NCBI GenBank assembly: GCA_030390025.1
Contig: CM059431.1
Coordinates: forward strand, 127,350,001 to 127,414,000
Reading direction: 5' to 3'
DNA: 64,000 nt
Source: Squalus acanthias
Lineage: Eukaryota
How positions within the stretch are numbered: position 1 is the stretch's first letter; every line of letters starts with the position of its first letter. The position numbers and the translations under genes were made by a program. This document shows, in pieces, positions 1 through 64,000 of the stretch. The notes beneath the pieces were generated by a model that was not told the DNA's origin, did not search any database, and saw only the letters and a program-made list of their open reading frames with translations.

Positions 1-104
1 AAAGGGGCATTAATCTCCAAAATACAGAAGTGGAATGAGGCTATCTTAGAGACACGTAGAAAGCTGGGGGTGGGAAGTAAGCTTACATACGAAGCAGCTG
101 AAAA

Positions 105-390
105 AAGAAAGAACTTGTGTTTAAATAGTTATAAGGACATCTCAAATTACTTTGTGGACAATGGATTACTTTTAAAATGTAATCACTGTCATTATGTAGG
201 TAAACACAGCAAGCAATTGGCATCCCGTAAAGACCCACAAACAGCAATGCAACGGGTGACTAGATTATATATTTCACTGATGTGGTTGAGGCCTAAAAGG
301 TGGGCAGGATGCCAGTGGAACTCATCTACTTTCTTCAAATAGTGCCATAGGACTTTTATAGCCACCTGAACAGGAATAAAGGGGCTCATT
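105..390 (-). mobile_element. Old DeuSINE-like (SacSINE1/AmnSINE-type) remnant
   Basis: Contains CCCACAAACAGCAATG and CTTCAAATAGTGCCATAGGACTTTTATAGCCACCTGA, which I recall as resembling the reverse complement of the Deu domain. Heavily diverged. Confidence 0.65.
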
Positions 391-1559
391 GTACTATAGG
401 TGCTACAAATGGGCATGATGTTGGCAGATTGGTCATTCTGCCCAACCATCCGTGCCAGCTTGAGGCTCGAGCCATTTTGAGGCCCAAGCCTCATTAGCAT
501 ATCACCGGTAAGCTGCCGGCACCAAGCAGTTGCCCCACTGCAGCTCAATGGTTCTGGATGGTGTCAATCATAAAATAAATTCTGGTGCTTTAAAGATATA
601 TCCTATTATTTTCCCAGACATGCCGCCTGTATTTGACAGTGTGTAGAGTATAACTCCAGCGCTGTTTCCAAACAAATTTAAAAGTTGTCGGAAGTCCAAG
701 CTCTCAGGACATATCAATACGGAAAATGTGATTTGCAGACAAGCATTATAGCAACAGTATTGCGGGTTCTGAATTGTAGTTTCCACCTACCAACAGATCT
801 CTGAATGTGCTAATACAACCTTATCATTTCTATCTGAAATTCCTAGTGTTGAGGGTCAGTCAATGAATAAAGTCAACAATGTTAAAATCTAGGACACAGC
901 CTCAAGGACAGAACATACCGCTCTTGAAGTAATGATTCTTTGTGTTGAGAATGCTGAGTCAAAAAGATAAGCAAACATGATGGAAATGTCATGTAACCAT
1001 GGAAACAAATATCTTGAAGTGTCCAAAAGGAGGAACACCTCTTCAGCAAAAAGATTAATTTTAGATGCTACAATTCAAAATGCTTTTGCATATTTTACAA
1101 ATGTGTGCTGAATAATATGAATTATTATTTTTAAATAAAACGGCTTTCTTTATAAGCTACAACATCACTGGAAATTAGTATAGCAAACAGTGTAAAGGCA
1201 CTTAGGCTCCTTTTGACATATATTTGCCGCTGCCTGTAATGAACAGTATTACTTAATCATCAAGGGAAGTTAAGACTATTCATTGGATAAGATCAGAAAT
1301 CACATGACAAATTTGTCCTTTGACAAAATTGGCTCATCACCCCTTGGTGTATCCTTCCTCATTCATAGCCTCCTTGAGTGTGTTTTTGGGGTTGAGATGG
1401 CTCCAAGGTGATATCTTTGGTGATGGAAATTTAGAACCAGGTCAGCCCGCTGTCGTAGACTTGGCAATCCAATATGTGAACCAATCAGATCCTCAGTACT
1501 TCAGAGCACTGTTGATGATTTAGCAGCCAGGTTGGCTCATTAATGGAACCTGGAAGGGT

Positions 1560-3201
1560 TGTAAGGGGTTCTGTGTCGTGCTTGTATCGCAGACGGTGCT
1601 GGTGCGAGGTTAGGCCTTCGTTGCCTAATACTATTGCTTGCTCTGGTCTCCGGCCAGCCTTGTTGCAATAAGCACCTGTGAGTGGTTCGACCCACTCGCC
1701 CTTACGGTTCTAACACTGGACTTAGGTGCGAGAGCAGCATTGCAGAGAAAAACTCAAATAGACCCGGTTGAATAGTACGAAATGGAAATCTTTATTGCAT
1801 AGCGTCTAAAATCATGAAGTACATGTCATAGGCACAAATTAACGATAGCACAAGTATACATACATTCATAAAACTTGGTCTATGGTAATGAAGAACGCAC
1901 GGCACATCGTAAAAAGGGGAACACATTATACTTTATCCTTAATAAAACCACCCTCCCCTATCAATACCTACACTACGTCTAGATTTGTAGGATCGGGAAA
2001 CATGCTCACCACTCGTGATACTTCAGAGAATTTTAAAGTAAGGCGCTCGGCTCGTTTCGCTGCAGCGCCTGACTGTCACGTGTTTGACGGGGGCTCTGTA
2101 CCCCACTTGTTTACTTTCGCTGCTGCTGCAAGCAGGCTGGGCTCCCCGTTGTCATGAAGAACTCGACAGTGCTCGGGCCCGGCTGTAGAACTCAAGGAAA
2201 AGTCTTCCTGGACCGACACCAGTTACCGGTAGAATTCAAAGAAGAGTCTTCGACCAGTTCGTGTAGTAACCTGTAAAGTTCAAGGAATGGGTCGTATATA
2301 TTCGGGCGCGGTCGGGGTTTACTGACCGTGGCGGCACGTGGCTTCTTCTTCTTCTCGTCTTGTCTCTTCGGGCCTTCGGGTCCAGACGCCGTTTACCGAC
2401 TCTCGGGATGGTGCACCCGGTCACTGGCCTTCGTCGAGGCGACTCGTTCCGTTTGAGCTCCACCCAACATAGTCAACAGAGTCCAGAGAGAAACAGAAGG
2501 CTGCTCGTCCAGCAGAGCGATCCCCGAGGATCAGAATAGGAGAATAAAAGTTCAGCAGTCATCAGCGAGATAAGAGTCATAAGAGAGCGATGGACATTTG
2601 TTGTCTATAGTTATAGTGCTGTGTTCCCTTATCTCCCGCTCAAATCTTAATGTTTGTCCTTTGTGAAATATTGGCGCTCAAAACTCCCAGCATGGGGTGA
2701 TTCTTGTCTTTAACGGGTTTCGGTAGTACCTGAAACTGGCTAACTACTCGTTAATGTTTTCCCCATTGTCGAACCGGCTAGGAGTCTCCCTGACTGGGTT
2801 TGGGGCCTCCTCGAATACTGACTTAATCACCCGTGAATGGCTCTCTCATTGTAGAGCCGTGGGGGTATATGTGTATTGATGTGTCTGGATGGGCCTTCGA
2901 TTGCCCAGTACAATGGTCCTTACTTGTGCATGGAAAACGATTCCAGCACTCATATCTTTTGCTATTGTCACAACTGCAAACAGGTTGCATCCTGTCTTTA
3001 TCAGTGCTTATCGAAAATGTTTATTCAAACGCCATCTTGTCTGCCCACTGTGCTTCTGGAAGCTTCTGTCATGATGCGTGGCGGCCATTTTACAGGCTTC
3101 TGTGTCCTTTTTAATCATGACAGCATTTCGTTTAAATAAACTGATTAAACAAATCTGTTTCTCTCTCGTTATTTTGAATCGCGATAATTGCGAAACTTTC
3201 A
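1560..3201 (-). mobile_element. Solo LTR A (1642 bp)
   Basis: TG...CA ends. 4-bp TSD GGGT at 1556-1559 and 3202-3205. AATAAA on the minus strand at 1791-1796. Both ends are homologous, in inverted orientation, to the element at 28244-30631. Confidence 0.9.
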
Positions 3202-4034
3202 GGGTAGACCTGTCATGAGGGATGGAATTTTTTCACTTGGCTCCAAATAAAACCAGTGTCCTAACTGATAAGAAACTGGACAAGTAGCAGGAAGTTTATT
3301 AGTGCATTCTGAAAGGGGGTTACAGTGCCCTCTGTATTGGACAAAAAGCAATTCTACATGTGTAGATTCTCAATAGCTTAACTTGGAGACATGATGGGTA
3401 GTTACCACTTTCAGCAGTGTCGGACAACTGGTGGTAGTGGAACGGCCGCCCATTATACACCACAGCCAATTGTATACATCCAGCATACCACACCAATGTT
3501 ATACTCATAGAACCATACAGTACAGAAGAACGCTATTCAGCCCATCATGCAAAGAATTCTCCTCATCTCCCCTTTGGTTCTTTGGCCAATTATCTTAAAT
3601 CTGTGTCCTCTGGTTACTGACCCTCCTGCCAGTGGAAACAGTTTCCTGTATTTACTCTATCAAAAACCTTCATAATTTTGAACACCTCTATTAAATCCCC
3701 CCTTAATCTTCTCTGTTCTAAGGGGAACAATCCCATCATCTCCAGAAACTGCACATAACTGAAGTAACTCCCTGGTATCATTCTAGTAAATCCCCTCTGT
3801 ACCCTCTCCAAAGCCTTGACACCCTTCCTAAAGAGTGATGCTGAGAATTGGACACAATACTTAACTGAGGCCTAAACAGTAAAGGTTTAGCATAACTTCC
3901 TTGCTTTTGTACTATATGCATCTATTTTTAAAGCCAAGCTTTTTTAACATCCTTATCAATTTGTCCTGCCACCTTCAAAGATTTGTGTGTGTGAACTCCC
4001 AGGTCTCTCTGTTCCTGCACCCCTTTTAAAATTG

Positions 4035-5308
4035 TGTAAGGGGTTTTAGTCTCGGGCTTATTTGTAGGTCAGCCAGTTATGTTTTCCTGGACTGTCCTGC
4101 CCGTTGTGCGGTTGCGAATCGCTACCCCCTTCCTAGTTCTGAGCCCAGGACTTATCGAGCGGCGATAAGGACAAATGAACAGACCCGTGGATTGGTGCGA
4201 GGAAAACCAATGTTTATTTAACAGAGATGAAACATAACATGTCAATCTTAACTTCGGTACAAACGAGGGAAATAACAGTAGAACAATACCTCACCCCTCC
4301 CAACCCCACTTTACTAGCTAAGTTAGACTCTTGAGGACCAGGGATAATGCTCACCAAACGAATCCTTTGACAGTTGAGATATGGTTTAAAGCCCTTTTAA
4401 GTAAAAGTTTCATAAGGCCCTTGTGCCTCGAGGTGTTTGATGGTCACTGGAACCGTTGCTCTGGTTTCTTGCGTGTCGGTCTGTTTCTGGAGTTGCTGGC
4501 CTTCTTTGTTGAACGGTCTTGTTTCTGTTGAACTGTGTACTGGAGAACTCCTGTGCTTCAGCTGTCCTGCTTGTGGCCTGTCCATGTGACTTAAACAGCT
4601 TGTTTTTAAACTACTAGGCTGCAAAACTGCCAGTCTCGTCTCTGCAGAACTCGTCTCTGTGGAACTCTCCTCTGTAGAACTCTCTCTCTGTAGAACTCTG
4701 GCTTGTTCCAGCACAGGTCTCAAGTTATACTGTTCGATTGTTCCTTATTTGCCCGCCAAATCTTCCCAGTGCTTTGTTTAATTCTGGTGGGCTCGTTAAG
4801 GTCGTTAACTTTAATGGCAGGAGATGGACTTTAACGATATTAAATATTTGTTAAGTGGAGGATGATTGCTGGTTGATGGTTGTTCATTTGTGTTGCCTTT
4901 ACTTCTTTGTATAAATGCTAAACAGTTTGATGGGGCTGGAGACAGGCCGATCACCTGTAATATACAACATTGTCTCTGTAGAGGCCAGCCCCGCCTCCTT
5001 TGGCAGCCTGTACTGAGATCTGCCCGGGCATGTTTTAAAATGTCCCTGGTCCAATACACTCAATTGGTTTTAAAATGTCCAAAGCCCCTTTTTCTTAGGG
5101 TCTCTCTCTTTTCCTCTGAGTCTTTTGGGGGTCTGGGAATTTTGAAACTCTCTTACAGACCCAGGCATGTCACCTGGCCTGCTGTTTTTGCAGGGCCCTG
5201 GTTTCTGTTCAATGTCGCAGGCTTCTGCCATGAGGTCTAGAAGCCACTTTGTCTAGGGTACCACTTATTAATGACTCTGGGGAATGTGGGAATTTTGAGA
5301 ACCCTACA
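4035..5308 (-). mobile_element. Solo LTR C (1274 bp) inserted in CR1
   Basis: TGTAAGGGG...CCCTACA ends. Near-TSD ATTG/CTTG. Minus-strand AATAAA at 4213-4218. The terminal region resembles LTR A and B and matches 16260-16583 in inverted orientation. Confidence 0.85.
4640..4700. repeat. About 15-bp tandem repeat (CTCTGTAGAACTC) x4 inside LTR C
   Basis: ctctgcagaactcg tctctgtggaactc tcctctgtagaactc tctctctgtagaactc. Confidence 0.8.
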
Positions 5309-5641
5309 CTTGTACCATTTAGTTTAAATTGCCTCTCTTCATTCTTACTTCCAAAATGTATCACTCATTACTCATTAGACGTCTTTTACTATATGAAGGT
5401 ATCAATGGTGAATGAAAAGCAGAATTCAGCTTATTATTAGGGGACAGGATAAACTCCAGTACTTATCTGAACAAAATTTGTTCCATCAAAATGTATGATG
5501 ATCTGAATCTAAAAATCCTGGTAAAAAAGCAAAGTTTTATTTGGTGCTCATGCAAAGACCAGCAATATAGCATCCCATCTTGCAAGTGTATTGCTGATAA
5601 GATTTTGCAATTTATTCTGAGATGAGTATCCTATTGACCTA

Positions 5642-8011
5642 TTTTTTTCCATTCACAGGATGTGGGCGTCGCTGGCAAGGCCAGCATTTATTGCCCATCC
5701 CTAATTGCCCCTGAGAAGGTGGTGGTGAGCCGCCTTCTTGAACCGCTGCAGTCCGTGTGGTGAAGGTACTCCCACAGTGTTATTACGGAGGGAGTTCCAG
5801 GATTTTGACCCAGCGACGATGAAGGAACGGCGATATATTTCCAAGTCAGGATGCTGTGTTACTTGGAGGGGAACTCAGAGGTGATGGTGTTCCCATGCGC
5901 CTGCTGCCCTTATCCTTCGAGGTGGTAGAGGTCGTGGGTATGGGAGGTGCTGCTGAAGAAGCCTTGGCGAGTTGCTGCAATGCATCTTGTGATCGGTGGT
6001 GGAGGGAGTGAATGTTTAAGGTGGTGGATGGGGTGCCAATCAAGCGGGCTGCTTTGTCCTGGATGGTGTCGAGCTTCTTGAGTGTTGTTGGAACTGCACT
6101 CATCCAGGCAAGTGGGGAGAATTCCATCACACTTCTGCTTCATTATCTGAGGAGTTGTGAATGGAACTGAACACTGTGCAATCATTAGTGAACATCCCCA
6201 CTTCTGACCCTATGATGGAGGGAAGGTCATTGATGAAGCACAGTGGACAGGGCATACCTGGTCAATTTTATATATTGCTAGTGTTGTAGCAGTACGGGAA
6301 CAGCTTGGCTAGTGGCATGGCTAGTTCTGGAGCACAAGTCTTCAGCATGACAGCCAGGATGTTGTCGTGCCCTATAGCCTTTGCTCTATCCAATGCGTTC
6401 AGCCATTCCTTGATATCACATGGAGTGAATCGAATTGGCTGAAGACTGGCTTTTGTGATAGTGGGGACCTCAGGAGGAGGCCGAGATCATCCACTTGGCA
6501 CTTCTGGCTTTTGCACTCATGTCCTGGGCTCCGCCATCATTGAGGATGGGAATATTCATGGAGCCTCCTCCTCCTGTTAGTTGTTTAATGGTCCACCACC
6601 ATTCACGACTGGATGTGGTAGGACTGCAGAGCTTTGATCTGATCAATTGATTGTGTGATCGCTTAGCTCTGTCTATAGCATGCTGCTTTTGCTGTTTAGC
6701 ATGCATGTAGTGCTGTGTTATAGCTTCACCAGGTTGGCACTTCATTTTTGTGTATGTCTGGTGCTACTCCTGGTCATGCTCTTCTGCACACCTCATTGAA
6801 CCAGGGTTGGTCCCCTGCATTGGTGGTAATGGTAGAGTGAGGGATATGCCGGGCCATGAGGTTACAGATTGTGGTGGAATACAATTCTGCTGCTGCTGAT
6901 GGACCACAGCACCTCATGGATGCCCAGTTTTGTGCTGCTAGATCTGTTCTGAATCTATCCCATTTAATACGATGAAGATGGGACTTTGTCTCCACAATGA
7001 CTGTATGGTGGTCACTCCTACCAATGCTGTCATGGACAGATGCATCTGCAACACGTAGATTGGTGAGAACGCGGTCAAGTAAGTTATTCCCTTGTGTTGG
7101 TTCTCTCACCACCTGCCGCAGGCCCAGTCTGGCAGATATATCCTTCAGGATTCGGCCAGCTCGGTCATTAGTGATGCTATCGAGTCACCCTTAGTGATGG
7201 ACTTTGAAGGCCCCCAGCCAGAGTACGTTTTGTGCCCTTGCTACCCTCATTGCTTCTTTCAGGTGGTGTTCAAAATGGAGAAGTACTGATTCAACAGCTG
7301 AGGGAGGGCGGTAGGTGGTAATCAGCAGGAGGTTTCATTCTTCATGTTTGACCTGATGCCATGAGACTTCATGGGGTCCAGCGTCAATGTTAAGGACTCC
7401 CAGGGCCACCCCCTCTCAACTGTATACCACCTCTGTGGGACAGGACATACCCAGGGATGGTGATGAAGGAGTCTGAAACGTATGAATCTGTAAGTTGGTC
7501 TATGTCAGGCTGTTGCTTGATTAGTCTGTGGACAGCTCTCCCAATTTTGGCACAAGTCTTGATGTTAGTGAGGAGGACTTTGCAAGGTCGACCGGGCTGG
7601 GTGTGCCTTTGTCGTGTCAGGTGCCTAGGTCGATGCCGGGTGGTCCGTCTGGTTTTTCTTCTTAGTATACTTCTTTGTAGCAGTTTGGTACAACTGAATA
7701 GCTCGCTAGGCCATTTCAGAGGGCAGTTAAAAGTCAACCTCATTGCTGTGGGTCTGGAGTCACATTTCGGCCAGCCAGATAAGGACGGCAGATTTCCTTC
7801 CCTAAAGGACATTAGTGAACCAGATGGGTTTTTATGACAATCCGGTAATTTCATGGTCACCATTACTGATAGTAGCTTTTTATTCCAGATTTATTTAATT
7901 AACTGAATTTAAATTCACCAGCTGAACTGGTTTGAACTCACGCCTCTGGATTATTAGTCCAGGCCGCTGGATTACTAGACCAGTAACATAACCACAATGC
8001 TACCGTACCCC
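5642..8011 (-). mobile_element. CR1-group LINE (family T), 5'-complete and internally deleted, with tRNA-like head
   Basis: A-box at 7992-8002 and B-box at 7929-7937. APE motifs (KVLLTNI, HRLIKQQPDI, GNNLLDRVLTN, IGRSDH). Most of the RT is deleted near 6240. The 3' tail GGGCAATAAATGCTGGCCTTGCCAGCGACGCCCACATCC plus an A-rich end is shared with five other copies. Confidence 0.9.
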
Positions 8012-8020
8012 TTGCTTTGT

Positions 8021-8191
8021 GAGAAATCTGTGGGTTTTCCCAGTGTCCTGATGTAGCTTCAGCATGAGAATAGTAGCACCCCTGGAGAAATTACCATTGT
8101 TAGCCGTTTACACCATTTCTCCAGGGCTTCCACTGGTCTCCCGCTGGAGTAATGGCACCATATCAGGAGAACCCCCATGGAATTTCTGGCC
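8021..8191. mobile_element. Degenerate hairpin MITE
   Basis: Outer arms AGAAATCTGTGGGTTTTCC / GGAGAACCCCCATGGAATTTCT. Inner arms CCCTGGAGAAAT / ATTTCTCCAGGG. Confidence 0.55.
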
Positions 8192-9206
8192 TTTCTCTTT
8201 TCTTTAAAAATATGAGGTAGGTGTGCTTCTTTTTAATATTTCCAAATGGCAAGTGGAAATGCAGAAGTCCAAGACTTTGTAATATGCAATTCCAGTGAAA
8301 ATGTTTTGTTGGTGGTAGGGAAAAATGTCATGCAATCATGACACAGCTGCAATAATGATCCTTCAATGTCTCTCTAGTAGCTAAAGAGCCTCTTAACTGC
8401 CATCAATATGGAAAGATATATTCATCCAGCTGTGGAGTCCGCATTGATAGAGGGAAAAGGCTGAACACTGGCTGAGAAATCCTGATTTACCCACAAGGTG
8501 CAACATATACTCAGGCCTCTATTGATAGTTGTCTCTTTCCTCCTCAAGATCACTTTGAAGTTTGACACAGATAAGGATGCTGTTTTTGCCTCTGTAGCAG
8601 ATTCTGCTCGGTAGCCTGATCAAACTATTTTGATGTCCGACATCATTTTTGAAAGTTTAGTACTTTTAAGTTGTATAATTCATTTTCCAGCAAAATAAAA
8701 GTGCCTTTTAAATGTTCAGTGACAGTAATTTTAGGACACTATGGCACAATTACAGATGAAAAGAAAAGATATTTTCTAAATTGCTACAGCTGTATCCTTA
8801 CAAAAATTTGTGTATGTTGTTTTCCTACTTATTGAATGGCTTTCCCTTGCTGTTGATTTTACCTTGTCTGCAGTAAACTTCCATTACTTGAGTATATGAG
8901 GATAATTTTACGAGCTCAAACTACGAGCCTTGGTCAATGGGAGCATGGATAGTAAATGGAGGTCAGTGAACTTGATACATGAAGCTCCCAATTTTGCAAT
9001 GATTAACTTTACTCATTGAAAAAGTTCGAGCGCTGCTCATTGGGCTTACTGACACCTGCATCCGATTCTCTGATCCGAGCTCCTGTCAAGTAAAATGCTG
9101 TGCTGGGAGCTTCACCTCACACAATCTATCCTATGATGGCATAATGTGGAGATCAATATTCAAAATATTGATTATATTAAAATCATGAATAATTTTATGA
9201 ATCAAA

Positions 9207-9377
9207 GGGGTAGAAATTCATCTTGGGTGGTAGTGCAAAACAGGCTGCCTGTTATACGTCCTGCCCAATATTCAGTTTCAATGAAGTCAATAGAACTGAA
9301 TATCGGGCGTGCGTATAACAGGCAGCCAATGCGAAAGCATTCGTTTTGCGCTGTCGCCCAAGGTGAATTTCTACCCG
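9207..9377. mobile_element. Hairpin MITE, probably PIF/Harbinger-derived
   Basis: TIR GGGGTAGAAATTCATCTTGGG / CCCAAGGTGAATTTCTACCC(G). Flanked by AAA on both sides. Inner arms GGCTGCCTGTTATACG / CGTATAACAGGCAGCC. Confidence 0.85.
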
Positions 9378-9719
9378 AAAGAATTTATGTGAATGGTGCT
9401 TGAATAGGTTTCCAGAAGTTTGCACCCTCTGTATTCAATATTCACGAAACAAGCTGTATTCAGGTGCTCAGGTGCGTAATGAGGCCATTATTGACCATTC
9501 TGTGCAGAGAATCAGCCTTTTCTGTTATTCTGTATGCAGATTTGAATGGTAAAGTGTTTTTTTAAAATCAGATACAACTCATAACACGGTAGAATGAAGG
9601 AAGAATGAAATCTCACTTCTTAAGCCCTATTGATTTCATTTATCTTATATTTTTTCATATTTGTACAAGACATTGATTCAGCCACAAATGAAGTACTCTT
9701 TGCAGTCTGCGTCGAATAT

Positions 9720-9915
9720 AGAAAGGATATTAGAGCCATGGAAAGGAACAGTGAAGATTGACTAGCATGATAGAAGGAATGAAAGTTTTTAGTTACCAAT
9801 CAAGGCTTGAAAATTTGGGACCTTTTCCTCTGGAACAGAGAAAGCTAAGGAGGAAATCTAATAAAAGTTTTCAAGATTGTGAAATGGTTTTGAGAGAGTA
9901 AATCGTAAAAGACTG
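9720..9915 (+). mobile_element. Old CR1 ORF2 C-terminal fragment
   Basis: Degenerate match to the RKDI..LE..FTRMI..LEQRKLRG.LIKVFKI coding region of the other CR1 copies. Confidence 0.65.
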
Positions 9916-11119
9916 ACCTGGAAATTCTTGGGGACTTATGTTGGCCTAAGTGCAGTGGAACAGAATCCTTGTCCGCCCTTGTCCAAGGCTGAAGAACCAT
10001 GTCCCAAATCCTAGGGATGGAGTCATTTGTATAGCCGGGGCAGACTGCCGGTGTGACGGAGCCTTGTCATTCTACATGAAGTCCCTTGAGACCCAAATGG
10101 GCAGTGGAAAAGTAATGCCTTTGGCTTGGGCATTGATTACCTTATTCTAGCACAATTTTGGAGCCATCAGAGATATCAACAGGCATGAATTCTGCTGAGG
10201 CTTTTCAATAGCATAAAGAGGGGTATTTCCCAGGAAATCCGAGGAACTCCCTTGACACCGTGGGTATGGGGTGGACAGAAGGTCCGCTCACAGTTCCCTC
10301 AATCAAAATTTAAAGGTCTGGTCTAAATGGGGTAGAATCACAGCAGGGCCAGATTCCAGCTCATATTGGGGGCTCCAAGGAATTTTAGGACAATGGTTGA
10401 TGACACTGCAACAACAGGCATAGGGGGTGATTTTGTTTTCCTTACAGCCCCTTTTGTGCTATAAAATGCGGCAGTAATGAGTGGAAGATTGAGTGCAAAT
10501 TTCTCCTGCCCAGTTAACATTGCTTTTAGAACTCGTCTGATTTTGCAAGGGAAATAATTCGGAGTGACCAGTGTTTCTGCCTGAATCAGTTCGGAGCCTC
10601 ATGAATACATGCACATTTGTGTCACATGATGTCATGGCAATGCCACTTTACGAACTTCCCACCTGACGAATGCCACTTCCAGCCCCTGCCCACATACCAG
10701 GTGGAGATCTCAAACAATATTTAAAAGGATCCTTAGCTGCTCTCAATTACAACACACAGCAGAGTTTATCACAGTCGATTTGAGTTGTCACTTCCTCACA
10801 AAACAATCAAGGAGGATGGTCACAATCGTTTTTTTTAAGGAGTGGGGGGGCCTGCTCAAATGTTCTGGAACATATACCATGTGCCTACGTCCACTGCTGC
10901 TGATCGGTTGCTTCTAAAGTCAAACAGGATTGCTGGCAATGTGCGAGCTCAATGAAGAATTTTATATACTTTTATCTTTTGTTTTGTTCATCTCTTTTTT
11001 TCCCCCAGAATATTCAACAAGCCTATTTCTGGTCAACATATTGAACCTATGGATTTCTCTTCAGCCTCAGTTATGGTTGTGATGATACTTAGGAATCTTC
11101 CCATTTACTCAGCTCAATA

Positions 11120-13048
11120 GGCATACAGTGTTGCCAAGATTGGTGGGAGGCCAGAGGATTGGAAAAAATTTTAAAACCAGCAAAGGATGACCAAAAAAAT
11201 AATAAAGAGAGAGAAGATGAATTATGAGAGTAAACTGGCAAGAAACATTAAAACAGATAGTAAGAGCTTCTACAGGTATATAAAAAGGAAGAGGGTAGCT
11301 AAAGTAAACGTTGTTGGTCCCTTAGAGGATGAGACTGGGGAATTAATAATGGGGAACGGGGAAATGGCAGAGACTCTGAACAAATATTTTGTATCTGTTT
11401 TCACAGTAGAAGACACGAACAACATCCCAATAATGGATAATCAAGGGGCCACAGGGAGGGGGGAACTAAAGACAATCACTATCACTAAGGAAATAGTACT
11501 TGGTAAAATAATGGGACTAAAAGATGACAAGTCCCCTGGACCAGATGGCCTGCATCCCAGGATCTTAAAAGAAGTGGCTGCAGAGATAGTGGATGCATTG
11601 GTTGCAATATACCAAAATTCACTGGACTCTGGATAAGTCCCAGCGGATTGGAAAACCGCAAATGTAACACCCCTAGTTAAGAAAGGAGGGCGACAGAAAG
11701 CAGGAAACTATAGACGAGTTAGCTTAACATCTGTCATTGGGAAAATGCTGGAGTCCTTCATTAAGGAAGCAGTAGCAGGGCATTTGGAAAATCAGAATGC
11801 AGTCAAGGGAAATCATGTTTAACAAACTTGCTGGAGTTCTTTGAGGAGGTAACAGGCAGGGTGGACAAAGGTGAACCAGTGGATGTCGTGTATTTGGATT
11901 TCCAGAAGGCATTCGATAAGGTGCCACATAAAAGGTTACTGCATAAGATAAGAGCTCATGGAATTGGGGGTAATATATTAGCAAGGATAGAGAATTGGCT
12001 AACTAACAGAAAGCAGAGAGTCAGGATAAATGGGTCATTTTCCAGTTGGCAAACGGTAACTAGTGGGGTGCCACAGGGATCGGTGCTGGGGCCTCAACTA
12101 TTTACAATCTACATTAATGACTTGAGTGTAATGCAGCCAAGTTTGTGGATGATACAAAGATGGGTGGGAAAGCAAGTTGTACAGAGGACTCAAAGAACCT
12201 GCAAAGGGATATAGACAGGCTAAGTGAGTGGGCAAACATTTGGCAGATGGAGTATAATGAGGGAAAGTGCGAGGTTATCCTCTTTGGCAGGAAAAATAAA
12301 AAAGCAAATTATTATTTAAATGGAGAGAGATTACAAAATGCTACAGTTCAGAGGGACCTGGGGATCCTTGTGCAGGTACAGCAAGTAATCAAAAAGGCAA
12401 ATGGAATGTTGGCCTTTATTTCAAAGGGGTTGGAGTATAAAAGCAGGGAAGTCCTGCTACAACTGTACAGGGTATTGGTGAGACCACACCTTGAGTACTG
12501 CATACAGTTTTGGTCTCCTTATTTAAGGAAGGATATACTTGCATTGGAGACAGTTCAGAGACGATTCACTAGGTTAATTCCAGAGATGAGGGGGTTGACT
12601 TATGAGGAAAGGTTGAGCAGGCTGGGCCTATACTCATTGGAATTTAGAAGAATGAGAGGTGATCTTATTGAAATATATAAGATACTGAGCAGGCTCGACA
12701 AGGTAGATGCAGAGAGGATGTTTCCCTTCGTGGGGAAATCTGGAACGCGGGGGCACAGTTTTAGAATAAAGGGTCGCCCTTTTAGAACTGAGATGAGGAG
12801 AAATTTCTTCTCTCAGAGGGTCGTAAATCTGTGGAATTCTCTGCCCCAGAGAGCTGTGGAGGCTGGGTCATTAAATATATTTAAGGTGGAGATACACAAA
12901 TATTTGCAAGATAAGGGAGTGACGGGTTATGGGGAGCGGGCGGAGAAGTGGCTTTGAGCCCAAGATCAGCCATGAACTTATTGAATGGCGGAGCAGGCTC
13001 GAGCGGCCAAGTGGCTGACTCCTGCTTCTGTTTCTTATGTTCTTATGT
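11120..13048 (+). mobile_element. CR1 (HER1-like) LINE, 5'-truncated and frameshifted
   Basis: ORFs 11187-11636, 11828-12214 and 12145-12957 carry [20 protein letters not shown] and [10 protein letters not shown]. (TTCTTATG)n tail at about 13032-13047. Confidence 0.95.
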
Positions 13049-13084
13049 AATATTGTCAGGTGTAGCCTAAAGTAAAACACAATA

Positions 13085-13772
13085 GGGGAAAAATTGGGTT
13101 GCTCAGCGCCTCCTGTTAGCGCCCCCAGGGGGCGTTAATGGGGCGCAAAGCCGCTAGCACACAGGCACGGTGCCGCTAACGCCTCCCGCAAAATTCAGTT
13201 GGAGGTTAGCGGCGGCAGTAGCTGGTAGCGTCCCGCGGTAGCCGGTAGCGTTCTGCGGTAGCCGGTAGCGCCGGGCGGCGCTGTGCCTCCGGCGATGACA
13301 TCATCGCCGTGCACAGCGCCCCGGCCGCAAACTTCAATTGTGCCCTCTGACCTATCGCCGGATGATATGTCCGACAGGGTCAGGGTGGCATTGGTGCAGC
13401 CGTGGCGGCGGTATTTAAAGGGGCAGGTGGCCGCCTGCCAGCACCTGCCCCCTTCCCCTTTTTCATTCGGGGTGCTGGCCGTGATCGCTCAGCCCGGCAC
13501 TCCTCTTGAATGCCAGGCTGCTTACCCGGTGGTCCAGCAGGGCCACGGTGCGTGCAGCGCTAGGCCCCTCCCCTTAATCAGGGGAGGGAGGCCTGCAATA
13601 CCGCGGCGCTACGTGCCAACGCACGTGGCGCTGTTACACGTCGCACCGCGATATTCAGTGGTAGCGCCCCAGGAAGCAGGGGGAGCACTTCCAGTACCGC
13701 TCAATTTACGGTGCAGGAGTGCTAATTTTTTCGGGGCGCTAAAAGAAGTGCCTCGGCGAAGTTAGCGCCCCA
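13085..13772 (+). mobile_element. GC-rich Harbinger-type non-autonomous element, right end missing
   Basis: Starts GGGGAAAAATT. Colinear homolog of 28493-29235. Has an internal 20-bp repeat (GCGGTAGCCGGTAGCG) in about three copies. Confidence 0.75.
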
Positions 13773-14860
13773 ATGATCCACAAGTTGCTGGGCCACCATT
13801 CCCCTGGTATAAGCGTGGCACTGTCTACTCCCCACCCGCCTATGCCCAAGGCTGCAGACACCCGTCCTATATCCTAGGGAGAGTCACTTGCATAGCCAGC
13901 GTGCAGGGTGGACCAATAACACTTGCCATAGTGCTTCAGCAGAGCCCACCCAAGCCTGACCCAATCAGCCTTCCTAAGGTAGAGCAGCGCCTTGCCACTC
14001 CACTTGCGGCCACCTGGAGGCCCATATGGGTGAAAGAGAATTTTTTGTTAGTGTTTAACTCTCATGTACTGCTAGTAAAGTTATTCAATCCCCTCTGGGA
14101 TCAATTATCTCATTCTAGTAAAGGTTGGGAGCCTTCAGATAGCCTTAAAATGACTCGGGACAACTGTCGTGAGTTCTGCTGAGGCCTTTCAAGGGCATAA
14201 AGGGAAGAATTTCCTCAGGAAGCCTGTAAAAACCTGACACGCCTCTCGACATAGGATAGGCAGGCGAAAGATCCATCCATAGCACCACCAACTGGAACTT
14301 AAAGCTCTGATCTACCAGGGGCAGAATCCTGACATAGGTAGGTTCTGACCAATATTCTGGGCTCCCTCGGGTGGAAATGTAGCTTACACCCCCTTCCAAC
14401 CTAGGAATTTCAGGGTCAATTTTCAATTTGACTGCAGCGACAGAATGGTGCACGGTTTTGTAATTACAACTTTAATAAGCAGAAATCGGCCTTTTCCCAC
14501 CCTTTGTGAAAAGTTAATTAAATCACTTCTGCAGTGGTATGAATCACTAGAGAAGTACTATAAAATGAGTTCAAAGAAAGTACTTCATGCACATCATTAG
14601 CACTTCTTTTTTACCAATAAAATTATTGGAAATAGGAATTTCAGCTCCATTTTAGTTATTGTGGCAGGCCATTTTGAAACGTATTCAGTCGGGATGTGCC
14701 TCTATTAGTTTTTGCCAGCATTTTGTCCAAATTCATTATCAATTAAGTTGAACTTCATTGTTTACTCACTGGTTTTAACTGATTGGTGATACAAACAAAG
14801 TTTATGACTACAGTTTCTTAGCAAGTCAACAAATATCTACAAGTTTCAACTGAATCCTTA

Positions 14861-15264
14861 CGGGTTCGAATCTGGCCTCGGGTGACTGTCTGTGTGGAGT
14901 TTGCACATTCTCCCCGTGTCTGCGTGGGTTTCCTCCGGGTGCTCCGGTTTCCTCCCACAGTCCAAAAATGTGCGGGTTAGGTTGATTTGGCTATGATAAA
15001 TTGACCCTTAGTGTTAGGGGGGGATTAAATATGTGGGGTTATGGGGATAGGATGGGATATGTTAGGGGGAATTAAATACGTGGGGTTACGGGGATAGGGT
15101 GGGATAGGTGCAGGCTCGATGTGGGGATTCTGTGTGAGAAAGCAGGGACAGGGTACTGGATTTGGATGATCAGCCATGATCGTATTGAATGGTGGAGCAG
15201 GCTCGACGGGCCGAATGGCCTACTCCTGCTCCTAGTTTCTATGTTTCTATGTTTTTATGTTTCT
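14861..15264 (+). mobile_element. HE1-type V-SINE, 5'-truncated, ending in a CR1 3' end
   Basis: B-box GGTTCGAATC. V-domain TGTGTGGAGTTTGCACATTCTCCCCGTGTCTGCGTGGGTTTCCTCCGGGTGCTCCGGTTTCCTCCCAC. About 48-bp tandem duplication at 15012-15108. (TTTCTATG)n tail. Confidence 0.9.
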
Positions 15265-15447
15265 AATAGATCGGTAGGAATTAATGGCTTTTGCAACCCA
15301 TTAAATACCTAACACAAGTTACAATTGAGTTCCAGAATCCATATATACAAATATGCTCTGTGGTGCTGGAATGGGTTTCCAGGCTTCCCTTACTAGAGTT
15401 TGAGAAAAGATGGATATGCCAGATTGGGCACTGCTACAAAGCAAGTT

Positions 15448-16171
15448 TTATTTTATTCATTCACTGGATGTGGGCACCGCTGGCAAGGCCAGCATTTATT
15501 GCCCATCCCTAATTGTCCTTGAGAAGGTGGTGGTGAGCTGCCTTCTTTATCTGCTGCAGTTCATGTGGTGAAGGTACTCTCACAGTGCTGTTAGGGAGGG
15601 ATTCCAGGATTTTGACCCAGTAACGATGAATGAACAGCGATATATTTCCAAGGCAGGATGGTGTGTGACTTGGAGGGGAACTTGGAGGTGGTGTTGTTCC
15701 CATGAGTCTGCTGCCCTTGTCCTTCTAGATGGTAGAGATCGTGGGTTTGGGAGATGCTGTCGAAGAAGCCTTGGCAAGTTGCTGCAAGTGCATCTTGTAG
15801 ATGGTACACATGATGGAGGGAGTGAATGTCTAAGTGGTGGATGGGCTGCCAATCAAGTGGGCTGCTTTGTCCTGGATGGTGTTGAGCTTCTTGATTGTTG
15901 TTGGAGCTGCACTCATCCAGGCAAGTGGAGAGTATTCCATCAAACTCCTGTCTTGTGCCTTGTAGGTGGCGGAAAGGCTTTAGGGAGTCAGGAGATGAGA
16001 CACTCGCTGCAGAATACCCAGCCTCTGACCTGCTCTTGTAGCCACAGTATTTATATGACTGGTCCAGTTAAGTTTCTGGCCAATGGTGACCCCAAGGATA
16101 ATGATGGTGGGGGATTTGATGATGGTAATGCCTTTGAATGTCAATGGGAGGTGATTAGACTCTCTCTTGTT
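15448..16171 (-). mobile_element. LINE family T, 3' fragment
   Basis: Same 3' tail and C-terminal coding region (HCSN.PRLLRQHLPNP) as the other copies. Confidence 0.9.
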
Positions 16172-16583
16172 ACCAGGTGAAGTCCTCTATCGCGTACGGG
16201 GTACGGCAGACACTAACCACCATAAACAGCAAACCCCAAAACCGCGATTTAGCCCAACTGTCAAACGATTGGTGAGGATTATCCCTGATCCTTCAAAACC
16301 TAACTTAGCTAGTAAAGTGGGGTTGGGAGGGGTGAAGTATTGTTCTACTGTCATTTCCCTCGCTTGTACCGAAGTGTTCCCCACCTTTAGAGTATTAAGA
16401 GTGTTATTATTTGTGTTTTACCTTTTAATAAAGATTGAAGTTCTTTCATCAAACTCAGTTGTCTGCTGCACCTTTGTATCTCAACCCCCAAATAAGTCCA
16501 AGGTCTAGAACTAAGGGAGTGGGAGCGATTCGAACTGCTCAGAAGTCAGAGGTAAAGCTGACACAAAACCACCACCCCCTACA
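16172..16583 (+). mobile_element. 3' fragment of an LTR related to LTR C
   Basis: 16260-16376 is close to the reverse complement of 4250-4375. AATAAA at 16427-16432. Ends CCCCTACA. No TSD seen. Confidence 0.75.
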
Positions 16584-16666
16584 CCTACCAGTGAGAAGGT
16601 TTGTTCCCAGTACTTTTGCTGAGAGCTTACTTTCTACACTTTGGAGGTGTTCTGAATAACATCAGG

Positions 16667-16950
16667 ATGGGTGACGCTTTGGAGGCCTTAGATTGGACCT
16701 AGGATGAAGAACAATATGACCAGTGCCAGCACCAGAACCAGCAGCAGCAGTCTGCTATTGAGAGACCTGTAGCAGGACAGCAGAGAGGGGAGCAGCAGAG
16801 AGTGCAGCAGCAAAGGGTGCAGCTCACAGAAGGCACTACCCTCGACACAGGATCTACAGGCAGAGGCTGAGTTTCCTTGACATGTCCGAACAGCAGTGCT
16901 TTAGGAGGCTCAGGTTGTTCTTTGAGGAGGTGGCAGACATCTGTGGTCCT
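16667..16950 (+). pseudogene. Harbinger transposase N-terminal remnant
   Basis: Translates to RRHYPRHRIYRQRLSFLDMSEQQCFRRLRLFFEEVADICG, matching the N-terminus of the other transposases here. A TIR-like GGATTTTTACCCC lies at about 17333-17345. Confidence 0.7.
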
Positions 16951-18371
16951 CCACCCCAAGGACGCCTGAGAAACATCCAATCAGAAATGATGTCGGGCCA
17001 TTTTTCAAGTGTCCCTGGTGGCCGCATAAAACAAGTGTTAGGTTCCATGAATGTGTATATGAGGGGCCTAATGCCAGTTTTAACTCCCTTCACAGAAATT
17101 GGACAGCGATGAGTGAGTCAGGCGTTGGGTCTGCCCGCTCAGGATTCTTTATATGACGCGGCGTAGGTCGCAACCAACAAAAGGCAAGTTTTGAAATAAA
17201 AATTTGAAAGGAAAACCTTGCTGTGTACCCAGGAGGTGCAGGAGTGCTCCCTTGATCTACAGTTGTTGTGATAACCATCCTCCATCTCCCTCTGTTACCT
17301 GCTTCAAACCCCCTTCCAGAACGGGCCCAGGTGGATTTTTACCCCAAAATACTTTTAGAAGCTGGATTTTAGCAACTTATTTGGTATTTGTAACTTCTTT
17401 GGAACAAACTGTTAACACATTTGGGACAACCATCAGAGTTTCAGAAACCTGACAAGTGTAGTGGTCTCTGTTCATGGAGATCAATGACCAACATAAAATC
17501 TTGGACATGGAGGCAGAAGTATGGGAATAGACCGTTGGCTCTCAAGTAGCCCTCTGTCCTTTGCCCGCATTTGCATCTGAAAATGACAGGAGAAGCCTAA
17601 AAAGTAAACCAGCCCCTACCGCCAGAATAAGTTGTGCTATTTCTGGCATCCAGCAGGACCATCAGGGTCTTCTGTGTGTCAAAGAAGATGACCTAGACTT
17701 GTTAGGATGTCTTCACACTTGCTCCTTCCAGTAATAAAACACATAGAAGTAGTATAACAGAAAGATCATAGATCACCAAGTAGGAATCACAGTGACACAT
17801 CACACACTGCACCTTAGCACATATCAATACAGATTGCTTCCTGGAAGAATTTTAGAAGCATAGGCAAAAATTAGCAACGGCTTCTTTAATGGTCATATGC
17901 CAAATTGCTACAAATTAACACACACTTAACTCTTGCATAGGCTCGAATATACAGAGGAAATTTTGTATCCATTCCTATGAACCACACGTATCTGGTTTTT
18001 GAATCAACACTTCAGATCTTTAAGTTAAATGTATGACAAAGCTCATTCTGATTCCCAGAATTGGCCCTCTCTTTTTACTAATGTGCAGTGTAGAAATGGA
18101 GACAGCTATGCTCTGTCTTACACAGAAGCAGATGTGACAGGAATCCCTGAGCAAATCATTGAGTTTTACATTGAGCACTACTCAATGCTGATTCTGATAG
18201 TAGCATTCTAAGCACTTCAGATGGTAGGTGATGTGTGTATGTGGGCTCTTGTAGAATCACTTTTAACTGGTACCAAATGTTCCATTCAGCTAGGATGCAC
18301 TCACCAAATCGTTGTCCAGCAACTCCTGTTGGCAGTGCATAGGTGTGATGTCAGGTGAGGACAGTATTTTA

Positions 18372-20046
18372 TTTTAATTCGTTTTTATGGGATCTGGGCG
18401 TTGCTGACAAGGCCAGCATTTATTGTCCATCCCTAGCTGCCCTTGAGAAGGTGGTGGTGAGCCACCTTCTTGAGCCGCTGCAGTCCATGTGGTGATGGTA
18501 CTACCACAGTGCTGTTAAGTAGGGAGTTCCAGGATTTTGACCCAGCGATGATGAAGGATCGGCGATATACTTCTGAGTCAGGATGATGTGTGACTTGGAG
18601 GGGAACTTGGAGGTGGTGATGTTCCTATGCGTCTGCTGCCCTTGTCCTTCTAGGTGGAAGAGGTCACGGGTTTGGGAGGTGCTGCCGAAGAAGCCTTGGC
18701 GAGTTGCTGCAGTGCATCTTTGTAGATGGTACACACTGCAACCATGGTACGCCGGTGGCGGAGGGAGTGGATGTTTAAGGTGGTAGAGGGGGTGCCAATC
18801 AAGCGGACTGCTTTGTCCTGGATGGTGTCGAGCTTCTTGATTGTTGTTGGAGCTGCACTCATCCAGGCAAGTGGAGAGTCTTCCATCACACTCCTGACTT
18901 GTGTCTGGTAGATGGTAGAAAGTCTTTGGGGAGTCAGGAGCTGAGACACTTGCCGCAGAATACCTAGACTCTGACCTGCTCTTGTTGCCACAGTACATAT
19001 GTGGCTGGTCCAGTTAAGTTTCTGGTCAATGGTCACCCCCAGCATGTTGATGGTGGGGGATTTGGCGATGGTAATGCCATTGAATGTCAAGGGGCGGTGT
19101 TTAGACTCTCGCTTGTTGGAGATAGTCATTGCCTGGCACTTCTGTGTCGCGAATATTACCTGCCACTTATCAGCCCAAGCCCGAACGTCGTCCAGGTTTT
19201 GTTGCATGCAGGCATGGACTGCTTCATTATCTGAGGAGTTGTGAATGGCACTGAACACTGTGCAGTCTTCAGCGAACATCCCCATTTTTGACCTTATGTT
19301 GGAGGGAAGGTTACTGATGAAGCAGCTGAAGATGGTTGGGCCTAGGACACTGCCCTGAGGAACTCCTGCAGCGATGTCTTCAATCATCACAACTATCTTC
19401 CTTTGTGCTAGGTATGACTCCAGCCAGTGGAGAGTTTTCCACCCGATTCCCATTGACTTCAGTTTTACTAGGGCTCCTTGATGCCACATTTGGTCAAGTG
19501 CTGCCTTGATGTCAAGGGCAGTCATTCTCACCTCACCTCTGGAATTCAGCTCCTTTGTCCATGTTTGGACCAAGGCTGTAATGAGGTCGGCAGCCGAGTG
19601 GTCTTGGCGGAACCCAAACTGAGTATCAGTGAGCAGGTTATTGATGAGTAAGTGCCGCTTGATAGCACTGTTGATGACACCTTCCATCACTTTGCTGATG
19701 ATTGAGAGCAGACTGATAGGGCAGTAATTGGCCAGATTGGATTTGTCCTGCTTTTTGTGGACAGGACACACCTGGGCAGTTTTCCGCATTGTCGGATAGA
19801 TGCCAGTGTTGTAGCTATACTGGAACAGCCTGGCTAGAGGCACAGCTAGTTCTGGAGCACAAGTCTTCAGCACGATAGCCGGGATGTTGTCGTGGCCCAT
19901 AGCCTTTGCTGTATCCAGTACGCTCAGCCGTTTCTTGATATCACGTGGAGTGAATCGAATTGGCTGAAGACTGGCTTCTGTGATAGTGGGGACCTCGGGA
20001 GTAGGCCGATATGGATCATCCACTCGGCACTTCTGGCTGAAGATGA
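18372..20046 (-). mobile_element. LINE family T, 5'-truncated, long RT ORF
   Basis: ORF 18650-20023 (457 aa) has [31 protein letters not shown] and MFAEDC. Possible TATTTTA duplication at 18365 and 20047 (weak, AT-rich). Confidence 0.95.
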
Positions 20047-20327
20047 TATTTTAGGGTTTTATTGTGATGTAGTTGAATAGTATGCCAATATTTACTGGCA
20101 GGCCTCATCTATAACTAATCACCACTTGCTGAGTTACTGAAGTGCAACCAGCAACCGTGAAAATGTACCCCACCAAGGTGCCCTCATGAGAGGACAGGAG
20201 AGCAAAATAACTGGCAAAATAAAAGCCTATTTGCATTGTTTCCTACTGCAGCTCTTTTTTTCATCAAGATATTAAAACTGTTGAACTCCTTACCTGCTTC
20301 AGTCTTCCCTTCTTCCTATAACATTCA

Positions 20328-20814
20328 GGGGGGCTATTGTGGCCAAAGAATGAAAACAGGTGCTAAAATGGGTGCTGCGCTAATAAGAGACGCCTATTTG
20401 AAAGTCTGGATTTAGCACGCAATATTTGGGCTAATTGATGATTATCATGATTTGAATGTGCCTACAGCGCAGAAACCAACAACTGCTGGTTTAGGACTCA
20501 AGCACTGATTAGACGCAATTTTCCTGGAGCTGTATATGTAGCCTGCACTCACGCACTTCCACTGAAGGTGTGGAGTGCGATGGCTGGGAGTGGAATGATG
20601 CCTCAAGGAGCTAGAGAGAGGTCGGCCAGGTCCTCCGATGTAGCACTGGAGGCCCTGGTGGAGGAGGTACAGAGGAGGAGGGATATCCTCTACCCACAGC
20701 GGGGAAGGAGGCCACAGAGGCAGCTGATGTGCTTCATGTGGGATGAGATCACCCGGGAGGTGACAGCCAGCAGCCCTGGCCCCAGGATATGGCTCCAGTG
20801 CCACAAGAAATTTA
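20328..20814 (+). mobile_element. Harbinger left end with Myb/SANT exon 1
   Basis: GGGGGCTATTGTGGCC end, homologous to 23531 onward. Encodes RERSARSSDVALEALVEEVQRRRDILYP...W..I...WLQCHKKF and is cut at TTA by the next element. Confidence 0.8.
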
Positions 20815-22863
20815 GGGCTAACAATTGGATATGGCCACAAAACGGGCACTGTCATGGCCAAATGATGTTAAACTGCGCCAAGTCAAACTGGTCTAGGTAG
20901 CACACAAAATTCATGCTCAGTCCTCGTTAACACGATTGTAATCTTGATCTCAGCGCTAAAACCACTGCTCATTGGCTTACCACTCAACAGGTGGGCCAAT
21001 ATCGGGTGCAGTCTAATTCCCAGTCATGTTTGGCACAGGCTTTATTCAGTACTTAAAGTGGACGTGCACTGATGCTACAGCACCTCATTGTCAATCCAGT
21101 TCCAACATCACCTGGAAGCAGACAGCAGTGGAAGCAGATGGCTGAGCCTCAGCACAGGGAGTGATCCCGCAGATTCTCAGACACGGCTCTTGCGGCACTG
21201 GTGGTGGCCGTGGCGAGGAGGCGGACTATCTCTTCCCACAGACTGGCATGAAGCCTTCGCCACATACATCACGAAGGCTCTGGCAGGAGATAGCTGGCTT
21301 TGTGACGGCCAGCACTGTGGTCCCCAGGACCGGCGATCCAATGCCGCAAAAAGGTAATGACCTCACACGGCAGGTCAAGGTGAGTGAAGGCTTTAACAAA
21401 TGCCATATCCCACCATCTGTACCACAAGCCTCACACACTGCTCAATGCACCACACCCCCAGCACTCACCTACCAACAATCTCTACCTATCACCACTCAGA
21501 ACTCACAATCATAGGTTTACTTAACCCTCACAACCTTGCCCTGCTGCAACACTCACGCCCACATCTCACACCTTGCACACACTGACAGCTATTCAACTAT
21601 GACAGGCGTATCACCCAAACACATTGCACCATGCTCACTCACACACTTCCCTTTCTCTTACAGGCCAAGTCGTGCATTACAGGAGGGAGCAGCGACAGAC
21701 AGGTGGGGGGCAAGCTGCCATCCAGGACCTCAACCAACTGGAGGAGTGAGTGCTGGAGATCATTGGGTGGCAGATCATGGAGGCCGTGGCAGCTGGCGGG
21801 GTTGAACCCCTTGGGGACAACAACGGAATGCTTTTTCCTAATCCTTCTTGCCACATCCCACTTCCCCCTCATCCCTCAATCTCTTCTCTCTTTCAAGCTG
21901 CTGATGCTGTAGGCATGCATATCTTGCTTTCCACGCCCCCCCCCCCCCACACACTCCCCTCACCATAACCCGACTCTTGTGCATTTCTGCTTTCAGATAA
22001 TCAATACCAAGCACGAGACCAGCCTGTCCCTGAGGTGATGCATGAGAGCAAGGGGGGAGAAGAAGAGGAAGAAGACACAGTGTCACTGCATCTGTCACTC
22101 GCAGACTCCAGCTCAGAAACTGGCACTGCGTGTACTTAAGAGGCGAGTGTAGTAGCGGCATCTGCACAGGGTGAGGCACCGGGCTTGAGTGGGCTGCAGC
22201 AAGGCCAGGGGGAAAGGGTAGCTCGGGGGCCAGCTCCCCAAAGGGCGAGTTCACGCGCGAGTTCTGCTGCACAGGATTCAGATGAGGACCTCGATGGGGC
22301 GGCCTTCAGCAGAAGGGTGATGGGCATGCACACCGAATTACTAAGTGCAATGGCAAGCAGCCAGAGAGCCTCTTGGCAATGTCAAGGAGCATGGAGGAGT
22401 CCACCTCCAACATTGCATGGGGCTTTGCGCAGAGATTGGAGCTCAGAATTTCCAGATTGGAAGTGATGGAATACTCCTGGAGACACCATGTCAACCCAGA
22501 TGTGATGCTGTGTGTGATGGGCGATGTCGCAGCTGCCATTGCAGCACAGGTGGAAGCCACCCAATGGATTAGTGCTGCAGCGGAAGCGCAGACCTCTCTC
22601 ATGCAGTCTCAGCTTAATGCAACCCAAGCTCAGATCGCTCTCATGCAGTCTCAGCTTAATGCAACCCAAGCTCAGATCGCTCTCATGCAGTCTCAGCTTG
22701 CTGCCACCCAAGCTTAGATGGTTGCTATCGTGGCTGGGGCTGTCGACTGTCGACCGGGGCTTGCAAGGTGTTGCAGCAGCCCAGCAATCTGTGCACCAAC
22801 ATATTGCTAGGAATGCTGAGGCGCCGCCCCGGGGGAGTGGAAGTGGGTCAGTGGAGCAGGAAG
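20815..22863 (+). mobile_element. Harbinger left half with decayed three-exon Myb/SANT-coiled-coil gene
   Basis: Starts GGGCTAACAATT immediately after TTA. Colinear with 56440-60610. Exon 1 is 21138-21379 with a GTGAGT donor; acceptors at about 21663 and 21997. Confidence 0.85.
22596..22721 (+). repeat. 42-bp tandem repeat x3 (LMQSQLNATQAQIA)
   Basis: Units start at 22596, 22638 and 22680. The homolog near 60426 has a single unit. Confidence 0.95.
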
Positions 22864-25800
22864 TGAAAGGTTTTAGCCATTTACCTGTCCTAACTGATGT
22901 AATCTCATAAAATCTGTATTGTAAATGATGATGATCGAATTAGGTCATACGTTATCTAATCTTTCAAACCAATCAAACTGAAGGAGAATGTCATTGTTCC
23001 CAAATTTCTGCTACTTGCTAAGCTATATTAGCACAGCGTGACTGCATGAGGCATTACAGAATGGTTGAGTCAAATCCAACTTTCTAATTTGCTGACTCGT
23101 TCCTGATATGCAGAGTTAACAGGTCAAACTGACAGAAAATCGGATAATTTATAACATGCGTGAGAGCTTGAATTTCTGGTATATCATTAACATTAACAAA
23201 ACTGTCTTTTAATAATGTGTCAGTCTGTCCATCTACTGATAGCTGGGGCAGCCTGTTACTATGCAGAAAAAGTCACAAATGCAACAGTTTATCTGCAACT
23301 TTATAGCTATATCTGTGCTTTTTGCATTTGTTCTGTACAGCGTAAAATAAATCTACTTGAAAATGTTGTTGCTATTAGTCAAGTCCAGCCATGAATACAT
23401 TTCTTTCTCTCAATGTGCTGGATTCTCTAAAATACCTCACATCATGTGCTGATTGCCTTAAGCCTAATTATAAGTTCATTTCTGGACTGTTTCTGTGTAT
23501 ACACTGAAAACTACAATGGATCAAAGATAAGGGTTTTTTTTGGAGAAAGGGTGAAAACAGGCGCTAAGTGAGTGCTGTGCGAATAAGACGTGCCTGGTTA
23601 AGAGTCTGGATTTAGCCCATAATTTTGGGGCTAGTTGCTGATTGTTATGGTTTAAACGTGCCTGGAGGCACTAAAATGGAGACCTGAATGTTTAGCACTC
23701 AAGCGCTGATTAGGAGCAATTTTCTTGAAGTGGTGAATGTAGCCTCCACGCACCCACTTCCACTGAAGGTCTGGAGTGCGCTGGCTGACAGCGAAACTGA
23801 AGGAGCAGGACAATGGCACTTCACAGGATGGCTCAGGGATCGAGGGAGAGGGCTCACAGGTTCTCAGACTGGAGGTCCTGGTGGAGGAGGTGCAGCGGAG
23901 GAGGGGTATCCTGTACACGCAGGGGGGACGGAGGTCACAGAGGCACTAAAGCATAAGATTAGGGAGGAGATCGCTGAGGATGTCACAGCCAGGAGTACTG
24001 CAGGCAGGACACGGTTCCAGTGCTACCAAAAAATTAATGATTTGACACGAGTGGTCAAAGTAAGATCTTTTCAATAACTTCTCAATAACTGCATCACCAC
24101 CAGCATCTCAACCACAACACACTTCACCATCTAACTATACACTGTTAGTCACACAACCCACACTATTGCAACTTTCACAGGCACTACTCATACCTCAGAC
24201 ACATCTCACAGCTCTTCAACCATGTGAGGCAACACACACAAACACACAAACACACCTGGCAATACAATCATTCACAATCACCACCCTTTCTCTTCCAGGA
24301 TAAGATAGTTCATAACAGGCACCAGCAGGACCTGACCGGAGAGGTGAAGCATGACTCCTTGACATCACTCCCCTTGAGGAGGCAGTGCTGGTGGTAATCG
24401 GGAGGGGAGTGGCAGACGCCATGGCCACAGGCAGAGCAGTGGACATCTCGCCTAGAGGTATGTGGCCACTGCAGCTTCCTTGCAGATGCACAGCTATTCC
24501 TGATCCCTAATCCTCCAAACTTATCCTCACTCACCAGCTCCATATGGTCTCATCACACACATCCTCCTATAGTGGCCACACGCACTGCACCCTAACCCTT
24601 CCAGCTTTATCATCACAGGCTCCCAGGAGCAAGATGCACCTTGCCCATGGAGCATGTTCAAGGAGAGCAACAGGCACCTCACCCCCTCGGAGGAAGAGTA
24701 GGAGGAGGAGGAGAGTGAGGACGAATGCACTGCGTCAATGGCTACCACTGTCGCAGGCACCAGCTCAGAGATTGGCACCATGTGCAACTTCGAGACTAGC
24801 TTAGAAGAGGGATCCTCACACTGGGTGCACCGGGCACTAGCGGGCAGCAGCCAAGCAGGGTGGAAGTGACACCACAGATGCCACCTTTCCGGGGTGGGGG
24901 GGAGGCAAGGTCGTATACTAGTTCTGCTTCAGCGGCGTCAGATGAGGACCTCGCAGGGCCAAGCTTCAGAAGAAGGCTGATAGGTGTGACAAACCAAATG
25001 CTTGGTGCAATGGAGAGCCTGCCTGAAAGCCTACGGGTTGTGACTAGGGGGATGGAGGAGTCCACCTCCACCTTGGTCCATGCCTGGACACAGAGCCTGG
25101 AACCCATCCTCACCAGCGTGGAGAGTCTGATGACTTCCAGCCAGCGATCTATGGAGCCCGTCATCATGCACCGTCTGAAGAATGAGGTCGCAGCTTCCAC
25201 TGCAGTCATTGCAGCTTGCATGGAATGGCAAACTGCTGCAACGGAAGCTCAGGCAGCTGCCATGGTGGCTCTGGGCTCCTCGGTTGAAAGGGGCTTGCAG
25301 AGTCTCTCCAATGCCCACAGATTTGTCCTCCACCAGATCACTGGGCAGGCGGAACAGAGGTCTTGAGGTAGTGGCGTGGGAATCACGGAGCAGGAACTTA
25401 CTGCCCTCTCTCTCGATGCCAGCATTGCTGCTCCCTCCCCCAGCACTTCACCATTGCCCTTGCCGTTGCCTGTCAGCCAGGCGGTCCAGACTGCTGAAGC
25501 CCATGCTGAGATGGTGCAGTCTGAGGCGGGGCCAGCACGGCCCACAGCCTCTCGAGGGTGTCCCAGGAGGACATCTGAACTGCCCTCTTCAGATTCTCAG
25601 CAGCCATCCACTTCACCTGCTGCTGCCACTGGGGTTGCACTTTGTAGAAGCACCAGAGTAGCCAAGAGCACTTATAGGATAAGGGTAAGCACCAGGGTGA
25701 ATAGTTTAATACTTGTAAGTTATGCTGGTTCTGTCATGTTTAAATATTTTGTTTTTTGATGTATACAAACAGTGATTATGGTAATTGGGTAGTGGTTGAA

Positions 25801-28243
25801 TCAGTGGTCATTTTTATTGTGATCTTCATGAGGAAGGGGTTGAAAGGATTTAGTGCAGATGATGGACTGCCTGATGAATCCTAAATCATAGAAGGTACAG
25901 CATGTGGCAACAGTGCACCAGGGTCTGATGGTGGAGCTCGTGTCTCAAAAGTGCTATTCAATTAGATGGCAGCGAGCATCCCTCCCAGGTGCGGCCCACC
26001 TACTTGGAAGCCTCTAGTGCTCCCCCTGGTCCCCCTCCTCTTCCTCCTCCTCCTCTTTTTTTTATTCATTCACAGGATGTGAGTGTCACTGGCAAGGCCA
26101 GCCTTTATTGCCTATCCCTAATTGCCCTTAAGAAGGTGGTGGTGTGTCGCCTTCTTGAACCGCTGCGGAACATGTGGTGAAGGTACTCCCACAGTGCTGT
26201 TAGATAGGGAGTTCCAAGATTTTGACCCAGCAATGATGAAGGAATGGTGATATATTTCCAAGTCAGGATGGTGTGTGACTTGGAGGGGAACTTGGAGGTG
26301 ATGGTGTTCCCATGTGCCTGCTGCCCTTGTCCTTCTAGGTGGTAGAGGGTGCGGGTTTGGGAGGTGCTGCTGAAGAAGCCTTGGCGAGTTGCTGCAATGC
26401 ATCTTGTAGATGGTACACACTGCAGACATGGTACGCTGGTGGTGGAGGGAGTGAATGTTTAAGGTGGTGGATGGGGTGCCAATCAAGCGGGCTGCTTTGT
26501 TCTGGATGGTGTCTAGCTTCTTGAGTGTTGTTGGAGCTGCACTGATCCAGGCAAATGGAGAGTATTCCATCACACTCCTATGCTTGTTCCTTGTATATGT
26601 TGGAAAGGCTTTGGGGTGTTAGGAGGTGAGTCACTTGCTGCAAAATACCCAGCCTCTGACCTGCTCTTGTAGCCACAGTATTTATGTGGCTGGTCCAGTA
26701 AAGTTTCTGGTCAATGGTGACCCCCAGGATATTGATGGTGGGGAAATATCATGATGGCAACGCCATTGAATGCCAAGGAGAGGTGGTTAGACTTTCTCTT
26801 GTTGGAGATGGTCATTGCCTCGCACTTGTGTGGTGTGAATGTTGCTTGTCACTTAGCAGCCCAAGCTTGAATGTTGACAAGGTCTTGCTGCATGCGGGCA
26901 TGGACAGCTTCATTATCTGAGGCGTTGCAAATGGAACTGAACCCTGTGCAATCATCAGTGAACATCTCCACTTCTGACCTTATGATGGAGGGAAGGATGA
27001 AGCAGCTGAAGATGGTTGGGCCTAGGACACTGCCCTGAGGAACCCCTGCAGCGATGTTCTAGGGCTGAGATGATTGGCTTCCAACAATGACAACCATCTT
27101 CCTTTGTGCTAGGTGTGACTCTAAGCCAGTGAAGAGTTTTCCTCCTTATTCCCATTGACTTCAATTTTACTAGGGCTCCTTGATGCCACACTCACTCAAA
27201 TGCTGCCTTGATGTCGAGAGCAGTCACTTTCACCTCACCTCTGGAATTAAGCTCTTTTGTCCATGATTGGACCGAGGTTGTGATGAGGTCTGGAGCCGAG
27301 CGGTCCTGGCGGAACCCAAACTGAGCATTGGTGAGCATGCTATTGGTGAGTAAGTGCCACTTGATAGCACTGTTGACGACACCTTTCATCACTTTGCTGA
27401 TGATTGAGAGTAGACTGACGGGGTGGTAATTGGCTAGATTGGAATTGTTCTGCTTTTTGTAATTTTTAACTTTGTCGGGTAGATGCCAGTGTTGTAGCTG
27501 TACTGGAACAGCTTGGCTAGAGCTGCGGCTAGTTCTGCAACACAAGTCTTTATCACGACAGCCGGGATGTTGTCGGGGCCCATAGCCTTTGCTGTATCCA
27601 GTGCACTCAGACATTTCCTGATATCATGTGGAGTGAATCGAATTGGCTGAAGACTGGCTTCTGGGATGGTGGGGACGTCAGGAGGAGGCCGAGATGGATC
27701 ATCCACTGGGCACTTCTGGCTGAAGATGGTTGTAAACATTTCAGCTTTGTCTTTTGCACTCATGTGCTGGGCTCCACCATCATTGAGGATGTGGATGTTC
27801 ATGGAGCCTCCTACTAACGTTAGTTGTTTAATGGTCCACCACCATTCATGATTGGATTTGACAGGACTGCAGAGCTTTGATCTGATCCATTGCCTGTGGG
27901 ATTGCTTAGCTTTGTCTATAGCATGCTGCTTCTGCAGTTAACAATGCATGTAGTCCTGTGTTGTAGTTTCACCAGGTTGGCACCTCATTTTTAGGTACGC
28001 CTGGTGCTGCTCCTGACATTCTCTTTTCCACTCCTCATTGAACCATAGTTGGTCCCCTGGCTTGATGGTAATGGTTGAGTGAGGATGCCGGGCCATGAGG
28101 TTACAGTTTGTGGTGGAATACAATTCTGCTGCTGCTGATGGCCCACAGCGCCTCATGGATGCCCAGTTTTCAGCTGCTAGATCTGTTCTGAATCTATCCC
28201 ATTTAGCACGATGGTAGTGCCACACAACACGATGGAGGGTATC

Positions 28244-30631
28244 TGTAGAATTCGCAATATAATCGCGATTTTATAAATAAGGAGAAAACACATAGTTTCG
28301 TTCAAACAGCTTTATTTCAGCAGAATGCTGTCAGGTTTTCAAAGTGGACACAAGCAGCCTGTAAAATGGCCGCCACGCCTCGTGGCAGAACATTCTAGAC
28401 TTTTCGATAAGCAGACAAGATGGCGTTCCAATAAACATTTGTGCGAGATCGATCAAGACTCAGCACATTTGAGATAATACACGAGACATTATGGGGGAAA
28501 AATTCAGCTGCTTGCGCCTCCCGTTAGCGCCTTAAGAGGGCGCTAATGGGGCGTAAAGCAGCTAACGCCCGGGCGCAGCGCCGCCCACGCCTCCCGAAAA
28601 ATTCAGTGGGAGGTTAGCGGCGGCGGCAGCCGGTAGCGCCCTGTGGCGCTGCGCCGCCGGCGATGACGTCATCGCCGTGCGCAGCACCCCGCTCGCGCCC
28701 CGGCCGTGATCTTCAGTCGCGCCCCCTGATTTACCGCCAGACGCTATGTCCGACGGGTTCAGGGAGGCGTACGTGCGGCCGGGGCGGCGATATTTAAAGG
28801 GGAGTTGGCAGGCGGCCATTTTTGTTGCTGGCCGCCTGCCAGCACCTGCCCCCGTTGCTGTCCCCGGCCCCCGTGAAGCCCCCCCACCGTGAAGTGCCGG
28901 CTGCGCTCCAAGAGCCCGGCACTTCTCTTGAGTGCCGGGCTCTTTTGCCGGCACTCCCGATCCCTGGGGGCCCAGCTGGGCCCCGGTTCGCGCTGCGCAG
29001 GGTCCCTCCCCTTTAAGAAGGGGAGAAAGGCCTGCAATACCGCGGCACGTAGCGCCAGGATATTCCCTCGCAGCGCCCCAAGAGGGATGCGGGGTGCTTC
29101 CAGTGGCGCCCCGCTTCCCTCTTGGGGCGCAACCACTGAAGTTCCGGCGCGGGGCCGCCATTTTTTTCGGGGCGCTAAAAGTCGCGCCCCGGCGAGGTTA
29201 GCGCCCCAAATGGGGCGCGACTCAATTTTTACCCCTATGGGTTTGCAGTATACACATAAATACTGAAATCGGTCTCCCAGGTGCGAATAAGGGCTATTGT
29301 ACCAAGCGATCAAGAACCCATCCAAAGACATTAATATGCAAAATCCCCACGACTCTACGATGAGAGAGCCGTTTGCGGGTAGTTACAGAAAACATTTGGA
29401 AGCCCCAAAACCCCTCCAGGGAGAGTACTGACCGGTTACACAATGGGAAAAATATTAACAGGTACTCAGACAGTTACAAGTATCACCGAAACCCATTAAA
29501 TGGAGATCACCCTATACAAGAAGTTTGAGCGCCAAAACCCTAACAAAAGAGAAGACATTAAGGTTGGGCGGGAAAAGAAGAGTTTCAGCACTATAACTGT
29601 AAGCTACAACCGTCCATCTTTCTCTTATCCTGTTGACTCCTTGCCGCTTGCCTCGTGTCTCTGCCTCTTGCAGCTCTTGCTGTTTGACTTGCTGAAAGAC
29701 TGTTGAACTTTCTGATCCGCCAGGATCAGCCTCGTGGCTTGCCGTGAAGATCTGTGTGGAACTGGGCTGTGAAGCCTTGAAACGGGCACACCATCCCGAG
29801 AAGTCGGTAAACGGTGTTGGCACCGAAGGCCCGAGATGAGATGAGATGAGATGAGATGAGAAGAGAAGAAGATGACAATACATATCGTCACGGTCAGTAA
29901 GCCCCGACCGTGCTCGATAAATCGGTAACTGCTACCCAACTAGCATCGGAAGACTATTCTTCGAATTTTATCGCATCAGTGCGAGGGCACAGGAAGACTC
30001 TTTTTTGAGTAGTGTCGGAACTCTGAGGACAACACAGATCTTCATGACAGCAGACAGTCCAGCCTGCTAGCCGGAGCAGAAACGAGTAAACAAGTGGGGT
30101 ACAGAGACCCCTGATCAACACGTGGGTGATCAGGTGCTGCGGTAAAAACATCCGAGCAGAGTTTTCGGAATTCTCCGAGTTATCACGAGTGGTGAGCATG
30201 AGTCTCGATCCTACAAATCTAGTTTAGAGCAGGTATTGATAGGGGAGGGTTTAAGTTTTAAGGATAACTGTAATGTGTGCCCCCATTTACGATGTGTCGT
30301 TCGTTCCTCGTTTCCCTGAAATTAGTTACATAACTGCGTGTAAGATTGTACTGTCATTAATCTGTGCTTATGACATGTATTTCGTAATCTTGAATAATAT
30401 GCAATAAAGATTTTCCATTTCGTACCATTCAACCGGGTCTACCTGAGTTTTCTCTCCATTATTGCTCTCGCATCTAAGTCCAGTGTCAGAACCGTAAGGG
30501 CGAGTGGGTCGAACCACTCACAGGTGTCTAGTGCTCCCAGACTGGCTGGAGACCAGAACAGGCAACAAGGCCTAACCTCGCACTAGCACCCAGGCTGAGC
30601 ACAGAGCCACAAATGGGTCAAAACCCTTACA
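28244..30631 (+). mobile_element. Solo LTR B (about 1.64 kb without its MITE)
   Basis: TG...CA ends. TSD TATC at 28240-28243 and 30632-30635. AATAAA at 30403-30408. Homologous to LTR A. (GAGAT)n at about 29833-29860. Confidence 0.92.
28493..29235 (+). mobile_element. GC/CpG-rich Harbinger-type MITE inside LTR B
   Basis: 15-bp TIR with 13/15 match (GGGGGAAAAATTCAG / CTCAATTTTTACCCC). 3-bp TSD TAT. Confidence 0.9.
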
Positions 30632-31007
30632 TATCCTCAGTGTGAAGACGGGACTTCTTCTCCACAAGTACTGTGCGGTGGTCACTCCTACCAATACTGT
30701 CATGGACAGATGGATCTTCCGTCTCCTCCTCTTCCTCCTTCTCCTCTTGTGGCTACTGAGCTTGACCCTCTGGCACAATTGCTGGTGGTAAAGGCAGATC
30801 TCTCAGGATCATCAGATTGTGGAGCATGCAGCAAATCATCACAAATGTGGACACCTTCTCGGCCAAATACTGCAGGGCACCTCCTGACTGGTCATGGCAT
30901 CTGTGCTTCTGTTTCAGGACCTCAATGGTCTGCTCGATGATATTCCTGGTGGCTGACTGGCTCTCATTGTATGAGTGCTCAGCTGGTGTCTGGGGGGTTT
31001 TCAGGGG

Positions 31008-32620
31008 AACATAAGAACATAAGAACATAAGAAATAGGAGCAGGAGTAGGCCAATCGGCCCCTCGAGCCTGCTCCGCCATTCAATAAGATCATGGCTGAT
31101 CTGATCCTAACCGCCAATCTACTATCTATCACAGAACCATCTCCTGCATCTAACAGAATTGCACACACGAAATAGGAGCAGAATCAGGCTACACGGTCCC
31201 TGGGCCCGCTCCACTACCCACAGGGCCATGACCGATCCGAACCTAGACTCATGTCCAAATTCCTGCCCGCTCCCCGTAACCCTTAATGCCCTTTACTTCT
31301 AGGAAACTGTCTATTTCTGTTTTAAATTTATTTAATGATGTAGCTTCTACAGCTTTTTGTGGCAGCATATTCCATGGACCTACCACCCTCTGAGTGAAGT
31401 AGTTCCTCCTCATCTCAGTTTTGAAAGAGCAGCCCCTTATTCTAAGACTATGTCCCCTAGTTCTAGTCTCACCCGTCATCGGGAACATCCTCCCCGCATC
31501 CACCCGATCCAAACCCTTCACAATCTTATATGTTTCAATAAGATCGCCTCTCATTCTTCTGAACTCCAATGAGTAGAGTCCCAATCTACCCAACCTCTCC
31601 TCATATGACCACCCCCTCATCCCCGGGATTAACCGAGTGAACCTTTTTTGCACTGCCTCGAGAGCAAGGATGTCTTTCCTTAAGTAAGGACACCAAAACT
31701 GTATGCAGTATTCCAGGTGCGGTCTCACCAATACCTTGTAGAACTGAAGCAATACCTCCCTATTTTTATATTCTATCCCCCTAGCAATGAAAGCCAACAT
31801 TCCATTTGCCTTCTTAATCACTTGCTGCACCTGCATACTAACCTTTTGAGTTTCGTGCACCAGGACCCCCAGGTCCCTTTGCACTTCAGTACTCTCCAGT
31901 TTCTTGCCATTAAAATAATAAATTGCTCTAGGATTTTTCCTGCCAAAGTGCATCACCTCACACTTTCCAGTGTTGTATTCCATCTGCCAAATCTCTGCCC
32001 ACTTACTTAGCCTGTCTATGTCCCCTTGCAGGTTTTTTATGTCCTCCTCACTCACTACTTTCCCTCCCATCTTTGTATCATCTGCAAATTTTGATATGTT
32101 ACACTTGGTCCCTTCCTCCAAATCGTTAATATAGATTGTAAAGAGTTGGGGACCCAGCACTGACCCCTGTGGAACACCACTAGTTACTGATTGCCAGTCT
32201 GAGAATGAACCATTTATCCCAACTCTTTGCTTTCTGTTAGATAGCCAATCCTCTATCCATGCCAGAATATTACCCCCAATCCCGTGATGTTTTACCTGAA
32301 TCAATAATCTTTTGTGTGGCACCTTGTCAAATGCCTTTTGGAAGTCTAAATACACTACGTCCACTGGTTCCCCTTTATCCACTCTATATGTTACTTCCTC
32401 AAAGAACTCCAGCAAATATGTCAAACATGACTTCACCTTCGTAAAACCATGCTGACTTTGTCCTATTAAATTATGATTATCCAAATGTCCTGTTACTGTT
32501 TCCTTAATAATGGACTCCAAAATTTTACCTACCACAGATGTTAGGCTAACCGGTCTATAGTTACCAGCCTTCTGTCTACTGCCCTTTTTAAATAAGGGTG
32601 TTACATTAGCAGTTTTCCAG
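31008..32620 (-). mobile_element. Young CR1 LINE, 5'-truncated, inside the transposase
   Basis: Uninterrupted 460-aa ORF 31249-32631 with FADD. (TTCTTATG)n tail. Splits the transposase motif WLMT|PLKTP. Confidence 0.95.
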
Positions 32621-33206
32621 TCATGAGCCATGGCATCAGAGGATATTCCTTGTCACCTAGTAGCCAGCCATGCACATTGCGTTGGGACTCAAAGATCTGT
32701 GGGACGGATGATTGCCTCATTATAAACGCATCGTGGCAGCTCCCTGGATAACAGGCATTCACCTGCTTAATTCGCTGCCGGTGGTCGCAGACAAGCTGTA
32801 CATAGATGGAATGGAATTAAATGAGGGGCTCGCATGGCCACATGTGTACCGTCAATGGCTCCCTGGACCATGGGGAACCCTGCAATCCTGTTAAATCCTA
32901 GTGCTCTCTGCCTCTGGTCTTCTCTGGCAATAGGGAATGATATGTAGTCATTCCTCAGAGCGTATAGAGCCGCAGAGACCTCACTTATGCAGAGGTGCAC
33001 AGAGCATTGTGAGATGTAACTTATATCACTTGTGGCAGCCTATAAGATTCCAGTAGCATAAAGGTTAAGTGCTACTGTGACCTTGACTGCCACAGGCAAT
33101 GCAGTCCTGGCTGTGCTGTGATGTCTGAGTCTTCGATCGACGAGACCAACTACCTCTGTAACAACCTCCTTGTTAAAGCGTAGCCTTCTTATGCACTGGT
33201 CTTCGG

Positions 33207-33847
33207 TAGCAAAAGGGTTGGAATTACAGGACAGGGAGACCTTGCTGGCAGCTGTACAGGCACTGGTGTGACCACACCTCGAGTACTGTGGACAGTTTTG
33301 GTCGCCTCATCTGAGGAAAGATGTTCTTTGCCATGGGAGGGGTGGCAGCGGCGATTCACCAGCTGATACCAGGAATGGCGGGATTGACCTATGAGGAGAG
33401 ACTATGTCGTTTGAGGGATTGTACACACCGGAGGGAGAAATTGGGAGAGGGACCTCATAGAAGTGTATAAAATTCTGACAGGTCTGACAGACTTGATGCA
33501 GAAGGAATGTTTCCCTTGGCGGGTGAGAACAGAACTAGAGGACATAATTTAAGGATAATGGGCTAAACCCCATTTAGGACAGAATTGAGGGGGATTTCTT
33601 CACTCAGAGGGTGGTGAACCTGGTGGAACTCATTGCCACAGAGGGCAGTGTACGCCAGCTCATTAAATATATTTAAGAGGGAATTAGATATATTTCTACA
33701 GGCATAAAGGGGTTAAGGGTTACGGAGAGAAGGCGGGGACGTGATACTGAATTGGAGGATCAGCCATGATCTCATTAAATGGCGGAGCAGCTCGAAGGGC
33801 CGGATGGCCTACTCCTGCTCCTATCTTCTATGTATCTATGTATCTAT
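33207..33847 (+). mobile_element. CR1 3' fragment, frameshifted
   Basis: RPHLEYCGQFWSP-like coding region, CR1 3' UTR and (TATCTATG)n tail. Confidence 0.9.
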
Positions 33848-34592
33848 GAGAGCCTTCCTCGCCCTCGTGTCCCTCTCTCCTGCAGCAGCTGGTGCTTCTC
33901 TGCCTGCCCTCATCTCCTCTGCCAGTTTGTCATGCAGAGCAAGTGGCCCCCTAAAGATGCCCATGACCAACCATTCCCTTTCGGCTGGTGACTCCTGTAA
34001 GGTGTCCAATAAAGAACAGTAGCACATCACTCACTCTTTTTAGGTGAAATACTGAAAGAATATCCGGAAAATGTTGATAGAGTGTTGGTAAATTCTTGAC
34101 AAAGTGTCTCAGCAAGTATCCAGATGTGTCTCAAAAGTCCTCTTCAAACGCAGTGTAGTCAGTCGATCTCAATCAGCAAGTGAACATTGAAAGCTGAGCA
34201 TAGCTTTAAGTAGCGCTCGAAATACTCAGCAGGGACTTGTTTACTCCTGTTCAGCTGGTCTCTGTTAGGAGATGTCATTAAATGAAGAGTTATCCACCAA
34301 AATGGCGTGCAGCCTCTTTAATGAGTGCAAGCAGGCAATTTAATTGTCAATCAGTCCCTTAACAATCCTCCGAGCGGCCGTTCCTAGTGCGCGCTTCAAC
34401 TCCATTACCAAGATGGCATGTTGCGCTAAACGCAGGCTAAACCAGCGTTTCAGCTCAAGACCCTAACTTGGCCACCTCTTTACCTCTTTAAAGCCTAAAG
34501 TTTTCAGCCAAAAATGCCCCCGCAGACTTTTAAAAACCAAGTTTGATGTCACTTATTCACTACTATCTGTTTTATTTTATCTCTTTTGAACG

Positions 34593-36234
34593 TAGAATCA
34601 TAGAATCATAGAATGGTTACAGCACAGAAGGCGGTCATTCGGCCAGTCGAGCCCATGCCGGCTCTCAGCTGGTCCCGCTCCCCCGCCATTTCCGCGTAGC
34701 CCTGCAAATTTTTTTCCTTCAATACTTATCCAATTCCCTTTTGAAAGCCAGGATTGAGTCTGCCTCCACCACCCTCTCAGGCAGTGCATTGCAGATCATA
34801 ACCACTCGCTGCGTAAAAAAGATTTTTGTCATGTCGCCTTTGGTTCTTCTGCCAATCACCTTAAATCTGTGTCCTCTGGTTCTTGACCCTTCCACCAATG
34901 GGAACAGTTTCTCTCTATCTACTCAGTCTAGACCCCTCATGATTTTGAACACCTCTATCAAATCTCCTCTCAACCTTCTTTGCTCTAAGGAGAACAACCC
35001 CAGCTTCTCCAGTCTATCAACGTAACTGAAGTCCCTCATCCCTGGAACCATTCTTGTAAATCTTTTCTGCACCCTCTCTAAGGCCTTCACATCCTTCCTA
35101 AAGTGCGGTGCCCAGAATTGGACACAATACTCCAGTTGAGGCCAAACCAGTGTTTTATAAAGGTTCATCATAACTTCCTTACTTTTGTACTCTATGCCTC
35201 TATTTATGAAGCCCAGTATCCCGTATGCTTTTTCAACCGCTTTCTCAACTTGTCCTGCCACCTTCAACGATTTGTGCACATATACCCCCAGGTCTCTCTG
35301 TTCATGCACCCCTTTTATAATTGTCCCCTTTAGTTTATATTGCCTCTCCTCATTCTTCCTACCAAAATGTAGCACTTCGCACTTTTCTGCGTTAAATTTC
35401 ATCTGCCACGTGTCCGCCCATTCCACCAGCCAGTCAATGTCCTCTTGAAGTCTATCACTATCCTCCTCACTGTTCACTATACTTCCAAGTTTTGTATCAT
35501 CTGCAAATTTTGAAATTGTGCTCTGTACACCCAAGTCCAAGTCATTAATATATACCAAGAAAAGCAGTGGGTACCGACCCCTGGGGAACATCACCGTATA
35601 CCTTCCTTCAGTCTGAAAAACACCTGTTCACCACTACACTCTGTTTCCTGTCACTTAGCCAATTTCCGTATCCATGCTGTCACTGTCCCTTTTATTCCGT
35701 GGGCTTCAACTTTGCTAGCAAGCCTATTATGTGGCACTTTATCAAACACCTTTTGGAAGTCCATGTACACTACATCAACCACATTGGCCTCAGCTACCAT
35801 CTCTGTTACCTCATCAAAAAACTCAATCAAGTTAGTTAAACACGATTTGCCTTTAACAAATCCCAGCTGGCTTTCCTTTAATTAATCTACACTATGTCCA
35901 AGTGACTGTTAATTTTGTCCCGGATTATCATTTCTAAAAGCTTCCCCACTACCGAGGTTAAACTGACTGGTCTGTAGTTGCTGGCTTTATCCTTGCACCC
36001 TTTTTTGAACAAGGGTGTAACATTTGCAATTCTCCAGTCCTCTGGCACCACCCCCGTATGAAGGAAAGATTATGGCCAGTACCTCTGCAATTTACACCCT
36101 TACCTCCCTCAGCATCCTAGGATGCATCCCATATGGTCCTGGTAACTTATATACTTTAAGTACAGCCAGCCTTTCTCATACCTTTTTATCAATTTTTATC
36201 CCATCTAGTATCTCAACTACCTCCTCTTTCACTA
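34593..36234 (-). mobile_element. CR1 LINE, ATTCTATG-tail subfamily, 5'-truncated
   Basis: ORF 34923-35594 (ISKFADDTKL, QLEYCVQFWAP). Tail reads TAGAATCATAGAATCATAGAAT on +. Confidence 0.95.
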
Positions 36235-36235
36235 T

Positions 36236-39153
36236 GGCCGGAATTTTCTGTACCTGGGCGGGTTGGTGTGGGTGGTCGCCATGGCGGGTCGCGACCCCAC
36301 TGCTCACTCCATTCCGCTGCTGAGAGCGACTTTCCGTTAATGGCGCCTATTAAGGCAGCCCTGCGCGTTACCCGGCCCTATTACTTGGTGTGGGTCTGAT
36401 GACATCATCGATGACGCGTTTTCAGCCGGGCTATTTAAAGGAGCCAGGGCCACATTGCATTTGCAGGTTGTTCTAGGAGTGTGCAGGCACTGTACTGCAG
36501 CATTGGAGTGTTCCAAATACTTGTACACATGACTGCACAGAGGCAGAGGGTGGCAACCACGTTCTCAGATGACTCCCTCTCTGCTTGTGGTGGGAGTGAG
36601 AGCATGCAGGGGGGTCCTCTTCCCTTCGGATGGGTGGAAGAGACCTCCCCATCAGACCAAAGGAGCCTGGCTCCAAATAGCAGAGGAGGTGAACAGCAGG
36701 GATGTGGTCAGGAGGACCTGGGTGCAGTGCCGGAAACACTTCAATGATCTCATTAGATCAGGAAAGGTGAGTACAAAACCACACTCAACTGCATCCTGCT
36801 GCATCTCTCATCACATCCCCCTCACTCTGCCTTCCCAAGCCTGCTCCTGCACATCATTACTCACACCAACATATCTTGCACATCTACCCATCCCTCTCTC
36901 TCTATCTACATTATCACATCCCCATCTTACTAACCACCCCTCACACTCATCCTCATCCTAATGCAATCATACCAACTAACAACACACAAGGAGGCCATTT
37001 GGCATTGGCACCCCACTCCGTCATAGTCTCCCTCTAAAGATGTTACCTATCCATTCCTTACACTCATTCCAACACTCTCACTCAAACTTCTCTTCTTTGC
37101 CTCCTTGCAGGAGAAGAGAGCCCACAATAAGAGGGAGAGGGAGAAACCCGGAGGTGGCCCTCCATCATTGGCCACCTTAACTGCAGCAGAGGAGGCCACC
37201 CTGGAAGTCTAAGGAGTCGCAGAGCAGCTGGAGGTGGGAGACAGAGAGAGGAAGATATCTCAGCAACCTGGTGACAGGATTACATCTCATACAGTCACAT
37301 GGCATAAAGCAGTCACTCATATGGGGACTGATGTCAGCAGCCAGAGAATGTTCATCATGTGCATAATGGTATTGTTACCCATTCTTGATATGACATTTCT
37401 AAATCAGCCCTTTACTCTTCCACAGGTCCATCAAGAGACTCCCACACTGTCCAGGAGGAAGAGGCAGACAACTCCTCAGAGGAGCCTCCAGCCTCTGATG
37501 GCGCAGCATCACCAGACATAAGTGCACCCAGCACCAGCGCAGATATGCACACCTCAGTGGGTCCCACGTGGGATAGAGTAGTGTTGTCACCTGGTGTTTC
37601 ACAAGTCACAAGTGAGCAAGAGCACATGGTGGAGACAGGGACAGCAGTGGAGACTCCTCGCTGGAGGGTGCAGGACGCTCCCAGCTCTACTCAGCTGCAT
37701 GCAGACGCTGAGCCTCAGAGGCCATCCAGAAAGAGGGTGATCCTGGAGGTGCAGCAAGAAGTGCAGGAAACTTTGACAGGTTTTGCGACCACGATGTGCA
37801 GAGAATGGAGGAGTCAATCTCCAACATGAGCACCACTGTGTCGCAGGCGATGGCGACTGTAGGCTGTTCCATGGAAAGTTTGGCCACCTGCATGGAGCAA
37901 CTAATGCGCCACTCACAGGGGCACCTGGAATCTATGGAGAATAGGTGGCTATCTATGGAGAATAGTTGGCAGACGTTCATAGACCTCCTCTCTAGGAAGG
38001 ATGTAAACATACACTTGGATCCTCATGGCCCCACTGCTGTGCAGCAAGGTGCTCTCCAACTCCTTGCTAGCAGGGAAGTGCGGGTGGCCCATGAAAGGAA
38101 TGATGGTGAGAGAGGACATGGAAGTGGGGGCTCCTCTCAAAGTGCTCACACTTCTCCCCCATTGCCTTCCCCTGAGTCAGAGCCCCACATGCCTCCTGGG
38201 ATCGCGATGGCTAAGTCTGCCCTCGTAGAGTCGCAGGAGGAGCAGACTTTGGCGGAGCCATCACAGGCTCCAAGACCCAGAGGTCAGCTGCCAAAAGGTT
38301 CTATGCAGTCACAGCAGGGAAGTGTTACCTCTGCTGAAGCCACAGGAGTAGCAACTCGTAGAAGCATAAGGGTAAGCACTTGGGTGTTTTAATAACTGTT
38401 TGTGTAAAGTTTCCATTAATGTGATGTCACAGCTAAATATTCTTATTTTCACCACTTTCCGGTCATGCTAATTGTTTCTGCAACTTTGGAAGTGGCTCAG
38501 TGAGTTGGAGTGAATGGTGAGACATAACGTTACCTTTAGCAATGGTGGTCAGTGTGAAAGGAATGGTCTGGACATTTTAGGGATGCGTTATGGTGTTGCT
38601 GCAGGGTGTTGGGAGCCTGGCGCAGCATCTGGCAGCCATATGGGTGTAATGCCTGAAGTTAAGTAAATCTGGCCATGATGAGGCCATCCCTGGCCTCCCG
38701 GGCAGCAATGTGCTCGGGTGGTGGTGGGATCTGGACCGCAGGTTCCTCCTCCTCCTCGTCTTCCACCTGATGCTCCTCCCCCTCCTGCTCCTCCTCCTCT
38801 GAAGAGGCTGTGCGCTCAGTGCCTTGCTCCTCATGCAGCGCTAATCGTCGCTGCTGTGCTCTGTTGTGCAGGGCGCAGCGGACCACGACGATTCTGGAGG
38901 CCCTGGCTGGTGCATACTGAAGGGCTCCTCCAGATCTGTGAAGACATCTGAAGCGCATTGTCAGCAGGCCTATTATCTGTTCTATGACACATCTGGTGGA
39001 AATGTGGCTTTCATCATATCTCTACTCACCCTCCAGGTTTTGTGCTGCGCTAATTTAAATTAGCAGGCTGCCTGCGCTATTATTTCGGACAGCCGTTAAC
39101 TTCGGCCCACGGTGGCACTGGCAGATTTCCGGCCTACTCCAATTTCTAGGCCC
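36236..39153. mobile_element. Internally deleted Harbinger: three-exon Myb gene (+) and transposase 3' end (-)
   Basis: Ends GGCCGGAATTTT / AATTTCTAGGCCC. Exons 36529-36766, 37111-37270 and 37426-38392. ORF 38659-38958 reads RFRCLHRSGGALQY...CALHN...ARDGLIMARF. Confidence 0.85.
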
Positions 39154-39154
39154 C

Positions 39155-40130
39155 AGAGTTACTTTCTTGGATATTTGTGAACAGCAGTGTAGGGTGAGGA
39201 TGCGCTTCACCAGGCAGGCTGTTGCTCACCTATGTAGACTGTTGAACCATGGGGCCATGCTTTGCCAGTAGCTGTCAAAGTCACCACTACCCTTATCTTG
39301 TTCGCCACAGGCTCCTTCCAGGCTGCTACAGGAAACATTACCCACATCTCCCAGTCTACAGTATACAGTTGCATCAAATAGGTCACCAATGCCCTCCTTA
39401 CCAGAGCAAATCAGTAAATTACCTTTGTGGTGGACGCTAGAAGCCAGAATGAGAAGACTCTGAGATTTGCAGCAGTGGCTGCCTTACTTCATGTCCAGGG
39501 CATAATAGACTGCACCCATGTAGCTGTGAGGCCACCAGAAGACAAACCAGCGGCTTATGTTAACAGAAAGTGCTTCCATTCCATCAATGTTCAACTAGTG
39601 TCTGATCACTGCAGAAGGAAAATGCAAGTCTGCACCAGTTTGTTGGCAGTTGCCATAATGCTTCCATCACTGCCTCCCCCCCACCACCCCCCACCACCCA
39701 ATTTTCCACCTATCCAGGAGCATAAGAGGATAGCTGCAAGGGACAAGGGATACCCCCACCACAAGTGGCTGGTGACATCAATCCGCAACACCGCCACACC
39801 TTAACAACACAGGTACAATGAGAGCCATGGGACCACCAGAAAGCTCATAGAGCATACTATTGTCATTTTGAGGCAAAGGTTCGGGTCACTTGATTGTTCT
39901 GCGGGCTCCCTACAATATGGCCCAGATGAATTTGGCCACGTCATTGTAGTTTTTTGCATTCTACGCAAGCTGGCAAAAAGCTAAGGAGCTGAACGACACA
40001 CAGTAACAAGAAGAGGCATGATCAGATGATGGAGAATTGGATAAAGGTGAGGGAGAACCACAAGAAGGAGGGGCAGGATAATGCATTGCAGCTAGAGAGA
40101 CCCACAGTATATCCACTTATGGGTCAGCTG
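39155..40130 (+). pseudogene. Decayed Harbinger (HARBI1-like DDE_Tnp_4) transposase
   Basis: VQGIIDCTHV, YVNRKCFHSINVQLV, RDKGYP and TRKLIEHTI motifs with stops and deletions. Confidence 0.85.
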
Positions 40131-40204
40131 CAAGAAAATTAATTTTGCTATTCCTCTAGTTTGGAAACTCACATAGAATCAAAAACATTCCCAGTGTCTA
40201 ATGT

Positions 40205-41499
40205 TACAAAAGGTAAATCATGCTTGACTAATCTACTGGAATTTTTTGAGGATGTAACTGGTAGAATAGATAAGGGAGAACCAGTGGATGTGGTGTATTT
40301 GGACTTTCAGAAGGCTTTCGATAAGGTCCCACATAAGAGATTGGCGTGCAAAGTTAAAGCACATGGGATTGGGGGTAAGGTACTGACTTGGATAGAGAAC
40401 TGGTTGGCAGACAGGAAGCAAAGAGTTGGAATAAACAGGTCTTTTTCCGAGTGGCAGGCAGTGACTAGTGGGGTACCGCAGGGATCGGTGCTAGGACCCC
40501 AGTTATTCACAATATATATTAATGATCTAGATGAGGGAACTAGATGTAATATCTCCAAGTTTGCAGATGACACAAAGCTGGGTGGGCGTGTGTGTTGTAA
40601 GGAGGATGCAGAGAAACTCCAGTATGATTTGGACAAGTTGGGTGATTGGGCAGATGCATGGCAGATGCAGTATAATGTGGATAAATGCGAGGTTATCCAC
40701 TTTTGTGGCAAAAACAGGAAGGCAGATTATTATCTGAATGGCAATAGATTGGGAAAAGGGGAAGTGCAACGAGACCTGGGTGTCCTTGTGCACCAGTCGT
40801 TGAAGGTAAGCATGCAGGTGCAGAAGGCGGTTAAGAAGGCAAATGGTACGTTGGCCTTCATAGTGGGAGGATTCGAGTACAGGAGCAAGGATGTCTTGCT
40901 GCAGTTGTACAGGGCCTTGGTGAGACCACACCTTGAGTATTGTGTGCAGTTTTGGTCGCCTTATCTGAGGAAGGATGTTCTTGCCATGGAGGGAGTGCAG
41001 AGAAGATTCACCAGACTGATACCTGGGATGGCAGGAATGACGTATGAAGAGAGATTGGGACGATTGGGCTTGTATTCGCTAGAGTTTAGAAGAATGAGAG
41101 GGGATCTCATTGAAACTTATAAAATTCTAACAGGACTAGACAGACTAGATGCAGGAAGGATGTTCCCGATGGCGGGGGAGTCCAGAACCAGGGGTCACAG
41201 TCTAAGGATAAGGGGTAAGCCATTTAGGACTGAGATGAGGAGGAATTTCTTCACCCAGAGAGTGGTGAACCTGTGGAATTCTCTACCACACAAGGCAGTT
41301 GAGGCCAATTCATTCAATATATTCAAGAAGGAGTTAGATATATTTCTTAAGGCTAAAGGGATCAAGGGATATGGGGAGAAAGCAGGGACAGGGTACTGAA
41401 TTTGGATGATCAGCCATGATCTCATTAAATGGCGGAGCAGGCTCGAGGGGCCAAATGACCTACTCCTGCTCCTATCTTCTATGTTTCTATGTTTCTATG
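40205..41499 (+). mobile_element. Young CR1 LINE, 5'-truncated
   Basis: Open ORF to 41399 with FADD. (TTTCTATG)n tail. Confidence 0.95.
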
Positions 41500-41919
41500 A
41501 CAGTAGTTGGTGAAAACAGATCAAATACCCATTGTCCTTCAAGTAACTTTAATTCAGTTATCACCTAGAATAATGTTTTTCTATCCTGACTATCAACACC
41601 ATTCATGTAAACAACTTGTTGTTCATTAAAAATATTGAAGGACAAGGACAGTGCTGTATATTGGCTATTTCCCAGTCCTAAAGACAAAGGAACTTTTTAT
41701 CAAGCCACAAGTATCTGAAGCCAAATTTTAATACACCCTGTCTAGCAAAAGTCCTATGAAAAATGTAACAGATCCCTTCAATGATATTGCAGTTTTTATG
41801 AATCAGTAAATAATGGTGATGGCTTCCTTCGAGTTTTATGGTGGGGTTCCTTGATTTTAAATTCTACATGTTGTGTCACTGAATTATTCAGTGTGAGTTT
41901 AAATGTAGGTTGAAAGTAG

Positions 41920-43555
41920 TTATGGAGAGGGACAAAAGGTGAAATTACCCAACTGGAAGAGAGCCAGTTTCAGTGATTTTAGAAGGGATCTGGTCCATGT
42001 GGACTGGAAGCAAAGATTGTCCAAAAAACAATAAATGAGCAATGGCCTTAGAGACAGAGATACTTTGGGTACAAACCAAGTATATTCCCAGAAGGAGAAA
42101 GATGGGGCATCCAAAGCTGGAGCTCCCTGAATGACAAAGGAAATAGAGGTTAAAATAAAACAGGAAAGGATTGTTTATGACAAATGTCAGGTACAGAATA
42201 CAGTCATAAACTTGGCAGAATAGATAGCGTGCTGGGGGAAATTGAAAAAGGATATAAGAAGGGCAAAGAAAGAGTATCAGAAAAGATTAGCAGGTAACAT
42301 AAAGGGAACATAAAAATATTTTATAAACATATAAAAAGTAAAAGGCTAGTTAAATGAATGGTAGGACCGATTAGGAACAAAAAAGGAAATTGTCTTGTGG
42401 AAGCAGAGGGCATGACTGAGGTACTGAATGAGTCTTCACAAAAGAAGAGGATGAAGTTAATGTGTGTAGAGGAGTAGGAAGTAGAGATATTGGATAGGAT
42501 AACAATAGATAGAAAGGGAGTGCTAAATAAGTTGGCATCACTCAAAGTTAACAAGTCACCCGATCCAGATGGGATGCATCCTAAGTTGTTGAGGGAAGCG
42601 AGGATGGAGATAGCAGAAGCTCTGACCACAATCTTTCAATTCTCCTTGGATATGGGAGTGGTGGCAGAGGACATGTAGGATTGAAAATGCTACACCCCTG
42701 TTCAAAAAAGGGGAGAGGGATAAAGCAGGTAACTACAGGTCAATCAGTTTAACGTCAGTCGTTGGAAAACTACTAGAGACCACTGCCAAGGACAAAACTA
42801 ATTTTCATTGTCGGAAGCATGAGTTAATAGGGGACAGCCAGCACAGATTTGTTAAAGGCAAATTATGTCTGACTAACCTGATTGAGTTCTTTGATGAAGT
42901 AACAGAAAGGATTGATGAAGGTAATGTAGTAGATGTTGTTTATATGGACTTTCAAAAGGCATTTGATAAAGTATCATATAACAGGCTTATTCTGAAAATA
43001 GAAGCACGGTGGTAACTTAGCTATGTAATTGGTTAAGGGACAGGAGGCAGAGAGTAGTGGTGAACAAATGTTTTTATGACTGGAGAGAAGTATGCAGTGG
43101 GGGTCCCCCAGGGGTCAATATTAGGAGCATTGCTATTTTTATTATATACAAATGGCCTGGACTTGAGTATAGGGAGTACAATTTTGAAGTTTGTGGATGA
43201 TACAAAACTTGGCAATGTAGTAATAAGTGAGCAGGTTTGTAGCAGAGTTCAGGAGGACATATAGACTGGTGAAACAGGCAGACACATGGCAGATGCAATT
43301 TAATGTGGAAAAGTGTGAAGTGATGCACTTTGGGAGAAACAACATGGAGAGGCAGTATAATCTAAATGGTACTATTTTGAGAGGGGTGCAAGAGCAGAGG
43401 GACATCTTCACAAATCCTTGAAGGTGGCAGGGCAAGCTGATAAAGCAGTTAAGAAAGCATATGGGATAATTGGCTTTGTAAATAGAGGCATTGAATACAA
43501 AAACAAGGAAGGCATGATGGGCCGAATGGCACCCTCCTGTGCTGTAAGATTCTAT
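41920..43555 (+). mobile_element. Old CR1 LINE with internal deletion before the tail
   Basis: KSPDPDGMHP, GVPQGSILG and KFVDDTKL motifs. Jumps from EYKNKE directly to the terminal GATGGGCCGAATGG...GATTCTATG. Confidence 0.9.
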
Positions 43556-44262
43556 GGGCTGAGTTTTAATAGGGAAGGTGGGTTGAGGGCAGGGGGGCTC
43601 CGAGCCAGTCACGAATCCGGGAGGACGGGTTTACCGCAGGCTCTGCCGACTTTAATGGCAGGGCCTGATTTGAATGGGAAGCCTCTCTTTCCCACCTGCA
43701 GCCGGCCAGATTGAGATGCTGGCTGGCTCCAGGTGGGTAGGCCTGTGGCACTAGGCCGCACCGAGGAGGGATGGGGGGGATCACGTGGGGGTCGTGCTGG
43801 GAGAAAGTCAAGGGGTTGGGGGCCGGGAGAAGATCATGGAGGGGGGATGTGGGGTGGCGGCGGGGAGGGAGGGTGTTTCAGGGGCCGGGAGAACAGAAAA
43901 ATGGCATAAATCTATCACAGAAATAAAATAGCACTTTTTTTGCCAGGATGCACAGTCCCCTGATCAGTGCCCCACCCCGCCCCCCCCACCCCCCCCCCCC
44001 GATCTTCTCCCGGCCCTCTACCCCTCCCCCCCTCCGATCTTCTCCCGGCCCTCTACCCCTCCCCCAACCCCCCCTCCGATTCTCTCCTGGTCTTCCTCCC
44101 CTCCCCCCCTCCGACATTTTCCCGGCCTTCTACCCACCACCCCCCCCCCGCAACCGATCTACTCCCGGCCCCCAATCCCCCCCAATCTCCCTAAACCGCC
44201 ACCACCCCCCCACCCACCCCAATCTTCTCCCCACCCCCATCCCCACCCCCGATCTTCTCACA
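43556..44262. repeat. Harbinger-like left end followed by G-rich and C-rich inverted minisatellite
   Basis: Starts GGGCTGAGTTTT. GGGCCGGGAGAAGATC at about 43820 faces several CCCGATCTTCTCCCGGCCC-like units at 43998-44260. Confidence 0.65.
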
Positions 44263-44328
44263 TGGAGGAACCCTGGAGGAACTATTGGATGAAATTGAAT
44301 CATTGAATTTGCACTCAGCTGAGGACAA

Positions 44329-44504
44329 GGGGTAATTTTGACTTTGCGAAATGGGTGGTAGCGAATCGGCAGCCCCTTTTACATCTCTCTTTACATTTTT
44401 ATTTCTATTGAAATCAATAGAATGAAAATCGGGAGTGATGTAAAACTGACTGCCGGTTTGCTATCACTTGTTTTACATGACCACACAAAGTCAAAATCTA
44501 CCCC
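44329..44504. mobile_element. Hairpin MITE related to 9207-9377
   Basis: TIR GGGGTAATTTTGACTTTG / CAAAGTCAAAATCTACCCC. Central TTCTATTGAAATCAATAGAA palindrome. Confidence 0.8.
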
Positions 44505-47217
44505 AAGGTGCTTCTCCACAGGGAAGGAGGAAAAATTGGATGGGGCTCAACTAAGGGTCGAGTCATTTATTCCGAGTGGCTGATTACAGAGCAGTAGGTC
44601 AGAGAGTTCACCAGCCTGCTTTATTATTTGGGCAATAATCGTCTAATAATCATCATAATCATGCAAGGCGCAGGAGAAATGTGCAAAGGAAGACAAAAAT
44701 GACTCTCTTTTGTCCGTGCGTAATTAATGCAGATTAGAAGCTATTAATATCCTTTTACCAGGCCTACCATGTTTAGAAAACCTGTGTATAATGGATATTG
44801 CTTCCACTGTGACCTTATTCGGCACAATATCCTCCACTCTCACTATTCCCCATTAAAAAAGCCAAAGGCTGTTCTCCACATCGTTGTTTGGTAATCTCAG
44901 ATCACACTGTTATATGAATTTAGTAACTGAGAGTACATTGTCACAAAATGAAATATTAGCAAAAAATAAAACTATACGAATAAAGGCTCTGAATATTTTT
45001 GTGGAAATAATAAAACTTAGTGCAATGTTTATGCAAATACATTTTTTAATTATTTGAAATCTGGTTTTGCAGACCAAGACAAGTGACTATCTCTTTTCAA
45101 ACTTGATACTTTATTGAACTGAAACATATCAGTTTTGCCATCTACAGTGTAGACACAATGGATGTGCCAATCACAAATATAATATTGCAAGAATGGTAAT
45201 GTTAAAATCTAATGAGATTTCTCCAGTCCAATTCTTTGTGGAATTCTAGATTCTAATCTAATTCCTTACAATACAAATTCTTTTGATAAATAATAAAACA
45301 TTACAGTACAATTCCCAAACATGACCATTTTAGAAAATAATTAAAAAAAATATTGATATTGACATTTCAGGTAACTTTACGAAGTGTGACTTATCTAATT
45401 ATCTTACTGTTGGCCAGAGTGCTGAGCTGTAATTAAAAATGTCTCTTGCGGTTTTCACAGATTGGAGTGTGGCCTTTCATTCTGTTGCTCATTGTGCACA
45501 AGCTGATTATTCATGCTCAGATCATTCGTTAGTTTGTGACAGTTGTGTAGAGTAGCTGCAGTGAGTTTTTATTTTGACTCGCATTAATTGGTAATTTTCC
45601 AATTGATCAAAGAATTGTTAAAATGTTTACTTATAGAAGAAGGTGTTAGTTGCCCAGCAGGTACATGAAACAATGCATTACTTTGACTGTTTGAAAGAGA
45701 TAGATGCAGATAAAAATACAATTAAAGTTTTTCAGTTTTGTACAGTGGGATATTAACAATCGATGGTCTGACAAAATTTCAGGAATCCATTCAACTGGTG
45801 CAGGAGATTTTACATCTGTAATTCTCCTCCTTCTCCCTGATGGACACGTTGGGACTCTCTGGTGGATAGATTGGTTAATATTCCCATGTAGTTACTTATT
45901 TTAAAGCCTACACAGCCACTAAAAGTTGACTGATATTGTTCTTCGCCATTGCACACTATTTGGAATGTTGATGGACATTTTGGCCTATATATTACTAATC
46001 TGCATTGTTAGTGCAGTCTGAAAGACAACCCCTTTTTAGGTTGGCATTTACGCTTGAAGAACAGCCTAATGAACCAACATTCTCTCCTATCTGCCTCTAG
46101 GTATTCAGTGTACTTTCAGTGGACAATGCTCTGGTGTTCGCATTTATTTATTGATAAATGAGCTCTCGGGATTTAATTTTTAACTGTCATTTTGCCACTT
46201 TCTGTTAAATTGAAGTATGGCCAATACTCCTCAGTAGAGAAATGTCCTCACATTGTGTGTGGGAAGTCTTTTGTACTCTGTATATAGATAAGACGAACCA
46301 ATCATTGGTTTATTACATTTTAGGACACTTTCCAATGCTCCATACAGAAAATCTGTACTCGTCATTACATCCTTACAATGACTTGAAGTGCATCAACTGA
46401 AAAAGTTAATATGGCTTCCGTTCCAGGTCATTAGAATATTCTTCATGCTTTCTTTGCATTTTCACATTTAGCCACAATCCCCTTGACAACCACAGGTCAA
46501 CTTATTCTGATTTGTCTGTATTTAACCCTTTTCCAATTACACAGTTACTACAGCTTAAGGTTTCATATAACTGCTCAGAGTGTCAAGTGTTGGAGCAAGA
46601 CAGCATTATAGACGTTTCAGTACAGAGGTAATGCGGATTTTAAATGGATAAAAGTCCTGCCAGTTGTGACAGCGACTCTTTCTTTAACATTAACTACAAA
46701 CACTGCAGACTTTACACCTTAGAGTTATTTAATATAATAAATCTATTTATATCTATGTATATATTCAAAGTCTTGCACATAGCACCACACACATCCATAG
46801 GAAGATAGGAACAGGAGTAGGCCATTCAGCCTCTCAAGCCTGTTCTGTCTTTCAATGAGATCATAGGTGATCTGTATTCTATCTCTAACCATCCACCTTG
46901 GCTCCATGTCCCTTAATACCCTTGGCTAGGAAAAATCTATTGATCTCAGATTTTAAATTATTAATTGAGCTAGCATCTACTGCTTTTTGTGGGAGAGAGT
47001 TCCACACTTCTACTACCCTTTACATGAAGAAGTGTTTCCTAACTTCTCTCCTGAATGGCCTGGCTCTGATTTTAAGGTTATGTCCCCTTCTCCTAGACTC
47101 CCTGACAAGTGGAAAATGTGTCTTTGTATCTACCCTATCAATTCCTTTCAAAATCCTAAAAACCTCAATCAAATCACCCCTTAACCTTATATATGCCGGT
47201 GAATACAAGCCTAGCTT

Positions 47218-49866
47218 ATAAGAACATAAGAACATAAGAAATAGGAGCAGGAGTAGGCCAATCGGCCCCTCGAGCCTGCTCCGCCATTCAATAAGATCAT
47301 GGCTGATCTGATCCTAACCTCAAATCTAAAGAACACAAGAAGTAGGAGCAGGACCCGGCCACTCAGCCCCTGGGCCCGCTCCGCCACCCACAGGGCCTTG
47401 ACCGATCCGAACTCAGCCTCATGTCAAATTTCCTGCCCACTCACCGTAACCCCTAATTCCCTTTACCTCTAGGAAACTATCTATTTCTGTTTTAAATTTA
47501 TTTAATGATGTAGCTTCCACAGATTCCTGGGGCAGCAAATTCCACAGACCTACTACCCTCTGGGTGAACAAGTTTCTCCTCATCTCAGTTTTGAAAGAGC
47601 AGCCCCTTATTCTAAGATTATGCCCCCTAGTTCTAGGTTCATCCATCCTTGGGAACATCCTTACCGCATCCACCCGATCAAGCCCCTTCACAATCTTATA
47701 TGTTTCAATAAGATCGCCTCTCATTCTTCTGAACTCCAATGAGTAGAGTCCCAATCTACTCAACCTCTCCTCATATGTCCACCCCCTCATCCCCAGGATT
47801 AACCAAGTGAACCTTCTTTGTACCTCCTCGAGAGCAAGTATGTCTTTCCTTAAGTATGGACACCAAAACTGTATGCAGTATTCCAGGTGCAGTCTCACCG
47901 ATACCTTATATAACTGCAGCAATACCTCCCTGTTTTTATAATCTAACCCCCTAGCAATAAAAGCCAACATTGCGTTGGCCTTCTTGATCACCTGCTGCAC
48001 CTGCATACTAACTTTTTGATTTTCTTGCACTAGGACCCCCAGATCCCTTTGTACTGCAGTACTTTCCAGTTTCTCGCCATTAAGATAATAACTTGCTCTC
48101 TGATTTTTCCTGCCAAAGTGCATAACCTCACATTTTCCAATATTGTATTGCATCTGCCAAATCTCCGCCCACTCACCCAGCCTGTCTATATCCCCTTGTA
48201 GGTTTTTTATGTCCTCCTCACTTTCTACTTTCCCTCCCATCTTTGTATCATCTGCAAACTTTGATATGTTACACTCGGTCCCCTCCTCCAAATCGTTAAT
48301 ATAGATTGTAAAGAGTTGGGGACCCAGCACCGACCCCTGCGGAACACCACTGGCTACTGGTTGCCAGTCCGAGAGTGAACCATTTATCCCAACTCTCTGC
48401 TTCCTGTTAGATAACCAATCCTCCACCCATGCCAGAATACTACCCCCAATCCAGTGATTTTTTATCTTGAGCAATAATCTTTTATGTGGCATCTTGTCGA
48501 ATGCCTTCTGGAAGTCTAAATACACTACGTCCACTGGTTCCCCTTTATCCACCCTGTACGTTATGTCCTCAAAGAACTCAAGCAAATTTGTCAGACATGA
48601 CTTCCCCTTCATAAAGCCATGCTGACTTTGTCCTATTAAATTATGTTTATCTAAATGTTCCGTTACTGTCTCCTTAATAATAGACTCCAAAATTTTACCC
48701 ACCACAGATGTTAGGCTAACTGGTCTATAATTTCCAGCCTTCTGCCTACTACCCTTTTTAAATAAGGGTGTTACATTAGCAGTTTTCCAATCTGCCGGGA
48801 CCTTTGCTGAGTCCAGGGAATTTTGGAAAATTATTACCAAAGCATCCACAATCCCTACTGCCACTTCCCTCAAGACCCTAGGATGTAAGCCATCAGGTCC
48901 AGGGGATTTATTCACCTTGAGTCCCATTATTTTACTGAGTACCAATTCCTTAGTGATTTTAATCGTATTTAGCTCCTCCCCCCCAGAGCCCCCTGTTTGT
49001 CCAGTGTTGGGATATTCTTAGTGTCCTCTACCGTAAAGACTGAAACAAAATATTTGTTCAGCATTTTTGCCATCTCCATGTTTCCCACCATTAATTTCCC
49101 GGTCTCATCCTCTAAGGGACCTACGTTTGCCTTAGCCACCCTTTTTCTTTTTATATAACTATAGAAACTCTTGCTATCTGTTTTTATATTTTTTGCTAAT
49201 TTATTTTCATAATCTATCTTCCCTTTCTTAATCAATCCTTTAGTTACTTTTTGCTATCTTTTGAAGACTTCCCAATCTTCTATCCTCCCACTAAGTTTGG
49301 CTACCTTATATGTCCTTGTATTTAGTCGGATACTATCCTTAATTTCTTTACTTAGCCACGGATGGCTGTCATTTTTTTTACACCCTTTTTTCCTCAGTGG
49401 AATATATATTTTTTGAAAGTTGTAAAATAACTCCTTAAATGACCACTGCTCATGTACCGTCTTACCCTTTAATCTATTTTCCCAGTCCACTTTAATCAAT
49501 TCTGCTCTCATACCATCATATTCTCCTTTATTCAAGTTCAGTACGCTTATTTGAGAACCAACCTTCTCACCCTCTAATTGGATATGGAATTCAACCATGT
49601 TATGGTCACTCATCCTTAACTAGGACATTATTAATTAATCCTGACTCATTACACAGGACCAGGTCCAAGGTTGCTTGCCCCCTTGTAGGATCAGTTACAT
49701 ACTGCTCAAGAAATCCATCCCTAATACACTCAATAAACTCTTCCTCAAGGCTGCCCTGCCCAATTTGATTTGTCCAGTTAATATGATAGTTAAAATCCCC
49801 CATAATTATAGCTGTTCCCTTATTACATGCCCCAACTATTTCCTGATTAATACTTCTTCCAGCAGA
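47218..49866 (-). mobile_element. Young CR1 LINE, longest copy (EN C-terminus plus RT)
   Basis: ORFs 49606-49881 (IIMGDFN, TLDLVL), 49254-49613 (SDH), 48969-49235 and 47419-48945 (508 aa, FADD). Same subfamily as 31008-32620. Confidence 0.95.
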
Positions 49867-50072
49867 GTGAGCTCTTCTCATAATCTAACCCTTTGAGCCC
49901 TGATAACATCTGGTGAATCTGCGCTGCACTCCTTCAAAGGCTAGTATATCCTTCTAAGGTGCAGTGCCCAAATCTGTACACAATACACCAGATGTGGTCT
50001 AACCAGGGCTTTGTATAGCCGTAGCAAAACTTCCTCCCATTTATATTCTAGCCCTCTAGTTATAAAGACTAA

Positions 50073-51702
50073 GGCCGCAAATTTAATGGAGGAGGTGGGA
50101 TGGTGGCGGGAGAGCTGGTTTCCGGATTCTGGTCCCGCTCCCAGCTGCAGCCGCTCTGTAAACGTGATTTGCCCTTGATTGGGCTTGTTAAGCCCGCCCT
50201 GCAGGCTTCCCAGCCAATTAACAGGAAGCGGGTTTGATGACGTCATTTGATGACGTATCATCAGCTGATTTCCTTAAAGGGACCGTGTCCACATGGAGTT
50301 TGACAGTTGTTCTATCAGTGTTTGACAGCATTGAGGTGAACACTTGCATCCAGGCTCTCCAATGACTCCCTCCATATGCTTATGTTGTCAGCGGTCCCTG
50401 GCTGCAGTGGCGCCAACCTTTCAATGATCTCATTGGATCACAAAATGTTACTGCAAAGCCACACTCAAACTCACCCTGCTGTACCACTCAACACATCCCG
50501 ATCACTCTGCCTTCCATACCCTTCTCCTGCACATCCTTACTCACACCAACTTATTTTGCAACTCCACCCAACCCTCTCTATCTACTTTATCACTTCCCCA
50601 TTTCACTAGCCACCCCTCACACTCACCCTCATCCTACTACAAGCATACCAACTAACAACACACAAGGATAGGCACTTAAGAGGTTTAGCCAATGACCATG
50701 TGAAGTTTCTGGTAATGTGTTGTCATACAGTGAAATCTATTTTTCCAACACTGCCCCTTATTGGACAGATTTGTGCGCACCTTGAGAAGTGTCTTACTGA
50801 GTTCCAGTGAAGGTTGAGATGTAACACCCCCCCCTCCCCCCCGCTATAGTGATGATTGTGCATGGAATGGCTTGGACAGTTAAGGGATGCCTTACGGTGC
50901 TGGTGTGTGATGGTGTCAACCTGGTGCATCATGTGGCAGCCAGGATTTACAACGTCAAGTGAAGAAAATCTGGCCATGGTGATGCCATCGCTCGCCTCCC
51001 GGGCAGCAATGTTGCCAGGGGATGATGCCCTGTGCCCAGTGCAGCATCAGGTGATGGCGGAGAAGGTTGGTGATGTTGTTGGTGATGTTGGTGTTGGGGC
51101 TGATCATGGAATGATTTGGAGGACCAAGGTCTGATTTTTTCAAGGGCAGCGATGTTGCTGCAATAGATGGCAGCTGCAGGTGCGATGACAGAAGCGATCT
51201 GACAATGGTGAAAGAGGTTGTTCCAATGAGGTGGCACTGGACATACAGTTGGATCTAAAACTTGCAACCTAAAGAAATCTCTATATGTATAAAAAATGCA
51301 GTAACCAACATTTGCTGTGCTCTGAAACTCACTATCTACAGCATGGCATCCTTTGCACCACTTCTGCAGCTGTCAGCTTATCAGAAACATCAGAGCAGAC
51401 TCAAAACATGCCAGGTTGAGTTGGCGTGTTCCCCAAACAGCGGGTAACCCGTGGGGGAGAATGTAAAATTTGAAGGAAGCCTCAAAATAGTCTTAAATTG
51501 GCTCTTAACAAGCCATTTAACAAGCTGAATTGTATCCCCCGCCGCTTGGTGTCGGGTCAGTTCTCCGCTGACAGACCCGACACCTGGAAGACTCGCATGG
51601 AGGCGGGTTGACAGCGAGTTTCCTACCTGCTGTCAATCTTTGCTATTTCGACAGCGGACCCACCTCTAAATCCATCCCCTGAGCGCTATTAAATTCGTGG
51701 CC
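50073..51702. mobile_element. Complete non-autonomous PIF/Harbinger deletion derivative
   Basis: TIR GGCCGCAAATTTAAT / ATTAAATTCGTGGCC (13/15). Canonical TAA TSD at 50070-50072 and 51703-51705. Remnants of Myb exon 1 (about 50350-50445) and the transposase end (about 50955-51020). Confidence 0.92.
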
Positions 51703-51889
51703 TAACATTCCATTAGCCATTTTGATTTTTTTTTTACCTGACTGCTACATTTTAGTGATCTGTGTAATGGACCCCTAAATCTCTTTGCACCGGCACTGTT
51801 CCTATCTTTTCATCATTTAAAAAATCCACGGATCTATCCTTTTTTGTTCTAAAATGGATGACAAGCCTGTCTGGAAGCCTTCCTTCTTG

Positions 51890-53036
51890 TATTTTTATAT
51901 TTTTCCTGGGGATGTGGGTGACACTGCCAAAGCCATATTTATTGCCCATCCTTAGTTACACTGATAGGTGGTGTTGGGCCTAGTCTTTGAACTGCTGCAG
52001 TCCCAGTGGTGATGGTACTCTCACAATGTTGTTAGGTAGGAAATTCCAGGATTTTGACATGAGATGAAAGAACAGCAATATATGTTCAAGTCAGAATAGT
52101 GTGTGACTTGGAAGGGAGCCTGCGGGTGATGGTGTTCCCATATTGAGAAGCATCCGGCAAGGCGCCGAACACCTCGAGTCTCTTCGCTGGGAGCAAGCGG
52201 AAGCCAAGCGCAAACAGTGGAAGGAGCACACGTCAACCCAAGCACCCCACCCACCCGCCCCTTCAACCACCATCTGCCCCACCTGTGACAGAGACTGTAG
52301 GTCCCGCATTGGACTCATCAATCACTTGAGAACTCATTTTTAATGTGGAAGCAAGTCATCCTCGGTTCCGAGGGACTGCCTAAGAAGAAGAAGAAGATAT
52401 TACTGCTGTTCTTCTTCTCGGCGGTAGAGGTTGTGGAGCTGGGAGGTGATGTTGAAGTAAGCTTTGTTTCTGCAGTACATCCTGTTCATACTGCAGCTGT
52501 GTGCCGTTGCTGGAAGGGGATGGATATTTGATTCAATGGCAGAAGTGCCAATCAAGTAGACTGCTTTATCTTTAATGATGTCAAGCTTCTTGACAGTAGT
52601 TGGGTCTTCACCTATCCAGGCAAATATGATTATCCCATCACACTCTGATGTGGGCCTATTATATGGTGGAGAGGTATTGAGCACTCAAGAGGTGAGCCAA
52701 GTTGCAGAGTACCCAGCCTATACCCTGCTCTTGTAGTGATAGTTTGGATATGAGGTCTCAGTAATGGTCGTGCCATTGGAGGCCGGGGGAGTTGGTTGGG
52801 CCTCTTCTTGGAAATGCTCATTACCTCACAATTGTGTTATATGAATATTACCTGCCACTTATCAGCCCAAGCCTCAGTGTTGTCCAGATCCTGCTGTAGG
52901 CTGGTATTAGTGCTTAATTATTGGAGGAATTGTGAATGGAACTGGACACTGTATAATCATCAATGAACAGTCCCACTCCTGACCTTATGACAAAAGGAAG
53001 TTCATTGATGAATCAGCTGAAGATGTTTGGGACAAG
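51890..53036 (-). mobile_element. Older diverged LINE family T copy, split by an RTE fragment
   Basis: Tail GGATGTGGGTGACACTGCCAAAGCCATATTTATTGCCCATCC on +. KKLDIIKDKAVYLIG motif. Confidence 0.8.
52145..52396 (+). mobile_element. RTE-clade LINE 3' end
   Basis: C-terminal zinc finger CPTCDRDCRSRIGLINHLRTH, short UTR and (AAG)n tail. ATATT duplicated at 52140 and 52397. Confidence 0.8.
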
Positions 53037-53293
53037 GAAAGTGGCCGGGGCTATGATGATTGGCTACTGACAAACCTGCCCACACATCCTTGGCAGCAAC
53101 AGTTGGGAAAGAAGCTGCATCAGCTGGATTACGTAAGTATCCTGTTGTCATGTTACACTGCTCATGGGCTTTTATGCCTATTTTGAGCTGTGTCGGCTGC
53201 TGTACCTGACTAGAAAAATTGTGGAAAGTTATTTTTTTGCAGTTGCAAGATAATCTCTGCCCAGCAGCTTGTGCACAGATATTCTCTGGGAAC

Positions 53294-54343
53294 ATGGGTG
53301 TGCTGCTCGGTCTGCCAATGGGATTGGAGGGTGAGAAGGAGGAAGAGCAGTCAGTAAGAGTGCACAGACTAACAGCTGCTGAGAGAAGCGGGTGAAGGAG
53401 GGGCAAGTGCAGGAGGCCATGTGAATGTACAGGAACAGAACATTTTACCTCCAGTTAACTAAGGAGCAGTGTGCCTGGTGGGCTCTGCTTCACCAGAGAG
53501 GCTGTGACAGAGCTATGCCACCTGTTTCAGCTGAATTTCCATGCTTCAGGGTCATTCTAGAGTGCAACGGATGACATTAGCAACATCAGTCAGTTTGCAG
53601 TGCATTCCAGCATCAAGTAGGTTATGGATGTGCTCTTTGCCAAGGCTTACGAATTCATTACCTTCCATATAAAGGTAGCAAAGCAGGAAGACAGATCTCT
53701 GGGCTCCTCCAGGATCGCAGGGTTCACCCAGGTGCAGGACATCATTGGCTACACCCACATAGGCTTGTGTGCTCCACTAAGACCCTGGAATATATTTAAA
53801 CAGGAAGGGCTTTCACTTACTGAACGTGCAGCTGATGTGCGATGGCAGGAATTACATTGTGCAGGTCCGTGCCCAGTTTCTTGGCAATTGTCATGATCCC
53901 TTCATCCTGCAACAGTTCTAAATCCCTCCCCTATTTCACGCAGACCATTGGGTGTCAGGCTGACTGCCTGGGGACATTGGGTATGCCCCGAACACGTAGC
54001 TCATGACAGCTGTCAGAAACCGGAGGAGTGCTACAAACAGGACCATGCCTCTACCAGAGATCTGATTGAGCAATCCATTGGCATTCTAAAACAAAGGTTC
54101 CACTGTTTGGATTGGTCAGGAGGCGCCCTGCAGGAAAGCCCCGAAAGAGTCTCCGGATTAGCTTTAGTTTGCTGCATGCTCCACAACTTGGCTCTGCAAA
54201 GGGGGCAGCCCATAAAGCCATGTGGAGAGAAAGGAGTAGAGAAGCAGGAAGAGCATCAGGATGCCGAGGAAGTGCAAGGGCCACCAGTTCTGCCAGCTGC
54301 CAGAGCTGTGCACCAGCAGATCATCGAGGAACACTTTGGTTGA
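53294..54343 (+). pseudogene. Decayed Harbinger transposase
   Basis: RIAGFTQVQDIIGYTH, STRDLIEQSIGILKQRFHCLDWSGGALQ and CCMLHNLA motifs. Confidence 0.85.
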
Positions 54344-54760
54344 ATCAATCTCCTCTCTCCTGCAACAACATTCCCTCAACAGACCTACCACCCTCCACTT
54401 CAATACCTCAACTTTAAAACCAGCATGGGTATTTTTATCACATCATTCATTATAACTAAACAAACAAACTATTTATCAGAAACTCTGCAGGAAACTGGTT
54501 TGAAATTTTCCAATTGGAAACAAGCTAATTTAAAAATGAAAGGTCACCCTACTGTAAATGCCTAGTGCCTGCCTTCATTGTTCTTTTCTGATTTGATGCC
54601 CCTACAAGGTGCTACCCCAGGAGCTCAGACATCGGAGGTGGAATGTTGCTGATCATCCACTTGAGATGGCTGTCGTGGTCAACCTCGAGCTTCGACCTTT
54701 AGGGGCCCGGCTACAGAATGTAGGGGCTCGGCAGCAGCCAGGGCAGTCTAGCCTAGCTAG

Positions 54761-55115
54761 CTGGAAAAACTCAGCAGGCTAGGCAGCATCCGTGGAGAGA
54801 GACACAGAGTTAACGTTTCAGGTTGAAGACCTTTTGTCAGAACTGGAAAGAGCAGGAAATGAAATAGATTTAAAGCAAGGATAAAGCTGGGAAAAGGGGG
54901 GAGGGGATGAAAGAACAAAAGGAGAGATTGAGAGACATTAAGAGCAAGAAGAGGTGTTAATGTGACAGGTTGAGGCTAAAAGAAGTGTGAAATGCACTGG
55001 CAGAATGAAGGACAGCTGCCAGCTTCTAGGAGGAAAAAAAGCTGCCTAGCCTGCTGAGTTGTTCCAGCGTTTTCTGTTGTTATTTCAGATTTCCAGCATC
55101 CGCAGTATTTTGCTA
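54761..55115. mobile_element. Penelope-type short element with inverted pseudo-LTR ends
   Basis: 28-bp inverted repeat at 54760-54787 / 55041-55068 (27/28) with an asymmetric extension to 55115. 15-bp direct repeat TAGCCTAGCTAGCTG at 54749 and 55116. Confidence 0.75.
54805..54846 (-). ncRNA. Degenerate minimal hammerhead ribozyme core
   Basis: Minus strand reads CTGACAA A AGGT-CTTCA-ACCT GAAACGTTAAC: CUGAnGA with one mismatch, a 4-bp stem II, GAAA and palindromic AACGTT. Confidence 0.55.
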
Positions 55116-56794
55116 TAGCCTAGCTAGCTGTCTGGTACAAACACTGGTAGAGGCACTGGTTGAGGGGCTGACGGGGGAGTAGTGTGCTGTCATCCTGAGA
55201 GAGGACAGTATGTGTCTCTTCCATGGGGCCATTGCCACCCCCCTGTAGCTGCAGCTCCGCACTCCCACTGCTGTGTGTGAGAACAGACAGCTGGAGTGAT
55301 GTGACAGTTTGAAAGACCCTATCCATGCTCTCCTTCATGCTTAGCCAGCTGGAGGAGACGTCAGCGCTGACATCAAGGGCTCCATAACTGAGTGATGCTA
55401 CAGCAGTGTGCATAGAGGTAACCACATGCTCCATGGTTTGGTTGCCAAGCATGATGACCCCACACAAGTTGGAGCTGAACTCTTCCATGCCGTACAACAT
55501 TGTGCGCATCTCGCTGGCAGGCAGTCCAATGCATCGAGCAATTGTTGGTCCACAAGCATCAACCTTCTTCTATAGACTGGGCCCTAAAAATCAATATCTG
55601 TGCTTTCTGTGGAAGGATGCATGCTTGCTATTCTGGCTAGCTCGTTCCTGTGTGATCCTATGTCTCTGCCCTTGCTCTTGCACACTTGCGCTCAGGTGAA
55701 TCTCCTTGTGCAGACCACTATAACTGACCTTCTAAGCTATGCAGCTTGCCAATTTCTGAGCTGGTGCCTGCAAGGGTAAGGTCAAGTGACAATGTATCTT
55801 CAGGAGGACTGTCCTTCTCTTCAACTATTGCAGTTGGACTTGTTACTTGTAATAGACCTGGAAAGAGAGACAAATGACAATGGTTAGCAGTTAGCGGTAA
55901 GGGGTAGCAGATGAGTAGCAGCTCAAAGCTGCACCACTTTGTCAAACAGAGTGTGAGAGAGACAGAATTCAGTGAGAATAGAAAAGGAGGGTAAGATGGC
56001 CACACAGTCTGCAGAGCATATCCTCCGATCTCACCAGTTGCGATGTTTCGGACTTTCTCTCTGCTTACTTCTTCAATTGCGGCCTCTTCCTTTGGGGACA
56101 ACACTTGTAGGGTTGGTGGCCTCCCTCCTGTCTGATCCTCTTATTGTGTGCCAGTTTGTCCTGCAAAAAGAAGGGGAGCGAGATAGCATGTGGCCTGCTG
56201 AAGAGCTGTGAAGATGTGCATGTCAGGGTAGAAAAGTGTGGATGTGTGTGAAAGATGTCAGGTGTGAGGAGGTGAGGGGAGTAATTGTGAGGACGGGAGG
56301 AGATGCAGAGTGTGCAAGTCGCAGCAGAACGTGGTACAGTGAAATGTGCTGCTGTGATTGGAGGAGAGTGATGAGAAGCGGGGGAGGGATGTACTGTCTA
56401 GATAACATCTTATAGTTCTGAAGTCATCTCACACTCCTTAGGCTAAAAATTCATTATAGACAAGAAATGGGCAGTGTTTAGACTAAAAAAGGTTAAGCTG
56501 TGCCAGCTGAAAATCGTCTAGGATGCACGCAAAATACGTGCTCACTCCTCATTAAAATGATTGCAGTCATGCTTCTAGTCTAAAAACTCAAGCTCATTGG
56601 TGTTACACTGAAAAGCTGGACCAATATCGAGGGCAGACTAATTGCAAGTAATGATTGCCACGGGTTCTTTTCACTAATTAAAGTGGAGGTTAATTGATGC
56701 TGCAGCACCTCATTGTCAGGATTGTTGGGTGTGCAGCTGCCCCAACAACCATAAGAAGAAGGTCGAGGAGAAGGAAGAGTTCTTTACAAATCTG

Positions 56795-59700
56795 ATGGCA
56801 GATCATTGCTCCAGGGAGAGAGCCCGAAGGTTTTCCGATGAAGCTTTGGAGGTATTGGTTTTCGCACTGGAGAGAAGGCGGGCTGTCGTGTACCCACCAA
56901 CTGGCAGGAGGCCCTCGTCACAAGTGTGCCACACTATGTGGAGGGAGGTAGCACACCATGTCACGGGCAGCACTGTGGTCCCCAGGACCCACACCCAGTG
57001 CAGGAAGAGGTTTAACGACCTCACACGGGTGGTCAAGGTGAGTGAAAGCTTCAACAAATGCTACATACCACCATCTCAACCACAGCGGAATGGTAGCATA
57101 GTGGTTATGTTACTGGACTAGTAATCCAGAGGCCCCGTGGAGACGAAGATCCGTCTTCACACTGAGGACACCCTCCATCATGTTATGTGGCACTACCACC
57201 ATGCTAAATGGGATAGATTCAGAACAGATCTAGCAGCTCAAAACTGGGCATCCATGAGTCGCTGTGGGCCATCAGCAGCAGCAGAATTGTATTCCACCAC
57301 AATCTGTAACCTCATGGCCCGGCATATCCCTCACTCTACCATTAACATCAAGCCAGGGGACCAACCCTGGTTCAATAAGGAGTATGGAAGAACATGCCAG
57401 GAGCAACACCAGGCGTACCTAAAAATGCATTTCCAACCTTTGGAGGCTGCAACACAGGACTACATGCAAGCTAAAAAATGGAAGCAGCATGTTCTAGACA
57501 GAGCTAAGCGATCCCACAATCAACAGATCAGATCAAAGCTCTGCCGTCATGCCACATCCAGTCGTGAATGATGGTGGACCATTAAACAACTAACTGGAGC
57601 AGAGGCTCCATGAATATCCCCATCTTCAATGATGGTGGAGCCCAGCACATGAGTGCAAAAGACAAAGCTGAAGTATTTGCAACCATCTTCAGCAGAAGTG
57701 CTGAGCGATGATCCATATTGGCCTCCTCCTGAGGTCCCCACCACCACAGAAGCCAGTCTTCAGCCAATTTGATTCACTCCACGTGATATCAAGAAATGGC
57801 TGAGCGCACTGGATACAGCCCTGACAACCTCCCCGCTGTTCTGCTGAAGACTTGTGCTCCAGAACTAGCCGCACCTCTAGCCAAGCTGTTCCAGTACAGC
57901 TACAATACTGGTATCTATCCGACAATGTGGAAAACTGCCCAGGTATGTCTGTCCACAGAAAGCAAGACAAATCCAATCCGGTGAATTACCGCCCCATCAG
58001 TCTACTGTCAATCATCAGCAAAGTGATGGAAGGTGTCGTCGACAGTGCTATCAAGCGGCACTTACTCACCAATAACCTGCTCACTGATGCCCAGTTTGGA
58101 TTCTGCCAGGACCACTCAGCTCCAGACCTCATTACAGCCTTGGTCCGAACATGGACAAAAGAGCTGAATTCCAGAGGTGAGGTGAGAGTGACTGCCTTTG
58201 ACATCAAGGCAGCATTTGACTGAGTGTGGCATCAAGGAGCCCCAGTAAAACTGAAGTCAATGGGAATCGGGGGAAAACTCTCCACTGGCTGGAGTCATAC
58301 CTAACACAAAGGCAGATGGTTGTGGTGGTTGGTGGACAATCATCACAGCTCCAGGACATCACTGCAGGAGTTCCTCAGGGCAGTGTCCTAGGCCCAACCA
58401 TCTTCAGCTGCTTTATCAATGACCTTCCATCCATCATAAGGTCAGAAGTGGGGATGTTCGCTGATGATTGCATAGTGTTCAGTGCCATTCGCAACTCCTC
58501 AGATAATTAAGCAATCCATGCCCGCATGCAGCAAGACCTGGATGACATTCAGGCTTGGGCTGATAAGTGGCAGGTAACATTCGCGACACACAAGTGCCAG
58601 GCAATGACTATCTCCAACAAGCGAGTATCTAACCACTGCCCCTTGACATTCAATGGCATTACCATCGCCGAATACCCCACCATCAATATCCTGGGGGTCA
58701 CCATTGACCAGAAACTTAACTGGACCAGCCACATAAATACTGTGGCAACAAGAGCACGTCACAGGGTGGATATTCTGCGGCTAGTGTCTCACCTCCTGAC
58801 TCCCCAAAGCCTTTCCACCATCTACAAGGCACAAGTCAGGAGTGCGATGAAATACTCTCCACTTGCCTGGATGAGTGCAGCTCCAACAACACTCAAGAAG
58901 CTCAACACCATCGAAGACAAAGCAGCCCGCTTGATTGGCAACCAACCACCAGCTTAAGCATTCACTCTCTCCATCACCAGCGTACCGTGGCTGCAGTGTG
59001 TACCATCTACAAGATGCACTGCAGCAACTCGCCAAGGCTTCTTCGGCAGCACCTCCCAAACCCGCGACCTCTACCACCTAGAAGGACAACGGCAGCAGGC
59101 ACATGGGAACACCATCACCTCCAAGTTTCCCTCCAAGTCACACACCATCCTGACTTTAAAGTGTATCACCATTCCTTCATCATCGCTGGGTTAAAATCCT
59201 GGAAGTCCCTCCCTAACAGCACTGTGGGAGTACCTTCACCACACGGACTGCAGTAGTTCAAGAAGGCGGCTCACCACTACCTTCTCGAGGGCAACTAGGG
59301 ATGGGCAATAAATGCTGGCCTTGCCAGTGACGCTCACATCCCATGAACAAACAGAAAAAAGTCTTCACACACTGCTTAATGCATCACACCCTCAGCACTC
59401 ACCCACCAACAATCTCTACCTATCAACACTCACACCCACATCTCACACCTTGCACACAATGACAGCTATTCAACTTTGGAAGGCACATCACCCAAACAGA
59501 TTGCACCACACTCACACACACACTTTCCTTTTTCTTGCAGGCCAAGGTGGCGCATAATCACCAGGAGCAGGAGCAGACAGGCGATTATGGGGGTGAAGCC
59601 CAGATTGAAGAGCTGTGCCAGCTGGAGACGAGCGTGCTGGAGATCATTGATCGCCAGGTCGACAGTACTGTTACCACCGGCGACATTGACCCCATTGGGG

Positions 59701-60905
59701 ACAACAACGCTATGTTCATTCCTAATCCTTCTTCTCACATCCCACATCCCCCTCAGGCCACAATCTTTTCTCACACTCAAGCTACTTATGCTGTAAGCAT
59801 TTCTGTCTTCCTGCCCCCTTCCCCTCACCATAACCCGACTCTTGTGCCTTTCTCTTTCAGATAACCAGCATGAGAGCGAGGGGGGAGAAGAGGAGGAAGA
59901 AGAAGATGCCGTGCCACTGCATCTCTCACTCACAGACATCAGCTCAGAAACTGGCACTGTTCTTTAGAGACTTCTGGAGTAGCAGGGTCTGCACAGGATG
60001 AGGCACCAGGCACGAGTGGGCTGCAGCAAGGCCGGGGGAAAGGGCAGCTCGGGGGCCAGCTCCCCGGATAGCGGTTTGGGGGCGTGCGAGTTCTGCTGCA
60101 CAGGACTCAGATGAGGACCTCGATGGGGAGGCCTTCAGAAGAAGGGTGATGGGCATGCACACAGAAATGATAGGTGCAATGGCAAGGCTGCTAGAGAGCC
60201 TCTCCGCAATAGCAAGCTGCATGGCGGAGTCTGCCTCCAACATTGCACGGGGCTCTGCTCAGAGCTTGGAGCCCAGGATTTCCAGTCTGGAAATGATGGT
60301 ACACCCCCAGAGAGACCGTGGTGACTCAGACGTGATGGCTCGCATGATGAGCGATGTCCCAGCTTCCATTGCAGCACAAGCGGAAGCGACCCAACGTCTT
60401 CGTGCTGAAGCGGAAGCTCAGGCTGCTCTCATGCAGTCTCAGCGTGATGCCACCCAAGTTCAGACTGCTGCCATCCTGGCTGGGTTTACCTCTATCGACA
60501 AGGGCTTTCACGGTGTCGCAGCAGCCCAGCAATCTGTGCTCCAACAGATTGCTAGGAATGCTGAGGCGCCGCCCTGGAGGAGTGGCATTGTGTCGGTTGA
60601 GCAGGAAGGATGACAGCATTCCTACTTCCACCACTGCCACTCCGCCATTGCCCTTGCAGCTGCCTGTCAGCCAGCCAGCCCAGACTGCTGCCGCACATGC
60701 CGAGGTGATGCAGTCTACAGCCAGGCCTTCTCGGTCCACAGCTGGTCGAGGTCATCCTGCAAGGCTATCTGAAGTCTCCCGCATGGAAACTCAGCAGCCT
60801 TTCACCAGCCATGCTGCAGCTGCTGCAGGAGTACTGTGTAGGAGCACTAGAGTAGGAAAAGACATACGAACGACAGGCACTAAGGAATTGCACAAGGGTG
60901 ATTAG
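56795..60905 (+). pseudogene. Harbinger Myb/SANT-like DNA-binding gene, three exons
   Basis: Exon 1 56795-57037 (RERARRFSDEALEVLV...WREVA...QCRKRFNDLTRVVK, GTGAGT donor). Exon 2 59541 to about 59709 (donor mutated). Exon 3 from 59861 has an acidic tract and an Ala/Gln coiled coil. Confidence 0.85.
57086..59360 (+). mobile_element. LINE family T with tRNA-like head, inserted in Myb intron 1
   Basis: Head at 57086-57134 (A-box TAGCATAGTGG 57094-57104) is joined to the EN C-terminus, RT (GMFADDC) and the shared tail. The flanks rejoin to match the intron at 21380-21460. Confidence 0.92.
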
Positions 60906-61077
60906 TTAATTGTATTCATGTAAGTTGTGTGATATGTTTATAGATAAATTTATTAATTGGGTTTGGAATCTTTTGCGGTGTCTCTCATTTCAGCTTTGTG
61001 CCCAGGAGGACGCTGTGATACACCATGAGACAGGGATTGTATGATGGGGATGTGGTGAGCTATGGGGATCTGGGGTT

Positions 61078-62241
61078 TCATTCATGTGATCGGAGTCTGA
61101 TGAGCCGGTCACGGACAGCTCGTCCGGAAAGCCAATTGTCTCGCTGCTTCCGCCCTCCTGTTCCTCGTCCTCCTCCTCCTCATCCTCCTCTCCCTCTTTC
61201 TCCTCCGGAGGTGGACCTGCAATCCCTGCTGGCAAGGGCTGCGCCCTCATGATGGCCAAGTTGTGGAGCATGCTGTAGACCACCATGAAATGGGACACCC
61301 GCTCAGCCGATTACTGGAGGGCTCCTCCCGAGAGGTCAAGGCAGCAGAACCGTTGCCTCAGTAGGCCAATGGTCTGTTCGATGATGTTCCTGGTGGCAGC
61401 ATGGCTCTCATTATATGAGTGCTGGGCAGGAGTGTTGGGGTTGTGGAGGGGACTCAGGAGCCAAGTGGAGAGCGGAAAGCCCTTGTCTTGAGCAGCCACC
61501 CTCAAGCTTGACATGGTGGCTGGGAGAGTGCTAGCACACCAGTTTGGCACAGGATGAAGGCATCGTGGCTGCTGCCAGGATAGCGGGCATTGACAATGAG
61601 GATTCGCTATGTGTGGTCGCACAGCAACCGCACATTAGGTGAGTGGTAGCGTTTGTGGTTGTGGAAGATCTCAGGATTGTTATGCGGTGCCTGCAAATCC
61701 ACCTGGCTGCAGTCGATGGTGCCCTGCACCAAATGAAAGCCCGCTATCCTGGCAAAGCCACATGCACGCTCATCCTGCTTCTCTCTGGTGATCGGGAAGC
61801 CAATGTAATCCCTTCTCCTGGTGTAGAGAGCCTCCGGGACCTCCCGGATGCAGTGATGGATGGCGAACTGCGAGATGATACCTATGTCTCCTGTTGCAGA
61901 CTGGAAGGATCCGCTGGTGAAGAAATTGAGGGCGACAGTTACCTTGATTGCCACTGAGAGAGCCGTGGTCGCCCTGATCTGAGGCTTGAGCACTAGGTGT
62001 AGGAGTTGGCAGAGTTCTGTAACCACCTCCTTGGTGAAGCAAAGCCTCTTAATCCACTGCTCATCGCTTAATTGAAGGTAGGAGAACTGATGTTGGAAGA
62101 ACCTAGGAGGTTAAGGTCTCCTGTTGAGAGCCCTGATGGCTCTCCTCCTCCCTCTGCGCATATGTTCCTTTCTTTCTCGCTGCCTCCGCTCCCTCCACCG
62201 TTGATGCTGGAGGCGAGTTCAACTGCCAGTACAGCCCCCAT
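61078..62241 (-). pseudogene. Harbinger transposase, frameshifted
   Basis: ALSVAIKVTVALNFFTSGSFQ, VQGTIDCSQV, QDKGFPL, TRNIIEQTIGLLRQRF, MLHNLAI and an acidic C-terminus. Confidence 0.9.
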
Positions 62242-64000
62242 GACTTTTAGCAAGTGTTGTAGTTTGAAGCATCTCAAAAATAATAAGGGAGATTTTTTAC
62301 TTGCCAGAACACTCCCTAATACCAAATGACCTTGAAATACCTAAAAAAAAAATCTTGCAGTAGCAGGAAGTAGCACACAACCACTCAAACTTCACAAACC
62401 TGTAAGGTGTGAGCTATTGGTAATGATCCCTTTAAATAGCGTCATTGCAGCCAGCTTCCTGCTGCTGCACGCCATGTCAACCTGTCAATGCTTTCTCCAG
62501 CCGGTAACTTCAATGTCCAAAATGAAGTTGGGAGACCAGGCATCAAGTGAGCATTGCACACTCACTGACGACATGAACTCCGTGATTGCGATGTCCCCGG
62601 TGATCGAGTTTAGCGGCACCACCACCAGCAAGACAGATATGGCATGCGGCGCTGGAACCGCCATCAGCTGGTAGTGGAGTGCTGAAAGGCGTTTTAGCGC
62701 CATCTGGTGGCACTAACGTGTGGCGGTAAACACATGAATTTCTCCCCCCTTGACTTTACATGTACCCGTGGAAGAAATGTGTGAATGGATATTTTAAGGA
62801 TGATATCACAGGCATGATTTTAAAATATGTCTACTCTGCTCTGGCAAACAATTGTTGGAGATATTTTGGCTCTTGTGGTATATAATTCTTGGGAAATCTT
62901 CAGTAAGTAGGATGTTCCATTCAGATGGCTGGTATAAAGGTTTTGTCAAATATGCAAATACACACACTAAACCTCTTCAAATAAAGCTTATTAAAAAGGT
63001 GGGTACACCTGTAAAGTACAGATTTTTGGGTTTTCCTTAATGCATATCAACTTGTCTACAAAGTAAGGCTGAACATGTGTATTTTTTCAGATTTTGACTT
63101 CAGAGAACATAAACTTGGATATTCGAGAAACCGAAACCAAATATTGATCCTAACAGAGGCCTGTGAACCTGCCAGGAAATAGCTGTATTCTCATGACTGA
63201 ACTTTCAAAGAATAAGGACATACGTGAGGTAGATTTTTATCTTTGGCACCTGGATGCAATGCAGAAAAGAGAATTAAATGGGGAGGATCACATGACCTAA
63301 CTGATCCTATCCAGTGTTCCTTCTATTAATTTAAATGCAAAATCAGGCAGACTCTGCTAGGGGCCTAATCTTTCTCTCTGTGTTGTGCCCAGACAATGCT
63401 TTATATCCAGACACTAAAGATGAAAATCTACTCGGTGCCTACCAATATATTAAAAGGGAATATAGATATTATCTGCCAGAGAGCCAAACTAAATGGACAC
63501 ATACTTAACCTTCAGAGTGTCAGGCAGTGGCATTGCTGACAGGAACATTAAGTATCAGAATTACTTTTTTTATGAAACTAAAGTGACATTGATTGATGAG
63601 CCCACAGCTACAGATTATAGCTATTAGGACAGCTATGAAAATGTACTGAAATATAGAAAATGGAACAGCTTTTGAGCGGATAATCATAGCATAACTGTAA
63701 TCTTACAAAAGAATCATGATAGCTATCTGCCATGTTTTTAAAAGGATGAGTGTTTTTGAATCTGAAATAATTCAAATCTAACTAAGTTCAGTGAATAAAC
63801 ATTCTACTTTATCTTTTTGATTTGTCTCAGTCTCCCACTATACAGTGCAGGAAGGTAAAATTCAACTTCAGCAGTGAAGTTTGTAGGTTTTAGAATATAT
63901 TAACATAAAATGGCTAACATACCTTGACATAAAATGGCTGATATAACATGCATTATGAGAAAGGGAAAACTAGGTTAGGTTAGAAATACAGGCAAGAACT

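Follow-up and report, generated by a model that had tools for sequence, protein, structure and literature searches.

A LINE family with thousands of copies in the genome of Squalus acanthias carries, as its own canonical 5′ terminus, a head with an A box and a B box that is co-inherited with the coding body, a conclusion that is well supported by the copies compared here. The minus-strand element at 8011-5642 of the window (the whole stretch of 64,000 nucleotides that was analyzed) is a decayed copy of this LINE, which is ~3.3 kb long and encodes an APE endonuclease and a reverse transcriptase in a single frame. A tRNA-like promoter piece of this kind is normally found only on small SINEs, and the RNA polymerase that transcribes this LINE may differ from that of its kin. 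The best explanation, to which we hold tentatively, is that of an abundant head-bearing LINE from which a SINE would have arisen by deletion, with the head serving as a Pol III internal promoter.

The window copy and its head

The features of the window are collected in Table 1, where reference positions are those of the natural copy L034, mapped with blastn. The copy at 8011-5642 starts with nucleotide 8011, where the minus strand reads GGGGTACGG, and its head contains GGGG, an acceptor-like ACGG, the A box, two tandem anticodon-arm-like hairpins, and the B box, followed immediately on the 3′ side by a short deletion relative to other copies. The frame that encodes the endonuclease (KVLLTN...) starts near 7581, which is ~430 nt from the element start and ~340-350 nt past the head. 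Most of the reverse transcriptase has been lost from this copy, given that reference nt ~1762-2223 and ~2330-2637 are missing, with joints near 6243/6240 and 6136. The fold of the 3′ tail shows the expected hairpins with a z of -1.57, which alone is not significant, and the tail motif CAATAAATG...GAATGAAT is one that we take to resemble L2/MIR tails.

Table 1. Coordinates of the head-bearing LINE copy and of the further copies of the family in the window
Feature	Position	Strand	Basis and remarks
tRNA-derived head, 5′ terminus of the LINE copy	7918..8011	-	Homology begins here and never upstream at 29 of 29 other loci
A box TAGCATTGTGG	7992..8002	-	One mismatch to the A-box consensus TRGCNNAGTGG; the majority of copies have TAGCATAGTGG
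B box GAGTTCAAACC	7929..7939	-	Read from sequence; family form GAGTTCAAATCC
5′ leader, also body of the putatively derived SINE (element nt ~95-303), ending ...GCCCTCTG	7717..7917	-	Alignment of 12 SINE copies to one LINE copy; genome matches across the SINE junction
LINE-only leader	7582..7716	-	Ancestor CpG-rich; endonuclease frame open; in-frame ATG absent
APE-type endonuclease remains, frame broken here, boundaries approximate	7015..7581	-	Pfam Exo_endo_phos and Exo_endo_phos_2 on the homologous L042 and L036 frames; blastn mapping to the window
ORF remainder with two internal deletions	5749..7014	-	blastn of L034 against the window; RVT_1 match of the homologous L033 frame
3′ tail common to the SINE	5642..5748	-	Nested hairpin (GGGATGGGC...GCTGGCCTTGCCAGC...GCCCACATCC), AATAAA at 5687-5692, GAATGG, A run at 5642-5648
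Second copy, head fragment (element nt ~1-45) with perfect A box TAGCATAGTGG	57086..57134	+	Sequence reading, blastn
Second copy, LINE part (reference nt ~1008-3163)	57137..59362	+	blastn; private junction with the head fragment
5′-truncated copy of the same LINE family (reference nt 2415-3161)	15447..16171	-	blastn
5′-truncated copy of the same LINE family (reference nt 1516-3161)	18369..20045	-	blastn
5′-truncated copy of the same LINE family (reference nt 1038-3162)	26055..28243	-	blastn

The original prediction placed an A box and a B box with tRNA-like spacing at the 5′ end of this LINE, and both boxes are found there. Of 17 distinct heads, ARAGORN recognized 12 as tRNAs at a relaxed threshold, at which 6 of 510 dinucleotide shuffles were also called; at the default threshold 3 of the heads were recognized. 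On the window ARAGORN called no tRNA, and the Rfam tRNA model gave no match at E<=1 on seven head loci, while tRNA genes of the genome are listed by an Rfam family search. For this reason the head (~95 nt), which has the A and B boxes of a tRNA-derived head of the SINE2 type, is taken to be tRNA-derived yet degenerate, with a duplicated anticodon arm.

The copies in the window start at reference nt 1, 1038, 1516, and 2415 and share an end at ~3161, which is the 5′ truncation pattern of an APE-type LINE. An older relative lies at 51909-53038 of the window. The 18-mer GGTAGCATWGTGGTTATG occurs twice in the window versus an expectation of 0.09, and none of 100 shuffles reached two occurrences. 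The copy at 57086 opens, as had been stated, with the same head and a perfect A box. Its head fragment, which runs from head nt ~1-3 to nt ~45, abuts LINE position ~1008-1059 directly, which confirms the deletion claimed for this copy and corrects its size from roughly 1 kb to ~960-1000 nt. The same copy had been put forward as proof that the head belongs to the element; head and LINE do occur together again in it, but the junction is private, being bridged by none of the 39 other scored genome matches, and the reading of this copy as a propagated deletion family was ruled out on that ground.

The family and its 5′ terminus

The linkage of the head to the coding body was followed across 3.7 Gb of genome by exact-motif counts, for which the reversed-pattern controls were all 0. 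Links to the endonuclease start number 2,301 for the B-box 12-mer, 1,240 for the A-box 12-mer, and 3,622 for a motif at nt ~258, and the B box is linked to the LINE-type leader at 4,644 places. All of the 40 scored matches to head, leader, and endonuclease (of 13,648 candidates) start inside the head, and with a query that included 389 nt of upstream flank no homology upstream of the head was found at any of the 29 other loci. In 8 of 12 loci extended to 7 kb, the span from head to tail is 3.05-3.4 kb. In a head-blind sample of 23 copies, chosen solely by an unbroken or long endonuclease match, 8 extend into the head, 5 of them as far as its first ~15 nt; another 14 are truncated, each at a different point, and 1 was left unassigned. 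No other shared upstream sequence in register was seen in any of these 23 near-full-length copies, in agreement with the claim that the element has no ORF1. Some upstream flanks carry other abundant repeats, at varying distances and in varying orientations; HE1/HER1, which we take to be a different family with a V-domain and a ATTCTATG-type tail, is present here only in flanks.

The head also follows the history of the body. In the tree of LINE bodies, the head variant GGTAATGTCACTGGGC is present in all three head-bearing copies of the young clade and the variant GGTTATGTTACTGGAC in all seven copies outside it, a tally that leaves out one duplicated copy (L040/L037) with an intermediate head. 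The ORF has 41 subfamily-fixed differences, of which 19 do not change the amino acid where ~24-29% would be expected to be synonymous (P 0.002-0.016), indicating purifying selection. The fact that the head variants track the subfamilies of the LINE body, together with the selection on the ORF, means that the head is an inherited part of the coding lineage, and its inheritance with the coding body is thereby shown across at least two successive subfamilies.

The coding capacity was established on homologous copies. The endonuclease is recognized by PF03372 and PF14529 on the L042 and L036 frames (E 1e-9 to 7e-7, above cut-off), as for the APE type, and the reverse transcriptase, downstream in the same frame, by PF00078 (RVT_1) on L033 with an E of 5e-34. 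The longest open frame among 15 full or near-full copies is that of L043, with 844 aa covering both domains, and none of the 15 copies has an uninterrupted frame. No in-frame ATG is found 5′ of the endonuclease in the 12 copies covered by the survey of leader ATGs and stops, for which 14 copies were aligned and 2 lacked the frame anchor. The family is very abundant, with copies on all large contigs in the same register. In a protein search its nearest full-length relatives have at most 36% identity, and the nearest named proteins are from sharks, where gene models with embedded fragments were found in Heptranchias perlo (86% over 25% of the query) and Pristiophorus japonicus (78% over 9%); a protein cluster search returned generic RVT_1 clusters only. 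Contigs attest the family in four coded organisms, and in X1, X9, and X11 they span SINE-type joints (~L042 nt 595-623 to 3280-3328).

The short derivative and known systems

Twelve SINE copies were aligned with one copy of the LINE, which shows a SINE of ~415 bp made of the first ~303 nt and the last ~110-118 nt of the LINE, joined at a single junction that is common to the family and lies at a CTG microhomology. Genome matches bridge this junction, and the B box is linked to it at 117 places, with a reversed control of 0. No majority difference was found within the shared 303 nt between 12 SINE and 13 LINE copies, and the last ~110-118 nt are the same in the SINE and LINE alignments, as for a SINE and the tail of its partner LINE. 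Given that each half of the SINE is a contiguous stretch of the LINE, one deletion explains the SINE, and the simplest reading of these sequences is that it arose from the head-bearing LINE by one such deletion, with its head taken from the LINE. It had been anticipated that internal deletion products would look like SINEs with a LINE tail, and the ~415 bp family with its one shared junction answers to this description. The head-bearing unit itself, with ~3.3 kb and both endonuclease and reverse transcriptase, has neither the length (~100-700 bp) nor the non-coding nature of a SINE2, which belong only to the ~415 bp derivative. From the proposed "SINE-LINE fusion", the presence of the head on a coding LINE is retained, but the order of events may be reversed, with the SINE coming from the LINE by deletion.

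Composite SINEs have been described in which a tRNA or 5S head is followed by the 5′-UTR and 3′-UTR of an RTE or Vingi element, so that body and tail correspond to the ends of the partner LINE (Kojima 2018, PMC5786205). The ~415 bp SINE is similarly composed of head, LINE 5′ leader, and LINE 3′ tail, and its partner LINE is likewise short (~3.3 kb) with a single ORF. In PMC5786205, however, the head is described on the SINEs and is proposed to have been added to an internally deleted LINE, whereas here at least 2,301 copies of the coding LINE have the head themselves and it is the SINE that is rarer. RIME/Ingi, NARTc/L1Tc, and the Vingi derivatives, as treated in the same source, resemble the present pair in that an autonomous LINE gave, by internal deletion, a non-autonomous element with both ends kept, including the 5′ promoter region, but their 5′ ends are neither tRNA-derived nor type-2 Pol III promoters. 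The pairs CmiSINE/SacSINE1 with L2-2_CM (PMC5499810), UnaSINE1/UnaL2, and HE1/HER1 (PMC3747384) consist of tRNA-headed SINEs and LINEs of the stringent type, and share with the present family the 5′ A and B boxes and a 3′ hairpin tail common to SINE and LINE; for these pairs only the 3′ tail is reported to be shared, whereas here the first ~303 nt are shared too.

A promoter derived from a small RNA inside a retroelement other than a classical SINE is also known from TRIMp3 (Cassandra, Helenus, and Ajax; PMC10886601), which are described there as short (<~1.3 kb) non-coding LTR elements, unlike the coding LINE found here, and the autonomous partners of which are argued to need Pol II. In the U6/L1, tRNA/L1, and Alu/L1 chimeras, as here, the LINE is preceded on its 5′ side by a small RNA or SINE sequence in the same orientation, but these chimeras (bioRxiv 10.1101/2025.02.02.635956) are dead-on-arrival, with variable single-copy junctions at a few to tens of loci, whereas one constant junction has been propagated here in thousands of copies through subfamilies. 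By analogy with them, the head was probably first acquired through a chimeric insertion of the U6/L1 type, and the second copy in the window has perhaps arisen in the same way.

Transcription of the element

In the mechanism that we propose, the head would act as the internal promoter of the element and would thereby fix its 5′ end. With TFIIIC bound to both boxes, Pol III would start 8-9 nt upstream of the A box, which is where SINE and LINE copies alike have their first nucleotide, with the common start GGG(A/T)ACGG. Pol III would read the whole element into a template RNA, which it could do because the ancestral sense strand is without a T4 terminator. The LINE reverse transcriptase would recognize this RNA at the 3′ hairpin and the A-rich end, and target-primed reverse transcription would copy it into the genome, often incompletely, giving rise to 5′ truncation. 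Given that a Pol III RNA has no cap, the ~930-codon frame starting ~430 nt from its 5′ end would be hard to translate; the protein may be made from the same RNA, with initiation that is inefficient, cap-independent, or at a non-AUG codon, or else from less common transcripts of Pol II or read-through origin. From the retention of both boxes through subfamily turnover, the shared first nucleotide, and the lack of an ancestral T4, all of which are consistent with Pol III and not decisive, we infer that the LINE may be transcribed by Pol III. The full reading, of an autonomous retrotransposon with genomic RNA made by Pol III from a tRNA-type internal promoter and a SINE born from it by internal deletion, is possible, if on the whole unlikely. 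Depletion of T4 runs was also considered as a signature of Pol III and was dropped: over 3.3 kb no run is common to more than 2 of 16 copies and 9 of the 16 are without any, but only ~2 runs are expected, by a first-order Markov model and by synonymous-codon shuffles alike, and with a P of ~0.1 the depletion is not significant.

Some features point to Pol II rather than Pol III. An AATAAA that looks like a Pol II polyadenylation signal is perfectly kept in all aligned tails ~40 nt 5′ of the A-rich end, the leader is ancestrally CpG-rich at element nt ~340-440, and the purifying selection on the ORF means that its translation must be efficient enough. Non-LTR retrotransposons are described as using Pol II, with the weak processivity of Pol III limiting element length (PMC10886601), and Pol II is said to serve all LINEs studied so far (PMC10886601, PMC5786205). 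Together with the non-significant T4 depletion, these points favor Pol II transcription of a LINE that has captured a 5′ module of tRNA or SINE type, its capped mRNA being polyadenylated after the AATAAA and only the short SINE using Pol III, an alternative that is doubtful and nonetheless deserves to be taken seriously. The head may then have been kept, for example, because TFIIIC opens or insulates the locus, because it forms an internal Pol II promoter part with the CpG-rich leader, or because it stabilizes the RNA. What such a Pol II-transcribed LINE leaves unexplained is why the LINE copies begin exactly at the SINE/tRNA +1 and why the canonical form of both boxes has survived the turnover of subfamilies; moreover, LINE-type leaders of this genome bear the head ~40 times as often as the SINE junction does (4,644 versus 117), which ties its evolutionary success to the LINE. 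The start of the copies at, or 1-2 nt before, the tRNA +1 equivalent would also be obtained if the head were a processing signal, with read-through RNA cut by an RNase P-type activity 5′ of the tRNA-like fold to give a defined 5′ end. The 5′ ribozymes of R2 and of some RTE/L1Tc elements are analogues for such a release, and ARAGORN does find the fold in most heads, but the acceptor stem pairs poorly in the ARAGORN drawings, the Rfam tRNA model fails, and an RNase Z-type cut on the 3′ side would part the head from the body, all of which makes this possibility very improbable.

The long head-bearing copies could also be regarded as "long SINEs", chimeras that template switching made from a SINE 5′ part and a LINE. 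Their mobility would then depend entirely on a separate LINE acting in trans, one that is autonomous, lacks the head, and has a promoter of its own and perhaps an ORF1. Chimeras of this origin are known between LINE-1 and small RNAs or SINEs (bioRxiv 10.1101/2025.02.02.635956), and the second window copy has a private head-LINE junction of this kind. The constancy of the family junction, the lack of an alternative 5′ module in near-full-length copies, and the purifying selection on the ORF of the head-bearing lineage nevertheless speak against it, and deriving the LINE from the SINE would call for a template switch exactly at the border between the SINE's own body and tail; we therefore regard trans-mobilized chimeras as improbable. 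A chance neighborhood, a nested insertion of the LINE into SINE copies, or an assembly artefact has a negligible probability, given the thousands of copies on all large contigs in the same register with reversed-pattern controls of zero. The 5′-truncated copies keep the tail while their upstream flanks are unrelated, so that the tail belongs to the LINE and the 5′ half of the SINE is not a target site, and the target-site reading was rejected along with the chance and nested ones.

In the openly accessible literature that was searched, no account of a tRNA-derived head on a LINE was found. The division in which LINEs use Pol II and SINEs use Pol III underlies models of SINE origin and of host silencing for each class, and a successful coding LINE with a SINE-type head offers a concrete case in nature on which to test if an autonomous element can be driven by Pol III. 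If the Pol III reading is true, this would be the first protein-coding mobile element to replicate via a Pol III transcript of more than 3 kb. The origin of the SINE from the LINE by deletion would, if true, reverse the textbook order in which a tRNA pseudogene gains a LINE tail, with one deletion in a LINE being a route to a SINE born complete with head, body, and tail. Repeat annotation that splits such copies into a "SINE" and a "LINE" misjudges both families in shark-like genomes.

Copies of the LINE in the window

The genome that contains the window comprises 3.7 Gb in 3,882 contigs. The LINE studied here is a family of approximately 3.3 kb with a single ORF (APE endonuclease and reverse transcriptase), which begins with a head, a tRNA-derived module of approximately 95 nt. 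In copy 1, most of the reverse transcriptase is gone through two internal deletions. Besides copies 1 and 2, the window carries three more 5'-truncated copies and one older relative. The Myb_DNA-bind_5 and DDE_Tnp_4 frames flanking copy 2 resemble a transposon of the PIF/Harbinger type, or two genes that descend from such an element. The Myb-like exon ends with GT at ~57038, with copy 2 directly beyond, and an AG-bounded exon resumes near 59540.

Positions of the LINE copies and neighboring features in the window
Feature	Position	Strand	Remarks
LINE copy 1, start	8011	-	First bases GGGGTACGG
A-box-like TAGCATTGTGG	8002-7992	-	Sequence read
Anticodon-arm-like hairpins, two in tandem	Between A box and B box of copy 1	-	
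B-box-like GAGTTCAAACC	7939-7929	-	Sequence read
Non-coding leader after copy 1 head	Endonuclease frame from near 7581	-	
LINE copy 1, 3' end	5642	-	Hairpin-rich tail, AATAAA, seven-A run
Older LINE relative	51909-53038	-	68-77% similar, 5'-truncated
Myb_DNA-bind_5 frame	56678-57121	+	E 6e-7; one flank of copy 2
LINE copy 2, head fragment (nt ~3-45)	57092-57134	+	Directly abuts LINE position ~1008
DDE_Tnp_4 frame	61311-61634	-	E 4e-10; other flank of copy 2

The tRNA-derived head as the 5' terminus

The original prediction held that the head belongs to the LINE, and this was borne out by the genome search with head, leader, and endonuclease as query. The match starts inside the head in all 40 scored loci (of 13,648 first-look candidates), and none of 29 other loci extends upstream of the head with homologous sequence, the query having included 389 nt of the upstream flank in the window. 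Approximately 15 of these loci were treated as one event, being apparent copies of one duplicated segment. They lie mostly on contig C9, with some on small contigs, and look like one LINE copy within a segmentally or tandemly duplicated block, since all match the window copy over the same limits and at the same 86-87% identity. The span from head to tail is 3.05-3.4 kb in 8 of the 12 loci extended to 7 kb.

A head-blind sample was obtained using the endonuclease frame alone (126,300 candidates, 106 scored), from which 23 copies were fetched, namely 21 of the 22 stop-free rows and two rows with long open frames. Eight copies reach the head, five of them including its first ~15 nt, while 14 are truncated at scattered points from nt ~105 to ~348 of the element and one is not placeable. 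No other 5' module, that is, no other upstream sequence common to the copies in register, was found in the 23. A few of their flanks share other abundant repeats, with differing distances or orientations.

Linkage between exact motifs was counted genome-wide, and the controls with the pattern reversed gave 0 for every pair. The B box is linked to a LINE-type leader in 4,644 places and to the endonuclease start in 2,301, the A box to the endonuclease start in 1,240, and a motif at nt ~258 to the endonuclease start in 3,622. Therefore, the B box is intact in about two thirds of the copies reaching nt 258, which fits ordinary 5' truncation up to a single terminus. Two pairs of unrelated loci, L046/L054 (nt ~259) and L056/L059 (nt ~233), have identical truncation points, which may mark either hot spots of truncation or secondary start sites. 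LINE copies are often flanked by other abundant repeats (e.g., L056, nt ~290-358; L062, nt ~240-313); one such upstream repeat terminates in ATTCTATG-type repeats, resembling the CR1-like HE1/HER1 tail, and another in ...GGCGCTATATAAATACAA.

With regard to the tRNA derivation, ARAGORN finds no tRNA in the window, and the Rfam tRNA model gave no match at E<=1 in seven loci. With its threshold relaxed, ARAGORN identifies a tRNA in 12 of the 17 distinct heads versus 6 of 510 dinucleotide shuffles, either as Thr-AGT whose extra arm is long or, through the second arm, as Ile-AAT. With the default threshold, 3 of the 17 are called. The boxes in the heads of most copies read TAGCATAGTGG and GAGTTCAAATCC, and the A box is located 8-9 nt after the element start. 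Some heads, such as that of L065 and those of several A-box-linked matches, retain a single anticodon-arm repeat in place of the tandem pair (GGTAATG/GACTAATGATCC), as though deletions between the two arms had occurred repeatedly.

Coding lineage and SINE derivative

The LINE contains the Pfam domains Exo_endo_phos, Exo_endo_phos_2, and RVT_1, and its longest open frame observed has 844 aa, none of the copies examined being intact. The tree of the LINE body places a young clade (terminal branches 0.024-0.036) apart from older copies (0.06-0.08). The head variant GGTAATGTCACTGGGC is found on 3/3 head-bearing copies of the young clade and GGTTATGTTACTGGAC on 7/7 copies outside it, in a tally that leaves out one duplicated intermediate copy (L040/L037). 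Synonymous changes make up 19 of the 41 subfamily-fixed ORF differences, versus 24-29% expected (P 0.002-0.016). Given that the head variants track the body and that synonymous differences are in excess, the head was passed on together with a LINE lineage that was being translated.

Upstream of the endonuclease domain, the stretch that follows the last in-frame stop (element nt ~330-450, window 7582-7716, minus strand) is free of in-frame ATG codons in the 12 scorable copies of 14 aligned; L035 and L036, in which the frame anchor could not be located, were left out. In five of the six young-subfamily copies (L039 and L042-L045, all but L034), a +1-frame ATG opens a small upstream ORF that runs into the beginning of the endonuclease.

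The predicted SINE-like internal deletion products of the LINE proved real. A unit of ~400 bp within one flank has head and leader fused to the tail; the genome contains 7,409 candidates for it, and all 38 independent scored matches span the junction. The joint is identical in 12 fetched copies, ...GCCCTCTG passing into (CAG)CGGTTCAAG..., with CTG as the microhomology at the junction and with the tail and an A run after it. A single LINE deletion explains the SINE because both of its halves are contiguous in the LINE. The B box occurs with the exact junction in 117 places, an under-count given that the junction motif has a CpG, and despite this under-count the head occurs much more often with a LINE-type leader. 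Similar joints are bridged by contigs from three other organisms.

Polymerase usage and relation to known elements

In favor of Pol III are the maintenance of the A and B boxes in both LINE subfamilies, the first nucleotide that SINE and LINE have in common, at the A-box distance expected for a type-2 promoter, and the absence across 3.3 kb of any T4 run common to more than 2 of 16 copies. Against it, or neutral, are the expectation of just ~2 T4 runs, which gives their absence P about 0.1, the AATAAA ~40 nt upstream of the A-rich end, the ORF, which must be translated, yet is without an in-frame ATG before the endonuclease, and the statements in PMC10886601 that Pol II serves LINEs and that element length is limited by Pol III processivity. 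From these points taken together, it is possible, although somewhat less likely than not, that the full LINE is transcribed by Pol III. At the 3' end of L036, L039, L042, and L043, a run of 4-9 T either separates GAAT from the final A run or comes directly after that A run; in the remaining copies the A run immediately follows GAAT.

In the accessible portion of Kojima 2018 (PMC5786205), SINEs consist of a small-RNA head with LINE 5'-UTR and 3'-UTR, and the head is proposed to join an internally deleted LINE; unlike in the LINE described here, that portion describes no head on an autonomous element. RIME/Ingi-type derivatives have both ends in common with their LINE but are not known to carry a Pol III head. 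TRIMp3 elements have Pol III promoters, yet are short and non-coding (PMC10886601), while small-RNA/L1 chimeras have variable junctions and no propagation (bioRxiv 10.1101/2025.02.02.635956). A search confined to published papers found no description of a coding LINE with a tRNA head. The structure of this head-bearing LINE is real, abundant, and unusual.

Follow-up and report, generated by a model that had tools for sequence, protein, structure and literature searches.

A tRNA-like head and a coding strand nearly free of T-runs suggest Pol III transcription of a 3.3-kb LINE family in Squalus acanthias

Introduction

Can RNA polymerase III (Pol III) transcribe a protein-coding LINE? This question is raised by a 64,000-nt stretch of Squalus acanthias DNA (assembly GCA_030390025.1, contig CM059431.1, positions 127,350,001 to 127,414,000), hereafter called the window, and numbered from its first letter. 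The window hosts several copies of a retrotransposon denominated family T, one of which, copy E, starts with a piece of a tRNA-like sequence. Such tRNA-like promoters are normally confined to SINEs. Textbooks and a recent specialist paper (PMC10886601) assign LINEs to Pol II, and limit Pol III promoters to short non-autonomous elements owing to the processivity of Pol III. An earlier note on this DNA had reported that runs of four or more T (T4+), the canonical length of Pol III terminators, are nearly missing from the sense strand of family T, and had seen in this selection for Pol III read-through. Family T, a high-copy autonomous LINE with a native SINE-type Pol III promoter and a coding strand free of shared T4+ runs, would be a testable counter-example to the rule that LINEs are transcribed by Pol II only.

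Results

Family T copies in the window

Copies A to E, and the old divergent relative F, are listed in Table 1. Truncation at the 5' end marks copies B, C and D, all of which have the same 3' end; D is headless. Copy C retains a stop-free frame of 466 codons (18653-20050), in which phenylalanine is encoded by TTT and TTC in a 1:10 ratio. The body of copy E is interrupted by frameshifts and stops. Its head fragment passes directly into the LINE at the point where the endonuclease region ends, and of 39 other scored genome hits none crosses this junction. Copy E (57086-59360) is thus a private internal-deletion derivative, in which nt 1-50 of the head are joined to about nt 1045. It is seemingly located inside an intron.

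Table 1. Family T sequences in the window
Feature	Position	Strand	Evidence
Copy A, near-full-length: head, body, EN, RT (private internal deletions), tail	5650-8020	-	BLAST, T-run counts, alignment
Copy A head and SINE-type body, common to LINE and abundant SINE	7668-8011	-	contig joints, head alignment, Rfam on the equivalent L034 head
Copy B, 5'-truncated 3' part, 725 nt, no sense T4+	15447-16171	-	BLAST, T-run count
Copy C, 5'-truncated, no sense T4+, two TTT	18384-20050	-	BLAST, T-run count
Copy D, 3' part, one private sense T4 (26642-26645)	26056-28243	-	BLAST, T-run count, alignment
Copy D, 5' part, with a ~2.4-kb insertion between it and the 3' part	30634-30717	-	BLAST
Copy F, old divergent relative, 66-77% identical to E	51892-53046	-	BLAST, T-run count
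Copy E, first ~50 nt of the tRNA-like head (box A present, box B absent)	57086-57135	+	BLAST to copy A and full-length genome copies
Copy E, LINE body with linker, RT domain, C-terminal region, 3' UTR of ~50 nt and A-rich end; no sense T4+	57136-59360	+	three-frame translation, RVT_1, T-run count

Family T is a LINE

Family T is a non-LTR retrotransposon of about 3.25-3.3 kb. It features a single long frame of about 977 codons, which encodes an apurinic-type endonuclease (EN) and a reverse transcriptase (RT). In the alignment of 24 copies described below, the frame that includes EN is devoid of shared stops from core position 322 to 3253. The EN domain was located by tblastn with proteins P0001, P0003, P0008 and P0010 (annotated PF14529/PF03372), residues ~15-336 of which match copy A nt ~404-1244. 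In copy E, RVT_1 exceeded its cut-off of 29.6 bits on two pieces of the frame, scoring 33.0 and 39.9; a third piece stayed below it, at 16.9. Homologues at E<=1e-10 number 875, the top one of which is 44% identical and carries PF00078. The source names of the proteins matching family T are generic, as 'mobile element jockey'. No in-frame ATG shared by the copies was found between the stop at core position 319 and the EN domain. In copy A a frame of 166 amino acids runs from the body into EN; a search with it yielded one protein among 19 candidates. An A-run marks the 3' end in contig loose ends, among those listed, and copies in the genome start at positions 4 to 357. RT domain, EN domain in the same frame, 5' truncation and common 3' end are all found, and family T is an APE-type non-LTR retrotransposon. 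The size of ~3.3 kb and the EN+RT frame set it apart from SINEs, which are short (100-700 bp) and non-coding; its deleted form is a SINE.

The native 5' end of family T is a SINE-type unit

The first ~345 nt of the LINE consist of a tRNA-like, probably tRNA-derived head, in which a box A and a box B are recognizable, and of a SINE-type body of ~270 nt after it. This unit is the native 5' end of family T. All of 40 scored genome hits retrieved by a query spanning the body/LINE junction cross the junction (9049 candidates had been obtained at first look). A query made of the LINE 5' region only identified 29 other loci, corresponding to 13 independent copies; 17 loci were collapsed in this count, having a common flank of ~970 nt at 96.6-99.1% identity. 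LINE sequences continue upstream into the SINE-type body in 12 of the 13 copies, and reach the head in six. Six of the 13 begin no later than head position 30, three at 59-72, three at 256-324 and one at 357. The start positions form a series of 5' truncations, with no alternative 5' sequence. Copies complete from head to tail within ~3.25-3.3 kb are numerous in the genome. Since the flanks further upstream are unrelated, family T copies begin at the head.

Box A matches the consensus exactly, and box B matches at 9 of 11 positions in most of the aligned heads. Copies stop aligning with their flanks ~8-9 nt before box A begins, and box B begins ~64 nt further on. The layout is that of a type-2 Pol III unit, with both boxes near the 5' end and the unit starting just upstream of box A. 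On the L034 head the Rfam tRNA model reached 19.5 bits, short of its threshold of 29 (E = 0.064, 161 nt searched), and the match includes a long insertion. Across 11 loci (46 kb) Rfam matched nothing at E<=1, and at gathering thresholds no Rfam family was found in the window. ARAGORN detected no tRNA in the window, missing also the family T heads. RAGATH-34 (26.1 bits vs 60.7) and SNORA26 matched the head weakly, and were taken as chance hits.

An abundant SINE of the same genome is made of this 5' unit and, attached to it, the final ~70-125 nt of the LINE. Its structure is apparent from contig joints, among those listed, which connect 5706-5779 to 7667-7731 and skip the ORF, and from L026 and L027, in which the body adjoins the tail.

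Sense T4+ runs are few and private

The number of sense T4+ runs was correctly given in the earlier note for all five copies, being zero in E, C and B, one in D (26642-26645) and two in A (7729-7732 and 7272-7275). The note regarded the run in copy D as private. The alignment confirms it, and each T4+ run of the five window copies, including both runs of copy A, turned out to be private; at position 7731, in copy A, aligned reads show that most other copies have a different letter. The remarks that sense AAAA runs are common and that neighbouring CR1 sequences are rich in sense TTTT also hold, as 10-12 A4+ runs are found in long copies, and 3-5 sense T4+ in each of five CR1 ORF fragments.

The five window copies were aligned with 19 of 20 copies fetched from the genome (L036, a segmental duplicate, was left out). 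The 3317 core columns of the alignment hold 13 T4+ runs, grouped in 11 clusters. Ten clusters are found in a single copy, and one, located at the 3' end, in 3 of 15 copies. No T4+ run is common to at least half of the copies, while 15 A4+ runs are. Over the 3317 core columns, family T is therefore a unit free of shared terminators, as a type-2 Pol III unit should be. No T-run terminator was found at the 3' end proper of family T, and this counts against transcription by Pol III.

Whether the absence of T4+ is beyond chance varies with the measure used. Only a handful of chance runs had been anticipated in the earlier note. About 2.8 are expected when synonymous shuffles are tiled over the ORF, with P(0) of about 0.06, and 4.1 vs 0 observed if bases are independent (P = 0.017). 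Synonymous shuffles of single ORF pieces of 317-587 codons gave 1.2-1.5 expected runs and P(0) of 0.18-0.21; dinucleotide shuffles of each copy gave P of 0.14-0.60. The note had proposed comparisons with codon-shuffled controls and with headless relatives. In the former, the zero count of the family majority stood, but the depletion is not significant by itself (P about 0.06-0.2). In the latter, T4+ runs were found in all of 79 relatives of the clade, with observed/expected ratios (o/e) of 0.47-1.83; had family T the lowest of these ratios, zero runs would be found with P(0) = 0.15. Taken alone, the absence of T4+ is weak evidence, not clearly beyond chance. Copy F has one sense T4+ vs 3.15 in dinucleotide shuffles; its use as a headless control was abandoned, as its top genome matches are only 67-81% identical and delineate no distinct family.

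Depletion extends to shorter T-runs

The bias is more evident in shorter runs. In the majority states of the family, TT is found 96 times vs 131 expected, and TTT 7 times vs 25.9 expected from independent bases (P about 1e-5) and 14.0 from a first-order model (P = 0.03). A-runs are at expectation (AAA 72 vs 71.2, A4+ 15 vs 14.3). Because sense A-runs are antisense T-runs, the depletion is strand-specific. Avoidance of endonuclease targets, or of RT slippage at homopolymers, is ruled out as a cause, as A-runs are at expectation. L081, which is among the two copies of lowest divergence examined (identity to L082, 93.9%), has no T4 and 5 TTT vs 23.5 expected, TTT being the most depleted of the 64 trinucleotides.

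TTT is rare also relative to synonymous shuffles, in L034 (3 vs 10.3, P<0.001), wC (2 vs 7.4, P=0.008), L042 (2 vs 5.6, P=0.011) and L035 (1 vs 4.5, P=0.025). The effect is weak in 3' pieces (L040, 6 vs 8.9; L032, 5 vs 6.5). In L034, T|T across codon boundaries occurs 8 times vs 19.3 expected from the same shuffles (P<0.001). The probability that a further T follows drops as runs grow, the ratio P(T|TT)/P(T|T) being 0.50 (0.41-0.63 across family T). The sense strand is thus depleted of TT and TTT, the depletion deepens with run length, and exceeds what base composition, codon usage and amino acid sequence account for. Part of the bias is not specific to runs, because TA is low as well (0.61-0.69, vs 0.72-0.84 for TT), TG and TC being enriched.

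Relatives do not share this trait. It should be kept in mind that the relatives come from other organisms, and that CR1 is the only control from the same genome. TTT o/e spans 0.56-1.57 in the 79 relatives. The ratio of TTT to synonymous expectation is 0.27-0.29 in family T, vs a minimum of 0.71 in 61 relatives; for P(T|TT)/P(T|T) the same 61 span 0.80-1.16. T|T at codon boundaries is depleted (z <= -3) in 6 of the 61, and a head was detected in none of the six. No T-run depletion was found in the five CR1 ORFs of the window. Among the relatives compared, the purge of T-runs is unique to family T. A pair of box A and box B was found upstream of none of 47 relatives, in a scan of low sensitivity, which recognizes 3 of 12 decayed family T heads. 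The lack of ARAGORN hits in 51 relative loci is uninformative, as the same tool misses family T heads. Headed lineages in the comparison number one, and the association of head and T-run purge rests on this single lineage.

Discussion

Pol III transcription and alternative explanations

A tRNA-like promoter and a nearly complete avoidance of T-runs suggest, without proving it, that the 3.3-kb family T is transcribed by Pol III. Full-length template RNA would be produced by Pol III, at least partly, from the internal promoter of the head, as for the SINE. Lineages acquiring T-run terminators in the 3 kb downstream would yield no full-length RNA and would be lost. From these features we infer that Pol III transcribes family T and that selection brought about the purge. 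Of the proposal of the earlier note, selection for Pol III read-through, the architecture and the overall depletion of T-runs are in favour, whereas the absence of T4+ taken alone adds little; it is the reading that best fits family T, circumstantial, and in our judgment evenly poised. The fuller scheme is tentative and falls a little short of an even call: family T would be an autonomous, protein-coding retrotransposon of 3.3 kb driven by Pol III from a tRNA-derived promoter, its coding strand purged so that transcription may reach the 3' tail, and the SINE would be its internal-deletion derivative. The need to translate an uncapped Pol III RNA speaks against transcription by Pol III, as do the lack of a shared in-frame ATG ahead of the EN domain, the tRNA score below the Rfam threshold, and the recognition of both boxes in only 3 of 12 decayed heads.

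Family T may alternatively be transcribed by Pol II as other LINEs, head and body being a 5' UTR held in common with the SINE by descent or capture, and the purge reflecting some other selection on the RNA. Family T could be avoiding U-tracts or AU-rich motifs that destabilize RNA, proteins that bind U-tracts, the downstream elements of premature polyadenylation, or nucleases cutting at UU and UA. The joint depletion of TA and TT, with enrichment of TG and TC, fits such causes, and depletion sets in at TT and TTT, below the length of a canonical T4 terminator. Boundary T|T is depleted in six relatives with no detected head, and the printed consensus on LINEs is Pol II (PMC10886601). However, selection on dinucleotides does not predict a P(T|TT) lower still than P(T|T), a fall that none of the 61 relatives matches; CR1, a LINE of the same genome, has no T-run depletion, and the explanation does not account for full-length copies starting exactly at a head with box A and box B. 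We regard it as unlikely. The start of copies at about +1 of the tRNA-like sequence fits equally Pol III initiation and RNase P cleavage. The head may be a processing or handling signal rather than a promoter, at which for example RNase P or RNase Z would cut LINE RNA out of read-through transcripts, as could suit the apparent intronic location of copy E, and the paucity of T-runs would be unrelated. This is improbable, as neither the full cloverleaf nor the 3' acceptor strand survives (the Rfam score with its long insertion and the negative ARAGORN search have been given above), and a strand-specific purge dependent on run length is left unexplained.

Two further explanations dispense with selection or with a native head. 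The paucity of T-runs could be a by-product of T-poor, C-ending codon usage and of amino acid composition, inherited by chance. T makes up only 13.7% of first codon positions, and zero T4+ runs are unremarkable when codons are preserved. Yet TTT and boundary T|T are depleted with amino acids and codon usage held fixed (P<0.001 in L034), family T lies beyond every relative of both sets (79 and 61), those with T contents of 0.22-0.26 among them, and A-runs occur as expected; a by-product is very improbable. The heads of copies A and E could instead be one-off chimeras, formed by template switching between LINE RNA and SINE or tRNA RNA as in U6-L1 retrocopies. The junctions of head and LINE do differ in A and E, and that of E is unique among the 40 scored hits. 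The A-type junction, on the contrary, recurs in every scored hit and upstream of 12 of the 13 independent LINE 5' regions, and full-length copies abound, so that family T is not headed by a template-switch artefact. Chimerism is refuted for the A-type architecture, and survives only as a possible origin of the private deletion of E; as an account of both heads it is barely credible.

Should Pol III drive family T, the divide between LINEs and SINEs would be blurred, and a frame of ~977 codons would require cap-independent translation. No element of this kind is described in the literature searched; Repbase, Dfam and subscription journals lie outside the search, and hence an earlier description is possible.

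Comparison with known systems

Chimeric retrocopies of the U6-L1 type arise by template switching of RT, in one-off events with variable junctions. Family T resembles them in carrying a small-RNA sequence 5' of a LINE, and such an event could explain the private junction of copy E. It differs because the junction of head and body is constant genome-wide, that of E only being unique.

Family T has features of the Okada/Ohshima model of SINEs and partner LINEs. An abundant, tRNA-headed SINE carries the last ~70-125 nt of family T, and family T is a LINE of the type recognized by its 3' tail, with an A-rich end. In contrast with the model, the autonomous LINE itself has a tRNA-like head and a SINE body at its 5' end. 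Internal deletion of its own LINE would be a simple way for a major SINE family to have arisen. The ingi/RIME pair is a comparable case of bipartite non-autonomous LINE derivative. Family T may also resemble HER1, and its SINE HE1. HE1 and HER1 of sharks and rays are tabulated as a tail-sharing SINE/LINE pair in PMC3747384.

In Kojima 2018 (PMC5786205), the 5' parts of SINE bodies derive from the 5' UTRs of RTE and Vingi LINEs, and template switching places a small-RNA head on the deleted LINE; the full-length LINE has no head, and Pol II is its assumed polymerase. The SINE of family T is similarly made of the 5' and 3' ends of a LINE, linked by internal deletion, but in family T the head sits on the full-length LINE. 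Pol III promoters derived from small RNAs are known in LTR elements as well. According to PMC10886601, TRIMp3 elements (Cassandra, Helenus, Ajax) are non-autonomous and 311-1263 bp long, and their autonomous partners are argued to need Pol II because of the processivity of Pol III. TRIMp3, as described there, and family T are alike in being retroelements other than SINEs whose internal promoter, a putative one in family T, comes from tRNA or 5S RNA; family T differs in being 3.3 kb long and in encoding EN and RT.

Copies of family T in the window

Copy E of family T, a LINE encoding EN and RT, is a decayed retrotransposon in which a tRNA-like head is followed directly by LINE sequence. RVT_1 is recognized in the LINE part (33.0 and 39.9 bits, cut-off 29.6). 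The other copies named by the earlier note were located by self-comparison of the window; a head is present only in copies A and E. None of the remaining 39 scored genome hits crosses the junction in E, from head nt ~50 to about nt 1045; they begin at the LINE side (93-98% identity), and E is therefore regarded as a private internal-deletion derivative.

Copy D is interrupted by an insertion. Part of the insertion is very rich in GC, and long frames free of stops cross that part on both strands. The 5' end of copy D adjoins one of the frames with motifs resembling those of PIF/Harbinger-type transposases. Exon-like segments flank copy E: GTGAGT follows 57039, and 59541 is preceded by a pyrimidine tract and CAG. 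Frames of a similar kind occur at several other places in the window, with a similar terminal peptide, and could be part of a repeated gene or of a gene associated with a DNA transposon.

Coordinates and strands of family T copies and other features in the window (T4+, runs of at least four T on the LINE sense strand)
Feature	Position	Strand	Remarks
Copy A	5650-8020	-	T4+ 2 (7729-7732 and 7272-7275)
Copy A upstream mini-frames	about 7700-7760	-	core 262-321
Copy B	15447-16171	-	T4+ 0
Copy C	18384-20045	-	T4+ 0; 466-codon frame without stops
Copy D, two parts	26056-28243, 30634-30717	-	T4+ 1 (26642-26645)
Insertion in copy D	28244-30633		~2.4 kb
GC-rich segment of insertion	about 28560-29200		
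Copy E	57086-59360	+	T4+ 0; head ~50 nt
Copy F	51892-53046	-	old relative
Exon-like segments flanking E	56678-57040, 59540-59860		
Similar frames, examples	23688-24074, 36533-36958		
PIF/Harbinger-like motif frames	30756-31106, 38662-39021	-	
PIF/Harbinger-like motif frame	53897-54340	+	
CR1-like control frames	11175-12954, 40143-41396	+	
CR1-like control frames	31252-32652, 34926-35627, 47422-49017	-	

The head as native 5' end

The window's own assembly (3.7 Gb, 3882 contigs) was searched. The SINE-body/LINE junction of copy A (351-nt query) is spanned by all 40 scored hits, drawn from 9049 first-look candidates. A second query, LINE-only (A nt 351-750) and chosen against bias, gave 29 other loci. 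Seventeen of these have in common an upstream flank of ~970 nt (96.6-99.1% identity), and thus derive from one insertion spread by segmental duplication. These loci (L054-L056, L058-L063, L065-L072) reside mostly on contig C9 of genome G000; a full-length insertion and no less than 970 nt of the flank upstream of it recur at 17 places or more, which inflates apparent copy counts. Collapsing duplicates leaves 13 independent copies. In A coordinates, six start at 30 or earlier, and have the head, three at 59-72, three at 256-324 and one at 357. The start points are a 5'-truncation series, and no other upstream LINE sequence was found among the 13 copies.

Many head-to-tail copies, ~3.25-3.3 kb long, are found within twenty fetched regions, and the heads of full-length copies have a common alignment start and unrelated flanks. 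Box A in these heads matches the consensus exactly; box B, beginning ~64 nt past the box A start, matches at 9 of 11 positions. In the genome copy L034, the Rfam tRNA model aligns with the head over its 5' two-thirds and scores 19.5 bits, under the threshold of 29 (E = 0.064 in a 161-nt search); ARAGORN and wider Rfam searches gave no match to the tRNA-like head. It is established that the family T LINE natively starts with a SINE-type head at its 5' end.

Coding frame and SINE form

Homologues are proteins of ~930-990 aa that combine EN and RT (best identity 44%), and tblastn places the EN domain start directly after the SINE-type body. The EN frame was followed in an alignment of 24 natural copies, top scorers for queries from copy A or L034: five from the window and 19 of 20 fetched, L036 being left out as a duplicate of L033's group. 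It runs from core position 322 to 3253 without a common stop. No in-frame ATG common to the copies is found past the stop at core 319, which ends a three-codon mini-frame; the ~977-codon frame has no common in-frame ATG from this last upstream stop to the EN domain. The ancestral upstream mini-frames read ATG-stop and ATG-one codon-stop. The sole database protein matching the body-into-EN frame of copy A is P0121 (eukprot, 121 aa; query coverage 33%, identity 59%).

For four runs, Logan contigs were placed on copy A. Depth is very high across the element, vs ~10-20 on the flanks, and thousands of contig joints lead from 5706-5779 to 7667-7731, skipping the ORF. Such joints represent the ordinary SINE, in which head and body are followed by the final ~70-125 nt of the LINE. 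The loci L026 and L027 have this body-tail adjacency too.

Depletion of T-runs

The T4+ counts and positions reported by the earlier note for A to E all proved correct on recount, as did the abundance of sense AAAA (10-12 runs of four or more A, A4+, in each long copy). Single copies are not significant for T4+ absence: dinucleotide shuffles predict 0.8-2.3 runs per copy (P 0.14-0.60), and synonymous-codon shuffles of the intact copy C frame 1.36 (P(0) = 0.19). The 3317 core columns of the alignment hold 13 T4+ runs in 11 clusters. Ten clusters are each restricted to one copy, and the remaining one, at the very 3' end, is found in 3 of 15 copies. No T4+ run is common to at least half of the copies, vs 15 common A4+ runs. 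Per-column majority states, used for counting only, have T in a 0.198 share of columns, and T4+ runs number 0 vs 4.1 expected (P 0.017). TT is found 96 times vs 131 expected, and TTT 7 times vs 25.9 (iid, P 1.2e-5) or 14.0 (first-order, P 0.03); AAA (72 vs 71.2) and A4+ (15 vs 14.3) are at expectation. L081, which with 93.9% identity to L082 is one of the least diverged copies sampled, has no T4 in 3030 nt and 5 TTT vs 23.5 expected, TTT being its most depleted trinucleotide of 64.

The earlier note had called for synonymous-codon shuffles, which preserve the encoded protein; these were run on natural stop-free frames. T4 alone fails the test, because 1.2-1.5 runs are expected per 317-587 codons (P(0) 0.18-0.21), and about 2.8 in tiled pieces (P(0) about 0.06). 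TTT passes it in four pieces: L034 (587 codons; 3 vs 10.3, P <0.001), copy C (2 vs 7.4, P 0.008), L042 (2 vs 5.6, P 0.011) and L035 (1 vs 4.5, P 0.025). It fails in pieces towards the 3' end (L040, 6 vs 8.9; L032, 5 vs 6.5) and also in two 5' pieces, both short. In L034, T|T across codon boundaries is found 8 times vs 19.3 expected (P<0.001). No comparable depletion of AA/AAA, CC/CCC or GG/GGG was found in the same frames.

CR1 elements and relatives

Many sense TTTT runs had been noticed in neighbouring CR1 copies, and each of five ORF fragments in the window indeed holds 3-5 T4+ (TTT observed/expected, o/e, 1.08-1.50). CR1 frames are not depleted in TTT by synonymous shuffle (e.g. 28 vs 28.4, 26 vs 28.0). 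The control frames are C-poor (13-15% C), and GG and GGG exceed the shuffle (z up to 5.0).

Eighty loci that encode clade relatives came from one metagenome scan; L135 was set aside because of N in its sequence, and 79 were analysed. On the sense strand, T4 has an o/e of 0.47-1.83 (mean 1.15), TTT of 0.56-1.57 and TT of 0.86-1.23; none of the 79 has zero T4, and where T is only 0.23-0.25, T4 o/e is still 0.56-1.41. Sixty-one have a stop-free frame of at least 450 codons. In these, the ratio of TTT to synonymous expectation is at least 0.71, vs 0.27-0.29 in family T, that of boundary T|T at least 0.54, vs 0.31-0.61, and for P(T|TT)/P(T|T) all 61 lie within 0.80-1.16, vs 0.41-0.63 for copies of family T and 0.50 for the majority states. 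The comparison with relatives proposed by the earlier note thus finds the family T depletion in none (79 for T4 and TTT, 61 for the synonymous ratio). Boundary T|T has z <= -3 in 6 of the 61, and some T|T avoidance in the clade is therefore independent of any detected head. These six metagenome contigs (L086, L107, L119, L120, L131, L157; z -3.1 to -4.3) have not lost T4. A pair of A and B boxes upstream of the frame was found in 0 of 47 relatives, which is weak evidence because the scan misses all but 3 of 12 decayed heads of family T.

Discussion

A strand-specific, run-length-dependent purge of T-runs from the sense strand, unexplained by coding constraints, is established, as is its absence from co-resident CR1 elements and every sampled relative. 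Vertebrate Pol III terminates at four or more T, and weakly at shorter or interrupted T-runs. The full element would be transcribed by Pol III from the head, and selection would act against terminators within it. This reading, suggested by sequence, would unite the head, the purge and its uniqueness, and we give it about an even chance.

Selection for Pol III read-through, as the earlier note proposed, is favoured by a purge exceeding coding constraints; against it stand the low TA (0.61-0.69), the weaker depletion in the 3' third and the lack of a terminator at the element end. Moreover, a single lineage is concerned, and translation of an uncapped RNA has no obvious route. The main rival, to our judgement rather unlikely, is that Pol II transcribes the element and U-tracts are avoided for another reason.

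No autonomous LINE with a tRNA-derived head is described in the literature searched, Repbase, Dfam and subscription journals being outside its scope. Pol III processivity is reported to impose short length on retroelements with Pol III promoters, LINEs being described as using Pol II (PMC10886601). The tRNA-derived HE1 SINEs of sharks and rays are listed with the HER1 LINE (PMC3747384). In PMC5786205, SINE bodies are shown to descend from RTE and Vingi LINEs, namely from their 5' UTRs; there the head was joined later, onto a deleted LINE.
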